NCBI GenBank assembly: GCA_964036045.1
Contig: OZ038378.1
Span: 173,290,001 to 173,354,000 of the forward strand
DNA from: Eutreptiella sp. 'Long Island Sound 2002'
Taxonomy: Eukaryota > Protista > Euglenida
DNA: 64,000 nucleotides
Direction of reading: 5' to 3'
The position numbers were made by a program, and so were the translations under genes. Positions within the stretch are counted from its first letter, which is position 1; the number at the start of each line of letters is the position of its first letter. Under the pieces are notes generated by a model that saw only the letters and a list, made by a program, of their open reading frames with translations, did not search any database and was not told the DNA's origin. This document shows, piece by piece, positions 1 through 64,000 of this stretch.

Positions 1-1
1 C

Positions 2-493
2 CGCCGCGAAGATCTTACCGTGTGGGGCAGCATGTCCCGGGAAAGCCACCGCAAGATTCGCGCACTCAACCCTGATGTCCCATGTTTCTACAGTGCGACA
101 GAAGTTCTGGCGATATACTTGTGGTGGCTATGCGGCTGCCTCTTCTGTTGCCCCCTGCCATCTGAGATCTTCATGCCTCCGCAGTTCACTGATGCGAGCG
201 TCGCGGCTCTGACAGCGCGCGTCAGCCAAGGTGCACTCAGGGGACGTTGCTTGAGCTGCCTGTTGGGGTTGCTCAACTGCATCCACAAGCGCTCCACCGC
301 GCTATTTAGGCATCTTCGTGCGCGCGGGAACTGGGTTGTTATGTGGGTGGTCAATAGCCAAGAGGAGATGCAGGAATGCCATGAGCAGTTTGGGGACGAA
401 TTGGATGGGATTTTGACCGATTGCCCTACGGAGCTCACAGAGTTCATACGCAGGAAGGGCGTGGAGTTGGACGTTGCGGTCACAGAGGAGTAG
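2..493 (+). CDS. 3' terminal part of a glycerophosphodiester phosphodiesterase, GDPD1/GDPD3 (lysophospholipase D)-like; 5' end lies outside the window
   Basis: Frame is open from nt 2 and reads REDLTVWGS...LFRHLRARGNWVVMWVVN...DGILTDCPTELTEF, matching the GDPD1/3 C-terminal motifs (HLTVWG; LFxHLxARG; WVLN; G-x-x-TD-x-P). Stop TAG at 491-493. Confidence 0.85.
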   Translation, partial: RREDLTVWGSMSRESHRKIRALNPDVPCFYSATEVLAIYLWWLCGCLFCCPLPSEIFMPPQFTDASVAALTARVSQGALRGRCLSCLLGLLNCIHKRSTALFRHLRARGNWVVMWVVNSQEEMQECHEQFGDELDGILTDCPTELTEFIRRKGVELDVAVTEE

Positions 494-2196
494 AACTGCT
501 TGTTGCGTTGTGCACAGCGCTCCCTCGGGTTGCGTGTTACTTTGATATGTTCCAGAGCATTTCAGTAGCCCGTTTGCCTCACGTCAAGGGTATGGCTGAC
601 CCTGGAAATTGCCGACAATATTCCCCACGGCGATGGCGATTGAGATACAATAATTCGCAGCGTACGGGTGTTTTGATGCGTCATATGTCGCTTTGCCGAA
701 TCGTATGAATCTTTATACCCCGGAGTTTCGTTGAATTTGTGGTGATAGTACTCATTTGCTCTTGCTTGGCTGTGAGGTTGAGTTCTCGTCTAGCTTTCGC
801 GGGCCGAACCTGGATGTGCAAAGTACTTGCCGACGCCGGCGTGCGAAGTCTCTGGTTGACAAGCGTAGAGCCTGCGGACCCCCAATTTCAGAGACCAATT
901 GCCTGCAAAATACCAATACTCTGAGATTTGTGACAGAGTGCAACTGAATAATTGTGGCTTTGGCTCTGCTTTTTTGCGGGTACAACATCCACGGTTCACA
1001 TGATTTGCGCGTTCAGCATGCGATCAAGGTCTCGGAGGCCATAGCACAGATAAGTCAGAGCTTTAGAACCGTTTGGTGCGTAAAATTAGTAGCTTTCGGG
1101 CCGCCTGCTCTTGCTGCGGTGGAGATTCATGGTGCGTAGCACCGTGGCTGGATGGGTGGGAGTCGGGGTGGGGGCCACATTAGGGGTCGCGGTCCCTTCA
1201 CATGTCAACATCCTGGGGAGGCCGAAGGGCAACCTTCCGCAGACTGGTCACCAACCGGTTGAGCTCATTGAACTAGAACTCTCCCGCACCACCAGCTTTC
1301 GAGTATTTCTTCCTACGCATCTCGAGAGGCATCCCTCATCCATCGCTGAATTCACCCCATGTTTCGCTTGTTTGCACCAAATACAAGCCTTGATCCAGAA
1401 GGACAATCCCCCCTTCAAGCCCTGGTTGATGGAAGTGGCGCATTGCGCCATGAAGAATCAGATCAAATTGCTGGCCAACTATCCCTGGGCCGAGCATTTG
1501 CCCTCTGTGCTCCAGACCCCATTTTTGACAACGCTTCATGTGAATGCGGACACACTGGTCTATTTTGACTTGACGCCAGGTTTTGAGTGCACTTCGTTGT
1601 GGTTTGTTGTGGCGTGCTTCTGGGCTGTGTGTTCGGAGTGTGTATGGTTACTGCAGATATTCCCAGCGCATGGTTGGGACCGAGGGTGGGGTTTTCTCCA
1701 GTGGGAATTTGTCACTCTTTCCGACGTGTGGCTACACAGTGTGACCCCTCAACCCTGATGAGCACAGAAAATTTGAGGCTTCAACTCCCCCTTCCCCAGA
1801 GGGAAAGCACCTAGACTGGCAGTACCCTTGAATCCTTTTGCTCGGAATGAAAGCGTGGGCTAAGGCGGTAACCATCACCCTCCACAGTACCAGCCCACTG
1901 GGGCCACATTCCCCCCTAAAATATATGTTATTTGTTTGGCATGGGACCGTCATATGCATCCTGGATCTGACCAGTGCGATGGAGGGGGGCTGTTCCTGAA
2001 GAGGTGTTATGGGGATGGGGGGTCTGGGACCCAACATTTATGCATGAAAACTGGCCCAAAGAAAGCGGTACTTCAGTAAATCTGATTTTTTCCCTCTAAG
2101 AAGTTTGTCGGTGGTGGGGTGGGTCAACCATCAAGCGCATGCTACCCGCAACCAACAAGGAACGCGCCCTGCGCACGCGTGACCGCAGTGGGGGAG

Positions 2197-2578
2197 CGTA
2201 TGTGGTGGACGGCCGGGACAACCGTGGAGGAGCAGGGCACCTTGGCTTCACGCACGCGGAAACGCAGAGAGGCAGGTTGTGGATGGCCTGTGTGGACAGC
2301 GAAAACAGTCAAACGACCCCCGCAACAACCAGCACAACCCCAATACGCCAACTACTGGGCGCTGCTAACGCGCACACGGCACATCCTGCCACATCCAGCA
2401 CAGCCCCAGCACACCAACCACTGGGCTCCGCGAATGCGGAAACGACACCAGCAGGAGCACCGGCCACAGTGGCCGACAGAAAGCAGCAACCCGACGCAAC
2501 ATGCGAAGGGAAGAACGGGGGGCTGTCCAGGGCCCTGTAAAGAAACAACAACCAGACGGAATGTCACACAGGGGGGGC
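2197..2578 (+). repeat. Dispersed repeat family A, partial copy ending in a G-run
   Basis: Clearly homologous to 36610-37028 (+) and 30490-30870 (-), e.g. the shared AAAACAGTCAAACGACCCCCGCAAC...CAGACGGAAT(G/A)TCACAC-Gn. Confidence 0.9.
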
Positions 2579-2731
2579 ACCCTGTGGTCGCCAACAGGCA
2601 CAGGGGGGTGGGCACTGTTGGAAGGGGGATGCAATTTGAAGTTTGTCGCCCTTTTTCGCGCAGTTTTTTTGCGAAAACAGCAGCAAAGTGGGTTCAGGGT
2701 GCCAAAGGCACTGGGAAATCGTTTCCGAGTA

Positions 2732-3930
2732 CCCTCCCCCCCCTTGTATAAGCTACGCCCGTGTCCAAGCTACAGTAGGCGTAGGGACTGTAATAATTGT
2801 GTACGTAATTTTAATTGCGTACGGTATGTAGTGCGGCCACAAAAGACATGGGTTTGGTGACTGATTTGCCAATTAGATGGAGCCATGGACACATTTGTTG
2901 TAAGCCTTCACCCACTTCAACCCACATGGCTCTGATTTTGGGAATATTTGTGCTTTATATTCCCCTTTCTTGCATCAGCTCACCATGCAATCTTCTCTTT
3001 TTGAACCTGGCCGTCCAGTTATTTTCACACGTTCCACCGGTGACCGTGTGGATGCTACAATGAAGGGACCATCAGAGAAGGGGGACCAATTTGCGGTATC
3101 TTTGGAGGAGAACTATGCCAAGTGGGTGGAAGACAAATTGATGGGGAAAAAAGGGAAACAAGGGCCCGTCCCCGTCCCTTCCCGTGAGGAAACCGCCACA
3201 TGGGTTTTGGAGGCATTCGATGCCATCACGGAGGATGATATTAGGGCCGCGTGCCGTGCGGCTTACTTCCCCAAGGGGATGAAGTTGTCGGAGCTTGAGG
3301 ATTTGAAGTATTTTGCCAATTCTGATTCTGATTCAAGTTCTGATTCTGATTCTGATTCCGGGACGGACACCGATGATGATGGTCCCATTTCTGAGTCTTC
3401 CTCAAGGGATGATTCTAGTGACTCCGATGATGAACCCACTGAAGTTGTTTGGGCTAAGGCTGCCCGAGGCGTGTGGGGAATGGCCCATGTCTTCGATGGT
3501 AAGTTGTATTTTACAAGGGACCACATGCAAGGCAATTTCATTCCCAAGAATTTGACGTTGCCCAAGCCCAAACCAGCCCCTAAGCCTCAGCCAAAGGCAT
3601 CTTCAAGTGGTGAGCATGTGCAATTGTTCCGCATGGTGTATGATCGCAAGAAGGGTTTCCGAGCCGAACATTTGTAGGCTTCGCATTCCTCATTGCTTGT
3701 GCCCACATTTGTGTAAACCTGAAATTTTCATGTTCCCAAGACCTTCTTGTGTTTGCATGCACTTGGTAATGTGGGCGGAGGTCAAGGGGCACTCATACCA
3801 TGCGCGCGCGCACGTGTGTGTCGGTAGTTGTATTTATTGCGCGTAAGCTACGCCCGTGTCCAAGCTACAGTAGGCGTAGGGACCGTAATAATTCCGTACA
3901 TTGGCGTAGCTTATACAAGGGGGGGGGGGG
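2732..3930 (+). mobile_element. Non-autonomous pogo-like (Tc1/mariner superfamily) DNA transposon
   Basis: TIRs CCCTCCCCCCCCTTGTATAAGCTACGCC / GGCGTAGCTTATACAAG-G12, flanked by TA at 2730-31 and 3931-32. A 40-bp subterminal direct repeat lies at about 2749 and 3844. The internal ORF carries a pogo-type C-terminal motif. Confidence 0.85.
2985..3677 (+). CDS. Intact 230-aa ORF in the pogo-like element: internally deleted transposase (no HTH or DDE core visible) with acidic linker and extra C-terminal domain
   Basis: Pyrimidine tract + AG at 2977-78, ATG at 2985. LEENYAKW...PSREETATWVLEAFDAITEDDIRAAC resembles the post-DDE helices of pogo/Tigger (DDE_1) transposases, followed by an S/D tract and EVVWAK...FIPKN. 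Confidence 0.6.
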   Translation: MQSSLFEPGRPVIFTRSTGDRVDATMKGPSEKGDQFAVSLEENYAKWVEDKLMGKKGKQGPVPVPSREETATWVLEAFDAITEDDIRAACRAAYFPKGMKLSELEDLKYFANSDSDSSSDSDSDSGTDTDDDGPISESSSRDDSSDSDDEPTEVVWAKAARGVWGMAHVFDGKLYFTRDHMQGNFIPKNLTLPKPKPAPKPQPKASSSGEHVQLFRMVYDRKKGFRAEHL

Positions 3931-4483
3931 TACAAAATCCCGATTCCAGCCTTCGGCCAAAATCTGGGGAAACGACGGCTCAACGGAGATCCCCTGTGCC
4001 ATACCTTTCTGTGACCCACAAGCCAGTGGCCCTTAGCGTGCTTGGGCTCATTACGGCAGGGGTTGCAGGCTACGCTTATTATCTGCGCACACGGAACCCC
4101 GCAGTGGCGTGCAGCAGGGCAGCCTGTGAGTTACACAGGCCACGGACAAGCAACCTCAGGGAACACATGAGCCAAGAGAGGACGAGCCTGCTATCCGAAA
4201 CCACCTGACATGCGGTTGGAGTGGCAAACTCGCACGCTTGCCTGCGGGCCCTCATTGAGAAACATGATCTGACCAAGGACAGCCACATCAGCATGTCAGC
4301 CCCCAAGGCCCTGTCAGCACCAGAGCCCCAGAAAAGAAACCAGCCCCGATGCACAGCGAGCAGCCGAAATGATGTGCTGCTAAACATCAGCCGTTCACCG
4401 GATGGAGGGTCTTCCGAACGAAATTAAAACACGGGCCTTACGCCGGAGGTGTCAAGCGGCCCGTTGCCTTTACCTCCACGACC

Positions 4484-4530
4484 CATCCCCCCTTCTTTCG
4501 CCTTTCCCAGGGTTTGTATTTGGGTTCCAG
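4484..4530 (+). promoter_or_regulatory. Putative spliced-leader trans-splice (or 5' UTR intron) acceptor(s) of the HRQ1-like gene
   Basis: Pyrimidine tract CCCCCTTCTTTCGCCTTTCCCAG (AG 4509-10) and TTCCAG (AG 4529-30) just upstream of the ATG at 4539. Confidence 0.45.
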
Positions 4531-4538
4531 TGGGTGAC

Positions 4539-4764
4539 ATGTCGTACCCACGGGGATCGCAATGGTTCAAGAAGGTCGCCAGCACCAGGAACAAGAGGAG
4601 CATTCAAGACGCCGAACAGCGGTCGGTGAAGGTGGAAGGTGCAGTCAAGATTGAAGCCTCGACTGGAGGTGACGATCGCAGTGAAGCAGCGAGTCCTCAG
4701 TCTGCTCCGTCCATTTCTCAGCCAAGGCCTCTGAAAAGACCGAAGGTGAGCCGGAAAACAGAAG
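4539..4764 (+). CDS. HRQ1: HRQ1-like helicase, exon 1 (basic, disordered N-terminus)
   Basis: ATG 4539 (MSYPRGSQWFKK...KRPKVSRKTE). Phase-1 donor GAAG|GTAATG at 4765 matches the phase-1 acceptor at 7655. Confidence 0.6.
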
Positions 4765-6017
4765 GTAATGCCCGACCCTCACAACCGAACCCATTGCTCA
4801 ATTAAGGAGAGTTGGGCTTGCAAGCGGCTCGAGTCTGTGCCGAACACAATGTTCCAGTGGTGTGGCAGGGGCGGCTGGAGCCAAGTGCATGGGTGCACAG
4901 TTGACCAAGTTGCGGCCTATTTTCCTTTGGTTGGATTCTACCTCCATCTACCTCCATACTCCCATTCTTTACCAAAATTTTGGATCCTGAAGTTGAATCA
5001 TGTAGGAATATTGGGGAAAAGTTGGCCATTGGGCAAACTAATTGCCCGTGGTACTTGGATGGATGATCGCTGCATTTTTGGCAAATTACAGCATTACATT
5101 TCTAGTATTTTGGCATCAACACCTCGATCGATCTCTCCATCATCAACCTAATCGTGCTTGTCCCTCGGTGAGTAAAATTGCAGCAATTGTGATCGGTGAT
5201 TCGGCCTGGGATAAAAGCAGGCACTAAGAAAGAATCCAGAAGGCTGTAACGCTGACAGGCTCTTGGGCGGACTGGCCCTAGGCGCATTTCACCACAGGTT
5301 TGGTGAAGAAGAGCAGTACGAAGACCAGTGCCTGAGAGAGGGAGACCAGCATCTGTGGGTCCATCAAGCTGCAGGGCACGAGGCTTGTGGAGCTCCTCGC
5401 CCCCCTCCCCCCCGAAGGGAAAATCAACGAACACATGGCACACAGAGTGCATAAAATGACTATGAAACCACTTTTTTCGCCTCCTCTTCCTTCTCCTCCA
5501 GATCAGCCCGTTTTCTCCCTGCACATTGCCTCGCCCCAACGCCACTATAGCCTGGATCCCCAACAGTCTCACAGGCGCTACCGGAAATGTAAATGGGCGA
5601 ATTCTGTCAGCACATGTAGCAGTCCCCATAGGAGCAACAACAATTGTTCCAGCTGGTGTCGATACTACATCCGGAGACGACAAGCTCATCTTCCAAAGGC
5701 CCGACCCAGGCAGCTGGGTGCCACAATGCACAAAAGCCCATCTTTCTCATTGCTGTGCCTGTGTGCTTACATCCACGCGTCACCACACGGGGGTTTGGGG
5801 GCGAGGGAACCTTCACTTTGGTTGCTCCCTCAAGGCCGCAGGGGACATGGACTGGGAGGCGGCGTGGTGGTTCCTTGTGATCACCTGTTTGACAACCGAG
5901 GTCATTTCAGGAAAGCCTGAAGCCTGTCCAAAGGCACCTGACATATGTTTGGGGTGGCAAGCTCGCATGTGGAGGTTGCAACCTGAAGCAGAATGCAGAC
6001 ACCTACAACCAGCTCAC

Positions 6018-6925
6018 CAAGATGCCATATCTCTCGGGGACGTTGGGGATAATGCCAGCTTTCTGGGTTTTCGGGGGTCGGTGCCATTGTTGCCTCATTT
6101 GTGCCCACTGAGTGTTCCAGAGGTAGGGGTATGTGGGGTATATTCGGAAAGCCCTTGAAAAGGGCTATTTGGAACACCCTGGGTCTGCATGCTGTACTGA
6201 CGACATGTTTGAGATTTTTGTCCGTTTCAGACGGTGCCTGTGTTGCTTGCTGCCTCTTTTTTTCAACGGGCAGCTGCCATGTCTTCATACAAATTCACGC
6301 CACGCGCTGTTGCTTCCCGGGATGCACCACAAAAGCCGCTGGATTTTGGCAGCACACCTGACCCAGTGCATCTGCAGCCCCATCCTGGTTATGTATGGCT
6401 GAAATCAGGATACAGTGAGGCCATTCCCTGGCGCAAGGTGGGGTTGATCAAACAACGAAACGTGGACCTCACAACCGATGGCCTGTGGGCCATGCTCCTT
6501 AAGGAAGGTTGGGTGCCAGTGAATGCACGGAGGTTGCAGGATTGGCAAAAATTGAAGAAATATGTCCCTGTCCACAAACAGGGGGATGTCTGCCCTAATG
6601 GGGTCCCAGCCCTGCCTGAAAAAGGGAATGCTGACGATGACAGTGATTCTGAATAAAAATGGATGAACGGTGCAGTGCCATGTTTGTGTGCACCGTCCAA
6701 CGTGTTGTGCTACGTTGAAAAATGTGACAACCCCCCCCCCCCAAACCCATACATTTCTGAAATGGCGTTTTCTTGCAGATTTCAAAAAGTATACACATAC
6801 CCCCCCCCCCTCCCAGGTGACGACATGTTTGCACATGGAAGCAAAAGTTGTAGAAAATGCCGAAAAGTGCCAAAACCCAGAAAGTTGGCATGTTCTGAAT
6901 GTCCCCGAGAGATATTGCATTCTTG
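6018..6925 (+). mobile_element. Non-autonomous TIR DNA transposon in HRQ1 intron 1, superfamily unassigned
   Basis: About 50-bp imperfect TIRs (CAAGATGCCATATCTCTCGGGGAC...TTTCTGGGTTTT at 6018-6068; reverse complement at about 6872-6925). Inner inverted GGGGTATGTG at 6126 and 6794; 14-bp direct repeat TGACGACATGTTTG at 6198 and 6818. Confidence 0.65.
6279..6656 (+). CDS. 125-aa ORF nested in the TIR element; possibly a transposase C-terminal remnant
   Basis: Poly-T tract + AG (6272-73), ATG 6279, protein-like composition (...WLKSGYSEAIPW...VPVNARRLQDWQKLKKYVP...DDDSDSE). AATAAA overlaps the stop. Family not recognised with certainty. Confidence 0.45.
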   Translation: MSSYKFTPRAVASRDAPQKPLDFGSTPDPVHLQPHPGYVWLKSGYSEAIPWRKVGLIKQRNVDLTTDGLWAMLLKEGWVPVNARRLQDWQKLKKYVPVHKQGDVCPNGVPALPEKGNADDDSDSE

Positions 6926-7655
6926 ACCTCAAAAACTGTAATCACAAAGACATCCGTCAGAGGGAGTCATCGTGCTTAGACAATGCCGTGTTGGCACAAG
7001 GAGGGGGGGGGGGGCTTCCAGACGCATGCACCTGTTCCATTCTCGTGGAACGAAACGCTTGGCGGTGGATGCTCAGCGGTGCAGCGTATGGGCTGCTCGC
7101 TGTGCATCGGTTGTGTTCGAATCTTGTTCTGACAGGGACTTGTGAGCAGGCATTCAGGTGCCACTGTTGCCACGTGTCAAATGGTTTGTGCGCAGTCGTC
7201 TGATGAGGGCCTGTGAGCAAAGCAATGTTACCATGTTGTCCAACTCAACGGGGGGCTTCCGTGAGGCACCAGAAGAACACGCGCATGTTGTTGTCTGGGG
7301 TGCGGGTTCACTTGTACTGATGTGGGTTGGTGCGCACGATAGGGAACCGCATCTGTGTATGCGTCACTTCTGAACAGCACGATTGCGAAGAAACTGAAGG
7401 ACACGCACGCTATCACACGCGCATATGCTGTTGGTGTAGGCCTTGCGTGTCACACTGCCAAGAGCATGCCCTTGTCCACAGCGCAGGATCCCGGAAAGAT
7501 TCCGGAGGGTGACGACCAGCGTTGATCTATGGCCAAAGCACAGGACCCCCGTCTGACCGTCGGTTTCCCTGACCCCAGCCATGGTTGTGCAAGGGGGAGG
7601 GGCTGGTGACCGGTCTCTTATTGGATTTTGCCTCCACCCCTCTTATCTTTTTCAG

Positions 7656-8509
7656 GGGACGGCCAGCCATCCTCCAGTTCCACAGCGTCGAGGCCAGCCA
7701 CTGCACCAACGCCTGCCGTCCCAACCACAACAGTAGACGGCGTGGGCTGCCCGTTGCCAATCCTGCACCCGGGGGTTGCCGAACGAGACCTTGACAGTGT
7801 GGTACTGCCTCCCGCCATCAAGGACCTCACGAAGGTGCACATGGGGCTGGAGATCGCTGTCAGTTTGGCTGACAAGCTCAACCTTCCCGCCACCCTCGAG
7901 CACGCGGCGCCCATTGTGGCGAAATTCAGTGGCCGACAGTTGACCGTTACGATGCTGCTGCGCATCCTGGGGCTGGCCGGGGATTGGCTGCAGTTGCGAA
8001 TCTGCCAAAAGCAATCGCAAGTCAAGGGAATCGATTCGGACGTTGTGGCGATCTACAACTGCTTCGTGAAGCGGATGACGGCAAAAGTACGAGAGCAGTG
8101 GTACAGCACGAAGGCGATCCAACATCGGGGACGGGCTGTCGTCTCGCGCTTGATTGCGCATGCGAGGCCCGGGCTGCACGGCGACCCCCGGATGCCCGCG
8201 AGCAGCGGGGATGCAGCGGTGGAGGAGAATGGGGCTGCAGGGCCCAGCTGTCCTGGGGACGCTGCCCACCCCTCGGCGGAGGGTATTCTCCGGGGAGTGA
8301 ACACTGCCGCGTGCGCGTATTGGCGGCAGCTCCCTGGAGCCGTGCAAAAGTCTTTGCAGAGCGGCGAGTACGGCGCTCCGGAAGCTGACATCGTGCGACC
8401 CGCCGCAGCATCAGCAGCCCTTGGGGGGCCACCGGAACGGGCCGGCGGTGAGGCCGAGCTGCTCAGAGAGATCCGGGGCGAGAAGAAGGCGGATATCCTG
8501 CCGTACAAG
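7656..8509 (+). CDS. HRQ1: HRQ1-like helicase, exon 2 (N-terminal region, possibly CDT1-like winged helix)
   Basis: Acceptor TTTTTCAG|G at 7655, open frame of 284 codons, phase-0 donor AAG|GTGTGC at 8510 that joins exon 3 in frame. Confidence 0.7.
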
Positions 8510-8715
8510 GTGTGCCCGCCAGCACGACCTCCGCCGGGTTGGGGATGCTCGCGGTTGTTTTGTTCGACCCTTTTGATCGTTTGAGGCTGCGTGTTTCGAG
8601 GTCTCGAGGTCCAAATCGGGACGAGCCCAAGTTTGGCAGTGTTCTGGTGTATTTTGTGTTTGGAGGCGTTTGTATCCGGACGTGCCACTGGTCTGGGGGC
8701 AGGCGTCTCGCCAAT

Positions 8716-9218
8716 GATTCGGTGGTGAGAGAACAGTACCCCTGGACCGTAGGACCCCGCGGTTCGGAAACCGCATTTCTTGGGACTCGTTCACGGGAGG
8801 CATCTCGCAGGTCTTCACGCCGCAATGGCTGGTCCGGTACGATGCGGCAGAAGTAGTGAGTGATATCTGGTTCTGTTCGACGCCGGACACAGCGGTGTCC
8901 CGTGTCAGACTCAGCAGTGGGATCCAGCCCTTCTGATCGCGTCCGACCCTGCGGACGCCAGCAGCCAGGCACCCGAGGCTTCGTGCACATTTCCTGCCCC
9001 GCTCCCCATAGACGCAAGCAATCTCGACCAATAAAGGCGGGGCACTCAAACGACTGAGACGGGGCACTACTTCTGCCGCATGGTACCGGACCAGCCATTG
9101 CGGCGTGAAGACCTGCGAGATGCCTCCCGTGAACGAGTCCCAAGAAATGCGGTTTCCGAACCGCGGGGTCAAGTTCGGGTACTACGGCCCAGGGGTACTG
9201 TTCTCTCACCACTGAATC
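8716..9218. mobile_element. Foldback/MITE-like element with about 145-bp inverted arms in HRQ1 intron 2
   Basis: 8716-8858 is the near-perfect reverse complement of 9065-9218 (one indel of about 11 bp), with a 206-bp spacer. No clear TSD. Confidence 0.8.
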
Positions 9219-10049
9219 GACCGGCGTCGCTCGATTGCCGGCGGTGAAGCGCCGGTGCTGGCGGTTTATATATTTTGTAGGCGGTGTTTGGCCGTCGACC
9301 GACGAGAATTGGCGGTCCGTCAACCCAAGCGGCACCTCCTGCACGAGGGAAGAGTGGGGGCGGGTCCGCTTTCGGCCGCCCCGGGCACCATAGCGTGCCC
9401 CTGAGGCCACGCCTGAAGCCCAATGCGAGAGGCGGGCTCTGCCCTCAAACCAATCTCTCAGCGTGAGGGCTCCTCCTGAGCCAAACCCTGTGTCCCAGTT
9501 TCCCAGTGGGCAGTCCCGCGGCCGCTGCCTTGCCCCTGCCACACCCCCGTCATATTTACAACTCCTTTCGTGATGTTTTATCAACCCCCCCTCCCGTCCG
9601 ACCACCTCAGCCTCAGCTCTACAGCAGGGCACAGAGCCGTCTCCTGCTTTTATCAACAGCTTCCGGCAACACCCTGTGTGTCGGCTTCTCAGCAGAAGCG
9701 TGGCCCTGCCCTTCTCCGGTGGTCTGTGCACCGCGGCTCCGTGTATCCCCCGTCCGGTTGCCTGTCCCAAGAACACGAAGGACATGGGATCCCAGGCAGC
9801 AAAGGGTATGCGCGGTGGGCACACGAGCGCGGCGTAGGCACTCTGCGTGCACGAGCTGTGGGATCCTCCCGCCCCCCCCCCCCCACTTCAGGCAGCACCG
9901 CCTGGCCCAGGCCCCTGTCGTTTCCAAACGCAGTCGCCTTCCATCCCTTCTAAAGGATCCCTGCATGGGGCTGTTCAAGTGCCACCCCCCCCCCCCCCCC
10001 GCCGTCACGCTCAGTCACCCTCCCTCTTGCACATGACATTCGTCGCCAG

Positions 10050-10316
10050 GTGCGCACGCTTGTGGAGTTCTACACCCAGTGGATGGCAACCGCCTCCCCT
10101 CTTCAGCTTGCGCACAAGTGGGAGCTGGCGGCACGGGTGAAGGACGTCTGCAGCACCGCGGATCTGGGCCTGGAGCCGGAGGTCATCAAGTCGCTGGCAC
10201 GCAAGGGGATCACGGACGTGTACCGCCACCAAATGCAGGCCATCACGGACCTCCACGCCGGCAAGCATGTGATGATCACCACCAGCACCAGCAGCGGCAA
10301 GTCCCTCTGCTATCTG
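10050..10316 (+). CDS. HRQ1: HRQ1-like helicase, exon 3 (Q motif and Walker A)
   Basis: CCAG|GTG acceptor; ...GITDVYRHQMQAI...VMITTSTSSGKSLCYL; phase-0 donor CTG|GTCCTC at 10317. Confidence 0.9.
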
Positions 10317-10495
10317 GTCCTCTGCCTGTGCCGTGCCCTCCCTTACCCCACCCCCCCCCATGTCAGACGAATGCCTTGTCCAACGAACACTCCTGTTCGG
10401 ACCGTATTTTTTGATGACTTTTATTGTTCGCTTGACACGAGGGGGGGGGGATGACGCTCCCTCCTCCCTCCCTCCCCCCGCCCCCCCTCCACCAC

Positions 10496-13400
10496 ACACG
10501 GTCACACACGTTCAAACCCACAGAAGACCCCGATGCGGACCACACCCCCAAGGGGTGGACCTGGGGATTCCACACGGAACACAGAGCGGATCCGGAGCCA
10601 GGCAGTGACGACGCTCCACTACCATTCGCCCCACATCGCAGACGCATCGATAGGATCCACTTTGCCTCACACATGCTGCACTCCCTGACACGCTGCTACA
10701 CACACAGGCTGGGCGGCTCCGACCATCGGGCAGTCATAGCAACACTCTCCCCCCCACACTCCACAGACACCCAGCAACGGTTACGAGTCCCAGTGTCCTT
10801 CCTGAAGGACCCGGAGACGGTAAAAGAAATGGAGGCTGAACTCAAAGCTGTCGGACACCAGGGAGATGGCTGGTGGGAGGAGGCCACACAGATAATCAAA
10901 AAAACGGCGTTCAGGTTTGAAAAATCCATCCACACACAGGGCACACAGGAGGCATTGGCCATGTTGATGAGCGCAACACTGCGCCATACGCCAGCCGAGG
11001 CACTGCGCTTCCTGCGTGAAAAAGGACTCCACCCCGAGGACACACAACGTGCATACGCGATGCTGCAAGCGTTTGCAGAGAAAGAAAAGGCAGACAGGAA
11101 TGGGACCACAGTCCTGAGAAAGCTGCAGCAGGTACTCCAAGAGGAGCCGGCGACGGTATACCAGAAGCAACAACGTAAAATGGAAGTGGCACGGCTCACC
11201 AGGGAACTGCAGCAGCGGCGGCGACTGGCGGTGCTCAGGGACAAGGGAGGGTAGCTCCTCACCGGACCCACGGCAATTGCCAAAGCACTGCAAGAACACT
11301 GGTCGGGTATAATGGCGGCAGGCACAAAGACAGTGCCGGAATGCATCGAATATCTGAATTCCCTTCCCCTGGCACAGAATATCAAAAACGTGGCGCCAAT
11401 CCTCCTCCGCCCCCTCACTCAGGAACTGGTTCTCACGGCGCTTGAGAACCTGAAACGGGGTTCGTCACCAGGGGTGGATGGAATCCCAGCGGAAATTTTT
11501 CAGGCGCTGCCGGATGTGTTTGTACCCAAGATGTTTCAGTCCATCTCTGATTTTCTACAAAGGGGGTCAATCCCGCATGACTGGTCCCTTGGCATCCTGT
11601 CCCCCATCCCCAAAGAACAAGGATCAGTGTCGATCAATTGTCTGCGACCCATATGCCTGCAATACGTCCTGCTGAAATGGCTATCGGCGTCACTGTACTT
11701 AATGCTAGAGGACGTAGTGGCATTTGTTACGCCATCAGAACAGAAAGCTTTTATTAAAGGCCGGTTCATCTTCGATCATATATGGAATGCACGGGGCGCC
11801 TGGCAAGCAATGCAAGAGGGCGTCATGATCCCTATAGACTTCTCCAAAGTGTATGACTCCATCCAACACAATTACATGGTTGCATTTTTCCTGCATATCG
11901 CCCTCCCCATCCCCCTCATTGCGCTCCTGATGGCACTGTTTAAGGCACCCTTCCTGTTTGGAGTAGCGCGAGGAGTCGTCAAGGACGTGCTTGTCCATCC
12001 GCAGTCAGGAGTCAAGCAGGGCGACCCACTGTCGCCGGCAATTTTTGTTATGGTCAGCTCAATCCTCGTCCGGAAACTACAGAGCCTGTCACCCTGCATT
12101 CATATACTCTTCTATGCGGATGATCTGTTGATCTACATACCGCTGCCACCCCCCACCGTCTGCAAATTACTGACACACATATTCGAAGCCATACGAGTGT
12201 ACGGACTGTTTGTGGGCCTGCGGATCAACCTAGGGAAATCAGCATTCTTACTCAAAGGGGAGTGGGGGGAGGACCACAAACGCATCCTAGCCTCCTTTGG
12301 GGTGCCTGTTAAAGCCAAAATCAGGTACCTGGGTATAGTCCTGGGACACATGTCCAGTGAGGAGGCATATGCGCCAACCATAGCCAGGGCCATGCAGAGA
12401 GCAGAATTCATGCGCACGCTTCCCCTCACACACCAAGAACGAGTAGCATTGTTCCAGGAGTGGGTCCTGCCACTACTCATTTTTCCAGCCAGGGCGTATT
12501 TCCCGACAGACGCGGTGATATCCCAGGTGTCAGCAGTGTACAAGACGGCCCTATGCCTCACCTCTTGGGGACTGACGCTCCCAATTTTGGAACTCCGACC
12601 GGGACTGGGGGGTGACACACTCCCCCGGCCATCCAAATTTTTACTATGGCAACACGCCACAGCCTTCATGCTTTCCAGGCAAGAATCAACAGTGGTGCCC
12701 CCCCTATCGAGGTCACACCTCCGGACGTGGGCCTCCACGTTTGGTGTCCCCCTGGAGGCCAGGTTTCTACCATGGCTCCAACTAGGACCAATCCCATGGA
12801 AAACGTACCCCTTCCTGGGAATGTCATGCAAGGCATTCTCACTGCTTCGCAAGCCAGCAAAGGTCCCGACCCCCCCACATACACAGATAGACGCCATGCC
12901 GCTGTGGCATTCAGTGTTGTTCAAGGACACGCGCATGAACACATACTACTGCCCGGCCCTCATTAGAAAAGGCATACACACAATAGCACAGCTCAGAGAC
13001 ATGGACATTGCGGCACACCTCCCCAGGACATGGATCCCAGTGTACCAAAGTAGCCTGGCCAGCCTGGCACAACCCAGCGCGCCTCTAGCCAAAGAGGACG
13101 AAGGGCAACCAGCATTCTGGCTACAATGGAACAAACGGATCATGCTTCGTTTCCTAATGCAACTGTCCCCAGAGACCCCGAGACAGACGCCGGACACATG
13201 GCGTGCGTGGGCCAGGCTCTCCCTACCCCCGAACGATCTGGTTTTCATTCAGACAGCACTCTGGAAAAAACTCACAGTAGGATGCCGGCTGGCCAACTGG
13301 CAACCGGCAGACACCGCGTGCCCCCTGGACAGAGCACAGGAAACAATGGATCACACACTCACGGAATGCAGATTCCTGCCCACGGCATTCCATCTGGCAG

Positions 13401-14917
13401 TGCAGTGCATCGGTCCTATCCCCCATGAAGAGGGGACGGTCGTGGATCCCGCGGAAGTGCTGATCAACGCCCCGGTGCTGTCTGTGACAACGCCACTGGG
13501 GCTGGTCTACTGGTCGGCAATCAGAGCATCTTGGGCAGTCCAGTGTAAGCATAAGTTCCTGCAGTTAGCCTCACCTCCCTCCTGGTCCCATTTCCTGCGT
13601 ACATGGATTAAGGTCCTGTCGGAATGGGAACAACACCCGTGCCCCTCCCTCCCTAAGAACGAGATCACCCTACTGCTTCATGCACTCCAAACCATGGACG
13701 CCACAACGGTGCTGGAACACCCCAGGGTACGAGTGGCGTCGGACAGACCGCTGCCCACACTCCACCAACCAGCCCGCAAAAAAAAGAAAAAGTTCGCACA
13801 GGCGGCAGAGTTGGCAGCACACCATGAGTCCGTTATCCGCAGTCACGTGGAGGATGGATGGTCCATTGTATACCCTGACGGGTCATCCGAGAAACATCCG
13901 GAAGTGGGGAGAGTGGGGGGTTACGGTGTGTACTTCGGAGACCACAGAGATGTGGCGGAATTTTTGCCCGTGAAGGAGCCTCAAACCAACATCCGAGGGG
14001 AACTCCGAGCAGCACTCAGTGCGTTGCAGGGGCACATCCCAGGAACCAAGTCCCTGATCTGCCCCGACTGTCAGCTTGTGGTAGATGGAGTGCTTGGCCT
14101 GGCGCAAAGGTGGCGGCGGCATAACTGGCGAAATACCTCAGGGGACGTGGCCCATGCGGACCTGTGGGCACAGATCCTGGAACTCACAGAGCGCCATGGC
14201 ACAGAAATCAAGTGGATGCACGTCCCATCACACATAGGAATCCGGGGTAATGAAAAAGCGGACCAACTGGCAGACCTGGGCAGGAGAAAATCACCATTGC
14301 TTTTTGGGAGAATATCAGTGACCCCCAGACAAGACGATGAGGAAGAGGAGCGGGAGCTGTTGGATGGGGAGATATCGGTATGGGGCGATGAGGAAGAACC
14401 CCCCCCCCCCCCCGGAGGAGGAGAACCCCCCCACCCCCTGCCGGATGCCACGAACACCGCAGGCCACACCACAGCGGCCGGTTGGAGTTCTTAGTCCGGA
14501 AGTCATTGCCTCGCCACTATGGGATGTGGAAGTGTGCACACCAGCCATGATACGCAAGTGCCGCAGATTTGACACGCCACAACCACACAGCCAAATCAAG
14601 TACACGCCACAGCAGGTACAACTACCGCGGCAGTCACAGCCGACGCCCATGTCAGGGGTGCATCACACACCCCGGGTAATTGGACCCAACAGGTGCACGT
14701 TCCAGACGCCAGAACCGCCGTCGCCGCTCACCCCCAGTGCCAGGACCAACCTGCTGAGGTCACTGAACCTGGTGGAGATGGAGGGGGGGGGGGGACACCC
14801 CCCGAAAGGGCACTGTCGGACAGTTGGATGACGGACAACTCTGATACAGAATCGGTGGCAGACACCGACTCCACAATGTCCTGTAGCACAGCGTGCTCCA
14901 TGTGTTTCACTCCTTAA
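10496..14917 (+). pseudogene. LINE ORF2 (APE endonuclease C-term - RT - zf-RVT-like - RNase H - S/T/P-rich tail), disrupted
   Basis: EN: WTW...RRIDRI...SDHRAV. In-frame TAG at 11252-54. RT: SPGVDG, LRPICL, IDFSKVYDS, GVKQGDPLSP, YADD, YLGI. ALWKKL...CPLD...DHTLTEC. RNase H at about 13859-14285: YPDGS, TNIRGEL, DCQLV, HVPSHIG..GNEKADQLA. Apparent frameshifts at C15 (14399-14413) and G12 (14783-14794) would extend the ORF to TAA at 14917. Confidence 0.9.
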
Positions 14918-14985
14918 TGCAAAACGCCACCGCCTCGGTGATGCGTGAGCATGCCCTGTAATTTGAGTGGCTGGCATCAGGTATC

Positions 14986-15414
14986 TTCGGTATAGTACAA
15001 CGGTATCATCAGTGGCCCTGACGCCGGATGGCGGGGGTTCGATGCCCGGAGCGTGGCTTGTGGCGGCTCGCAATGGGTAGTTCTAGTGTTGTGGTAATAA
15101 ATACTTGGGTTCCATCTAGGAGGATTATTTGCTGTAGGGAGGAGCATACCTGAAAGTGCACGGGGGCCCAGCCCCGCAGTGCGCTGCGTCAATGCGGCTC
15201 GTGGAGGCGACGGCGCAGGCCGCCCGATGAGCGTGTTGATGTTGGTGTAGCGTGCCTCTGGGGCGGGGGGGGAGAACCGAGTGCCCCCCCAGAGATAGCC
15301 AGGTACCGACAGCTGGTGGTATGGGTGGGGATTCCCACCACATCGGAAGCATAGCATACTGGAAGTGCACGGGGGTCTCGTCACGCGGGTGTAGGTTCGA
15401 TGCCCACCGTGGAG
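14986..15414 (+). repeat. Three degenerate tRNA-like (tRNA-Asp-like) units in the LINE 3' UTR
   Basis: Units at about 14986-15052, 15141-15215 and 15345-15414. Two carry the B-box GGTTCGATGCCC; the third unit reads TAGCATACTGG...GTCACGCGGG...GGTTCGATGCCC...GGAG, like eukaryotic tRNA-Asp(GTC). Acceptor stems do not pair, so these are not functional tRNAs. Confidence 0.4.
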
Positions 15415-16060
15415 GCGACGGAGGAGGCGGCCCGGTCATCGTTGGGCTGGCCATTTTTCCGCCAGGCCACAAATGACGTATACACCAGCACACACACAGA
15501 CAGCACATGCAAGCGCCCAGGCGCTGCCCGCATCCCCCTTCCCTGTATGGCTGTATGTTGACCTCTGCAAAAGCCAGTACCCACTGGGGTTTTTAAATCC
15601 TAAGGACCTAAATATCCCAGGGCCGGTGGCAGTGGCCCACACGGGTGACCTCTGACCGCCCCAGCCCCCATGACCTGGCACACCCGAACTGCGGGTATGT
15701 GGCCGAGAGGGGCCAGCTCACGCAAGCATACCAGTGACAACAGGGCGCCAAAGTGGGACACAATGAACGCTACGCCCTGAACTCAGTCCGACGGCGACAA
15801 TGCCCTGAACCCAGTAGATGCAGCCCGACTCTTGCCCCATTCAGGGAGGAGGGAAAGGAAAGAACTGCAAGACACTGTCCGCGTGACACGAACAATCTTG
15901 GAACTGAGTTGGCAATGAAGGCCATGAGGCAGGCGCGGCTGGAGCTGAGTGGCGGGTCCACACCTGACCAATTGAAGCCCCCCTCCACCACGCGCGACGC
16001 CCTCCCTCCTGCCGGGTCCCCCCATGTGCGGCCCCCTCACCCTCCCTGTGCCCTGCGCAG

Positions 16061-17406
16061 GTCCCGATCCTGCAGTCCATCGCCGTGGCAGAGCGCGCGC
16101 TCACCTCCCCGTCAGCGACGCTGGACGGCGCCGGCACCACCCCGCACTTCATGTACGTGTCCCCGACGAAGGCCCTGGCCCAGGACCAGCTGCGCGCCTT
16201 CCGGGACTTCGTGCCGCAGAAGTGGCAGCACCTTTTCCAGACCTACGACGGGGACGTGCCGCATAGCGAGCGGTCGCACGTGCGCGACGCCGCGGCCGTC
16301 ATGCTGACGAACCCGGACATGCTGCACTGCAACATGCTGCCGCAACACCGGCAGTGGGCTGCGTGGTTCGCCTCCCTGCGGTACGTCGTGCTGGACGAGG
16401 CGCACATGTACAAGGGGGTCTTCGGGGCCCACGTCGCGATGGTGCTGCGGCGGCTGCAGCGGGTGTGCGCGTTCCACAAGGGGCTGGCGAAGGGGGCGTG
16501 CCCGGTCCAGTTCGTGATGTGCACCGCCACGCTGGGGGACCCCCTGCGGCACTTCCACAGCCTGACGTCCCTGACCGCCTCCCTCATCGACAAGGACGCC
16601 AGCCCCTCGGGGACTAAGTACGTGGTGCTGTGGAACCCGCCGCCGGAGTCCCAGTACCAGCCCGTCCCCAAGAAGGCGGGTGCAGAGCACTGCAAGACGG
16701 AGGGCGTGGCGGCGGTGGCGCGGGAGGGAGCGGACGGGCACGCCCGTGAGCCCGGCGACCCCGTCGCTGGTGCAGCTGCGGGTTTGGGTGGGGTAAGTGG
16801 GGGCGTCAGTGGGAGCGGGGGCGGTGCGGGTGTCGAGGCAGGGCCGGGGAGTGTGGGAGGGGCCCCTGTCAAGACCGAGGCCGGGGGCAGCAAGAGCGCG
16901 CTGGTGCCCGCGGCGTACCGGAGGGCGGACGGGCAGCTGGCGTACGACATCCAGCGGACCAGTCCGTACCGGGAGGCCGCGCGGCTCACGGCCAACCTCA
17001 TGGTCAGCGGCCTCCGGACCATCGTGTTCGTGAAGGTCCGGCAGGTCGCGGAGCTGGTGCTGGGGTACCTCCACCGCCTGCTCAGAGAGAGCGGCAACCC
17101 CGACCTCATCCCCCTCGCGAAGGTCTACCGGGGGGGCTACCAGGCCGCGGAGCGCCGCAGTGTGGAGCGGGAGCTGTTCTCGGGGCAGCTCCTGGCCGCC
17201 GTGGCCACCAACGCCCTGGAACTGGGGGTGGACGTCGGGACCCTGGACGCCGTGGTGATGGTGGGGTATCCGGGCACGAAGGCCAGCCTCTGGCAGCAGA
17301 TGGGGCGTGCCGGGCGCGGCACGAGGCCCGGACTGGCGGTGCTGGTCGCGCTTCAGCAGCCGTTGGACCAGTACCTGCTGCGCAATCCGGAGATGCTGTT
17401 CGACAG
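16061..17406 (+). CDS. HRQ1: HRQ1-like helicase, exon 4 (motifs Ia-VI)
   Basis: CAG|GTC acceptor; YVSPTKALAQDQ, LTNPDMLH, VVLDEAHMYKGVFG, CTAT, ATNALELGVDVG, QQMGRAGR; phase-2 donor ACAG|GTTC at 17407. Confidence 0.95.
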
Positions 17407-17412
17407 GTTCTT

Positions 17413-17500
17413 CCCCTGCCCCTGCCCCTGCCCCTGCCCCTGCCCCTGCCTCTGCCCCTGTTATCTGCCCCTCCCCTTGCCCCTGCACCTGCACTGCCCC
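17413..17500 (+). repeat. (CCCCTG)n hexamer microsatellite at the start of HRQ1 intron 4
   Basis: Tandem CCCCTG directly after the donor; it explains the spurious PCPCPC tail of the ORF track. Confidence 0.85.
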
Positions 17501-17937
17501 GTCCGTCACCAGCGGCCGTCGGTGGGGCGTCAACCGCTGTCGGCCCAACATCGACGGTGGGGCTCACAAGTGTTTTTCATGTGAAAGGAAAAAAAACAAC
17601 CGATCAGGACCGCCGCTGACGCAGAGGCGTGAATGGGCACTGGGGGCTGGTGGTGGGCCGACGTTGGGTGCTGGTGAAATGATGGGCGGAGCCGGTTCGC
17701 AAATGGTCGGTCAATGGTCAACCGATGGCAGTTGGCGGTTCTACGACAGCCGTTGGGTCACTGGGGGCTGGCAGTGTTGTCGGGGGCTGGAAGCAGCCAG
17801 AGTTCTGCCGTCGTCTTGATCGGCATCGGTGTCATTGAGGGTCGCCCAGACATGCCCGCCCCTCCCCTCACCCGTACCCCCGGTGATTACCTCCGCATCT
17901 GCCTCGCCCCTCCCCCGCGCATCTGCGCCTGGAACAG

Positions 17938-18334
17938 GTCTGAGCAGACGGTGGTGGACCAGAACAACGCGAATCTCTTGGGGATGCACTTGCAGTGTGC
18001 CGCCGCGGAGCACCCGGTGCCGGACGCGGAGCACGACGAGGGGCAGATGTTGTGGGGCCCCGGCTACGAGGCCGCGGTAGAGGACCTGCTGAAGGGCGGG
18101 GACCTGAAGTGGCAGATAAAGGACGCCGAGCGGCAGCTGGTGCATTCCGCAGGTGCCGAACTGAAAGCCAGCAAAGGGCCGCATGGGCAGGTCTCGCTCC
18201 GGAGCATCTCCAATCTGGTGTACAGCGTCGTGCGGGAGGACACCGGAGAGAAGCTCGAGGAGATCACAGGGGTGGTGGCCCTGCTGACCGTCCATGACGG
18301 GGCCGCGTACATGTACCACGGGCAAACCTTCGAG
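17938..18334 (+). CDS. HRQ1: HRQ1-like helicase, exon 5 (RQC/winged-helix region)
   Basis: AACAG|GTCT acceptor in phase 2; VDQNN..LLGMHLQCAAAEHP, VSLRSI, LEEI..VVALLTVHDGAAYMYHGQTFE; phase-0 donor GAG|GTGCGC at 18335. Confidence 0.9.
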
Positions 18335-19232
18335 GTGCGCCCCAGCACCATGCGAACCGCCCCCTGTGCGCCTGAAGTACCTCTCTTTTGCCCTCCCAGC
18401 CTCGTTGTGTGCCCCCGGCAAGGCCCCGTGTGGGCGCCATGCCTGGGGCCAGCACGTGCCGAAGGAGACTGGACCCTCATCACACCCTCTCCTCCGATTC
18501 AGTACCCCCCTCAATATGGGAAGCCGACCTCAGGCCTTGCCCTTTTCTTTAGTGACTGCTGATTTGCAGGTACATGCTGATGCGAGCAGGAGTCTTCATC
18601 GAAACAAAACCGTGTTTCGTCACGAAACACAAAAGGGGGTTTTGTGCTTCTGCGCTTTTGTGAAACAAACTGTTTGCCAAAAAAAAACAACTGTTTGTTT
18701 CACACGAAACAAGCTGTTTTCTTTGTCACCATTTTATTGTGTTTTACCTTCTTGCGCCCCTTTTCACTCCACTTTTAAATGCCCTTTCTTTCTTTTTTTT
18801 TCCCTTCCTTTTCCCCCTTGCTGCTGCACATGTTCTTTGGCCTCGGTGGCCCCAAATGGACACTTGCAAAATCATGTAATTTTGTAAAGAAAGCACAATG
18901 CATTTTTTAAAAACAATTGTTGTGCCTTTGGTCTGCTCATTAAGCCCTTTTTTCTTTAAATCTCCCAAACTTGGGGCTACCGAGAATTTCCCCACCCGAA
19001 GTTCCCCCTGCCCCAGTGTGGCATTGGACACCGGTTGTACCACACCGTAACCAACCAGCCCTATGGGGCAGCCCCCTTTGTGTGGCCCCTGTTTGCCAGT
19101 TCTACCCAGGTGTCTGCCAGCCCTCGCTGCCATCCCCTGTGCTCCGCCTGTGGTCCCTGAATGCGCCTGCGTCCCCGTGTGGACGCCCTGTATCCCGCCT
19201 TTGCGCTCACCCGCACGCCCACGTGGTGTCAG

Positions 19233-20576
19233 GTCACCAATCTGTGCCTTACCACACGGATTGCGCACGTGACGCCCGCCTCCCTGAACTACTACACGTC
19301 CGTCCAAGACCTGACGGAAGTGTACTTCACGTCGTGCCTCGGGTCGGGGTATCTGTCACGGCAAGAGCGCGCGGAGGAGTCCGCGCCCCGCGCCCCCGTC
19401 GAGCGGCTGCAGCGGTCCGCCCACTGCGCGTGCTGTGGGCCGGAGCCGTCGCCGCATCCCGGCGGACTGCCGGACCGCCGTTCCGCCGCCTCCCCCGAGG
19501 CCCACCCACACCCCCCGGGACCCTGCGACGCAGGGCCCGCGCAGGACCTCCCCGCCGCAGCACCGCCACCCGAGTCCCGGCACGCCACACCACCGCGGCG
19601 GCAGACCCCGGCGGTCCAGGCGGATGCCGTGTGCCCCTCCCCCGGCCCCGGTACGCCCCCACGGGCCCAGGGGGCCAAACGGGCGCTGGAGTTACCCGCA
19701 ACGCCCCCGCGGGTCCCGGCGATGAAGGCCGAGCCGGGGTCTCCGCTGCTGTTGACGCCGCCGCGGCTCCAGGCGCTCAAGGAGGAGCCCGGGTCCCCCC
19801 TGCCCTTGACGCCGCCGCGGCTGCAGGCGCTCAAAGCGGAGGTGGCGGCGCCCCGGCCCCCCTCCGCCCCCCCCGCGCGGCCCGCGGCGGCGCCGCCCCT
19901 GCCCTCCACGCCGCCGCACCGCCCCGTCGACTGCGGCAAGGCCGAGGACACCCCCTCCCCCGGCTTCCGGCGGCACCGCACCCACACGAACCTCGGCAGC
20001 GCCATCGGCACCGCCGTCACCGGGACGGCGCTGCACAACGCGTGCATCCACTACGGGTGGCTGCGGGTGCGCAAGCGGGTCTACGGCTACCACAAGTGCT
20101 GGACCGCCACGGGCCGGATCTTCGAGACCCACCCCCTGCCGTACCCGCCGCAGGAGTACGGGACCTCCGGGTTCTGGCTGGACATCCCCGTCACGGTGCA
20201 GGACGCGGTGGTGCGGCAGCCGGGGCTCAACTTCTTCGCCGGGCTCCACTCGGTCCTGCACACGGTTCTGCAGCTGCTGCCCCTGCACGTCGTGGTCGAC
20301 CCCTGGGACGTGTTCGGCATCAGCTCCGACCGCCACCCGCAGCGGCGCGGGGCGGTGCTGTGCGTGTTCGACCAGGTGCCGGGGGGGATCGGGATCTGCG
20401 AGCAGGCGTTCTGGCGGACCCCCGCCATCCTCCACCACTGCTACGAGGTCATCGCCAACTGCGGCTGCGAGAACGGCTGCCTCTCGTGCATTCACTCCCC
20501 GAAGTGCGACTGCTACAACGACGGGCTGGACAAGCAGGCGGCGCTGTGTATTCTGCGGGACCTGCTGTTCTGGTGA
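19233..20576 (+). CDS. HRQ1: HRQ1-like helicase, exon 6 (long Pro/Ala insert and DUF1998 zinc-binding C-terminus)
   Basis: TCAG|GTC acceptor; NYYTSVQD...GLHSVLH...FDQVPGGIGICEQAF...CGCENGCLSCIHSPKC..YNDGLDKQAA; stop TGA. The spliced CDS totals 4434 nt, in frame. Confidence 0.93.
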   Translation, partial: VTNLCLTTRIAHVTPASLNYYTSVQDLTEVYFTSCLGSGYLSRQERAEESAPRAPVERLQRSAHCACCGPEPSPHPGGLPDRRSAASPEAHPHPPGPCDAGPAQDLPAAAPPPESRHATPPRRQTPAVQADAVCPSPGPGTPPRAQGAKRALELPATPPRVPAMKAEPGSPLLLTPPRLQALKEEPGSPLPLTPPRLQALKAEVAAPRPPSAPPARPAAAPPLPSTPPHRPVDCGKAEDTPSPGFRRHRTHTNLGSAIGTAVTGTALHNACIHYGWLRVRKRVYGYHKCWTATGRIFETHPLPYPPQEYGTSGFWLDIPVTVQDAVVRQPGLNFFAGLHSVLHTVLQLLPLHVVVDPWDVFGISSDRHPQRRGAVLCVFDQVPGGIGICEQAFWRTPAILHHCYEVIANCGCENGCLSCIHSPKCDCYNDGLDKQAALCILRDLLFW

Positions 20577-22249
20577 AGTCGTTCGGTGCAGCGTCGAGTT
20601 GCGCAAACGCCGGCAGAAGACGCGGGGGGTTGCCGAGACGATGCGTAGTGTTGCTTGGACAAGGGCGTTGTCGACATGACTTCCCCTTCAGTTTCGGCCT
20701 CGTAGCTGGGGCGTCTCGAGTTGAAGAATGTCGGGGACGTTTATGAGGCCGGGGGAGGAGGTTGCGTGGCAGGCGGCAGCGACCGACGATGTTGACCACG
20801 TGTTCGGCGGGTCGGCGGACACCCATAATTAGACTGAGTGACTTGGAGGTGATCGAGCCAGTCAGGCCTAATCAGGGCTTGCCACGAGAGGGACGATTTT
20901 TTTTATGCAAATTGAGGACATTCAAGACGCGTGGCACAGCAACTGGCGGTTACCCGTCGGCGGTTGATGGTTCGTCGTGAAACGTCAACCGCCAGCGTTT
21001 GGCGGTCAGCGGACGTTCTTTGTCATGGGACATTTTTTTTTTTGAGTCACGAAAGTCATCTTGTTGCTCGATGTGTTCCTATCTCGGGTGCCATGCGCCC
21101 CAACCGCCCCTCCCGGGGTCCATTCGCCCGCCCCCAGCCCCCCACCCCCGGTGGGTTTTCTCAGGTGCCTTGCCGAAGGCAACGGGAGTTCTTCTGTGAA
21201 ACCTCAGAGTCAATGGGTTTGCGATTCCCAACGGGAATCCGGTCTCAACCAGTCTGATCATCCGCAACCAGCTGAACCCTCGAAACCTTCCCTTCACAAG
21301 AGCCTTATCCAAACCCAGCTCTGCTGTGTGGCGTCCGAACTTTTGTACACGTGACCTACCGATCCAGCCAGAGGCCCCTTCATCCTGGGGGAACAGCCGT
21401 TGGCCAAGGGCTGTCATGGTCATGCCCCCATTGCTCAACCTGGTATAACGACCTCACACAGTGCAGCATCTGTGAACAGCGAAGCCCCTCGATAATTACA
21501 CGTGCTCATACTTTGTTTGTGGGACGTGGAGGATAGCACTATAAAAGGTGGGCATAATCATGAAGTGGAAGGCTGAGGCAACAGCTCTTGTGCACACTTA
21601 GAACTCGGCTGTGTGTTTGAGCTCAAAGCACACTGTAACTAAATGTACAGTTAACACAGATTTTCCTTCACTCTATACACGAGCATGCTGTATAAAGCAC
21701 ACACCAAGGTATGCATTGGGTGCCATGCAAAACATTGGTATCCATCCTCCAGAAAGTAGGTGCGAGTGGCACGCGACAGCTACACTAGGGACACCACTTC
21801 TCGAGACTGCAGCAGAATACCAAGTCAGCACAGTGGGCAGTACCCGGACTTGAAATCTCTGCTCGCCTGGTCAACACTCTGTATCGCTGAAGTGCCTCCT
21901 TCTCCCTTTGCCCCAAAGGCTGAGGCGAAACTTCTTCCTCAACCAGTAATGCTGTGTTTGCCCATGCAAGACAAGTCCGACTGATTTCTATGGCTTTCCC
22001 CTGCCCACATGCGACGAAACCAGGAACGTAAGGCATGTATTTTCCGTTCCTGTTTGGTTATGGAGTTTGGCACCCCCTGTGAGTTGCATCCTTCGGTGAT
22101 GACTGAAATAATCCAGAATGCGCACCCACAGTTTCGCAAAACGAAGGAGAAAGGATTGACAGGGGTAAACGAAGAAAGGGTGTGATTTCTTGCTGAAAGT
22201 AGCACGCTTTCCATCTTATGATGGCCTGTGATGTGAAGTACCGCAGCTG

Positions 22250-23930
22250 CTCAGCGGCTCCGCTGCTTCAGGTATGCAAAACGCGACTGGAAACGATAAA
22301 CAACGGGTATAATATTTGGGCAATATTTCGATTCGCTAAGCATCTGCAATACAGATCGTACGTTTTTCATTGAACTGTTGACTGCAGCCAAGAGGCTTTT
22401 TTTCTGTTTGCTGCGTCGGACTGCATGCGCCCAGCCATCCATCTTTCTGCTGGAAGCCCCATCCCAATTTCAACTCTCCCACCACAAATTGGGCTGCTTT
22501 GCTGGATCCCAGAGATCCCAGAGATGCCAGACAGGACACATTCTTGAGGACACCAAGTGGGCCTTAAGCACTTCTCCGTTGTGGCTAGATATCGGTCCGG
22601 GGTTCAATGGTCTCGTCCGAATGTTGTACCCATAGTGACTTACCTGGCAAGGTCTTGAATTAATGAATCATTTTGCCATCTTTAAACTTTGAACTTCATT
22701 TGACGGATCCGCTTCAAATATTTAGGAAATTCGTGTGCACCAGTGGGCACAAACACTAGAGTGCGGTGTCGAGACGAAACAGGATGTGTTTTGACCTAAT
22801 ATCGCAGTGGCTTTACAATGCAGCCCAGTCCAACAACCACACAAGCACCTAATATCGCAGTGGCTTTACAATGCAGCCCAGTCCAACAACCACACAAGCA
22901 ACAAAGTGCACATCAACGTGATTCTTCAGTGAATGAGACCAAAATGTGCGCGACAACGGTCAAGATGTGGTCATCGAGTGTTCAGTTAGTGTGCAGATGA
23001 TGCGATCTCAACACTTCACAAGCAATTTCAGTCTCAATCAAGGGTAAGCAGTGCTCAGTGGTGTTTGATTCATAGTCATGGGACTTTTTTTTTGGCAAGT
23101 TCTCCATGGTCTCACAAGCAAATGATTTCTTTGCAAGTTTAGTGTTCGTTGTTTGTGTCACGGCTAAGACGCCGTTAGCTTTGCAATAGGCTTCGAAGAT
23201 GTCGTCCACGAGTCCATCTCTTAGGAAGAAATAACTCAGCATTTGCACTTATTTCTCAAGGTTGATACATGCACGATAATGCCGAAGTGGAGATGGGAAG
23301 ATTATAAGAAAGATTTGCCATAGTTAATGAACCTTCAAGTGAAGGAGTACAGAATCATCGAAGGGGAATTCTTCCACAAGGCAGCAGCGGATTTATTGAA
23401 ATCTGAGCGACATATTTGTGTGCTCAGTAATACATCCATTCTTTGGAAAGCACTTTTGGTAGCTTCTTCCACATTGAACGGCTTCATCAAACTTGTTCCG
23501 TGATGAGGAGTCAAATAATCTGCTCTGGGCGCCTGAACAATGATAAACAGCAATAGGCATCTGTGAGAGGAATGCAAACCATCTCTGGGTTTTGGATTCT
23601 CCGGTGGTTCTTTGTCCAGAAATGTCTAGGATTCCTAGGCATCACAAGTCCGGATAATTTTATGCTTGCTCAACAGACATCACCAGACACCCAGCAAGCA
23701 ATTCCTGCTGGAATGTGCTGCAATTCATCTTTGCACCATTGTATTTCTGATTGAAATGGCCAACTGGCACCAAGAAATGGTCACCTGTATAAATTGTTCG
23801 GCAAAATGCCAAAACCCCAGCTTTCAACTTTGCAGCATTTTCAAGAAGTTGGACAAGGTGGAAAATAAGAAAATTGCCGTTGCAGCTTGCAATATTGTCT
23901 ACACATCAAGAAGCGCAAATATCATATGTT
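22250..23930 (-). pseudogene. Decayed coding remnant of unknown origin in the convergent spacer
   Basis: A chain of protein-like minus-strand reading frames broken by stops and frameshifts; no family recognised. Confidence 0.25.
22794..22900. repeat. Perfect 53-bp tandem duplication
   Basis: ACCTAATATCGCAGTGGCTTTACAATGCAGCCCAGTCCAACAACCACACAAGC starts at 22794 and again at 22847. Confidence 0.95.
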
Positions 23931-26900
23931 GTTAACATGTGGTAAAACAAATGGTAGGTGGTGGTTGTTTTAGTTTTGAAGCCAGTGACTACCCGTGGAC
24001 CAATAGAAACACCCACCGGTTGCTTCCCTACCCTCGAAAAAGCTTCTAGGCACCTACCAATCATGATGTGTTAAACCTCACACATACACACACATTACTA
24101 TGTAGCCACTTCTCTGCAAAAAATGCTCAAGAAAATGGTGGCTACGAATTTCATTATGTTCCACCTGGGGTGCTTGTCATGCTCACCCAGATCCATACCA
24201 CTAGACTATTTGCTCCCGCCCTGCGCCACCACATGAGTCATCCATCATTCTAGGGGCCAACTACGAGATGCGGCAGATTTTCATCCCATTACCTAGTTCC
24301 TTTTGGACTCTTGTGGACCCTCATTCATGTGCTATATGCTGCCACCGCCTGCCATGCTCTCTCCAAAGATCCATCCAATATTCGCTTTCCCCCCCATCCA
24401 TTTGCAACCACCCTAACAATATAATCTCATGAAGACATCACCGCCACCACCACCATGGTGCAAGCACCCATGCACCTTCAAAACACACACCTCCCCCCTG
24501 CAAGTCAACAGAATCATTCCTCTAAACTAAAGGAATCCCCGTAGGAAATCCTATATGGGCTGAAATGACCATTGCTTCAAATAGCCATTCTGTTTTCCTA
24601 AGCTTGAAGTAAATGCATGCAAACTTGTTCACTTTGGCATGATGAATTTCCTCATTGCGGGAGCCGAGCTGGGAGGAGTGTGTGTGCCACACACACCTAT
24701 TACTTTTTGGGGTAGTTATCTCAAGAATAGCCAAATTTTCACATGATTTTCCACCGGGTTTACACTGTTTCGGCTCCTGGTGGGTTGCCCCATGACTGAA
24801 TACTGTGGTTCAGTAGACCCTGTGGTCTCTAGAGACCTCTTCTTGTCGCTGATAGCGATTGGACTCCCCTAAGTGCAGTCGACAGCAGATGTGCACACAA
24901 AAAGGTCACACAAAACAAACAGCAACAAACTGTAGACAGTGTCATGCAAAGATAGACGCCAAAGCAATCCACCTCATTTTCACTACATCGATTCGAAATG
25001 ACATGGACCATTCTCCAGAGATGCCTCACAATTCACCCGCGCTCTTTGTTCATGTGGGCCACATACATGTGCCCAAATTGACAACACAATTACAAATGCA
25101 AAGGCAGTCCCATGTTGGTTCCGTGTTTCATCCTCTAGCCCAATAATGTCATATGTTATTGACAAGATGATCTGGCTTTGCACGAATAGAACCGACAAAT
25201 TGTGATTTGTGACTATCATAGATTATTTGGGAAACATGAAATGGGCAAAAAAGCTAATGCTTTTGCAATCATTTTTGCACCTTTGGGCCAACCTGCACTC
25301 CGAGTTGTGCAGCAAAACTCTGTCTGCGTGCTTGTGAATGCTATATATCTCCCCCGAAGATCAAAGAGATGGTGGAGGCAATTGAGTCATCAAAAATGTG
25401 ACAAATGTAGGATGGACATGATCATCATCATGGTCATCATCATGCACCATTATCATGATCGACACAATGCAATTGCAAAAATTTTTAGAAAAATTCTCAC
25501 AGTCCAATTTCAACCCAATGATGTCATGTACAAATTAAAACCATATTGTGCATATTTTTTGACCGTAAGATAGCTCCAGATTTTACACCGATTTGTCGCG
25601 ATTTGACTGGACTTGGCTGATTTCAGTCGGATCTGAGTGCTTTTCATATCGTTACAGTGTTTTTGTTATTTGTATGCGAGAGATACAATGCCTGCGACCT
25701 AGCATCTCTATCTATCTAATGCGCAATCGATTGATGGTGAATTCATTGCAATTGTTACCATTTCTTACGAATTTGGCAATGAATCTGTATTTTTATGAAC
25801 GCATTGCATTGGCCTATATTTTTGGTCTTCATCATGAATATGGAGGGACCAAGAAACACAGCTAATGTCGTGCAACTTCATTGGGTGTTGTGCTACTTAG
25901 TAGAATATTGGGCAACATCAGCTAGGCTAGGATTTATTGGTGTTCTAAACTGCTACATGGAATATTCCTAGGCTACGTCTCAGAAATGTGTATTTTTAAC
26001 AGTGCGACAGGACTATAGTGCTCACAACGTGTCTTGTTGATCCTCTTTGTAGTCAAAATCAGCTGCTACATGCACATATGTGTTGTCATTCCAGATTCAT
26101 ACTCACACTTTGCAAAGATGTCGTATAGCACAAGACTGCACAACATATGGTCAACCAACCCGTAAAAAGGGTATAAATTGAGCCACTACGGGGTTGCACT
26201 TGCTCACCATGGCCCTTCGTAGAAACCAGAAGGTTCCTATAAAATAGTGAAAAAAAACTCTCCCTCTACCCCCCCCTCTCTCTGCTCTTTGTAAACAAAG
26301 TTTTTGCAACTTCTGCCAAAAAAAGTGCACCCAAATCATGCCAATTTTTTTTTTGTCATTTGTTTCTATACCCCAGCTATACCAACCAACAAAGTGCATT
26401 CGTCTTGCACAAAAATAGAGTACACAACATACATTTCTTTTCATAGGCAACCTACACTTTCTTCCGCTGGTGTGGGAGGCATGGCAAGGGGTGGAAGAAG
26501 CATCATTTTTGAATGATGTCAAAATCAAAACCGCAACATTCCATGCACCGGGACTATCCATGGAGTAGCCCGTACCCCACCCAGTGCACAATAATGACAT
26601 AGTCTTGGTAGGTCCACTACATGCGATCTGCCACGAGCAATAGGGGCCGGACGACCGAGTGAAATGCCCTTCAAGCCTCAGACCAAAGCAAACCGGAGTT
26701 TTGGAGCAGCCTTTTGGCTGCTTATCCTAAGCTCAAAAAGTTCTTGGTGCATGGGTGTAAGCTACTTGTCTACATACACGTAGCTGCTTGCTACTAGTTG
26801 GCCAAAAGTCAATAGGGGCATTTCTCTGGAGCATATCGTCGTGAGCACCCAACGGCTATTGCGAGCCCATCCAACACGTGACAAAACGGCTTCTAATTGA

Positions 26901-29488
26901 AATTTTTTGCTTCATTGCAACTTTTTGGTATGCGTTCCCCATGAATGTTGAGGACCATGTCAGTGCAAATCACCTCCAAGCGGTGAGACCAAAACTGCAT
27001 GTACATGCTTTTTCTGCTGTGGGTGCTAACCTTGGGCGCCAAAGTATGACGAAGACTATCTGTTGGCAGTATGGATGTATGGCTGCCTAGGAGATGGGTC
27101 AGCTTCAATAAAAGCATCATCAATATATCTGTGGCATGCATCTATTTTTGAGTTGAATCTGTTCTAGACTTATACTAAAGCATGCTTACACTATGGACAT
27201 CGCCACGGACAACATACGTACAATGACAGCAAAAATGTCAAGATAATTCCATGAACCTCTGGGCACTGAGAATTTCGATGCGTGTATCACTGATTGCTTT
27301 CACTAACAAATTTTCATGCTCCTTCTTATGTTTTTTCCAGCTATGCATTGATTCACTCATGACAACAAGGTCGTAATGTTGCACATGGGCCTGACAGGTG
27401 GGTAAAGCCGAGTACATGGGCAATAGTCACATGAATCACTGCAACACCTCTGATCGATTTGTGGTGCGACCATTTGCCCTTCAGTTCCAGAGTTTGCCGT
27501 ACTGTTCCACAAAATTTGAAAAATGTAAAATTTCGCAGACTTTGGAGTGGGAAAGCACTGGCAGCCTGTAAAAACTGTGACAAAACACTGCGTGTCGCAT
27601 CAAACCGTCAAAATTAAAGCATCACATTGAACAGAAAGACAGATAGCCGTCCCAATCTCCTAACCGTATTTTTTTTCATGTGCCTTGGAACAATCAATGC
27701 AAACAACTTACTTCCAACAAACTCAAACCACTGCATAGGCCGGTGATTAATTTAGTCTGGGCACGGGGCGGGGTGAGTGGGGGGGGGCTTAGAACACCTC
27801 CCATTTGTTGGGAAAAAGGGCTCCAAAGGTCACGAGCTTATTTCCTGAAAAGTATGCATAAATTGTGGTAAAATGCAACCTGAGCATTTGTTTCTACAAG
27901 GTTTCTCGAATGGTACATAAAGAACAATGCATGAGTGTGTGGCAGCTGTGCAAAGGGTAAAACGAGTGGTTGGCCTCCAAAGTGATGCCCCAAGTCCCGT
28001 TGGCTCAGCACCACTGGCCCGACCAGCTCTTCAAGGGTTGTCTTGATTCACTGGACCATACAACCTGCTCTCACAGGTCTACTCAAAGCTGGTTTGCTCT
28101 GGGGCTGCCCCCTCCTGGAACCCGCAAAGCAGGCCAAGCCCCAGGTTTTTGAGCGGGGACTCACACAAAAGGGGCTTCGAGAATTAGGCTCCACGCATGC
28201 AAGGGGTTGGAAGTGGCCCTGCACCACCCTCATGGCCTCGGCTCCAGAGGCCACGTTGAGGGTTGGCCGAGTCTGTGGACAAATGTGCTCTAGGGCAGCT
28301 TGAATCATGCCATACAGGATTCCATTCACTAGTCCTGACGCCATCGCCCCCCCCCCCCCGCCCGCCCCAATGCATTTGGTCACCTTTGTGCGTTAAACAC
28401 AGCTGCACCAACAAACCGCTCCCTTGACTGCGCCTACGGATTGGCCAATATACGTGCTGTCACGTCACAGCACGATGTGCAGTTTTCCCTGCACAGTCAT
28501 GGTGCTCACATTGGCGGCCTCCCCTCTCCCTGCAGTACACGAAAATGATAGCGCCGCTGGTATGGTGGTTCTAGCACCCTGTCTGCAGCATGGAAGCAAG
28601 TTCACACCCCAAGACGGGCGACTACTGGAGCGATGTTGAGGGCCGAGCTTGGGGTCAACACAAGACAGCTAAACCCCACCATGTTGCGAGTTGGCACAAA
28701 GAACCCAAAATGCCATGAAGTAGGACCAACCACCAAGGCAAGCCAGGTTTGCATGGTATGAGTGGTGTGCATGGTTGTTGGGGTTTGCATGGTGTGTCGT
28801 GTGCGGAGGTGTGATGTGCATGGGGTATGTGGTGTGTGGGGTTAGTGCGGTTTAGATGGTGTGTGTGTGGCTGTGTGATCAGGTGCAGAGCCCATGGCAT
28901 TCCCGGTGGCAACATCAGGACCGACATGAAAGCTCACACACCAGGAGTCAGGCCTTGGGAGCCCCGATACCCGTGCTCATGCCTGTTCAGAGAAAGGGGA
29001 GACAGCCTGGGTGAGGGAGTGGGGAGGGGGGCATGGCCATGATGGTCACCCTCTCAAACACAGCCACGTGTGTGTGAAACCGAAAGTACGAGCTGGCGAA
29101 CCTACTGCTCTGTGTTACAACTTCCCCCATCGCTGATGGAGAGTATTGTCCAGACTTCATGGCAGGGGAATGACTGAATGCGAAGCCTGACAGCGCTGGA
29201 GGGCCATGCACCACGGGGGCAGCAGGCTGCAAACGTGAGCATGTGAGCAGCGGGGCAGGAAATCCACTCCCACCCATAAATCTGCATCCCCCCGCCCCCC
29301 CTTCCCACACATCGCCCCCTCCCCGCATACACTCCCCACCCAGAACGGACCTCGCTCGACCCACAGGCATGTCACACAAAGACATAACAATGGACACAGA
29401 ATGTGCTACATAATACAGCCTTCATGCCCCCCCCCCCCCCCGCGGACAGCCGGCTGCATGTGGCATACGGAGCGACCCCACCTCAAGC

Positions 29489-29770
29489 TCACATCAGCTT
29501 TCGGATGTCCTCCACAATCTCCGCAGCTGTGGGCCGTCGGAGACGGTTGTTCTGCATGCAGCGGTCTGCCACTGCCCCAAGCGCTGGGGCGCTGAGTGCC
29601 AGGGGCCGCAGGAACAGCATGCCCAGAGTATACACCATCGAGGGGCTTGCGGCGCCGTAGCACTTGTGGGTCTTCCGGTCGCAGTCCTCGTCCGGGGACA
29701 TGCCATTTGGGTGGTTGGGGTTCGCCAGGCAGTCCTTCTTCACGCGGCAGGGCTTGTTGCCCATCCAGCC
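29489..29770 (-). CDS. PKDCC/POMK-like kinase, exon 5 (Cys-rich insert and C-lobe)
   Basis: CCTAG|GGC phase-0 acceptor; GWMGNKPCRVKKDC...DEDCDRKTHKCYG...MVYTLGMLFLRPL...RCMQNNRLRRPTAAEIVEDIRKLM*. Confidence 0.8.
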   Translation of the reverse strand, partial: GWMGNKPCRVKKDCLANPNHPNGMSPDEDCDRKTHKCYGAASPSMVYTLGMLFLRPLALSAPALGAVADRCMQNNRLRRPTAAEIVEDIRKLM

Positions 29771-29930
29771 CTAGGACAGCAGCATCCGCGGGCATCAACA
29801 AGCAGCGGCCACACCAGACATGCCACAGGGGTCCGGCAGGGAAGCCAGGCGTGATTACACCCTGGCAACCTACAGGATTCTCCCCCCCCCCCCTTCCCCA
29901 AGGATGTATTAGAAGGAGGGGGGAAGGGGG

Positions 29931-30193
29931 GGGGGGTTGGCACAAGGCCTCGGTATTAGGTTGTTTGCCCCTGGCGGTGCCTATTGGCCTCTCGCCATTG
30001 CTCATTCTGACCCTCTGTGGGCCCGAATGTGTTTTGGTCGTGTCAACGGAGCCCCAAGGTCTGTCCCGGAGACGGGCTGTTGCCCGTGCCGTTGACCAGG
30101 TGCATCCAGATGCACACTCCGAGTCCATGCTGGGTTTGCTGACTCCAGCACTGACCTGTGCGCGCTGGGGTGTGCATCTGCAGGATAATTTTC
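29931..30193 (+). repeat. Dispersed repeat family B copy
   Basis: Gn-TTGGCACAAGGCCTCGGTATTAGG...CAGGATAATTTTC; further copies at 33014-33312 (+) and 63894-64000 (-). Confidence 0.9.
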
Positions 30194-30489
30194 TTGACAA
30201 GGGCTTCTAACAACCACAATGATTCTTTCCCTCTTGTCCTCTCCTTCTCCTCTTTCTGCGCTCTGCACCATTTTCGGCGAGCGCGGTCTGCCCTTGGGGA
30301 GGGGGGGGGGTTGGGACCCAAACATTTGTGTACCAACAATGGCCCAACCAGATTTTTCCAATGGTAAAATTCGGTTTTTCCCGCGATGGCCACTTTGGTG
30401 TGTGGAGGGGGTGGTCTAGGGGAGGTTGGGGGGGGGTACCCCCCCCCCCCCCTCCTTCTGTGGTGTGCGGCCATTCTAATACTTCCCTG

Positions 30490-31273
30490 CCCCCCTGTGT
30501 GACATTCCGTCTGGTTGCTGTTCCTTTACAGGGCCCTGGACAGTCACCCGTTCTTCCCTTCGCATGTTGCGTCGGGTTGCTGCTTTCTGTCGGCCGCTGC
30601 GGCCGGTGCTCTTGCTGGTTTCGTTTCCGCGTTCGTGGAGCCCAGTAGTTGGTGTGTTGGGGCTGTGCTGAATGTGGCATGGTGTGCCGTTTGCGCGTCA
30701 GCGGCGCCCAGTAGTTGGCATATTGAGGATGTGCTGGCTGTTGCGGGGGTCGTTTGACTGTTTTTGCTGTCCACGCGCCTCTGTCCACAGGCCGTCCATA
30801 GCCTGCCTCGCTGTGTTTCTGTGTGTGTGAGGCCCAGGTGCCCTGTTCCTCCACGCATTGTCCCGGCCGTCCACCATATGTCCTTTTCCCCCTCACGGCT
30901 GGTCTGCCCCTGATGGGCTCCCGCTCCTATTGCGCAAACAGCCCATCTGGGCTGCGGGAGACAGCCCCCACCTGATGCCGGTTGAGCAGGGGTTGCCCTG
31001 GCATCCGGTAGCGACGGGGCTGGCTGGCCAAGCCATCCCCTTTATTGTTGCTGCCTCCCATGCGCACGCTCTGCCATCCGCTCCATTCTGGTTCCCTGTT
31101 CCCGCTGTTCTGGTTGCCTCTCCTGCCTTGCTGTGCCCCTCCTCCTTGTTTGCTGTGCTCGCCCGTGTCCCTCCTGGTGTGGCTCCCGCGTTCTGTGTGT
31201 CTGTGTTGCTCCTCCCCCTGTCTTTTGGCGCTGCTGGGTGCCCCTGTCGCGCACCCCCTCCTGTCCCACCCGC
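30490..31273 (-). repeat. Repeat family A, long copy (kinase intron 4)
   Basis: Reverse complement of 36223-37028 with high identity; translations of the two copies are nearly identical. Confidence 0.92.
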
Positions 31274-31896
31274 CTGCCCCCCCGTACGAGGGTTTCACAT
31301 CTCCATTCGACGTGGACTGTCCCGTGCACGGTTGGCTGGTCACGGCCCTGTTGCCACCCCTGTGGCGGGCACCTCCCGGCGCGCGGGGCGCAGCCCCCGC
31401 CCTTGTGGAGTATGTGGGCACCTTGTCGGGGGAGGGGGGGTGTTTGGTGACGGCTCGCTCGGCGTGCGCTGCATTTGGTGGTTGCTGCTGTGCTTGCACC
31501 TCCTGGTTCCCTTGTGTGTTGTTGTGTGTCCTGTTGGGGCTCGTCTCACTGCCCCCCCCCCCCCCTGGTCTACATGGGGTTTAGAGCTGTGGGCTCGGGT
31601 CCGAATACTGCCACCCGTGGCGAAGGGGGCTGTGTTGTTGGGGCGGCGGCAGAGTGGGCATAAGCCGAAGAGGTCTAAAATATATATTCCAAAGGTGTGC
31701 AGGTGTGTGCCCCCAGGCACCACATGGAGCGCACTTCCCTCTGAAGAACACAATGCAACAGCACTCACATGGTCTTGCGTGCCCACAGAGCGGAGAGGCA
31801 AATCTTTACCAGTTGATAGATGGGCTGTGTGACTGCCCTCAACATTGCAGCACGGGTGCACCCGATGGAGGGGAGGCATGAGCACAGAGTAAAGCC

Positions 31897-32292
31897 GCCC
31901 CCCCCCCCGCTGTATAAGAGCATGCGCATGTTCTTATTTTTTAGCGTGTTCTTATTTTTTGTGTGTTCTTATTTGGAAGACCCCCTGTGCAGTGTTCCCG
32001 CCCTCTCCGTTTACAGAAATGTGGCACAGGCAAATGTTGTTGGCCCCTCTTTTTGGTTTGATCATATTGTGGCTGCCAGAGATGAGGATGAGGCAATTGC
32101 GGATGATTGCTATGAGGCAAGCGTCAGACTAAAAAACAAAATTCCTGGTATGCCAGCAGGGGCTGGTAGGTGCAGAAATTGGGACCCTGGGACCCTGAGG
32201 CCAGCTGCGTGTTCTTATTATTTTGGACTAACTAATAAGAGCACACATGCGTGTTCTTATTTTGACCGCGTATTCTTATGCGGGGGGGGGGG
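31897..32292. mobile_element. MITE with poly-C/poly-G termini and reiterated subterminal motif
   Basis: Cn-GCTGTATAAGAGCATGCG ... CGCGTATTCTTATGC-Gn, with about 8 copies of (GTG)TTCTTATT in both orientations near the two ends. The TIR resembles that of the pogo-like family (Cn-..TGTATAAG). Confidence 0.7.
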
Positions 32293-33013
32293 TTTAGGGT
32301 ATACCGGCATGGATTTGGGGTTTAAAGGGGTTTGTGCCCAGTACACGGGCACCAACGCCCACCACCTCTGACAGCCACACTACCATCCGCTCTACGAAGC
32401 AGTAGTAACAGGTGACACACAACAGACACCCCCTCCTACAGCAGTAGCCCCACGACTAGACATATCCATAGACAAGAGCAACACCAGCCGACAGCAGTCA
32501 CACATCAATGAGCAGCGGCCACAGCAGTCATGTCATAAGGGTCTGGCCTATGGCCTCCCCAGATGGCCTCGCGGCAAGGGCTTGGGCGGTCGGCCTGGAC
32601 ACTCTGGCACTGGGTCACCTCAGGCTCCCATTGGCGAGTCGGGAGATGGCAGCTTGCCCATGCTCCCTGCCCCCCTCCGCCCCTGTTCACTCCTGTTGGT
32701 ACTCGACCTTGCGCTCTCGGTTGTGGTGATCTGTGTTGTAGTCTCCTGCAGTACTGACATGCTGTCCTTTGCTGGCGTGTGGACGTGTGTTCACTCTTTT
32801 GACCCATTTTGGCGTGTTGGCTTGTGTCTTTGGCCCGTGTGTTGTGTCAGCCTGTGTTTCGGTGCCGGCCTGTGTTGACGCGTTGGTCGCTGTTGACGTG
32901 TCGGCCTCTGTGGACGTGTTCGTCAACAGAGATGAACACTACGACATAAGCCAACATAAGTCAACTGGCGGTGCTGGAGCAATGTGGAGCTCTTCTCTGA
33001 GTCCCCTCGCGCT

Positions 33014-33312
33014 GGGGGGGGGGGTTGGCACAAGGCCTCGGTATTAGGTTGTTTGCTTCTGGCGGTGCCTATTGGCCTCTCCCCACTGTTCATTCTGACC
33101 CTCTGTGGGCCCGAACATGTTTTGGTTGTGTCAACAGAGCCCCTGGATGACTTGTCCTGTTTGACTACTGCAGGGTCGGCTGTCCCGGAGACGGGCTGTT
33201 TCCCGTGCCGTTGACCAGGTGCATCCAGATGCACACTCCGAGTCCATGCGGGGTTTGCCGACTCCAGCACTGACCTGTGCGCGCTGGGGTGTGCAGCTGC
33301 AGGATAATTTTC
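33014..33312 (+). repeat. Repeat family B copy (about 30 bp longer internally than the 29931 copy)
   Basis: Direct alignment to 29931-30193. Confidence 0.9.
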
Positions 33313-33579
33313 CTGACGGGGGGGGTGGGGTGCCATAAAAGCTGAGTATGTGTGCGGTTTGGGTTTTCAGTTTTCGTACGAGTGGGGGGCACGCCGTGCT
33401 TCCATTTCTGTGGGCGTGCGGTTGCTCCGCACAATGCGGCTTCGTCACGCTGCACACAACCCCGACCCCATTCAACCATCCAGCCCCCCCCCACCCCCCC
33501 GCCACATCTCTCTGTGCCTCCGGTGTGCGTCGCAGGCGGTCCGGGCGGTACCGAATGGCACACAGGCGGCAGGGCAGAC

Positions 33580-33634
33580 CTTGTGGTTCTTGGGGTAGAA
33601 CTGCAGCCCCTCGATATCCACGAGCTCTATGGAC
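33580..33634 (-). CDS. PKDCC/POMK-like kinase, exon 4 (55-nt microexon with the DFG-equivalent)
   Basis: GCAG|GTCC phase-2 acceptor; (W)SIELVDIEGLQFYPKNHK; phase-0 donor AAG|GTCTGC. It links exons 3 and 5 in frame. Confidence 0.75.
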
Positions 33635-36222
33635 CTGCAGTGCGGAGCACACGAGGCGGCTTCCCCTGTCCCCAATCCCCCCGTGCTCATGCAAAGTGAG
33701 CATGTGCAACAGTTCAAAGTGTGTTATTCTCGTACCCAGAAGTTCTTCACCGTTCCTTTGGATCCTCAATGGCATTAGTGTTGAATGAAACACATTGGCA
33801 CCGCATCAATGCGAAAGTCGCTTCACACGTGTTCTCTTTGCTTGCATCGGTGGAGAGTACCACAGTTTGCCTTGAAATACCCTTGCAATCCCCCCCCCCA
33901 CTGTGCCCCCGCCCCCGCCCCTGTCCCTAATCCCCACTGTGCCCCCGCCCCAGGGCTGTGAAGTGGCTGGGCAGCGGCATTGGGGCAAACGGCTCCTGCT
34001 GAGCACCATAGCAGCAGCACACCATTTTGGCGAGTACAAATGCAGTTGGCAGGGGTTGGGGGCGCGGACAACTGCCATTTTGGGTGTGGAGGGCGGTTGT
34101 GCCGGGAGGCCCCCCCCTCCCCGCCTTCAAGCGATTCCCTCCCTTTTTCCCATTTTTTTGTCCGGTCCGAAGCCCGGCGTGCGCGCACACACGCCCGGTT
34201 ACTCCGGGTGGCCTCTCCTGATTTGGTTTGTTTGTATTTGTATTCACTGCGACCACCGCGCCAAGGGCAAGCCCAAGCCCCAAAGATGTGGTGATTGCCT
34301 CCACAAACAATGAAGATGATTCGGTGTCCATCATCATCGCCGCGCAGGATGCGCTTGTCCCATGGATTGACAACGTTGTGTGGCGGTGTAGAAACGGAGG
34401 GCGTCTGGTAAGTGCGGGGGGCAAACGGTGCGGATAGAACCTCCTGAAAACTGACCTTGATTGGCAAAACCGTCGATCAAGAGCTTCAGAACTGGTGCCC
34501 TACGAGGAAACCCCCCGTGGCACATTGTTTTGTGCATCTGGCATCCTCCTGGGTGCCGTCACGGAGGAGACCCCAGCCCCGCACACCCAGAACACAATAT
34601 GGCTGCTCCAAGAGGGAGACGTACCCCTGGGGGCCTCCTCGCCAGCGGTGCCCCAAACACGCCGCTTAGCATGGCCCACGCCTGCCCATCCTCTATGCGG
34701 GCAGTGCTAAGCGGTGCGCCCTGGGCAAGGATCTGCCTGCCGCGGGGTCACTGATGGGCATGCGTCGGAGTGTGGGCATGACCTCTGGACTCCGTCGCGC
34801 CATTTTTTTTTTCAGCGACTTGCAAATGGCCCTGTTGAGCCCCTTTTCCGGACCGCGGCCTCCAGGATGCGCTTGAGGGCGAGGGAGGCTAAAAGGGGTT
34901 TTCAAAAGCCATTGCAGAAGCGGTTACTAGCGTTTGGAAAAGCGGTTGGGGGATGAAGTCTGGGGGCTACAATGGTCGGTACGCCGTTGGTGGTGGACAG
35001 AAGCAGTTGGACCGGAGCGATCTGTCACTTCAAAGGGGGTTTGTAAGGCTACGTGTACGCACCGTTCTGAGTTTTCAGTGGTAAATTCGGTATGTTGCGT
35101 GCCCCAAACCGCCGGGGAAACGTATTTGTAGTGGGGGAGAGTGGGGCAGTTGTCCCTCTGCTCACAAGTGCTGCTACGGCCCCTTGGCATCGCTCCCACG
35201 CCGGCGCCGGCGATGCTTCACATTCGGTCATTCCCTTGACTGTGAACTTCGGAGGGTGCTCTCCACCGCCGATGTTGGAAATGTAGCACAGGGCCAGGGG
35301 GTCCCGGGGTCATTCATCAGCGGTGCACTGCATTTCCGGGCATTTTGCCCCTTTGTTGGAGCATGCACCCACACCCAGGGCATCGCCTCTGCCCTACGGC
35401 GGGCTGATACCTGCGTGTGGGTACGCGGCGGGGGGGTGGTCACTTCAAGGGGGTGGGTAACCCCCCCCCCCCCCCGTCAAGCGCACGCCTGTCCAGCCCC
35501 CCCGACGGTGCTGCGTCACCTTCAGGACACCAACTCCACTGGGGCACGACAGGGATGGGGTCCGCCTCTTCGTCGCTGGTCCACAACCTCCATTTGGGCG
35601 GTTTGGAAATATGAACACCCACTGACTACTCCAGGGCAAGAGGCGAAACACGTGCAGTGCGCAGGGGTGGAGGGAGCCCACAGGTTCTGTTCCAGACACC
35701 CGCCCTCCCACGCAGCACCACGGCGCTGGTTGGCTCAGTAGCACAGCAGGCGGCACGACGTGCGAGTGAGAGAGGGAGCGGTGCTCGCAACACCGCCCGC
35801 CTGCGAAGCGGGATATGCATCGTATGCCGCACCCCCCGCATCGGCGGTGGTGGGGGGCAGGGGATGATTGCATGTGAGGCCTGTCAGGTCTGCGATGGTG
35901 CGGATGCCGCAAGCCGGGAGTTTTCCAATCCATCCCCCCGCTCCACTTACCCCAACCCTCCCAACCCCAACTCGACCCGCCACACAACAGAGACGGCACT
36001 GGACACGGTCGTACCCGACACGGCACCCGACCAGCCCTTGTGCCACAGCCCCTGACGACAAATGTACCCGGTGCACGGCTCCCCTCGCCCTCAGTGTCGG
36101 GGCCAAGCCTTTTCTTAGCCACCGGGGGGGGGGGGGCGTGAAATGAAGCTGGCAGGCACCCACTCCGAGTGAGGCAGGCGTCATTGGGCCGGCCCTCACA
36201 GAAGAGGCGGGGGGGTCAGCCA

Positions 36223-37028
36223 GCGGGTGGGACAGGAGGGGGTGCGCGACAGGGGCACCCAGCAGCGCCAAAAGACAGGGGGAGGAGCAACACAGACACA
36301 CAGAACGCGGGAGCCACACCAGGAGGGACAAGGGCGAGCACAGCAAACAAGGAGGAGGGGCACAGCAAGGCAGGAGAGGCAACCAGAACAGCGGGAACAG
36401 GGAACCAGAATGGAGCGGATGGCAGAGCATGCGCATGGGAGGCAGCAACAATAAAGGGGATGGTTTGGCCAGCCAGTCCCGTCGCTACCGGATGCCAGGG
36501 CAACCCCTGCTCAACCGGCATCAGGTGGGGGCTGTCTCCCGCAGCCCAGACGGGCTGTTTGCGCAATAGGAGCGGGAGCCCATCAGGGGCAGACCAGCCG
36601 TGAGGGGGAAAAGGACATATGGTGGACGGCCGGGACAACGCATGGAGGAACAGGGCACCTGGGCCTCACGCAAACAGAAACACAGGTTAGGGTTAGGGCG
36701 AAACACAGCGAGGCAGGTTATGGACGGCCTGTGGACAGAGGCGCGTGGACAGCAAAAACAGTCAAACGACCCCCGCAACAGCCAGCACATCCTCAATATG
36801 CCAACTACTGGGCGCCGTTGACGCGCAAACGGCACACCATGCCACATTCAGCACAGCCCCAACACACCAACTACTGGGCTCCACGAAAGCGGAAACGACA
36901 CCAGCAAGAGCACCGGCCGCAGCGGCCGACAGAAAGCAGCAACCCGACGCAACATGCAAAGGGAAGAACGGGTGACTGTCCAGGGCCCCGTAAAGGAACA
37001 GCAACCAGACGGAATATCACACGGGGGG
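36223..37028 (+). repeat. Repeat family A, long copy (kinase intron 3), carrying a telomeric-repeat insertion
   Basis: Inverted partner of 30490-31273; extra GTTAGGGTTAGGGC at 36686-36699. Confidence 0.92.
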
Positions 37029-37650
37029 GGGGGCTGGGTGCCTGCCTTGTTCGGAAAGTGGGGGCCTCCTTCAGCTGGACCCCCCCCCCCCCCCTGGGCG
37101 TTGGGGGTAGGCCGCTGCTGCGTTGGTGGGTGGGTGGTGGGCCCTATATTCGCGGCGCCAAAGGCGCCGAACATTTTTTTCTTTGTATTTTCCCTTTTGT
37201 TGATCAGTTGGTGGGTGAGTGCCTGCCTCCTTCCCCCGTACGAGGGTTTCACATCTCTGTACGACGTGGACTGTCCCGTGCACGGTTGGCTGGTCACGGC
37301 CCTGTTGCCACCCCCCCCTTTTCCCCCTCGGGAGGAGGGTTCACCCTGCACTAAGCAAAGGCCTGGTCGGGACCCCTGCCGGGCCCCGGTTTCCACCGAA
37401 AACCCCAAAACTGCTTCAAACGGCATTCTTGGGACCAGCGCGTCGACGTGAGGCAGACCACCGGTGCGTTGACCCCCGTTGGACGGCAAAGTGCCCCCCC
37501 ACTCTGGGCGAGCCAGACCCCCGGCGCCGACTGCAGACACCCGGTCTCCAACCAGCGCCGTCCCACCACCGCCCTCCAATTGGGTCACTTGTCGGTGGGA
37601 TCCCTCTCCCCGACCCCTTCCCCGGCCCGCGCCCAGGCCCTGAGGCACAC

Positions 37651-37887
37651 CAGTCCGTGTGCACGATGTACTGCTTGCGGCCGTTGTCCTTGATCCAGGC
37701 AAACCCGAACCGATGCCGCTCGATGCAGGCGTGCAGCATCGCGGCGGACAGGGCCATCTTCAGCGCCGCGGCCTGCGACACGTTCCGCGCCAGCTCCTCC
37801 GAGAACTCCCCGCGGTCCCCGAAGCGGAACACGACCCAAGAGCCCTCGGGCTTGAAGCACGAGCCGTAGGGGGCCTGCAGACCGTAC
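37651..37887 (-). CDS. PKDCC/POMK-like kinase, exon 3 (hinge, alphaE, catalytic loop)
   Basis: CTCAG|GTAC phase-2 acceptor; YGLQAPYGSCF...LKMALSAAMLHACIERHRFGFAWIKDNGRKQYIVHTD(W); donor TG|GTGTGC. Confidence 0.8.
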
Positions 37888-39489
37888 CTGAGCACGACGA
37901 GGGGGGGCAGAGGCAGAAACAGAGGCAGGGGCATGGGCGGAGGTAGCGGCAGTGGCAGAGGCACGTGGAGTGGCACGGGATCAGTGGGGGCAGGGGCGGG
38001 GGCACGAGGCAGGCGGATTAGAGCCCATGAGTCAGCACAGGCACGGGGTACTGGGGGGACGACTTTGCACTGCGTCGTGCGAGTTGTCGCGGGAACCCAC
38101 GGTGCAAACCCATGAAAACCACGACCTCCGAGGGCACACACAAAGAAAATGCGTCGAACCACAACGCGTCACCATCATCGCCTTCGTCGGGGGTACCCTC
38201 ATCCGCCCATGGTCCATGACCCTGATTTGTACCGCGGGGCTGAGTGAGGCCTGGTGCACGGAACCGGTGCCTCCGCGCGCACTGAGTGCAATGGCGTCCC
38301 CTGGGCAGGCTGAACAAAGTGCGTATGGCGGGGGAAGTAGCCCGGGAGGCTTCCAGGCCACGAATCACAAAGAGCCAGCCCCCCCCCTGGGCGTGAGCCC
38401 TCGTGCCGTTCCCTGGGGGGCACGCCATCACCCACGAGGCAGGGCACGTCATGCAGGACATATGGAAAATGACCGTCCATCTGCGCTGTGTTCCGCATTC
38501 CAGACGACTCCTGTTTCCCGCCACCGCCGTGGCATTCGTGAGGACACATGCAGACGCTCACATGCCCGTGAGGGTACCCGGGGGGGTTGCCCATGCAGCA
38601 CTTGACGGCACGCTTGGGGGTGCCCACGCAGTTGTGCACTCCGCACTTTCTGTGTGCGAGCCGTGCGGTTAGGGGCGTCCGGAGGGGGGGGGGGGGGTAC
38701 GCCAGGGACACGACATGAGTCGGTCTGTGACGCTGGATGTCGGTCATCAGGAGTGCTCAGCAACAAACAACATCGACTGCCATGCTGCACTGCCCTACGT
38801 ACCAGGCCACCGCCCCCCTGGTCACATGCACGATGCATTCCCACCCTTTACCCGACGAACACGGCTGACTTCCTGAAACGTCTCCCTTTGAGTGGGTGCC
38901 GTCGGTAATCCCATCGCAAGACAAGAGGTTGACGGTTCGCCGTTCGCTCCTTCCGCTTCTGCTGCAAAGAGCACACCAGCGCCTCTGGGGGCCTCGACCA
39001 ACTTCTTTTGGCCGAGCCCCTGTTGTCCGGCACCGTTTGGCTGCTGCTGTGAAGATAGCCCTCTTCCCCAGGGATGTGCTTGTCCACGGCCATGACGTCA
39101 GGTTTTGAAATGACCAGCATGATCCAGACCTCATGCCAGACTCACTCAGGTCAATCCACTGCAACGTCGCACAACCACGAATGTGTTGCCATGCTGCTCC
39201 CATGCTCATCCACGGGGGAGGGGGGTGGGTGGGATCTGGCGGACCCCCCCCCCCCAGGCCATACCACCACCCACGCAAAACAAAAACAATTTTCCTCGAG
39301 GGAAAAATGAAATTTTGAATAGAGCCAAAAATGAGAGGCCCATTTTAGGTACACAAACCTTTTCTTGCGCTCATCCCCTCACCCCCCCCTGTCCCGTAGG
39401 CCGAAGACTAAGCGCCGTCCTGCGCTTCCCATGACCCCCGCCCCCCCAAATCCGAGCACAGTCCAGTCCTCACCCCAGGGACGCCATAC

Positions 39490-39793
39490 GTGTTGTGCAG
39501 CGCCACGCCGATGTCGTACTCCTGTCGCAGGAACGTGTTGCGCATGTGCACGGGCCACTGCCCCTTAGGCGACTGCACGTGGCCCTTCAGCGCTGAGGAC
39601 TTCAGGGCGAACTTGCGGTCCTGCCACGTGGCGATCACCACCGTTTTGCTGCGCCCGGCCCCAAGGTACTTGCCGTACTTGAGCTGGTCCGATTGGCTGC
39701 AGTTCAGCTCGAGGTCGGGAGGGGGCGCTCGGCAGTACGCGGGGGTGCAGGGGTTGTCCGCAGGCACAACCTTCGGGGGTCTCCATTGCTCAC
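39490..39793 (-). CDS. PKDCC/POMK-like kinase, exon 2 (Gly loop, VAIK lysine, alphaC)
   Basis: CCAG|GT phase-1 acceptor; C..C...NC...KYLGAGRSKTVVIATWQDRKFALK...FLRQEY; phase-2 donor AC|GTATGG. Confidence 0.82.
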
Positions 39794-41150
39794 CTGGAGC
39801 AACAGGCAGGGATGTACCAGAAGAGAGGAGGGGGGTGGGGAGGAGGTCCGGAACCGAAAAATTTGTGTACCAAAAATAGCCCACATCAACATGTTCTTTT
39901 GTGAATTTCGTTTTTTCCCACTATGACATCTGCCCCCCCCCCCCCCCCCTCCTATAGTTATCAGCCGTTCCAATATATCCCTGGCAACAGGGTTTCATAG
40001 TGGGGGAAAGGGGGGATGCCCCATGAAGGCTCGGTTGCGCACCGTTTTGTACAACTGACCACCAGTGCCATCTCTTTTGTGCAACCTGCTTTTCTTGATC
40101 GAGGCCATTCGTGGGGTGGGATGGGGTGCAGGGGGATGGGGGTTGGGTGCAGTTTGGTGTGTGAGAGAGGAATGCATGTCCCGCTGCTTACCATTGCAGC
40201 CTTCTGCCCCTGGGAGCACCGGCAGGGGTCAATGCAGTTGTTCCCAAATCGTGAATTTTGGTGAGTGCTCTCCACCGGCCTCGTTTATTTGAGGCCATGA
40301 TGTCAGGTTTTGAAATAACCCGCATGATCCTGACCTCATGCCAGACTCACTCAATTCGATGTTCGCAGATTGTTTTGCCTTGCTGCCACTGCAGCGGAAA
40401 CCAGACCAGTGCCGAATGTTGCCTTGAGTTCACCACACGAGGCGGCTATCGATTGTTTCTTGGACTGTCTGGGTCAGCTCTTCCACCTCCCACGGCCAGT
40501 CTGTATTTTGTTGCGTTTTGTACAATTCCGGATTTGGAGGCAGGTCTGTCGGCTCCCTTATGGACCATTAGAACACCTTGGTCCTCATGTATGGAAGACT
40601 GCTGATGCAAGCAACTCAGCTGCCATGCAAAATGATGGAGCGGATGAGGTTGAGGTCTGTGCATTGTGCTGCCAAAAGCACATGACCACACTTTGTGGTG
40701 TATGTAATGAGAATTATTGCGCACAGTGTATTCACCCACACACTACTGGGGACAAAACTGTTGATTAGGCACAATGCATGTCACGCTTGTAGTTCAAAGC
40801 GAATTCACAGATTTGTCTTATGCTGCGTGCTCTGTAGGGAAGGGTTTGGGGTCGATTGTGGTCTGTTTGGCGGGCTTCTCTAGGGGAGGGTAAAACTAGG
40901 GCTAAAATTAGGATACTTGTATAGAAGTGTGTGCAAACACACCCTCTAAGCCACATTGCATGGAATGACTGCCTGCTTAAAGACAGGGCATATTGCAACC
41001 TCACTTCTTCTGGGGATTCATGGGTGGATAACACTGTGGCCACGCACAGGGACACGCACAATATACACGCACATGTGGACGCACGCACGCACGCATGCAC
41101 ACACACATGCCACCAAAGATATGGGCGAGTGTCACCCTACCCGCACCCAT

Positions 41151-41156
<6 letters not shown>

Positions 41157-41208
<52 letters not shown>
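41157..41208. repeat. (CA)n followed by (CG)n microsatellite
   Basis: Visible dinucleotide run. Confidence 0.9.
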
Positions 41209-41209
<1 letters not shown>

Positions 41210-41445
41210 GTGTGCACGCTAATATGCGTCTGGTCCGGTTTGCCCTGTGTGTTATTGATTTTTTTGTTGACTGATATACACGGAGGGGGACTGTGGAGCA
41301 TTCGATGATTTTCTATGCTGATATCTACTCTGAGAGGCAAGTAAAGCATATGACAGGGTTTGCTGCATGCTTTATCTAAAGACGGGCTTAGTGTGCTAAA
41401 AAGGCAGTCAGACGGGACATACACACACACAGTAGGAACCGGTAC

Positions 41446-41983
41446 CTTTATCAACCATCTCAGACACAGGCAGGCCCGAAGCTGAGTTGGCGGTGTCCGA
41501 CGCTGCGGGCTCCACGCAAACAGGGCCCTGCTCATCCCCTGCACCACCTCCAGCGTGGTTCTGGTTCCCCACGACAGGATCCGTTTGGCCAGCGCCCGGA
41601 ATCGCTGGTCGGGTTGGGGGTCCCGCTAACGCAGCGAGCGACATGTCCTTGTGAGGCTGCTGCACTGGCACCTGCACGTCAGGCTCGCCCACTGCCCTTG
41701 TCTCTTCAAGCGGCCGCTGCTGCACCGGTTCGTGCACTGTGCCGGCCTGCGCTGGTCTGCCGTGCCCGGTCTCCTCATCTGGGGGACGGGGCACATCGCT
41801 GGGCAGCTGTCCCACTGGGGAGCCTTCCGCAGAGGCCCGCGGCACTACCGGAGACTCCTCAGGGTCCGAACGTCGCCTGGCGATGCTGCAGCGGGCCCCG
41901 CACAGCGTCAGAGCGATCTGCAGGCACAGCAGCGCCACCACGATGCACAACACGGCCTTGGCAGTCCATGTCGGCACTGCCAT
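41446..41983 (-). CDS. PKDCC/POMK-like kinase, exon 1 (signal anchor and P/E-rich stalk)
   Basis: Pyrimidine tract + AG at 41993-92, ATG 41983; hydrophobic AVLCIVVALLCLQIALTLC; phase-1 donor AAAG|GTACCG. The spliced CDS is 1416 nt, in frame. Confidence 0.7.
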
Positions 41984-43607
41984 GCATCACACTGCTCACA
42001 AGAAGAGGTGCGCGTCTGAGTGCCAGCGGGCTCGAACATGTAATTCCCAAGTCCCGTGGAGAAAATTCTGCCCAAATAATCTGCACATACCTCAAAAATA
42101 TGCGAAGGTGCTTAAGACTGAAATTTTGCCAGTAGAGCATGGTGGGACATCACTTACTGTCCACCAAAGGATATCATGCTGCCAGGACATGCATCAAGAA
42201 GACCCCACTTGCACGCACAGCCATATGACACACACTCAGATGTGAAGATATGAGATTGTTAGGCACTGGAGTGCAGTATTCAAATTCAAAGTTTTGTATA
42301 ATTGTATTTTCTACAGGCTGGTCGACATTGAGACGGATTTTGGACAGGTTCCATGGGTTTCTTCATACTTCCAAAGACTTTGAGACATCTTTAAAGGGTA
42401 CACGAAGGACTTTTAGAGACCTCTAAAGATCCTTGAGGGCTACAGACTTCTCCTTCTCACATACTCTGTCTGGGCCCACTTCAGTGTCCTAAGAGACCCA
42501 AACTGGGTCACGGGGACTGTTGTTGCACGGTGCGCGCACAGTTAAATGTTTTTGGAATGTTCACCCAACTTTTACCCGTTGAAGGGCCCTCACGAGAATC
42601 AGTTGTAGCAGCTTCAGCATCCACTCCAGGTTTGATCAATGCCTCATTGTGTGGGGGTTGATCTTCTAGTTGGGGGGGCTGGGGGCTTTCAGCAGCCACT
42701 CCAGGTTTTGGGGGGCTCCACCAAAGCATTCATCCAAGCCTCATCGTGCGGGAGTTGTGGGGGCTTGGGGCTTTCAGTGGCTTGGTGAAGAAGGAGTTGC
42801 AATAGCAAACTCCAGCCGCTCCTCTGGGGCATACTCGTGCAAGACCTCAATGACCTCCCAACTTAAACTGAATAGAGATGTGCTGCCCACCTCTTGGATA
42901 AGGGCCAACAATAGTGGCTGGCATCCTCTCCCAGTGGAGCAGCAGTGGTACACAGGCAGACCAGGCAGACCAAGGCAAGCCAGGGCAACTCTGATTCAGG
43001 CAATGTGGATCTGGGGAACAAACAATACCCTAAAAGATGCACGGTGCGCGCACAGTCCATGCAACTCCCCCATGGACCTCAAAATGATCATTGCAATTTG
43101 GTGATCATTTTGAGCTACACATGATGGACACGTTCCTTGCTGTGCCGTGACACCCCAGCCCCTAGCTGTCGCGGCTTGTCACTCCTTGTTGCCAGACCCT
43201 TTGGTTCTTCCCATTAACTGCCAACAGTTTGGCTTTTCGCTACAAAACTCAAACTAATACACCACGTTACTCCCTGTCGCGAGCTACTTGCACATCCAGA
43301 CGCATGAGGTGGGGATGGCACACTCATGGGTTTTCACAGCTGCGCTCTCTACCAACCGCCAATTGGACACTGGGCCCCACTTGAACTGCAAGGTTTTGGA
43401 ATGCAGCTCCTCGAATCCAGTCCAACGCAAACCCTATCTGCCACAGGTTCTCGTGTAGCTCTTCCACCCTATGTCTTCGCATAAGAGGGTGTTGTTGCAC
43501 TGCGCGCGCACCGCGTCTGCCCCATGGCAACTATTAGTGGTCAAACACCGGTGCACCATCCCAAGATGCTCCCACCCAAACAGCCCATAGAACCGTAGAA
43601 AAGCTTA

Positions 43608-44611
43608 CCCCCCCTCCCCTTGCGCAAGCTCTCCACGCAAAACAACGGTTCAACAACGCCCACACCATGCTTAGACAAGGCCGTGCATATGCGCAACATA
43701 CGTGTGAAAGCACTTGCGGACCTCCAACGCTATGCAAAGCATGGTACAACGCACAAGGAACATTCCAAATATCCTAATTGTCCTTATTTGCTGTCGGGGG
43801 CATCAAGTGCCATGGAGTAGAAGCCCTTTCCAACCTTCTGCCTCATCTTGAACAATTGGACATGCTTGCCCTTCGGAAGCGAGTTTCACGGCGGGTTGAG
43901 GCACAGGTTTGGGCTTCCTATTCTTTGGCACAAAACTATCATCCACAATGTCCTTCGCAAAAAGCAGCTTGTCTTCAAAAACATGGCCCAATCCCCATAC
44001 ACCACGGGCTGCTTTTGCTCATCATCCTCCCCAGAATCTAGAATTTGAGGCGGATGAAGAGTCTTCGGAAGTGAGAAGTTCACAATCACAATCAGAATTA
44101 GTCCCCAAATCATCATACAATTCAGAATCAGGCTTCGCAATTGCAAGGTGCTCCCGGCAAAATTGGTGTCCTCCAATTGGCCCAATTTCATGCCATTGGG
44201 AAAAAGAGCTTTTCTCATGGCATTGTGCAACTCATCATCAGAAATTGCAGCCCATGCCTCAGCTACCCACTTGCCAAATTGAGCATGTGATGGATGCGGA
44301 ATAGCATCCGTGCCCCTAAGGTTTTTGGGGTTGGGATGGGTGGTACAATGTTGTTATGAACAGAATGCACAATCACAGACATGATTGGGCCCCTCTTTCC
44401 CTCGATAAGCGTGCCACAAACACCCAATCTTCCATTCAAGACTGCAACAAACAGCGGTCCCAAAATTTCATAAAGATAGCGGTTCAACGCCCACCCCGTG
44501 CTTAGACAAGGCCGTGCTTAGCCATAGAACGACAATGGTCGTCACCCTCCGGAATCACTCCGGGATCTCACACAGTTCAGTGTTAGTGCCGTGCTTAGAC
44601 AAGGTGGGGGG
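43608..44611 (-). mobile_element. Older, decayed pogo-like element related to 2732-3930
   Basis: TA-flanked Cn/Gn termini, GCTTAGACAAGG subterminal repeats, and broken ORF IPHPSHAQFGKWVAEAWAAISDDELHNAMRKALFPNGMKLGQLED...VPKNRKPKPVPQP aligning to the 2985 ORF. Confidence 0.8.
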
Positions 44612-47600
44612 TAGTTGCAAGCATAAGACCAGTCTTCCTAGGTTCTTTTTTATGGCTGAGGATGAATCTCAGAGGCTTCTGGGTGGTTTTCGTTCTTTCT
44701 TGGAGGCCCATTGATGGTTGCAATTACCGGGTGGGTCCCCAGATATACCCAAAGTTTGCACCGTGCGCGCAACGTACATGGGAACCAATCCCGTCCCATC
44801 CCTTCCATGTGTCTGTGGCATCCATGGGCGTCCACACTCAACCAGCCTCAATTCTTACAACACTGCCACATTTTTCACATGCTCCGGCCACACTGAGGCC
44901 CACATCCCAGCAGAGACATGAGGCAGAAGATGCGGGAACTGAGAGAACAGCGTCCTTCCAAAGGGGTGTTGTTGCCTGTGGCAACATGATGAGCCTTGAC
45001 GACTTGTGTGCCACTACATCTGATACCAAGACTCCAACAGGCACAACCAGTCAATGACCCTGTGACTTTGGTGGACAGGCTTGAGCTCCCATGACGCCAG
45101 TCAGTTGACTATCCTTACATGAAAACCCCTTTGCTCATTGACCACATCATTTTGACACCTCTCGGCCAAATGGTCACATTGTCGAGATCCAAGAAGGGCA
45201 TTTTGCTTGTCCCTTTTTCCAATCTCATTGCCTGCACTCACAAAATCAACGCCCACTTCAGTGTCCAAAGGCATCCAAGTCAAGTCACAATTATGCGAAA
45301 TGATGTCCAAACCCACGTTCCCCCTCATGTTAGCCCCTCCCACAAAGGACGAAGGGGCAGGGCTGTGCTTGAGTGACGTGTTGTGTGGGTTGCATTGGAT
45401 TGGGATAACGCCTCTTCCCGTTGTCAGGTTCCCTACAATTAAGATCTCCTCCCCTGCCCACCCCAATGGGGTACCGGCCTGAGTACCTGGTCTTGAGGTG
45501 TGCCAGAAAGCCGACACTCCCCAAACCCGCCATAGCACGTGGCGGGAGACCGCCGTGCCTGTGTGTGTCCCGGGAAGGCTGAACCTTGTGCAGGGTCCTG
45601 CAGGGTCCTGCTCCTACTTCCCTTGTTTCATTGCGTGACAAGGCAGCAGGGGCGTCCATACAGTGTCAGGACGAAGGGCGTATTGTGTGCCCGATGCACT
45701 ACACCCTGCGGGTGAGGCTGGAGCCGAACGCTGAGGCCACGTCGGGCTGACGCGGTGGTTGCTTCCCACGACTGCTCCAGGCACGGGACACAGGGCAATA
45801 CCCCTCCGTGACTGCCTGAGCGCCCAGGCGGGGCGGCTGGTATTGAGCACAGGTATCCCATGACTGAGCCATGCGAGGGCAGTGGCTGTGCTCGGGGTGG
45901 GCGGAGCCTGTGCAAGAGGCGCGTGGTCCTCCCCTCTTCCTAAAGGCCTGTCCAGGGACACGTGCTCACTTGCGTTTCCTTCAAAGACGTTCTGAGGCGA
46001 CTTGAGGCCTCGCCTGGAGAGCACAAGAGAAAAAGACAAGGAAAGTGCAAAGAGAATTGCTCAGACTAAGGGATGCCAAATGGAGAGTTGAGGAAATAGA
46101 AACCAGGGCAACTTGAGCGCAATGGGCAGAAGCACGGGTGAAACAGCGTGACCTGTCCTGTGTGAATCAGGGTGGTCCCAGCAATGTCAAGTAGGTCAGG
46201 GTGCTTCCCGAAGTGGTTAAGGGTGCATCAGGGTTTTATTGGGCTACTGGGGCATTCTGCTTTCGTTGTCCTGGACGCTGTTCACACTGGCGTTGGGGTG
46301 AGGCAGCTGGGGCCAAGAAGCTTGGCAGCCAGCTGCCGTCAGCCCGGCACACCACTACGTGCGGAGTGCGCCGAAGGAACGTTGCAGAGCGACTGTGTGC
46401 TCGTCAGGGGTAACTGAAGTGATCAGGGCGAAAGCAGAGGACTTCAGGGGATTGGGTTAGGGTGTGCCACAGGGTGACTGATCCATAGCGAATCGGGTCG
46501 ATTCCCAGGAATTCTGAAAGAACAAGGGCAAATCGGGTTCAATCGGGGTGGATTCGGGTGGTGCAGGACAGCTGTGCACGGCTGTGCAGGGCGGTGCACG
46601 ACTGTTGGGGCTGCTGGGCTGTGTAGGGCTGTTCTTGAGGCTGCAGGGTGTGGCGGGTTCTGTGGGGGACCGTGAATGTATGGCAGGTAAGGGTGAACGG
46701 TGTGTCGGATGGTGGACATGTACGTAGCATGTGCAAAGAGCGAGGATTATCAGGGTGAGGCGGGGGAAAACCAGAACGTACAGGGCGAACGGTGTACCGG
46801 AAACTTCGGTGTGGTTCGGGGTAGAACAGGGTGAGGCGCGGGGCGTGTGGGGAAGGTGTGGTGTGCGCAGGGTTGGCAGCGGAGAAACACGCATCATTTG
46901 AGGGAGCCGCGAAAATAAAAAACACTGGACTGGGACTGTTTGGGGGCCCGATTCCATCGTAGGATGAGAGCAGCGACTACGTAGTCGCACCTGCAGGCGG
47001 TGTGTTCACCGAGGCGAGAGCTGCCGCCTTTGGGCTGGAGTCTTCATAGGCCTGCTCGTGCTGGGAATGGAACCCGGAGCCTTTCGAACACGAGCGCGGC
47101 GCCCACAGCGCTCGAACACAAAGAGGAGGACAAAATCCTCGAAAGCCAAAGACACGGAGGCAAAAGAAATAGCCCAGGACTGGGAGAGCGGCTTTCCCGA
47201 TGTCCCAGTCCCATACTCCAGTCCAGGCCGACGCGGCATATCAGGAGGGCCCCATCGTACGGAGGGGAAGTCCAGGTGAAGGGCGGTGGGGAGTTGTTCA
47301 GATTCATGAAACCTTGCCGCAGATCAATGATAAGCGCACCAGTCTTCCCCGAACGACCAGTCGCTTTTGCAGTTTTCCCGAAAGTCAAAGAAATCCCCCC
47401 CCCCCCCTCTCCATTGCGCCGCCCACCTCCATGGGCACCCCTTCTCCGCCCCCTCCCTCGCGGCGTTGTTGGATGGCGTGAGAGTGTAGGGCCTACGCAC
47501 AACAACCCTCTCGGACCATCGTTTTTTTCTGACCGCCCTTTTTGTGGTCGAGGGTGTGGGATGACATGGACGAGCCTCGGCTTCGCCCCGGGCCGTGCTT

Positions 47601-50138
47601 GCGCAGGAGAGGGGGAAGTGGGGGCTGCCAAAGAGAATTGCATTGTGACCAGCCCATCTGCCCCCTTGGCGTCCTTCGTCAACGCCAGCCGACGTGCTTG
47701 CACATGGGGGGGCTTTCAAGGCTGTGGCACATCAGCCGGCCCAGACTCGGCCAATGGTGCTGGGGGTGTGCGTGAACGATAAAAGACGAGAGGTCTTGTT
47801 CTGGCGCCTGCTCCCCGACGCGGGGGACGGGGGTAGAGGGGAGCGCAGCGCAGGAGGTTTGCGCGAAGGAGGTGGCGAGGGCGCAGGAGTGGGAATGGAG
47901 GCGTAAGAGGCTGGGGGGCGAAGGATGTTGGACAGGGCAGCCAAGTCTGGGTCTTGGGGGTTCAAGCCCGGCGGCACATGGAGCGATGGGGCAATGGAGC
48001 GTTGCGATGGCGCTTGGGGCTGCTTCATGCAATGCGGGTCGCCTTGCTCGCCACTACGCTTCCGTACTACGCACTGCACATTCCGCCCCAGTTTTGTTCC
48101 TCTTCCTGCAGCCCTGTATGAACCATCGGTTACTCAGGCACTCGGGAAAAGATTTTCGGACTCTGCATCAGCAGCGTTGCCCTCAACATCCTCCGTGGGA
48201 CGGTTTTGCACTGCGTGGGCACAGCGTGCACACTTGTTACCCATTTCATACCCATTGCATATGCGGTGCTATTCGTTGCAGGAACCCACGTTGTATACCC
48301 GTGAAAAGCACGACCTCCCGAGAGAAAAAAAGAAGCACTAACACACAATTCATCATTGCCATTATCAGGCACTCATCCGCTCATCACTCATAATACTGGT
48401 TTACGCGCGGAGTAGAGTGAAACTTGAAATAGGGTCCCATCTCTCTGGTGGTATAAAAATTTTGCACTGCGTGCAAAGGCGTCCACTGTACATGGCAGAT
48501 CCATTGCTACAGAATACCTGCAGCCAAGAGGTTGTGGACAATTCTGGACCGTGATGCAACGGATTGCAGCAAAGCGCTGCCACGCCGAAGCACTGCACAG
48601 GCGCCCAAGTGAAATGTACGCCCCTTCCACGTTACACAGAACTGGTCACTTCTGCGCCCAGTGCGGACGTTCACACTATTCATGTGCGCCCTGTCTCTGG
48701 GTCAGTATCGCAGGGTGTGCTTGGTCACAACATACAACAAACAAAGGCATACAACACATGCGACGCTAACATGGACTTCCTGAATACTGGAGCCATCTTA
48801 CTACATCGGACACCACGGCACCGAAACATTGAAGTCAAGTTCACAAAGCTTTAGATATAATCACATCATCGTCATGTCACGGAGCAGTCTGTGTGTCGAA
48901 CTGCAGCCACTTACAGCGCCTCAGCAAATCAGCACATTATTGATTCTTTGCAGGCCAATTCCAAGGGGCAAGGGCGAAAGCATCGACCCAAAAGAGAGGA
49001 AGAGAGGAAGGGGGAGACATCGAAGTTCTCAGGCACCAACACAGCCAAAGGGAAAGGGGTGTGCGGTCTGAGCAGCAGGAGAAAGGGCCACATATTGGTC
49101 AGGGATAATGCTAAGCACTTGGCCCGAAAGGGCGCTGTCAGACGACCTTCATGACGCTGGTCTGAGAGATGGAACCCCTGCTGAGACCACTGCTGAGAAC
49201 CACAAAGAGTTCGGAACATGTGCTTCGAGTTCGACGAGCCCAGTCTGCCAACACCCGCCTCATGTGCCCCATGTCGCCCTCCGGTTCGATGCTGGGGCTT
49301 CTGCCTGTTGTATTTGGTGTCGCGCCCCGGCAGTAGGATGGCTGGCAGCGTGCTGTGTCAAAGAAGTCGGTTGATCCCGTGGCGTCACGATCCCCGACCG
49401 TGACGTCGCCATCCGCAAGGCACCAGCATCCGTGCGTGACCGTGCGGATGAAATGTGCCAGGGCTCCCACTGACCGTTCTGAAGAGCAGATTGGGTTAGC
49501 GTCAACACATCCGATGTTGAGACATGCAAAAGTCAGAGCAGCGGCGGTGGGGCGGGTGTGCATGCCCTCAACGGCTGCAGTAGTACGGGCAGCAACACCT
49601 CTGAGGACCTGACTCGCGAAGAGATGCCCCTTCAGTGCGCAGTGGCAGTGGAAATGGGGTAGGGACACCGGGAAGGGACCCGGCACCGTATTTGTCGCTG
49701 TTGTACATCCCGCAGACTGCGCTGCGGCCAAAGAGTGGTCGATGGTGAGTATGCTCCTCAGAAAATCTCACCGCGTCTGTGTGCTCGGCACTGACGAACC
49801 GGCGACGATCCTGGGCTTTGGAAGTGGCCCGCTCAGAGACGCCCCAGGCTCCCCTTGCAGCTCCAAAAACGCGCTGGCATGACAAAACGCAGCACAAGCA
49901 CGACAAGCATCGATCACATCAACGGACGACCGCTTTTGTCGCTGTTGCCCACAAATCCCGCAATCAACAACTTGTCGATGGCCATGTGGCAAACTACCAC
50001 CAAAAGGTCAAGTCGTTTGTGATGCCACATGATTGCGTTCAATTCCAACGCGAACGACCTACTCGACTGGCACGGCCTCTTTGACGGGTACGTCCGCATC
50101 GTGGCGCTTCATGGGGCTTTGGGGGTGCTGGACACTCC

Positions 50139-52038
50139 TCAGTGCGCCTCGAAAAGGCTGTTCCCGAGGAACTCCTGCACCAGAGCCCCGCCCGGCACCG
50201 ATCGCCTGCTGAGCCCATAGAAGTGCCCCACAAAGTCCAGAAGCCGCGCCGCGTGCGCGAACTCGGCGTGGCCGGGGCGCACGCAGCGCAGCAGCGACTC
50301 CGTCTCCATCCGCAGCGCCATGATCTCGTAGTCCGCGGCGGAGTTGACGAAGGCGTCGGCGCCGTCGAGGAACGGCGCCAGGCTGCCTTGGCCCGCGGCG
50401 GCGCTGCAGCGCCCAAGGGACGTGGCCGCGTCGACGCCCGCGCCGTTGAAGTCGCGCAGGACGCGGCGCATGGCGAGCAGGGCGTCCGGCGGCAGCAGCG
50501 TGAGTTCGTCGAGGCAGATGCGGGTCACGGGCGCCACGCAGACCCTGAAACACTGCGTGGCCCCCACGGCGCCGAGGACGGAGGGGTGCAGCCCCAGGGC
50601 CCCGTGCACCAGCAGCAGCCCTCGGTCCGGGAGGGTGAGCCGCGGGGGGGCCAAGGGGGAGCCGGGCGGCGCGACCTCCTTCCCGGACAGCAGGTGTCGC
50701 ACGTGCTTGCCGAACTGCTGCAGGTCAAAGGCGTCGGCGGCCTCGGGCGTGTCCGCGGGGCAGTAGACGTCGGTGCAGAGCAGCGTCGAGGGGATGCCGG
50801 CCGCCATCAGCTGCGACTTCAGCTGCGCGGCAAACGTCAGCGTGCCGGCGCACGGCGGGCCCCCGATGCAGGCCGCACGGAGGCCCGCCCCCCGTTGCGC
50901 GATGGCGTCCACGACCTCCATCAGCTTCTTCATGTGCAGCGCCTCGCTGAGCTGCACCACCTGCAGCACCTCCCCCGCCTGAATGCTGGCGTTCAGGTCC
51001 CCGGCGCACCGGATGCCCACGGCCGCGCTCTGCTGCGCCATGTCGGCGGCCAGCGTGTGGAGGATCGGAGGGACCGTGAACTGGTTTCGGGTGATGCCCG
51101 TCGGCGTGATGCCGGTGCACGGCGGAGTGCACAGGAGCATGTGCCCGTTGTGCGGCTGCAGGTCAAAGAAGCGGGTGTACCCCGTGGACGGGGCCAGGGG
51201 CACCAGATGCAGCTTCATGACGTCCTGGCACTTGTTCACCTGCACGAACGGCAGGTTGCGCGCCTTCAGCAACGAGGCGGACTCGCTGTCGCCCCCGCGC
51301 TCGAAGTACTCCAGGACGTCGGCGGTGGGCAGCGACATGACGTGAATGGGGACGTCCTCCTGAATCAGTTTCGTGAGGGCGTCTTTGATCTGCTGCACCG
51401 GAGGACGGCCCTCGAGATCCGGAAACCCACAGACGTACGCCGCGGGCTCCTGCGGGGCCTCGGACCCCGCCGCATGCCACACCCGCACCGCGCGCGTGGG
51501 GTACAGCCGCTTGCAGGCCATGCTCAGCAGGAAGCGAAGCGTGGCGCGGTACACGGCGATGCCCTCGGCTGACTCCACATGGACGGGCTGCACGTCCGAA
51601 GTCAGACCGGGAAGAGGGCTGCGGAGGCTCATGATTTGGCCGCCGACTGCACTGGCGATGATATCCTTCGCGGGCAGGAACTCGGCCATGGTCTGCACCT
51701 CAGGGAAATTGCTGGCCATTTGGTAGGGCAGCGGGCGGGATCCCGGGTCCGGGGGGGGCGCTACGGCGTGCCGCCGGGCGGTGACCTCGAATTCGCTGCC
51801 TCCTACGAATTCCCGCAGGATTGCTGTGGGTGGGATCCATTTATCGCTGAGGGGCTGCACGGCCGTGAGGAACGACATCAGCTCCTGCGCGGTCTGGAAC
51901 ATGGGATCATCGGGACTTACTGTCTCCAGCAGCGGCATGCAATGGACCTTGAGCACGGCGAGTTCGTAGGTGGAACTGGAGTTGAAGCTGTAATCCACGC
52001 CCTCCAAGTTGGGCAGGATATTCAGTTCCTCCCCCCGC
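50139..52038 (-). CDS. Tandem ThrRS-N/uridine-kinase-like protein, exon 2 (end of module 1 and the whole degenerate module 2)
   Basis: TGCAG|GCGG phase-2 acceptor restores WDSVRRGEELNILP..DYSFNSSSTYEL and IPPTAILREFVGGS. Module 2 has VYRATLRFLLSMA, PLAPSTGY, GDLN, P-loop GPPCAGTLT, YEI and EFLGNSLF. Confidence 0.9.
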
Positions 52039-52963
52039 CTGCAGGAGAACATGCATGGCTAGAAGCACCCCGACGGTGGTTTGGAACAGCCATGCCTGCA
52101 CCGATGGGGGTTTTGCACGCACCTTTCGCGCACCATGAATGTCTTGGGGTTTGTGGTAGGGCCCTTGGGCCAGCGTTGCGGGAATGCGACAAGGTGGGTG
52201 GCAGGTTGAGTGGCATGTGGGGTGGTATGTTGGGTGGCATGTGAGGTAGTTGATGTTGGGGATACCTTCATACCTCTTGCATGTACATTACAATGCACAA
52301 AAAGGAAATGCCTGTCCCGAGGAGTGATGCTTGGTCTTATTGACGAATGGATTCGCTGTTCAATATTGCTGTTCACTCCATCGATCCGTTTCCTGGGCCA
52401 AAACAGGACTTTCAGTGCAAAAATGGAAATTTTGTTAGAAAAAGGCCATTTGTGAGAGCGGCGCAAATGTGCAAATGTGTTGGGGGCACAAAGCAGTGCG
52501 CAAGGAGGGCTTGGACACCAATCCCCATCGGTGCTGTGTGCAAGTGGTGCAAAAATAGCACAGTCTTATAGCACAGTCTGACAGCACCCCTGCACCCCCA
52601 CATCTGTCAGGGGTGGGGGCAAATATTCTGTTGGGGTTGACAATTTGCACATGGCTGATTAACAATGCTGTCAGACAGTCCTTCCCCCCCCCAATTCCCC
52701 CCTTCTTGTCAAGTAACAGAGGTAATGACGCATTGGGAAACCTCGTTTTTGGGCGGGGGCTGCACAGTTTTTGTGGGGGATTTGCAAATGTCAGCGGCCA
52801 TTGTGTCCATCACCTTTGACCTTGTGTCCCAACCCCCAACCGCCATCAACCGCCTCCTGCCCCCGTCAAGCGCATGCCTGGCGTAGGGACCGTATTACTT
52901 TGGTGCTTTGCCGTACCCGCGACGAGGCGTGGGTGCCAGGCCACGGCTTACTGTTACCGAGGG

Positions 52964-53078
52964 CCTCAATAGGTCAGGTGTGGACCCGCCACTTAGCTCC
53001 AGCCGCGCCTGCCTCACGACCTTCATTGCCAACTCAGTTCCATGATTGTGCGTGTCACTCGGACAGTGCAATGCAGTT
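52964..53078 (-). mobile_element. 115-bp extreme 5'-truncated copy of the intron-3 LINE family
   Basis: Ungapped alignment to 15863-15977 (11 mismatches in 115), same 3' end, perfect 13-bp TSD CTGTTACCGAGGG at 52951-63 and 53079-91. Confidence 0.9.
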
Positions 53079-53451
53079 CTGTTACCGAGGGGGGGTGGGT
53101 GGCAGCCTGGGCTCCTCCACCTGACCCACCTACCTACTCCCCACCCACATCAGAAAAATTTTCCTCAGGAACAAAATGCAATTTATCAAAGGGGCCCAAA
53201 ATTGGAGGTCAATTGTAGGTGCACAAACTTTTTTTTTCCGCCTGTGAACCCCCCCCACCCCCACCCCCCGGCCTTGGTCACGGTCACCACTAAGCCGTGG
53301 CCCGGTGGGTGCGTCGGTCTCATTCCCGGCCAAAAAAAATCAACCGGGTTCACAAAAAGGGGCCGCAACACAACGCATGACGACACGGGGCAGGGCCAAG
53401 GGCATCGCAGGGAATCGATCGGACGTCGCAGGGGCAATGGCACTAGGGCAC

Positions 53452-55010
53452 CTGACGGAGTCCCACTTCCCGAGGGTCGATGACGCCGAGCGGCCGCGAT
53501 GCAGGAAGTCACGGGAGATCCGGCGCAGAAGGCGCAGCGTGCGATGCGAGAGCCACTCGAGATCGTCGAAGCGGACCTGCGAGATCGGGGCGATGAAAAT
53601 GCGGAACTTGTGCTCCGGCGCGATGCGCTGCGTCAGATCGGGATTGAGGCAGAAGATGCCCTCCATCACCAGCACGCCCCCGCGGGGGAGCCGCATCATG
53701 CGGCCTTTGGCCTTGGGCTTCTGCGCCACCATATCGAAGATGGGGGTCTCGACCTCTTCACCGGCGGCCAGCTTTAAGAGATGGTCGTTTAGGTCGTGCA
53801 ACCGCAGGGCCTCGGGGACTTCGTGGTCCGGGGCACCGGAGGACGTGCGCGGGTAGTCCGGCTCGTCGGGACAGCGGTAGTAGTCGTCGGTACTGAGAGG
53901 CAGCGCCGCCACCCCCGCGACTTGGAGCGCAAGCGACAGCTTCGCCGCGAACGTGGTCTTGCCCGAGGCCGAGGGCCCGGCAATAAGGACCAGTCGGACG
54001 CCGGTGCGCGCGGCGATGCTGCGGGCGACGGCGGCGATGCGGCCGTCCGTCTTGGCCTCGTCCTGTGCCACGAGGCCGGCCCCATGGCCCCCGACAATGG
54101 CGGCGTTGAGGTCCCCGATGCACGTGACGGCGCACGCGGCGCCCCACGCCTGCGCGCGGTCGTGAACCTCCCGGAGGCTGGGCAGGTCCGTGAAGGGCGA
54201 ACACCGGGAGGGGTGGCTGGGGTTCGGGAACCGCACCACAAACCCGTCCCCCACGTGCTGCAGGGCGAAGGTGGTGAGCCGCCCGGTCGAGGGCACCAGC
54301 GGCCAATGCCAGAGCCTCACGTAGTCCCGGCATCGCTGGCACGCCACGGTCCCGCGCCGCGCCGCCTGCGCGGAGTAACCTGCGAACTGCCCGAGGGCGT
54401 GGCAGAGCGGCGCGGGGGCGCTGCGCAGCGGCAGCCACACCTCTTCGATGTGCAGGTCCTCTTTGACCAGGCGGTTCATGGCCCGCGTCAGCGCCAGCAC
54501 GTCGTCGTCCGTCGCGGCCACGCCTTTGAACGTGCAGTACTCGCCGTTGGACAGCGACGTCTCCTCCAGGGCAAACGCGTGCTCGACGCACAGAGCGCGG
54601 TCCGGGAAGACCTCCTGACAGGCCATGGCCAACAGGAACCGGATGGAGCGGTGGTAGACCTTCAGTCCGTCGGGGTGCGCCAGTGTCAGCGGCTCCACAC
54701 GGGCCGTGTCGGGCGGCAGCTGCTGCTGGAGACTGACCACGCAACCACCGGAAAGTGCAGCTACGACGTCCCGTGTTGAGCCCAGGGGAAGCAAATCCGC
54801 TGCAGCCCTGAAGCCCTCGGCATTCCGCATGTCGCTGCCTGAGGCGGGGGACTCCCCGAGAAGCTGTCCCATGGCCTCGTACATCACCCGAAGCGGGTTC
54901 TCGTATTTGCGATTGAGGGCTGCGCTGAGCACCAGATCGATCTTGTGGGGGATGTCATTCTTATGCAGGTACTGCACATCAGCATCGTCTGCGTAGGGTT
55001 CACTGGCCAT
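53452..55010 (-). CDS. Tandem ThrRS-N/uridine-kinase-like protein, exon 1 (Dpy-30/RIIa-like motif and intact module 1)
   Basis: ATG 55010 after pyrimidine-AG (55025-24); YLHKNDIPHKIDLVLSAALNRKYENPLRVMYE; VYHRSIRFLLAMA; PLVPSTG; GDLN; LIAGPSASGKTTF; STDDYY; EGIFCLNP; RLLRRISRD..HRG; donor TCAG|GTGCCC. The spliced CDS is 3459 nt. Confidence 0.92.
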
Positions 55011-57391
55011 TGGAGCACAAGAACTGCCGTCAAAAAATGGACAATGGACAGGTGACCGCCAAGCACATGCTTCGCACACACTCCCGCCAAGCACATCTGG
55101 TACCCACTCCCGCCAGGAAGTCCCAGCACTTCTTGTCAATGGCCCTTACACAGCGGCTGGCAGGCGCAGCATGGAGGGGGCCAGTCCAGCAGCATGGTGG
55201 CTGCGGTGCCACGCTGTGGCTGGTAGTGTAGCAGCATGGTGGCTTGCATGGCGTGGCATGGCATGCTGTGTCTTCATGCGGCCAAGAATGGTAAACTTCG
55301 CGCTGTCGCATTGACAGCCTGATCCGATTTGGGTCTGTGGGTGTAGTGTGGCAGTTTGCTATTCTACACTTCATAGGCTCTTCTCGGAACCTCACCCCTT
55401 TGGTAAGGCTTGTGCACTGTGTGACATTCCCAAACCCCTGACCATCGTTTTCTCTTCCCTCTATCCCCCTACTGGCCCTATCACTGACACCTGTACTATG
55501 CACATCAGAGTCAGGAAATTTGGGTCCATTACAGCCAGATTCGCTGAAATCACATCAAAACAAACAGAAATGGGGTCCCGCCTCAAGCACAATTTTACAC
55601 TATCAGAAACAACTCTTCATCGGCACAGCACAGCCCCTCTTTCCTGTGGCTCAAACCGTACTGCAGCTTGCGAAACCAACCGGAAATATCTGCCATTGGG
55701 GTCATCAAAACATTTGTGGAACAGGCATTGCGTATTGCCTTGCGTAGGTAGCTCAATCACACAGCACTCGCTGCCCAGTAGAATATAGAGGGCAAGATGG
55801 CCCCCAATATTGCAGGTATTTTTCAATTGCCACATCTGGTTCCAATTTTCAAGGCTATTTGTGCTAGCAATACTGTGTGGTAATCCGTCCTGCTGAGTTG
55901 AAAAAGGTTCCAAAAAGGTAGGTTTTCTAAACAGGGGTTGTTGCCGTTGAATAGGTCATAAATTTTGCTACCCATATTGGGGTCACTTACCGCTTTGACG
56001 TTTGCAACAATTTGATTTTTCTTGGCAAGTTGTCCACCACAGCTTGAGGCCAACCAAAAAAAAGAGATGTGATTTTCGGGCATGTACCTGGTAGATTTCC
56101 AACAATTGTTTCCCCCAAGAGTTGCCCCGACAATTACAACTAAAATGCCTCAGTGAAGCGAAGGCAGGAACTTTTATGACGTGGTTCCAAACCTTTCAGC
56201 CGGTTCAGCGGGCCACTGGGGATGCTCATGCAAGTGTTTTTTTTGCCTGTTTTTAGCCCGTGGTGACCTGTCTTGAGCCTCTAAAGTCTCAAAAAGTGTG
56301 GAAACCAACGGGTCAGAAGGGCAGTGCAGACAAGATACTAACAAGGCAACAAAAAATATGACGATGGGAAATTTTTTCGTCAAAAATGGTCAGGTGAGTT
56401 ATATCTGAGCCTTCCACTCCCTTGGCCAAAGAATGTGGTGGAAGCTGTGGTGGGGTGTTGGTGCCAAAACTGAGCAACACTGGGCTATTCTTAGGATTTT
56501 GAGACTATTTTTTGAAAATGATGTCACTTGGTAAGGCGACCGAATTGTTGACAACTTTGAAGGCCCCTTCCTGTACCGGTACTCATTGTCTCAGATGTGC
56601 CCCAAACCTTTTTTTTTTTTGGATACCGTTCGTGTCCCACCAAGATTTTTGAAGAAAATCTGCACCAAAAACCATGCCCAGACAAACTGATTTGTTGCAA
56701 AGCAGCTATTGCTATCCTGTTCGTGCATCCCATTTTTGCTTTCTGATGCATTCTGAGCCACCTCAGCCCTTGTGGTGTAGTGTTGGTTGAAAATTGCACA
56801 CCCCCCCCCCCCCGGGAAAAAAACTGATTTTTCTGGGACCCCATGCAGGTTCATGGAGTGTAGGCACAAACTTTTCAGCAAAAGCAATGATAGCAAGGGA
56901 TGAAACCATGTAGCCTTGTGTGTATGACTGCATCCTTGCATCCTCAAATGTAGCCTTGTATGTAAGGTGCAAGGATACAGCTGTGTAGAGCCGGCGAAAC
57001 TTTGGGGTTGCTCTAAAGTTCAATCTCAGCACATGGAGTGTTGGTCATTTGCCAAACACTCAATGGCGTGCACACCCCCCCCCCCCCTGTTGTGTGCTTG
57101 TTGCACCTGCCCACAGGCCCCTTTTGTGTGCTGTGGACCAGCTGTATGGTGAGATCCATTGTACTCACTCAGGGCGTCCTGACCTCCTCCTCTCCACCAC
57201 CTCCTGCCTGTTGTCTGTGTCTTGTTGAGCTCCCTGTATCACTGGCATTTAAAGAACCACATCAACATCCGACATAATGAAGCTTTTTTGTCACTCGGGT
57301 TGTGGCGCTGTGTATCCCTTTTCGTTGTTGGCTACTACTCACAAATTGAAACACATCACTATCCTATATGATGAAAGATTGGCTGTATGTA

Positions 57392-57754
57392 CCCTCCCCC
57401 CCCTAAAAGCTATGCAAAAGACCCAAATTAATACGGTCTTTACGCCTACTGTAGCTTGGACAAGGCCGTAGCTTCTGCGCAACTCATACAACTACCAACA
57501 CACATGTGAGTGAGCGCATGGGGGGGTATAGTGCAGAAATATACCCAAAATCAGAGCTATGTGGCTCAATTGGGCAAACACTCACAACAAATGTGTCCAT
57601 GACTCCATGTAACTGGCAAATTTGTCACCAAACCCATGTCTCATGTGGCTGCACTACATTTGGTACTGAATAAAATTCGGTCCCAATTTAATACGGTCCC
57701 TACGCCCGCTGTAGCTTAGACAAGGGTGTACCTTTTACAAAGGGGGGGGGGGGG
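57392..57754 (-). mobile_element. Short MITE derivative of the pogo-like family
   Basis: TA-flanked Cn/Gn termini; both ends align to the two ends of 2732-3930 in inverted orientation; the ORF region is deleted. Confidence 0.85.
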
Positions 57755-58299
57755 TACAAAATACTCAAGTGTTGGTAACCCGAAGTGTTGCCTGACTGTT
57801 CAGTCTAAATGAACACGTGCAGAGGGTAGCAAGCACTGGGAGACCCTTGATGGAGGGTTTCCCGACCCTTGATAAGACTTGTTCACTGTTATCTCTTCAG
57901 CAGCCTAGTTTGTTTTGTTGACACCCACAACATGCAAATTGAGATCAGCACATATGCGGATGAAAAACATGGCCCAGCTCTGCGGAACAACAACAAGAAA
58001 GAACACAGATTCTGCTGTATGGTGTTTGCGGGCAGGGGTGATGTGGGGCACGAGCCAAGGCTGGTGCGGTGTCGGGGCCCGTATGACACCGGAAGCTGCC
58101 ATGTTCACCAGTGAATACCGCCAAGGCTTGCACAATCCGCGATGTGGGCACTTCTCTTCACACGTGAACCAGGGCCATTTAGTAAATACTGTGTCAACTT
58201 ATTTCTCCACCATGTGGTCAGAACCAAACAGCTGTTCGGCTGGACATTAGGAGGTGGAAAATTATGGCAATAAATGGCATCAATGGGTGAGCGACGGAA

Positions 58300-58945
58300 T
58301 AAGTGAGTGAGTCGGTGAGTGAGTGCATGAGTGTAGGAGCAAGTGCATGAGCAAGGGAGCGAGGGAGTGAGTGAGTAGGTGAGTGCATGGATGAGCTCAT
58401 TAGATTGAGATATTGAGTGTGCCAGTGCGCGCATGAGTGCATGAGTGAGTGAGTGGGTGAGTTATTGAGTCAATGAGAGTGCGGCCTCTGCAGAGAAGAG
58501 CAACCACTTTGTAACAAAGTTTTTCAAACATTCTAAAATCCACTGACGAGGCCCAAAAGAAGACCATCTCAGCCGATCTCGTGCACGTAGATGGACGCTG
58601 GGGCATTGCAACGGGAGTTCTCCGGCCGAGCCAATGTCGTGTTCTCTACATGCAACGGCATCGAGCACATGCACACAAACACATGCACGCACACATACAC
58701 ACACACATACACATGCACACACACACACACACACACACACACAACCACAGAGGGCATGCGCTGTGTACGGGGGTGCTCTGTTGTGCGCACTGTATTGGAG
58801 TATGCATGTTCGTGCAAACTGTGTCGAGGTGCCGTGTGGCGCAATGTCATTGTATTCTCTACACCCGTCGGGGTGATGCATGCCTGTTTCATCCTTTTAT
58901 CTTGCTCACTCATTCTCTCTCTATCTCTCTCTCTCTCTCTTCACA
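58300..58945. repeat. Cluster of simple repeats: (GAGT)n-like, (CA)n, (CT)n
   Basis: Visible runs at about 58300-58460, 58670-58745 and 58910-58940. Confidence 0.8.
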
Positions 58946-61550
58946 GAGCAACGCGTGTGCCACACTGCACAGCGTACATCGACACAGCGTGCGCCATTGA
59001 GCACAGACGGACAGATTGCGGTAGAGCAGCATGCTAACGCTCCGAACAGCCAATTAGGCAGTGAGGGATTGATGCGAGCAGGGCCATGAAAGAAAGAAAA
59101 TATGCGGGTTGTACTGCAATGCACGAGCCGCGGTGCAGGAGACCAGCACCGACGACTGGTGTGCGGGGCATCTCCTTTACCCCTGGCTGCCTTTGCAAAA
59201 GCACCGTCCTGATCCTACATGCGGTGCCTGAGGGCGTAGTTGATCTTCATCCATGCACCGAGACCCATGTTCAGGTGTCTCCGAAAGTCCTATACGTTGA
59301 GGGATGCGTGGCATCAAGGGGCAACCTGCGAAACAGCCGTTAGGCAGCAGGGGCTATGCAGCCACAATCCATCCCCCAAAGGAAATCTTTGCCCCACACG
59401 CATACTTCAAATCAATCAGTATATGATATGTTGTGGACCCCCGCCCCCCCACGTCTGCTGGTCCATGCACCCCCGCCCCTCTCCCAAGGGGGCCTTCCGC
59501 CTGCTAACAGTTCGGGGGGGGGGCACAAGGCCGGGGGGGGGGGGGGCAGATGTCAGAAGCCGAGGATCCTTCCATTTATGCCCCAAAATTCCAGGAGGCA
59601 AAACAATCTTCTATGAAAACCAGCCGATAATAAAATTGTCACATGCTGTCTTGAAGGGGTGTGTTTGCAACATTATTGGTATACAGAAACAGCTACAAAT
59701 GCCGTCTGATCTGAGGACTTTTTTTGTGCGTGTTCTCTTGCCGTCTTGGATGTTCGCTTGCGGCATGTGCAACCGTCTTAGTGGACAACATTGAGGTCTA
59801 GGGCTGGGTGCCTTACAGAACATGCTCAAGCCCTAGTGATGCAACATGCCTCTCACAAGATAGCTACTATATCTGGCAGATCGTTTCAATCACGGAGGCC
59901 CCTTCACTGGAAATAGACATCTGCACTGTTGTGCCTCCATCCTCCAGATCCTCAAACTTGTTGCAGTCCCCTAATCAGGGACAAGCACACACAGGTCACC
60001 TACTACCCAGACCGAGGAGGCGCCCCTCCGTGGCCATAATGACCACACGCAGCACCATGGAAAATGGTTGCTTCCTTTTCTCGGTTCCAATTTTGCCATC
60101 GGTTGCAAGAGAACCCTCCTGCACGACATTGCCTTTGGTGAGCGGCCCAGGGAACCTGACAGAGGGGCATCGCAGGCCGGGCGAATAGGGGCGAAAAGGG
60201 GAGGAGCTCTTGGCCCCTGCGACTTCGCCCCTCATTTGCATATTTGTATCCATGGTTCGATTAGCATGGACCAGCGTAGACCTCCATGGGCAAGGCACGT
60301 ACCATGACATGCAAAACGGAATCGGACATCTCACAAGTTGATTGTGAGAAAGCTAAAGGAGACAAAGAGCTAACATTAACAGCATCGGCAACACTTTCAC
60401 AGCCGTTGGTGGCGTGGGTTGCTGTCAGGGGGGGGCACCCCCACCCAACGCCCGGGGCTGCTCCTCTGTTATCCCTTCTCATGGTGGTGATGGTGTTCCA
60501 TGCAACGTGTTCTATGTGTCTGTGTTGTGTGCCTTTGTGTCGGTGTCCATGTCTGTGTATGTCTGTGTCTGTGTCCCAACCAACGCAACCAAAGCCCTCG
60601 GCCATCACAGAGCAGAATGAGCGTGCAACGGACATGTGACCCCGTGTCACTGCGTCATCTTGGCATGCAACTCTAAGGCTAACTCATGCAACGCTGCGCT
60701 GTTGCAACCAGGCCATTGCACGGGGGGGGGGGGGGCTTGGTTGCCCCCCCCCCCCCCGAACCGTTGGCCGGAAGGCCCCTAGGGGGGGGGGGTTACATCA
60801 TGTCCTAGGACTGGTGGAGCTGGCCTCCCCGTGGGCCATTGCTTGACCTCGGAGGGGTGAAGGTGCTTTGGGCCCCCCGGGGGGGCCGACTCCTCGGGTT
60901 TGGACACCCAATACCCCCCCCACTAACTGTTGGCCGGAGGCCCCTGGGGGGGGGGGTTTGGTTTGGTTTGGGTCAAGGCCTGTGCCGGACGCGCAGGCCC
61001 ACGGTCAGCACCTGTCTTTGTGCCAACACGACTGGGCTAGGCAAGTCGCGGTTGTCCGGTGCCAAGGCCTGCCGGACTGTTGACCGCCCCCGTACTCCGC
61101 GGTGGCACACGCGGGAGGTAGATGCCGCCGTGCCTGTGTGTGTGGCGCGTGCGGGGCGGGAGGGCGGGGCGCGCATGCTGGTGGAGCTTGCGTCCCCTGG
61201 GGGGGGGGAGGGGGGGTTCTAGGAGGGGTGATGGGGGGGAGGGGGTCTGGGAGGGGCAAATGGGGGGGGGGTCCTGTGTGTCCGGTCTGGGCGGGGCAAT
61301 TTGTGCGGAGCTGGGGGGGGCGAGGGAGAACATGCCCCCAAGGCCAAGCATTGGTTCATTACAGGCTCCCCTTACCTCCACCTCCCCTTGCCCTCCCTCT
61401 AACCATACCATCACCGTAAACCTAACCATAACCTTTGCAGCGAGCTGGTTTGGCCATGCCAGCCATGTTGGTTAGGCTGAACAGGATCTTCCAAAATTTG
61501 TTCATGGCTCGTTTTAGCCACATCATTGCTCTCCATTTTGGACCCCAACA

Positions 61551-61725
61551 CTAACTCTAACCCTAGCCTAGGGTTAGAGCTAGGGTTAGGGTTGGGGCTA
61601 GGGCTAGTGTTTGGGTGAGGGCTAGGGTTAGGGTTAGGGCAAGGATTGGGGGTAGGGGTTAGGGTTAGGGTTCGGACTAGGCTTAGGGCTGGGGTGGGCG
61701 TTAGGGTCAAGGTTGGGTTTAAGGA
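61551..61725 (+). repeat. Degenerate interstitial telomeric (TTAGGG)n-like array with a hairpin at its left edge
   Basis: GGGTTA/GGGCTA hexamers; CTAACTCTAACCCTAG-C-CTAGGGTTAGAGCTAG at 61551-61583. Confidence 0.8.
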
Positions 61726-62143
61726 TAGTGTTGGGGTGCAAAGTGGACAAAAATTTCCTTCGGGTGCCTTTGGCGCCCTCGGAGCGTCGGGCGCCTTCGG
61801 CACCCATGGACTCCTGAGGCAACTAACTGTTGGCTGGAGGCCCCCCTTGGGGGAGGTGGGCTAGTTGGCGTCCTAGCACCCGCGGAGTTGGCCCCCCCGG
61901 ATTAGGCCCTGGGAGGCTGTGGTCAACGAAACCCAACCACACCAATAAGTGGACTCCAACCCAACCCAAGAAAAACCAGCATACCTTTTGCACTCCCCGA
62001 ATCGATTGCACCACAGCCGACATCAGTGTTCGAACCTGTCCCAGCCCTTGGCCACCCAAACCAAAAGAGCAGCACCCTCACTTTCAGGGGCAGGGGGGTT
62101 ACAATTGACCTAAAATGCCAAAAAACCGACACAGCCCATCCAC

Positions 62144-62356
62144 CCATCTTGACTGGGGGAGTTGGGCGAGGCGGACACTTGTATTACTAAGCCATGCCTG
62201 AACAGCCTGATTGCAACATGGCGTGATCGGAAGTGCAGATACCGCGAAAACTAAAGGAGCATCTTGGTTGAATAGTGCACTGCCGTCCAAGGCGGCGGCC
62301 TGCATAGCTTGTGAATGGTCATCCCGGACTCCGACACTGTTGAACCATGCGGAAAC
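62144..62356 (-). CDS. Possible exon with a SAM-domain-like segment (partial fifth gene)
   Basis: TTCAG|GTT acceptor; VSAWFNSVGV...MQAAALDGSALF resembles the SAM pattern V.xW..S.G....IDG..L. The 3' boundary is uncertain. Confidence 0.3.
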
Positions 62357-63620
62357 CTGAATCAACGCACATGACCAGAGATACCACTGGGACTTTCCCT
62401 GAACAGACCCTGTCCTGGCACGTTGCCGTCCCTTTACGTGGGCCTAAGGGGCCTGACACTAAATCATGGCAAATCAGCGGAACACTGACCCCAGCCCGAC
62501 TACGGTACACAGCGAGACGTCACTCACCGAGGAACTGTGGAGACGAAGGGGGTTGGCCGCGCACAAAACTTGGGCCCGGGATCTTCGGGCTCGAGGCGGA
62601 GTGTTGAGGGGGGGGGGTGTCTCAGGCTCTATGACAGAGGCAATCCGCTCTCTTTGACAACTGAGGGAGTGTCATGTCACGCCTGCCCGCCTACTGTCCT
62701 AAATCTGAATCCCACGCCCACCTGCGGGGGGGGTCAAATAGTGTCCGGTTCACTCTTTGCCATGTCAGAATTCCATTAAAATTTTGTGCATGGTGACTCC
62801 ACATCAATGGGGTTTAAATAACTGTTGACTACTCAACATAAACAAAAAACAGAAATTCAGGCAGACGCACAAATGCATCCCCCAAAGCGCCCAACGCGGC
62901 GGAATGTTGTCGGCTCACTGTGTATGCGAACAGACTGCTGCCCCTCATGGGCCTCGGATCGGGGAGCTCGACGGGTGCGGTGTTGGAGTCCCCGCTTAAA
63001 CGCCCCGCATGATATGCCCGGACGCAAGGAATCACGGCAAAACAGAGACCACACCACATTTGCTGTGCGGCCCACACAAACAGGCGCGCGAACCCCCTCC
63101 TCGGGTTGTGAGTTCTTGCACCTCGTCCCCCCCCTGCCGCCCCTGTCTGCTTCGCCACCTCCCCGGGCTGTCTCAGACAACCAAAAGGATCCCATTGGAC
63201 CGCTTTTTGTCCTTTGCACTGCGGCATTCTGCTGCTGGTTGGTATGGGGTCAGGACATTTTTCGGTCATTTTTTGACCATTTCGGACCAAATCATGGCCA
63301 CCGACGGCGCTAATGCAGTGAAACAGGTGGTGAAATGTGGCACCGAGCGTTGTTGTTCATCGTCTCGGTTGGTTTGACTTCGCATGGTACACGCTACCAG
63401 CCCCTGACATACCCAAAATGCGGAAAAAAAAGGCGAAGTTTGGCCATTTTTGATAATTTCTGGGCCTCGTAGGACCGGGCGGTGTCCATTGCCCATTGTT
63501 GACTTTTTGTGCTCCGAGGGATTGCACGTCATTCACCCAGGAATCACCCATCGAAATTTGGGAGGAAACCAAACCACTGGGGCCAAAATTTGATTCTTTT
63601 GGCATTTCTGCGCAGCTAAC

Positions 63621-63729
63621 GTGCACGTGCTTGTGCAGATTGCACTGCAGGTGTCCTTCGTATGGGAAATACAGTCCCTGCAGTTGGGCGACCCCGCGCT
63701 TTTGGGCTTCAGCCAAGCATTCTGCCCAT
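63621..63729 (-). CDS. Possible upstream exon of the same partial gene
   Basis: CTCTTCCACAG| acceptor; WAECLAEAQKRGVAQLQGLYFPYEGHLQCNLHKHVH; phase-0 donor CAC|GTTAGC compatible with 62356. Confidence 0.3.
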
Positions 63730-63893
63730 CTGTGGAAGAGGTGCAGACGCAGTTAAGAGTACGCCGCGTGTGCCACCTTCGCCCCGCTCACGGATACCAG
63801 GACGTTGTCCGTCGCATGAGGTGCAGAGCACAGGAGGAGAAGAAGGAAAAGAAAAAAGGGAAAGAATGATTGTGGTTGTTAAAAGCCCCTGTC

Positions 63894-64000
63894 GGGAAAA
63901 TTGTCCTGCAAACGCATACCCCAGCGCGCACAAGGCAGTGCTGGAGTCGGCAAACCCCGCACGGACTCGGAGTGTGCATCTGGATGCACCTGATCAACGG
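63894..64000 (-). repeat. Repeat family B copy, cut by the window end
   Basis: Reverse complement of about 30085-30195. Confidence 0.85.

Follow-up and report, generated by a model that had tools for sequence, protein, structure and literature searches.

How does a LINE that lacks a poly(A) tail choose and prime its insertion site? Mammalian L1 nicks DNA at a T-rich sequence (5'-TTTT/AA), and its reverse transcription is primed at poly(A). The question is raised here by two related elements in the window (the whole 64-kb stretch of euglenid DNA that was analyzed), for which an earlier note had proposed poly(C)/poly(G) tracts as the target. On direct reading, both copies have the same terminal base, at 15977 (+) and 52964 (-), with no A-tail, and both are flanked by the target-site duplications (TSDs) of 14 bp and 13 bp that the note had described, each beginning inside a C7 run (Table 1). 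Our main reading, to which we assign a probability of roughly 0.85 from sequence comparisons across the genome, is that this L1-like LINE, which carries an AP-type endonuclease (APE), would use target-primed reverse transcription to integrate into long tracts of C/G homopolymer.

Table 1. Coordinates of the two LINE copies, their domains, and their flanking duplications in the window
Feature	Position	Strand	Evidence or detail
Target C7 run of copy 1 (10481-10487) with 5' TSD copy (14 bp, CCCCCCTCCACCAC; 10482-10495)	10481..10495	+	Read directly; identical 14-mer at 15978-15991
LINE copy 1	10496..15977	+	Ends ...CCAATTGAAG; aligns colinearly with full-length copy L056; same 3' end as 144 exact ends in the genome
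ORF2 AP-type endonuclease, C-terminal part, and linker, copy 1	10496..11254	+	In-frame TAG at 11252-11254; same frame as the 11312-14494 ORF
ORF2 reverse transcriptase domain, copy 1	11606..12340	+	Pfam RVT_1, E = 2.4e-18, residues 99-343 of window:11312-14491
ORF2 RNase H domain, copy 1	13865..14278	+	Pfam RNase_H, E = 2.7e-23, residues 852-989; ORF2 stop at 14492-14494
3' UTR of copy 1, 1.48 kb, without a tail	14495..15977	+	Last ~120 nt 91% identical to copy 2
3' TSD copy of copy 1, first bases C6	15978..15991	+	CCCCCCTCCACCAC repeated
Target C7 run of copy 2 (53095-53089) with 5' TSD copy (13 bp, CCCTCGGTAACAG; 53091-53079)	53079..53095	-	
Copy 2, 115-bp 3' fragment of a sister subfamily	53078 to 52964	-	Ends ...CCTATTGAGG
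3' TSD copy of copy 2 (CCCTCGGTAACAG), first bases C3	52963-52951	-	

Copy 1 is truncated at its 5' end: alignment to L056 shows that it begins at approximately position 2941 of the 8.4-kb full-length element, within the endonuclease coding region. The stretch of another copy, L053, that is homologous to the truncated endonuclease part of copy 1 contains the GGSDHRAV motif, and in a comparison with solved structures the RNase H domain of copy 1 matched human RNase H1 (E = 1.8e-16). Four other loci (L001-L004) have the same 3' junction as copy 1. They were rejected as independent insertions at the same site because each is a mosaic of three window segments at 99.5-99.9% identity, and they were therefore counted once together with copy 1. 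A pattern search of the genome found no exact empty site for copy 2. An apparent 3' splice site lies about 70 bp downstream of copy 1, and the insertion seems to sit in the polypyrimidine tract of an intron in a helicase gene.

Full-length copies of 8.4 kb consist of a spliced-leader 5' end, ORF1, ORF2, and a 1.4-kb 3' UTR without a tail, and ORF2 encodes, in order, the APE, a reverse transcriptase, and an RNase H. In most copies an internal G10-G15 run is the site of a frameshift in the endonuclease ORF. L056 is in frame, and there (L056:3328-4290) the PF03372 match spans the complete profile (1-225) with E = 4.8e-10 and 40 bits (cut-off, 24.5); the catalytic motifs of the endonuclease are conserved. 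A second sequence matched RVT_1 (E = 2.8e-20) and also RNase_H, and ORF1 had no Pfam match. Among solved structures, the best relative of the reverse transcriptase is human L1 ORF2p (E = 2e-20), which outscores R2; outside Euglena-like assemblies, its nearest relatives are plant proteins that combine an L1-type reverse transcriptase with zf-RVT (22-29% identity), and no trypanosomatid protein was present among its 79 matches. The genome contains about 1700 candidate 3' ends and only about 19 copies that extend to the endonuclease region, which amounts to massive 5' truncation. With a fixed 3' end, variable 5' truncation, TSDs, no terminal repeats, and these protein domains, the element is an APE-type non-LTR retrotransposon (LINE) with an L1-like reverse transcriptase, in agreement with the original identification. 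Related families in the same genome (P0001, P0002, P0004, and P0005) are 51-63% identical.

The 3' end is fixed with great precision. All 40 of the further genomic copies that we fetched have the identical terminal base, followed by C2-C10 on the sense strand. In whole-genome pattern counts, the exact 3' end of subfamily 1 (n = 144) was followed by CC in 142 cases, by a single C and then another base in 2, and by a base other than C in none. The corresponding counts for subfamily 2, to which copy 2 belongs and for which these counts are the evidence beyond copy 2 itself, were 163 of 168 for CC and 5 for a base other than C, of which 2 were A. A sense-strand C-run thus adjoins 305 of the 312 exact ends, and no poly(A) or microsatellite tail was found at any of the 312 in either subfamily across the genome. 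The absence of a poly(A) tail, first noticed in two copies, therefore extends to the family. Two candidate features of the 3' UTR were rejected. Two GGTTCGATGCCC motifs resemble the T-arms of a tRNA, but ARAGORN identified no tRNA and the 3' UTR had no Rfam match at E ≤ 1; a conserved stem-loop that might serve as a recognition signal was also discounted, because shuffled sequence folds better than the last 144 nt (z = +2.3).

About 35 independent copies were readable at the sequence level, all from the youngest layer (93-100% identical), and for 30 of these we had both junctions in hand. TSD lengths were in part called by hand, with an ambiguity of 1-3 nt from microhomology, and homopolymer lengths come from a long-read assembly and may err by one or two bases. 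Of the 30 copies, 23 had a readable TSD with its start in a C-run; 2 more were ambiguous, and 5 had no TSD. (In the copies without a TSD, 3' transduction was considered and rejected, as no shared 10-mers indicated a downstream TSD.) Each TSD consists of 2-8 C's followed by 3-11 bp of unique DNA, with a total length of 11 ± 2 bp. The 5' flank holds the entire C-run, with a median of C12 and a maximum of C17 (n = 23), and the number of C's at the 3' junction never exceeds the length of the 5' run. The 3' junction accordingly lies inside the run, 2-8 (rarely 10) C's from its downstream edge, and the other break lies about 11 bp beyond, in unique DNA. The C-run was on the sense strand of the element in every copy read, which places the G-run on the primed strand. 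The collection of copies, TSD calls, and background comparison that the earlier note had recommended thus show that the family targets poly(C)/poly(G) tracts genome-wide rather than random sites, with the 3' junction within the run and the G-run on the strand proposed for nicking or priming; the mode of priming itself is inferred. The proposed C7 target needs revision. The 5' run was at least C5 in 22 of 23 copies and at least C7 in 19, but the preferred runs are much longer, with 13 of 23 at C12 or more.

C/G homopolymers are so abundant in this DNA that insertions might come to lie beside them with no preference at all, a concern that had been raised at the outset. The window contains 96 C/G runs of 7 or more bases, 40 of them with 10 or more, and the genome contains 113,482 runs of exactly 13, compared with approximately 150 expected from composition; long G/C runs are about 700-fold over-represented. 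Even so, runs of at least 7 make up only 1.4% of the bases in the window, and a random oriented junction there would qualify (a C-run of at least 7, then CC) with P = 0.0064 (0.64%), so that 19 of 23 copies at C7 or more corresponds to a binomial P ~1e-38. Long runs are over-used even among positions within runs of at least 3, where C12 or longer accounts for 3.9% by bases and 13 of 23 copies (P = 4e-13), and the strand is always the same. Against this window background and with binomial P values of about 1e-13 to 1e-38, we rejected chance association, which retains a negligible probability. Other repeat families in the genome also abut C-runs.

The run could instead have been made at integration, by untemplated addition or by slippage of the reverse transcriptase or of repair synthesis. 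Reverse transcriptases can add untemplated nucleotides, and the 5' runs of C12-C17 coincide with the second mode of the run-length distribution of the genome, which counts in favor of this explanation. It is nevertheless very improbable. The long run is upstream of the TSD's unique portion and beyond the staggered cut, in DNA that undergoes no synthesis, and an untemplated C on the cDNA would read as G, not C, at the 5' junction on the sense strand. Moreover, paralogous sites that lack the insertion carry the same or similar runs: C14 in both L036 and L012, C7 in both L030 and L008, and C14 versus C17 for L055 and its internal paralogue. These three uninterrupted sites show that the C-run existed before insertion.

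We propose that the element endonuclease would nick the G-run strand a few bases inside the edge of the run, and that the exposed 3' end, with at least 2 G's, would prime cDNA synthesis exactly at ...GAAG. Priming would probably involve pairing with C residues that follow the element in the read-through RNA of the source copy, a C/G counterpart of the pairing between the T-rich nick of L1 and poly(A). A short C tail, either encoded in the element or borne by the RNA, would account equally well for the near-invariant CC next to the element; an RNA that ends in C's, a requirement for annealing, and an endonuclease preference would look alike in the sequence.

If the element or its RNA did end in ...GAAGCC(C)n, the nick would fall where the G-run meets unique DNA, the junction C's would be copied from the RNA tail, and the true TSD would therefore be only the unique part of 3-11 bp. 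The CC counts (142 of 144 exact ends in one subfamily and at least 163 of 168 in the other) fit such an arrangement, and the commonest count at the 3' junction is 3 C's regardless of the length of the target run (r = 0.22 with 5' run length). In L036, where the target reads C10-T-AGACCC, the CCC at the 3' junction is separated from the target run, which favors RNA-derived C's or else needs a 1-nt deletion. However, the more C's there are at the 3' junction, the shorter the unique part of the TSD tends to be (r = -0.47, permutation P = 0.012), and the total of the two (11.2 ± 2.2) varies less than independence predicts, as a fixed stagger that includes the C's would produce; the junction C's belong to the staggered cut. 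The range of 2-10 C's is also wide for an encoded tail, and we know of no C-adding activity for mRNA. We therefore regard an oligo(C) tail as possible but rather doubtful. As the target is a C/G run under either model, it would alter the register of the cut and not the finding.

Target-primed integration at an endonuclease-made nick was also weighed against insertion without the endonuclease, in which fragile G-runs (through G-quadruplexes, R-loops, or replication stalling) would offer free 3' ends. Endonuclease-independent insertion is known for L1, and runs of 12-17 G's could adopt unusual structures, but such insertions typically lack TSDs, and regular TSDs of 11 ± 2 bp, present in 23 of the 30 copies, point to a pair of staggered nicks made by an enzyme. 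Given also that the in-frame copy retains a complete endonuclease domain with conserved catalytic motifs, we consider this route quite improbable.

A more speculative proposal, which we hold tentatively and think on balance unlikely, is that the family would be a C/G mirror image of L1, with an endonuclease and a reverse transcriptase altered to let a G-run primer pair with C's at the end of the template RNA, and that the excess of G/C tracts and the retroelements would feed each other. If so, the relationship would resemble that between A-tails and L1/Alu in mammals, with every insertion dividing a run in two. Site choice by AP-type endonucleases and L1-like reverse transcriptases is still poorly understood, and target-specific LINEs are natural models for programmable, RNA-templated DNA insertion. 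A young and abundant L1-like family in which a G/C-tract logic replaces the T/A tract and poly(A), with no tail, offers a clean natural contrast, and its endonuclease loops and RNA end lend themselves to comparison with those of L1. For annotation, the family accounts for part of the landscape of this 2.3-Gb genome with its extraordinary abundance of G/C homopolymers. Its boundaries can be defined by the C-run and the 11-bp TSD, and because C-rich tracts occur in introns, insertions in introns are likely to be common.

The family resembles mammalian L1 in its reverse transcriptase and AP-type endonuclease, in its heavy 5' truncation and TSD size, and in a homopolymer-like target that, when nicked, provides a strand able to base-pair with the template 3' end. 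It differs in using G/C rather than T/A, in its precisely fixed 3' end, in its additional RNase H, in an ORF1 without a Pfam match, and in its use of the host spliced leader as a 5' end. It lacks the poly(A) or A-rich tail of the L1 clade (sensu stricto) and the poly(A) tail of the ingi clade (euglenozoan LINEs with RNase H). R1Bm recognizes a unique rDNA site, and the telomere-specific TRAS/SART-type LINEs recognize telomeric repeats; in these elements, target sequence carried in read-through RNA anneals to the nicked target. The proposed role of downstream target-like bases (here C's) in setting the start of reverse transcription is similar, whereas the pairing in the C-run LINE is inferred only from the invariant CC.

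Our literature search found no report of a non-LTR element with a poly-C target, and for repeats the published E. gracilis assembly paper reports bulk percentages only. The microsatellite-specific APE-type LINEs listed in a review (PMC3812793) are Waldo (ACAY), Mino (AC), Kibi (TC), Koshi (TTC), and Dong (TAA), a list that includes no C/G homopolymer target. The C-run LINE is a variant of these microsatellite-specific LINEs with a landing site that is unreported in the literature we found. Like them, it is an APE-type element with nearly all of its insertions in one kind of simple repeat and in one orientation, as is characteristic of simple-repeat-specific LINEs, and its junction falls inside the repeat with no requirement for an ordinary poly(A) tail. 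Unlike them, it has a euglenid host, it uses a mononucleotide C/G tract where all listed members use repeats of 2-4 nt, and only its 3' junction lies in the repeat while the second break lies in unique DNA, so that its TSDs are half C-run and half unique sequence.

Two insertions in the window belong to one L1-like LINE family: a longer copy (copy 1) and a 115-bp 3' fragment (copy 2), which represents a sister subfamily (subfamily 2) and is 91% identical to copy 1 over the last 120 nt. The earlier note had described a common end without an A-tail, target-site duplications (TSDs) of 14 and 13 bp, and C7 targets, and all of these features are present at the coordinates listed in the table; neither copy carries an A-tail. 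The upstream TSD begins within a C7 run in both cases, and the downstream TSD of copy 1 starts with C6. An exon encoding a DEAD/DEAH-box helicase (Pfam DEAD, E = 8e-17; Helicase_C, E = 4e-12) begins ~70 bp past copy 1 and is preceded by an apparent polypyrimidine-CAG acceptor, and copy 1 therefore seems to occupy the C-rich end of an intron and to share the orientation of the helicase gene.

Table. Window coordinates of the LINE copies, their target sites, and neighboring features
Feature	Position	Strand	Remark
Copy 1	10496-15977	+	3' end ...CCAATTGAAG
TSD of copy 1, 14-mer CCCCCCTCCACCAC	10482-10495 and 15978-15991	+	sequence reading
C7 run at upstream TSD of copy 1	10481-10487
Reading frame of copy 1	10451-14494		one in-frame stop, 11252-11254
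G/C runs inside copy 1	14399-14413, 14783-14794
T-arm-like motifs GGTTCGATGCCC	15037-15050 and 15393-15406
Helicase exon	16061-17581	+
Copy 2	53078 to 52964	-	3' end ...CCTATTGAGG
TSD of copy 2, CCCTCGGTAACAG	53091-53079 and 52963-52951	-	sequence reading
Recurrent module with CCTTGCAAT-C(n)-GGGAGACCGTCAC	33881-33900
Ends of other repeats at a C-run	29936 and 33024	-	e.g. ...CTTGTGCCAA-C11
Source segments of mosaics	4626-5609, 15614-16388, 23178-24177

A search of the 2.28-Gb genome, in which the window occupies C1:173,290,001-173,354,000, with the last 117 bp as query returned 1,708 candidate places, and identity to the query was 97-100% among the 40 scored. Sister families with 51-63% identity also exist. 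Each of the 40 fetched copies stops at the identical base, with C2 to C10 following. In pattern counts across the genome, CC comes after the exact end CACACCTGACCAATTGAAG in 142 cases and a lone C before a non-C base in two, and in none does a non-C base come directly; the end of subfamily 2, which was assessed by pattern counts only, was followed by CC 163 times and by non-C five times. At least two C's thus follow the element almost without exception, and no poly(A) or microsatellite tail was found at the counted exact 3' ends of either subfamily, which upholds the claim of a shared, tail-less 3' end.

We read ~35 independent, young copies (93-100% identical) at both ends, and both junctions were available for 30 independent copies after loci L001-L005 had been merged into one event and L020/L021 into another. 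As the earlier note had proposed, the target is a C-run with the 3' junction inside it: in 23 of the 30 copies, the sequence past the 3' C's is repeated directly upstream of the 5' end of the element, and a C-run precedes the repeat. Two further copies (L023 and L036) can be accommodated if the TSD consists of C's alone or a mismatch of 1 nt is allowed, and a TSD is absent from five. Among the 23 clear cases, the upstream run has a median length of 12 (range 3-17; at least C7 in 19 and at least C12 in 13), and the C's at the 3' junction, which average 3.9 (range 2-8), never outnumber those of the upstream run, although homopolymer lengths may include assembly error. The unique part of the TSD averages 7.3 bp (range 3-11) and the whole TSD 11.2 ± 2.2 bp, with an ambiguity of 1-3 nt from microhomology. 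The C's are always on the sense strand of the element, and the G-run is therefore on the primed (bottom) strand.

Runs of C or G are abundant in this DNA. The window contains 96 runs of at least 7 (13 expected) and 40 of at least 10 (0.3 expected from composition). Their lengths are bimodal in the window, with a second mode at 12-15, and runs of exactly 13 number 113,482 in the genome against ~150 expected, an excess of ~700-fold. The earlier note had allowed that C7 tracts might be common enough for the two hits to arise by chance, but their abundance proved insufficient. Runs of at least 7 cover just 1.4% of the bases in the window, no more than 0.64% of its oriented junctions match the observed arrangement, and the probability that 19 of 23 insertions would fall in runs of at least C7 is ~1e-38. 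Among positions in runs of at least 3, those in runs of at least 12 were used by 13 of 23 insertions versus 3.9% by bases (P = 4e-13). The density of C13 is roughly twice as high in the window as genome-wide, which makes these values conservative, and they rule out chance adjacency.

Comparison with three uninterrupted paralogous sites indicates that the C-run was present before insertion. The insertion in L012 has C14 upstream and C5 downstream, and its paralog (L036:~40-110, 87-89% identical on both sides) has C14. The L008 insertion has C7, as does a paralog of its 5' flank in L030 that diverges afterwards. The full-length insertion in L055 has C17; its target is the repeated module CCTTGCAAT-C(n)-GGGAGACCGTCAC, and a second, uninterrupted copy of the module ~480 bp away has C14. 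Because these uninterrupted paralogs carry the run and the long run lies outside the staggered cut, where there is no synthesis, we rejected the alternative that the integration reaction makes the run. In its extended form, CCTTGCAAT-C(n)-GGGAGACCGTCAC-TTGG-GTGAC...-C(n), the module recurs in L055 (- strand, rc 578-640 and 1057-1090), at L058:1369-1420, in the window, and in the flanks of L023 and L033. Other repeat families end exactly at a C10-C17 run, and many long C-runs belong to, or adjoin, other repeats.

The junctions show two staggered breaks ~11 bp apart: the break that takes the 3' end of the element is within the run, at a distance of 2-8 bases from the downstream edge, and the other is in unique DNA. 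An AP-type endonuclease (APE) would nick the G strand, and a 3' end of at least two G's would prime reverse transcription precisely at ...GAAG. The C's found at the 3' junction could be derived from the target, with a nick inside the run, or be copied from an RNA that ends in C's, with a nick at the edge of the run. Two findings favor a target origin: copies with more C's tend to have a shorter unique stretch in the TSD (r = -0.47, permutation P = 0.012), and the sum of the two has the smaller variance. The near-invariant CC after the element and the CCC of L036, which is not contiguous with its target run, argue for some role of RNA-borne C's. In the synthesis that we prefer, read-through RNA would bring the C's that lie 3' of the source copy, and the G primer would pair with them; such pairing could account for the start point, the two-C minimum, and, even for a polyadenylated mRNA, the lack of a tail. 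The nick is biased toward the edge of the run: insertions into runs of at least 12 carry 4.4 C's on average at the 3' junction, versus ~7-8 under uniform choice. The bias suggests a further influence, either of the boundary between run and flank or of a requirement that the second nick be made beyond the run.

Copy 1 contains a single reading frame with matches to RVT_1 (Pfam, E = 2.4e-18) and RNase_H (E = 2.7e-23) and a weak match to zf-RVT. Only ~19 copies in the genome reach its 5' part, and such heavy 5' truncation is characteristic of LINEs. Four copies are full length (L053, L055, L056, and L057; 8.41-8.43 kb) and carry an ORF1 of ~650 codons, which has no Pfam match, an ORF2 of ~1,575 codons (element positions ~2256-6982), and a 1.4-kb 3' UTR. 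ORF2 is in frame in L056 (G15), which encodes a complete Exo_endo_phos domain (PF03372, profile 1-225, E = 4.8e-10) with the motifs LNCNGL, IQEPH, and GGSDHRAV. Among solved structures, the closest to the reverse transcriptase (RT) is human L1 ORF2p (E = 2e-20; R2, 5e-8), and the closest to the RNase H is cellular RNase H1; the nearest proteins beyond Euglena-like assemblies are plant L1-type RT plus zf-RVT proteins (22-29% identity). Long runs also occur inside the coding region, G10-G15 in the endonuclease (element ~2585 in the four full-length copies) and C15 and G12 near the end of ORF2. Their lengths vary among copies, and in most the G10-G15 run carries a frameshift in ORF2; the variation may reflect true polymorphism or errors in homopolymer assembly, and these runs are potential self-targets. 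Within the 3' UTR, two GGTTCGATGCCC motifs that resemble a tRNA T-arm lie in an internal repeat that has diverged, and we rejected a tRNA-like 3' UTR because neither a tRNA search nor Rfam yielded a match; the RNA 3' end likewise showed no stable structure and no Rfam family.

The full-length copies start with ACTTTCTGAGTGTCTATTTTTTTTCG, which is the spliced leader given for E. gracilis in PMC6242988. The 26-nt leader (e.g., L056:1073-1100) leads in all four directly into the region of the first ATG, and its position at the 5' end shows that the template of the element was a trans-spliced mRNA. L057 carries the full leader and a second, partial 17-nt leader in tandem, which we read as a relic. 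At L010:1617-1680, a spliced-leader-like start, CTTTCTGAGTGTCTA, lies ~31 bp downstream of the 3' end of a LINE copy, which suggests head-to-tail neighboring retrocopies.

Some copies are rearranged. L001-L004 (on genome sequences C16, C9, C7, and C2) are mosaics in which three ~1-kb segments of the window, with 99.5-99.9% identity, directly adjoin one another, so that 10.0 kb and 6.8 kb of the window are left out; one of the joints falls within the LINE 3' UTR, and none of them is GT-AG. Capture of fragments in a mobile element, template switching, and unconventional splicing are candidate origins for these mosaics. Tandem 3' fragments at C9:44266349-44270133, C10:46972967-46987785, and L020/L021 (C21:12937627-12938820), with arrays of five copies at ~940-bp, six at ~2,960-bp, and two at 1,077-bp spacing, are post-insertion duplications of element plus flank.

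A review from 2013 (PMC3812793) names ACAY, AC, TC, TTC, and TAA repeats as targets of APE-type LINEs and states that the mechanism of microsatellite-targeting LINEs is not understood; a mononucleotide C/G target is absent from its list. A full-text literature search found no paper that connects non-LTR elements to Euglena or to poly-C targets, and the E. gracilis assembly paper gives repeats as bulk percentages only. By its defining features, the family is an APE-type LINE. It behaves like L1 with the bases swapped but lacks the poly(A) feature of L1, and it works like the microsatellite-specific LINEs but lacks the 2-4-nt target unit of the listed members. Among the repeat-targeting LINEs, it adds a homopolymer case.

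Follow-up and report, generated by a model that had tools for sequence, protein, structure and literature searches.

The locus described here lies in a 64-kb stretch of DNA from the euglenid alga Eutreptiella sp. (the window) and consists of one expressed gene with two exons on the minus strand, the product of which has 1152 residues. The coordinates and length of the product given by an earlier, sequence-only reading of this DNA were exact. The features are listed below in the direction of transcription.

55028..55043, minus strand: candidate spliced-leader (SL)-like relic, TGTCCATTTTTTGACG (agrees with the 3' part of the euglenid SL in 13 of 16 letters)
55024..55025, minus strand: AG acceptor, probably an SL trans-splice site (end of a contig match, polypyrimidine...CAG context)
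55011..55023, minus strand: putative 5' UTR of 13 nt, between this acceptor and the first ATG
53452..55010, minus strand: exon A, residues 1-519 and two bases of codon 520 (translation)
54858..54977, minus strand: predicted RIIa/Dpy-30-clan dimerisation-docking (D/D) domain, residues 12-51 (profile links and AF2 model)
54030..54839, minus strand: module 1 ThrRS-N-like domain, TGS-like plus N2 editing-domain-like (family profile A4)
53952..53978, minus strand: module 1 P-loop GPSASGKTT, an intact Walker A GxxxxGK[ST] (sequence, motif table)
53454..54008, minus strand: module 1 uridine-kinase-like domain, exon A part (PF00485, TIGR00235)
52039..53451, minus strand: GT-AG intron of 1413 nt, phase 2 (sequence and contig joint)
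52961..53080, no strand assigned: dispersed repeat of 120 nt within the intron (RNA-library depth 10-130, many different flanks)
50139..52038, minus strand: exon B, last base of codon 520, residues 521-1152 and stop TGA (translation)
51783..52038, minus strand: last 85 residues of kinase domain 1, RGEE..FNS..YELAVLK..REFVGGSEF (alignment to the C-terminal ends of single-module relatives)
50913..51740, minus strand: module 2 ThrRS-N-like domain (row of alignment A4, AF2 fold)
50142..50885, minus strand: predicted module 2 pseudokinase domain (motif loss with the fold retained)
50835..50861, minus strand: degenerate P-loop GPPCAGTLT, Lys to Thr and Thr to Leu (sequence, motif table)

Gene structure and transcript evidence

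The reading frame opens with an ATG at 55010 and closes with a TGA at 50141-50139, and the 1559 and 1900 nt of the two exons yield 1152 codons plus the stop. The splice donor is AG|GT at 53452/53451 and the acceptor AG|G at 52039/52038; the GC content is 67.6% in exon A versus 55.1% in the intron. RNA-library contigs that are 99-100% identical to both exons were found at 53451-53921 and 54523-55024 on exon A and at 50581-50766 and 51554-52039 on exon B, leaving the intron uncovered apart from the dispersed repeat, which has at least 1550 first-look candidates genome-wide (40 of the 40 scored were 97-100% identical). The joint itself (52037|53451, with 1413 nt skipped between CT..AC ends) is present in one metatranscriptome contig (X1), the sole contig across it, the short side of which is only 20 nt. 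Although the joint occurs in only this one short contig, it is scarcely credible that two separate genes or transcripts were wrongly joined, because the intron interrupts kinase domain 1, the conserved C-terminal 85 residues of which (RGEE..FNS..YEL.VLK..REFVGGS) share one open frame of exon B with module 2, and because the GT-AG borders yield exactly the ...W.SVRRGEE... sequence conserved in the family.

Regarding the 5' end, the mature mRNA would probably begin at 55023, with the SL itself presumed. The euglenid SL terminates in G, and a contig match would thus extend one base into the AG of the acceptor: in contig X3 record 24, the match covers 54877-55024 and is followed by seven letters unlike the genome; the SL sequence itself was not seen. 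The relic farther upstream is the sole match in the window at three or fewer mismatches, where 0.22 matches per window would arise by chance; because of its overlap with the polypyrimidine tract, it is suggestive only.

Docking domain and intact kinase module

The product was shown, by comparison of its sequence, to consist of a D/D domain, a ThrRS-N-like domain, an intact uridine-kinase-like domain, a second ThrRS-N-like domain, and a degenerate uridine-kinase-like domain, in this order. The two halves align over 483 residues with 30% identity (E 1e-51), which is far beyond chance, and carry GPSASGKTT, TDDYY, and EGIFCLN in the first half and GPPCAGTLT, TDVY, and HGALGLH in the second. The three-part layout originally proposed, namely, a docking motif followed by an intact and a degenerate copy of a ThrRS-N/uridine kinase module, was thereby upheld, as was the nature of the modules (ThrRS N1-N2 profile at E 1e-35; PF00485 and udk models). 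With two modules and a tag in 1152 aa, the protein lies outside the single-module form of ~550 aa by which the ThrRS-N/uridine kinase fusion family is defined. The first strand of the TGS part appears by eye to be reduced in the alignment of both window modules.

By profile links and a predicted structure, residues 12-51 are a true RIIa/Dpy-30-clan D/D domain, and the first 40 residues do fit the pattern that had been proposed for an N-terminal segment of about 35 aa. The Pfam Dpy-30 and RIIa models did not match the window's own N-terminus even at E values up to 10, and its clan membership rests on profile links. A profile of the N-termini of this protein and a relative, P0242 (A2), matched the N-terminus of the Chlamydomonas flagellar enolase (7n6g_6G, E 1.7e-4) and, by hhalign at 98.6%, a profile of seven other motifs of the same genome (A6), one of which (L019) passes the Pfam RIIa cut-off (22.7 vs 22.4) and four of which match Dpy-30 weakly (0.002-0.05). 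The nine-sequence profile (A3) matched the D/D domain of PKA RI-alpha (2ezw, 1.5e-5), AK8 (0.005), and FAP385, while its match to DPY30 was weak and not significant alone (0.034-0.2). In the AF2 model of the tag (pLDDT 80), helices at 9-17, 20-33, and 39-51 form a short helix followed by a helix-loop-helix within ~40 residues; the best Foldseek row for the 53-residue model was RI-alpha D/D (5hvz_B, TM 0.68/0.76, rmsd 1.4), the E-value of which was not significant.

Related tags on axonemal enzymes were among the PDB matches (AK8, AK7, NME5, DPY30, FAP385, and enolase), and the tag is also N-terminal in unrelated proteins of the same genome, including eight cupins, a GST-like protein, and others. 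The Chlamydomonas enolase is a C1b central-apparatus subunit that adjoins nucleotide kinases (PMC9113940). Since AK8, AK7, and NME5 are anchored in axonemes through tags of this kind and this enolase bears a homologous one, the scaffold is, by analogy, most likely cytoskeletal or flagellar; however, the tag is no proof of a flagellar address because the enolase-type extension has also been reported for the non-flagellate Arabidopsis, where its function is unknown (PMC4192683). A real, though minor, chance is that the domain merely dimerises a soluble cytosolic salvage kinase and binds no scaffold, considering that D/D domains are primarily dimerisation modules, that the tag is carried by many unrelated soluble enzymes of this genome, and that a plant without flagella has the homologous enolase extension. 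The solved relatives that were found (PKA RI-alpha, DPY30, AK8, FAP385, and enolase), however, all use the domain in a larger assembly, and one tag on many enzymes looks more like a shared address than like separate cases of dimerisation.

Regarding module 1, its kinase domain matched PF00485 (PRK/uridine kinase family) at 2.9e-13 and 50.5 bits (cut-off 22), TIGR00235 udk at 2.9e-19, with an equivalog score of 69.5 that is under the cut-off of 220, and the Thermus thermophilus uridine kinase 3w8r at 1.6e-6. The motifs TDDYY, PDHE, PIFD, EGIF, and RRISRDFLHRGRS are all retained, and in the alignment to the T. thermophilus enzyme the catalytic Asp (DxYY), the ribose-binding block, and the lid arginines are present; as judged from its motifs, every one of which is kept, module 1 is catalytically complete. 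The family profile A4, which includes both window modules, matched ThrRS (6vu9, 1nyq, 1tje, and 1qf6) at 1e-35 to 7e-30 and mL39 at 5e-12, and the HxxxH editing histidines are absent from the ThrRS-N-like domain of module 1.

The substrate is probably a nucleoside, which is not secure because the sole assayed member of the bacterial parent family formed no UMP: TmUK of T. maritima, full-length or truncated, had no uridine kinase activity and only hydrolysed ATP, with uridine present (PMC10248530). This result lends some weight to a somewhat doubtful alternative in which the family are not nucleoside kinases: the ligand of the ThrRS-N-like domain would be an RNA or tRNA end or some other molecule, and the P-loop domain would be an ATPase or phosphorylate a target other than free uridine, as proposed for the three-domain protein of T. 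maritima and T. pallidum. The fold of ThrRS-N and mL39 is RNA-associated, and the UCK-like N-domain of Schizosaccharomyces pombe Tad2, a tRNA deaminase subunit, was among the fold matches. On the other hand, module 1 keeps the motifs aligned with uridine kinases (DDYY, DHE, and the lid Arg), the ThrRS editing histidines are gone, and a single negative assay at 37 C on the enzyme of a hyperthermophile is weak evidence.

Degenerate module and age of the duplication

Searches of Pfam and NCBIfam with the kinase domain of module 2 gave no match, and this module is tied to the PRK family only via module 1, the relatives, and the fold. EG is changed to HG, PIFD to PGSP, and RGR to AGV, and the DHE block is deleted. 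The losses comprise the P-loop Lys and Thr, the Glu of EG, both lid arginines, and the ribose-binding block; TD.Y and RR..RD are retained. The AF2 model of both domains (pLDDT 89, pTM 0.89) matched UCK2 and the T. thermophilus uridine kinase at ~1e-4 and the ThrRS N-terminus 6vu9 at 1.1e-8, as well as 1tje and mL39. According to its alignment and model, module 2 lacks the ATP-binding, nucleoside-binding, and lid residues and keeps the fold, which places it among pseudokinases, defined by the loss of catalytic residues with the fold kept.

It is unlikely that module 2 is a decaying remnant without a function of its own. At least five catalytic or binding motifs are gone from it, and its branch is longer than that of module 1 (2.02 vs 0.68 for the window modules); however, its frame stays open for 547 codons, both of its domains are modelled with confidence, the family's nearly invariant structural positions are preserved in it, and two relatives, the C5 paralogue and P0242, likewise keep a full-length degenerate module. 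The open frame alone is weak evidence because GC-rich DNA yields long chance ORFs, an example being an antisense ORF of 476 codons.

The combined architecture was previously not recognised as known, which does not hold. UniRef100_A0A7S1J0Z7 (P0242), an uncharacterised protein of 1295 aa from an MMETSP transcriptome labelled Eutreptiella gymnastica, has the same part order; its D/D motif is 38% identical to that of the window over the aligned N-terminal segments, and its modules group with the window modules in the tree. It differs in that it is only 31-38% identical to the window protein and in that the alterations fall in its module 1 (GAIDSGRKT, RHVHQN), with GSGKTS and EG preserved in its module 2; the genome of the window does not encode it at high identity. 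The second gene of this genome with the D/D and two-module layout (C5) is intron-rich, with at least 20 exon pieces, and shows the reversed pattern, namely, a dead module 1 and an intact P-loop in module 2. Tandem modules from the same old duplication are also present in kinetoplastid-like contigs (P0389/P0243, P0245, P0246, and P0343; 1121-1181 aa), with P0389 lying in an intronless same-strand gene array of the kinetoplastid type; no D/D tag was found at the N-terminus of these proteins. The claim that the second module is dead therefore stands for the window gene and fails for these relatives, which keep GK[ST], EG, and RRxxRD in both modules. No description of proteins with the doubled layout was found in the literature searched.

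In the tree, the module 1s of six lineages form one group and their module 2s another, each at SH-aLRT 93, and duplication within the gene's own lineage was rejected by the AU test (p-AU 0.035), which indicates, from these sequences, an old duplication common to several lineages and contradicts a private remodelling. The eukaryotic rows, comprising the double proteins, a single-module EukProt protein, and Archamoebae, lie opposite 38 bacterial rows across a branch with 100% support; any transfer would thus be old and not specific to this alga, and the proposed lateral acquisition found no support. A recent acquisition from bacteria followed by remodelling in this lineage alone appears very improbable, even though the family is overwhelmingly bacterial (1720 matches, mostly of ~550 residues) and patchy in eukaryotes, since besides this split and the duplication shared with kinetoplastid-like sequences, the gene is interrupted by a spliceosomal intron, its GC content is host-like, and its paralogue is in many exon pieces.

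Proposed assembly and comparison with known systems

We suggest, as an explanation somewhat likelier to be right than wrong, that this two-exon gene encodes a tethered assembly of live and dead kinase modules held on a scaffold via the D/D domain. The D/D domain would form a parallel homodimer, the groove of which may take an amphipathic helix of a scaffold protein, and the enzyme would thereby work with four kinase-like modules tethered together, of which two are live and two dead. Human uridine-cytidine kinase 2 has been reported as a homotetramer, which the four-module assembly would resemble. The dead module may serve as a fixed partner or allosteric surface for the live module, and the opposite patterns of the window gene and the C5 paralogue, each with a single canonical module per chain, fit a design of one catalytic unit and one partner. 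A more speculative view, which we regard as a long shot, is that euglenids keep two paralogous D/D-tagged double kinases whose dead halves complement each other (live-dead for the window gene, dead-live for C5) and which, by way of their shared tag, are co-assembled on one scaffold, perhaps flagellar, as a tethered nucleotide-handling unit, the real substrate of which is perhaps not free uridine.

A kinase family without a settled activity appears to have doubled early in Euglenozoa and, in euglenids, to have gained a PKA-type docking tag and then become kinase-pseudokinase chains of opposite polarity in two paralogues. This provides a natural, tractable system for studying the contribution of a dead P-loop kinase module to its live twin. 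An enzyme of the pyrimidine-salvage type also joins the D/D-tagged metabolic enzymes of this alga, which points to a shared address. The parts (D/D tag, ThrRS-N-like domain, and PRK-family kinase) are all known, and their combination was not found in the literature searched, nor was any PRK/uridine-kinase-family enzyme with a D/D tag.

The closest known systems are the bacterial three-domain nucleoside/uridine kinases (TGS, ThrRS-N2-like, and PRK-family kinase; ~550 aa), such as TmUK and the T. pallidum homologue, the biochemical activity of which is unsettled (PMC10248530). Each window module is homologous to the bacterial protein from end to end (32-40% identity, E down to 1e-78) and shares with it the C-terminal extension FNS..YE..VLK..REFIGGS, whereas the bacterial proteins have a single module with all catalytic motifs intact and no D/D tag, and the window protein combines a tag with an intact and a dead module. 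AK8, AK7, NME5, and the central-apparatus enolase of Chlamydomonas similarly join a metabolic enzyme to a RIIa/Dpy-30-clan domain of ~40 residues, and differ in the catalytic domain. The UCK-like pseudokinase domains of S. pombe Tad2 (N-domain, 7eey) and Arabidopsis TTM1 (7z67), which were among the fold matches of module 2, share a dead kinase fold that has been kept, while autoinhibition or tRNA binding is without support in the window protein. The JH1-JH2 pair of JAK is a covalent kinase-pseudokinase tandem; its protein-kinase fold is unrelated, and it resembles the window protein in placing a dead kinase copy beside a live one.

Gene structure and transcript evidence

The window gene lies in two long open frames on the minus strand (55139-53340 and 52052-50139), and splice sites were identified by reading the DNA between them. 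The elements of this gene and the other features of the window are as follows:

55010-53452, minus strand: exon A, 1559 nt, starting at ATG 55010
53452/53451, minus strand: donor site, ...GTCAG/GTGCCC
52961-53080: 120-nt element within the intron
52039/52038, minus strand: acceptor site, ...CTCCTGCAG/GCGG
52038-50139, minus strand: exon B, 1900 nt
11312-14494, plus strand: 1060-codon ORF of a non-LTR element, with domains for reverse transcriptase and RNase H
16085-17584, plus strand: 499-codon ORF with DEAD and Helicase_C domains

Removal of the 1413-nt intron (55% GC, flanked by exons of 68% GC) leaves 1152 codons plus TGA, in exact agreement with the coordinates and length that the sequence-only reading assigned to a 1152-aa product, and restores the stretch ...W.SVRRGEE.NI.P..., which is conserved in the family, across the joint. 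Since exon B encodes the last 85 residues of kinase domain 1 in the same frame as module 2, the second of the two tandem ThrRS-N-like/uridine-kinase-like units, the reading frames make it very unlikely that the exons represent two separate genes. A 476-codon open frame antisense to exon B (50142-51572, plus strand) is to be expected as a by-product in coding DNA of 68% GC and is not a gene, and an Rfam scan of the window gave no match.

Parts of the locus were present in four estuarine metatranscriptome runs, the contigs of which, when aligned to 49800-55750, matched both exons with zero differences. One contig connected 52037 with 53451, the omitted 1413 nt having CT..AC ends; it is regarded as supporting, not strong, evidence for the splice joint because its short side is just 20 nt. 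The intron was empty of RNA contigs apart from 52961-53080, and this element showed high depth and many different flanks in the RNA libraries. At least 1550 candidate copies are present in the genome, and all 40 that were scored were 97-100% identical, a pattern suggestive of a short dispersed repeat of recent origin.

At the 5' end, one contig tracked the genome to 55024 and then carried seven differing letters, the break coinciding with an ...TTTTTTGACGGCAG/ acceptor. A search of the 2.28-Gb genome with the euglenid spliced leader returned approximately 7480 copies (control pattern, 0), and that for the dinoflagellate spliced leader returned none. The leader identifies the source as a euglenid and no more narrowly, and a reading as Euglena gracilis was rejected; Eutreptiella would fit the estuarine origin of the RNA libraries. 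Based on the contig break and these leader copies, 55025-55024 was taken as a putative trans-splice acceptor, which would leave a 5' UTR of 13 nt and make ATG 55010 the first ATG. The sequence TGTCCATTTTTTGACG at 55028-55043 (minus strand) matches 13 of the 16 letters of the spliced leader 3' end, and is located 2 nt ahead of the acceptor AG and 4 nt ahead of the base at which the mature mRNA would begin; it shares positions with the polypyrimidine tract and could be a chance match, 0.22 of which are expected per window.

The two modules and the N-terminal docking motif

Exon A and exon B were used separately in all searches and models of the window protein. Exon A matched PF00485 at 50.5 bits (cut-off 22) and, in the PDB, the uridine kinase of T. 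thermophilus; it also matched udk models, but well under their equivalog cut-offs. Exon B alone matched no family model, and aligned with exon A over 483 residues (30% identity, E 1e-51) and with bacterial "nucleoside kinases" at E-values down to 1e-61. The pre-kinase region of both modules is homologous to the N-terminal TGS and editing-domain region of ThrRS and to mL39 (family profile, E 1e-35 and 5e-12, respectively), and the Pfam TGS model was weakly reached by six of 24 family members. In the profile alignment, the family consensus lacks histidines opposite those of the ThrRS "RHS.AH" stretch, the editing-site HxxxH.

Catalytic motifs of the two modules of the window protein
P-loop: GPSASGKTT in module 1; GPPCAGTLT in module 2
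Catalytic Asp block: TDDYY in module 1; TDVY in module 2
Ribose-binding block: PDHE in module 1; deleted in module 2
FD motif: PIFD in module 1; PGSP in module 2
EG motif: EGIF in module 1; HGAL in module 2
Lid: RRISRDFLHRGRS in module 1; RRVLRDFNGAGVD in module 2

The phosphate-binding Lys/Thr, the EG-motif Glu, the ribose-binding block, and the lid Arg pair are all missing from module 2. Its AF2 model, based on 51 aligned sequences, was confident (pLDDT 89, pTM 0.89) and matched the ThrRS N-terminus (1e-8), mL39, and both UCK2 and the T. thermophilus uridine kinase (approximately 1e-4). With the motifs of module 1 intact and module 2 stripped of them but predicted to keep its fold, "active kinase plus pseudokinase", as originally proposed, fairly describes the protein at the level of sequence.

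The proposal of a Dpy-30/RIIa docking motif at the N-terminus was also borne out, through profiles and predicted helices. Residues 1-60 alone matched no Pfam model, and their one match in the PDB, to the enolase N-terminus in the Chlamydomonas central-apparatus structures 7n6g and 7sqc, was marginal (E 0.12); the best E-value in a single-sequence genome search was only approximately 3. The corresponding motif of P0242, a relative with the same tag and two modules, shares 38% identity with it in the N-terminal segments that align, and a profile of these two sequences improved the enolase match to 1.7e-4 and detected at least seven further tag copies in the genome (E 1e-5 to 0.05):

L014, G000:C12:25622502
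L021, C26:3999415
L018, C24:31963408
L015, L017, L019, and L020

These copies of approximately 40 residues open the reading frames of unrelated proteins, including one with eight Cupin_2 repeats, a GST-like protein, and a coiled-coil protein, called as such by eye from heptad-like repeats and with no Pfam match. The two-sequence profile aligned with the seven genome tags at a probability of 98.6% in hhalign; against Pfam, L019 scored above the RIIa cut-off and four tags matched Dpy-30 at 0.002-0.05. The nine-sequence profile matched enolase (1.6e-7), the PKA RI-alpha docking domain 2ezw (1.5e-5), and adenylate kinase 8 (0.005), as well as FAP385 (0.013), DPY30 (0.034-0.2), NME5 (0.13), and AK7 (0.37), the last four not being significant alone. 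In the AF2 model of the tag (pLDDT 80), a short helix precedes a helix-loop-helix. Foldseek ranked the RI-alpha docking domain as its best match (TM 0.68/0.76), with the enolase chain and DPY-30 next; for a model this short, the E-values are not significant. Considering the profile links together with these models, we conclude that residues 12-51 belong to the RIIa/Dpy-30 clan as a divergent form, nearest to the RI-alpha/enolase type.

Within the central apparatus, enolase is one of the C1b-arm subunits and adjoins adenylate and guanylate kinase domains (PMC9113940). Since the enolase extension has also been reported in Arabidopsis, with no known function (PMC4192683), the tag by itself is no flagellar address; by analogy, the flagellum or cytoskeleton is the best guess for the location of this protein.

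Relatives and the paralogue on contig C5

Word searches returned single-module proteins only (approximately 550-590 residues), which were mostly bacterial, with two from EukProt, and the protein atlas yielded bacterial single-module clusters only. The bacterial proteins from the word searches were from Spirochaetota, Anaerolineae, Bacteroidales, and Bacillota. An exhaustive protein search with exon B, performed to test the claimed absence of relatives, yielded 1720 matches, including six double-length representatives:

P0241, 1105 aa, from a metagenome
P0242, 1295 aa, UniRef100_A0A7S1J0Z7, labelled Eutreptiella gymnastica
P0243 (longer cluster member P0389), P0245, P0246, and P0343, 1121-1181 aa

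A word search with the double-protein alignment returned P0242 and one 720-aa protein only, and added nothing on distribution. Regarding the architecture, which the sequence-only reading did not recognize, all domains are known and proteins of the same layout are already present in public databases, undescribed; no description of a tandem or docking-tagged member of this family was found in the literature searched. A search on tandem or tagged uridine kinases in Euglenozoa gave nothing relevant, with a Lotmaria paper merely listing a "uridine kinase" mRNA.

The contig of P0389 carries closely spaced, same-strand, intronless genes, including a TFIIH Ssl1 homologue, which is the kinetoplastid pattern. 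Maximum-likelihood analysis of 61 modules united, in one group (SH-aLRT 93), module 1 of the window protein and of P0242, P0389, P0245, P0246, and P0343, and in another (SH-aLRT 93) their second modules, the long branches of which call for caution, and a private duplication in the window lineage was rejected by the AU test (p 0.035). The eukaryotic or eukaryote-like rows, namely, the double proteins, the single-module P0002, P0260, and an Archamoebae group (Pelomyxa, Rhizomastix, and Mastigamoeba), were separated from 38 bacterial rows by a branch with 100% support. The two modules of P0241 were sisters (96), and, thus, its duplication was separate and took place in another organism; since the P-loop of its module 1 is altered (GPSCSGETT, Lys to Glu), pseudokinase halves arose more than once in this family. 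Unlike the window protein, the kinetoplastid-like double proteins retain GK[ST], EG, and RRxxRD in both modules, whereas in P0242 the altered module is module 1 instead of module 2.

Genome searches with exon A and with P0242 revealed exon-sized matches to a second tagged double-kinase gene on contig C5, represented by separate tblastn pieces only:

G000:C5:56252955-56329862, minus strand: C5 gene, loci L029-L037

Local tblastn over 90 kb resolved at least 20 exon pieces, from approximately 56329862 down to 56252955 (approximately 77 kb), beginning with the docking motif SEEDVAFLNRFAIPSKVDALVSAVLHRKME. In module 1, the site where a P-loop is expected lacks one (..KGGALIPCRPYARRC..), HG replaces EG, and RRIVKGY replaces RRI.RD; module 2 carries GPAASGKTA, STDNYY, PLFD, and LILEG. 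In these pieces, the C5 gene is the mirror image of the window gene, with an altered module 1 and a motif-bearing module 2. Its exons resemble P0242 (40-54%) more closely than they do the window gene, and P0242 itself is encoded by neither. The single intron of the window gene, compared with at least 20 exon pieces in this paralogue, and the leader-like sequence ahead of its acceptor hint at a retrogene origin.

Possible activity and assembly

A three-domain protein of this family from T. maritima produced no UMP in its full-length or truncated form, its sole activity being ATP hydrolysis in the presence of uridine (PMC10248530); the authors also mentioned an earlier suggestion of a function in controlling translation. 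This unsettled activity of the family and the reciprocal live/dead paralogues are most worth experiments. Beyond the parts of the protein and their homology, the loss of motifs for catalysis, how old the duplication is, and the recurrence of the tag, which the present analysis demonstrated, we propose that the tag dimerizes the chain and may attach it to an amphipathic helix. A pair of chains would then unite four kinase-like modules (live and dead, two of each), in which the dead module may act as a fixed partner or regulator. Human UCK2 is a homotetramer, and the proposed four-module assembly would be akin to it.
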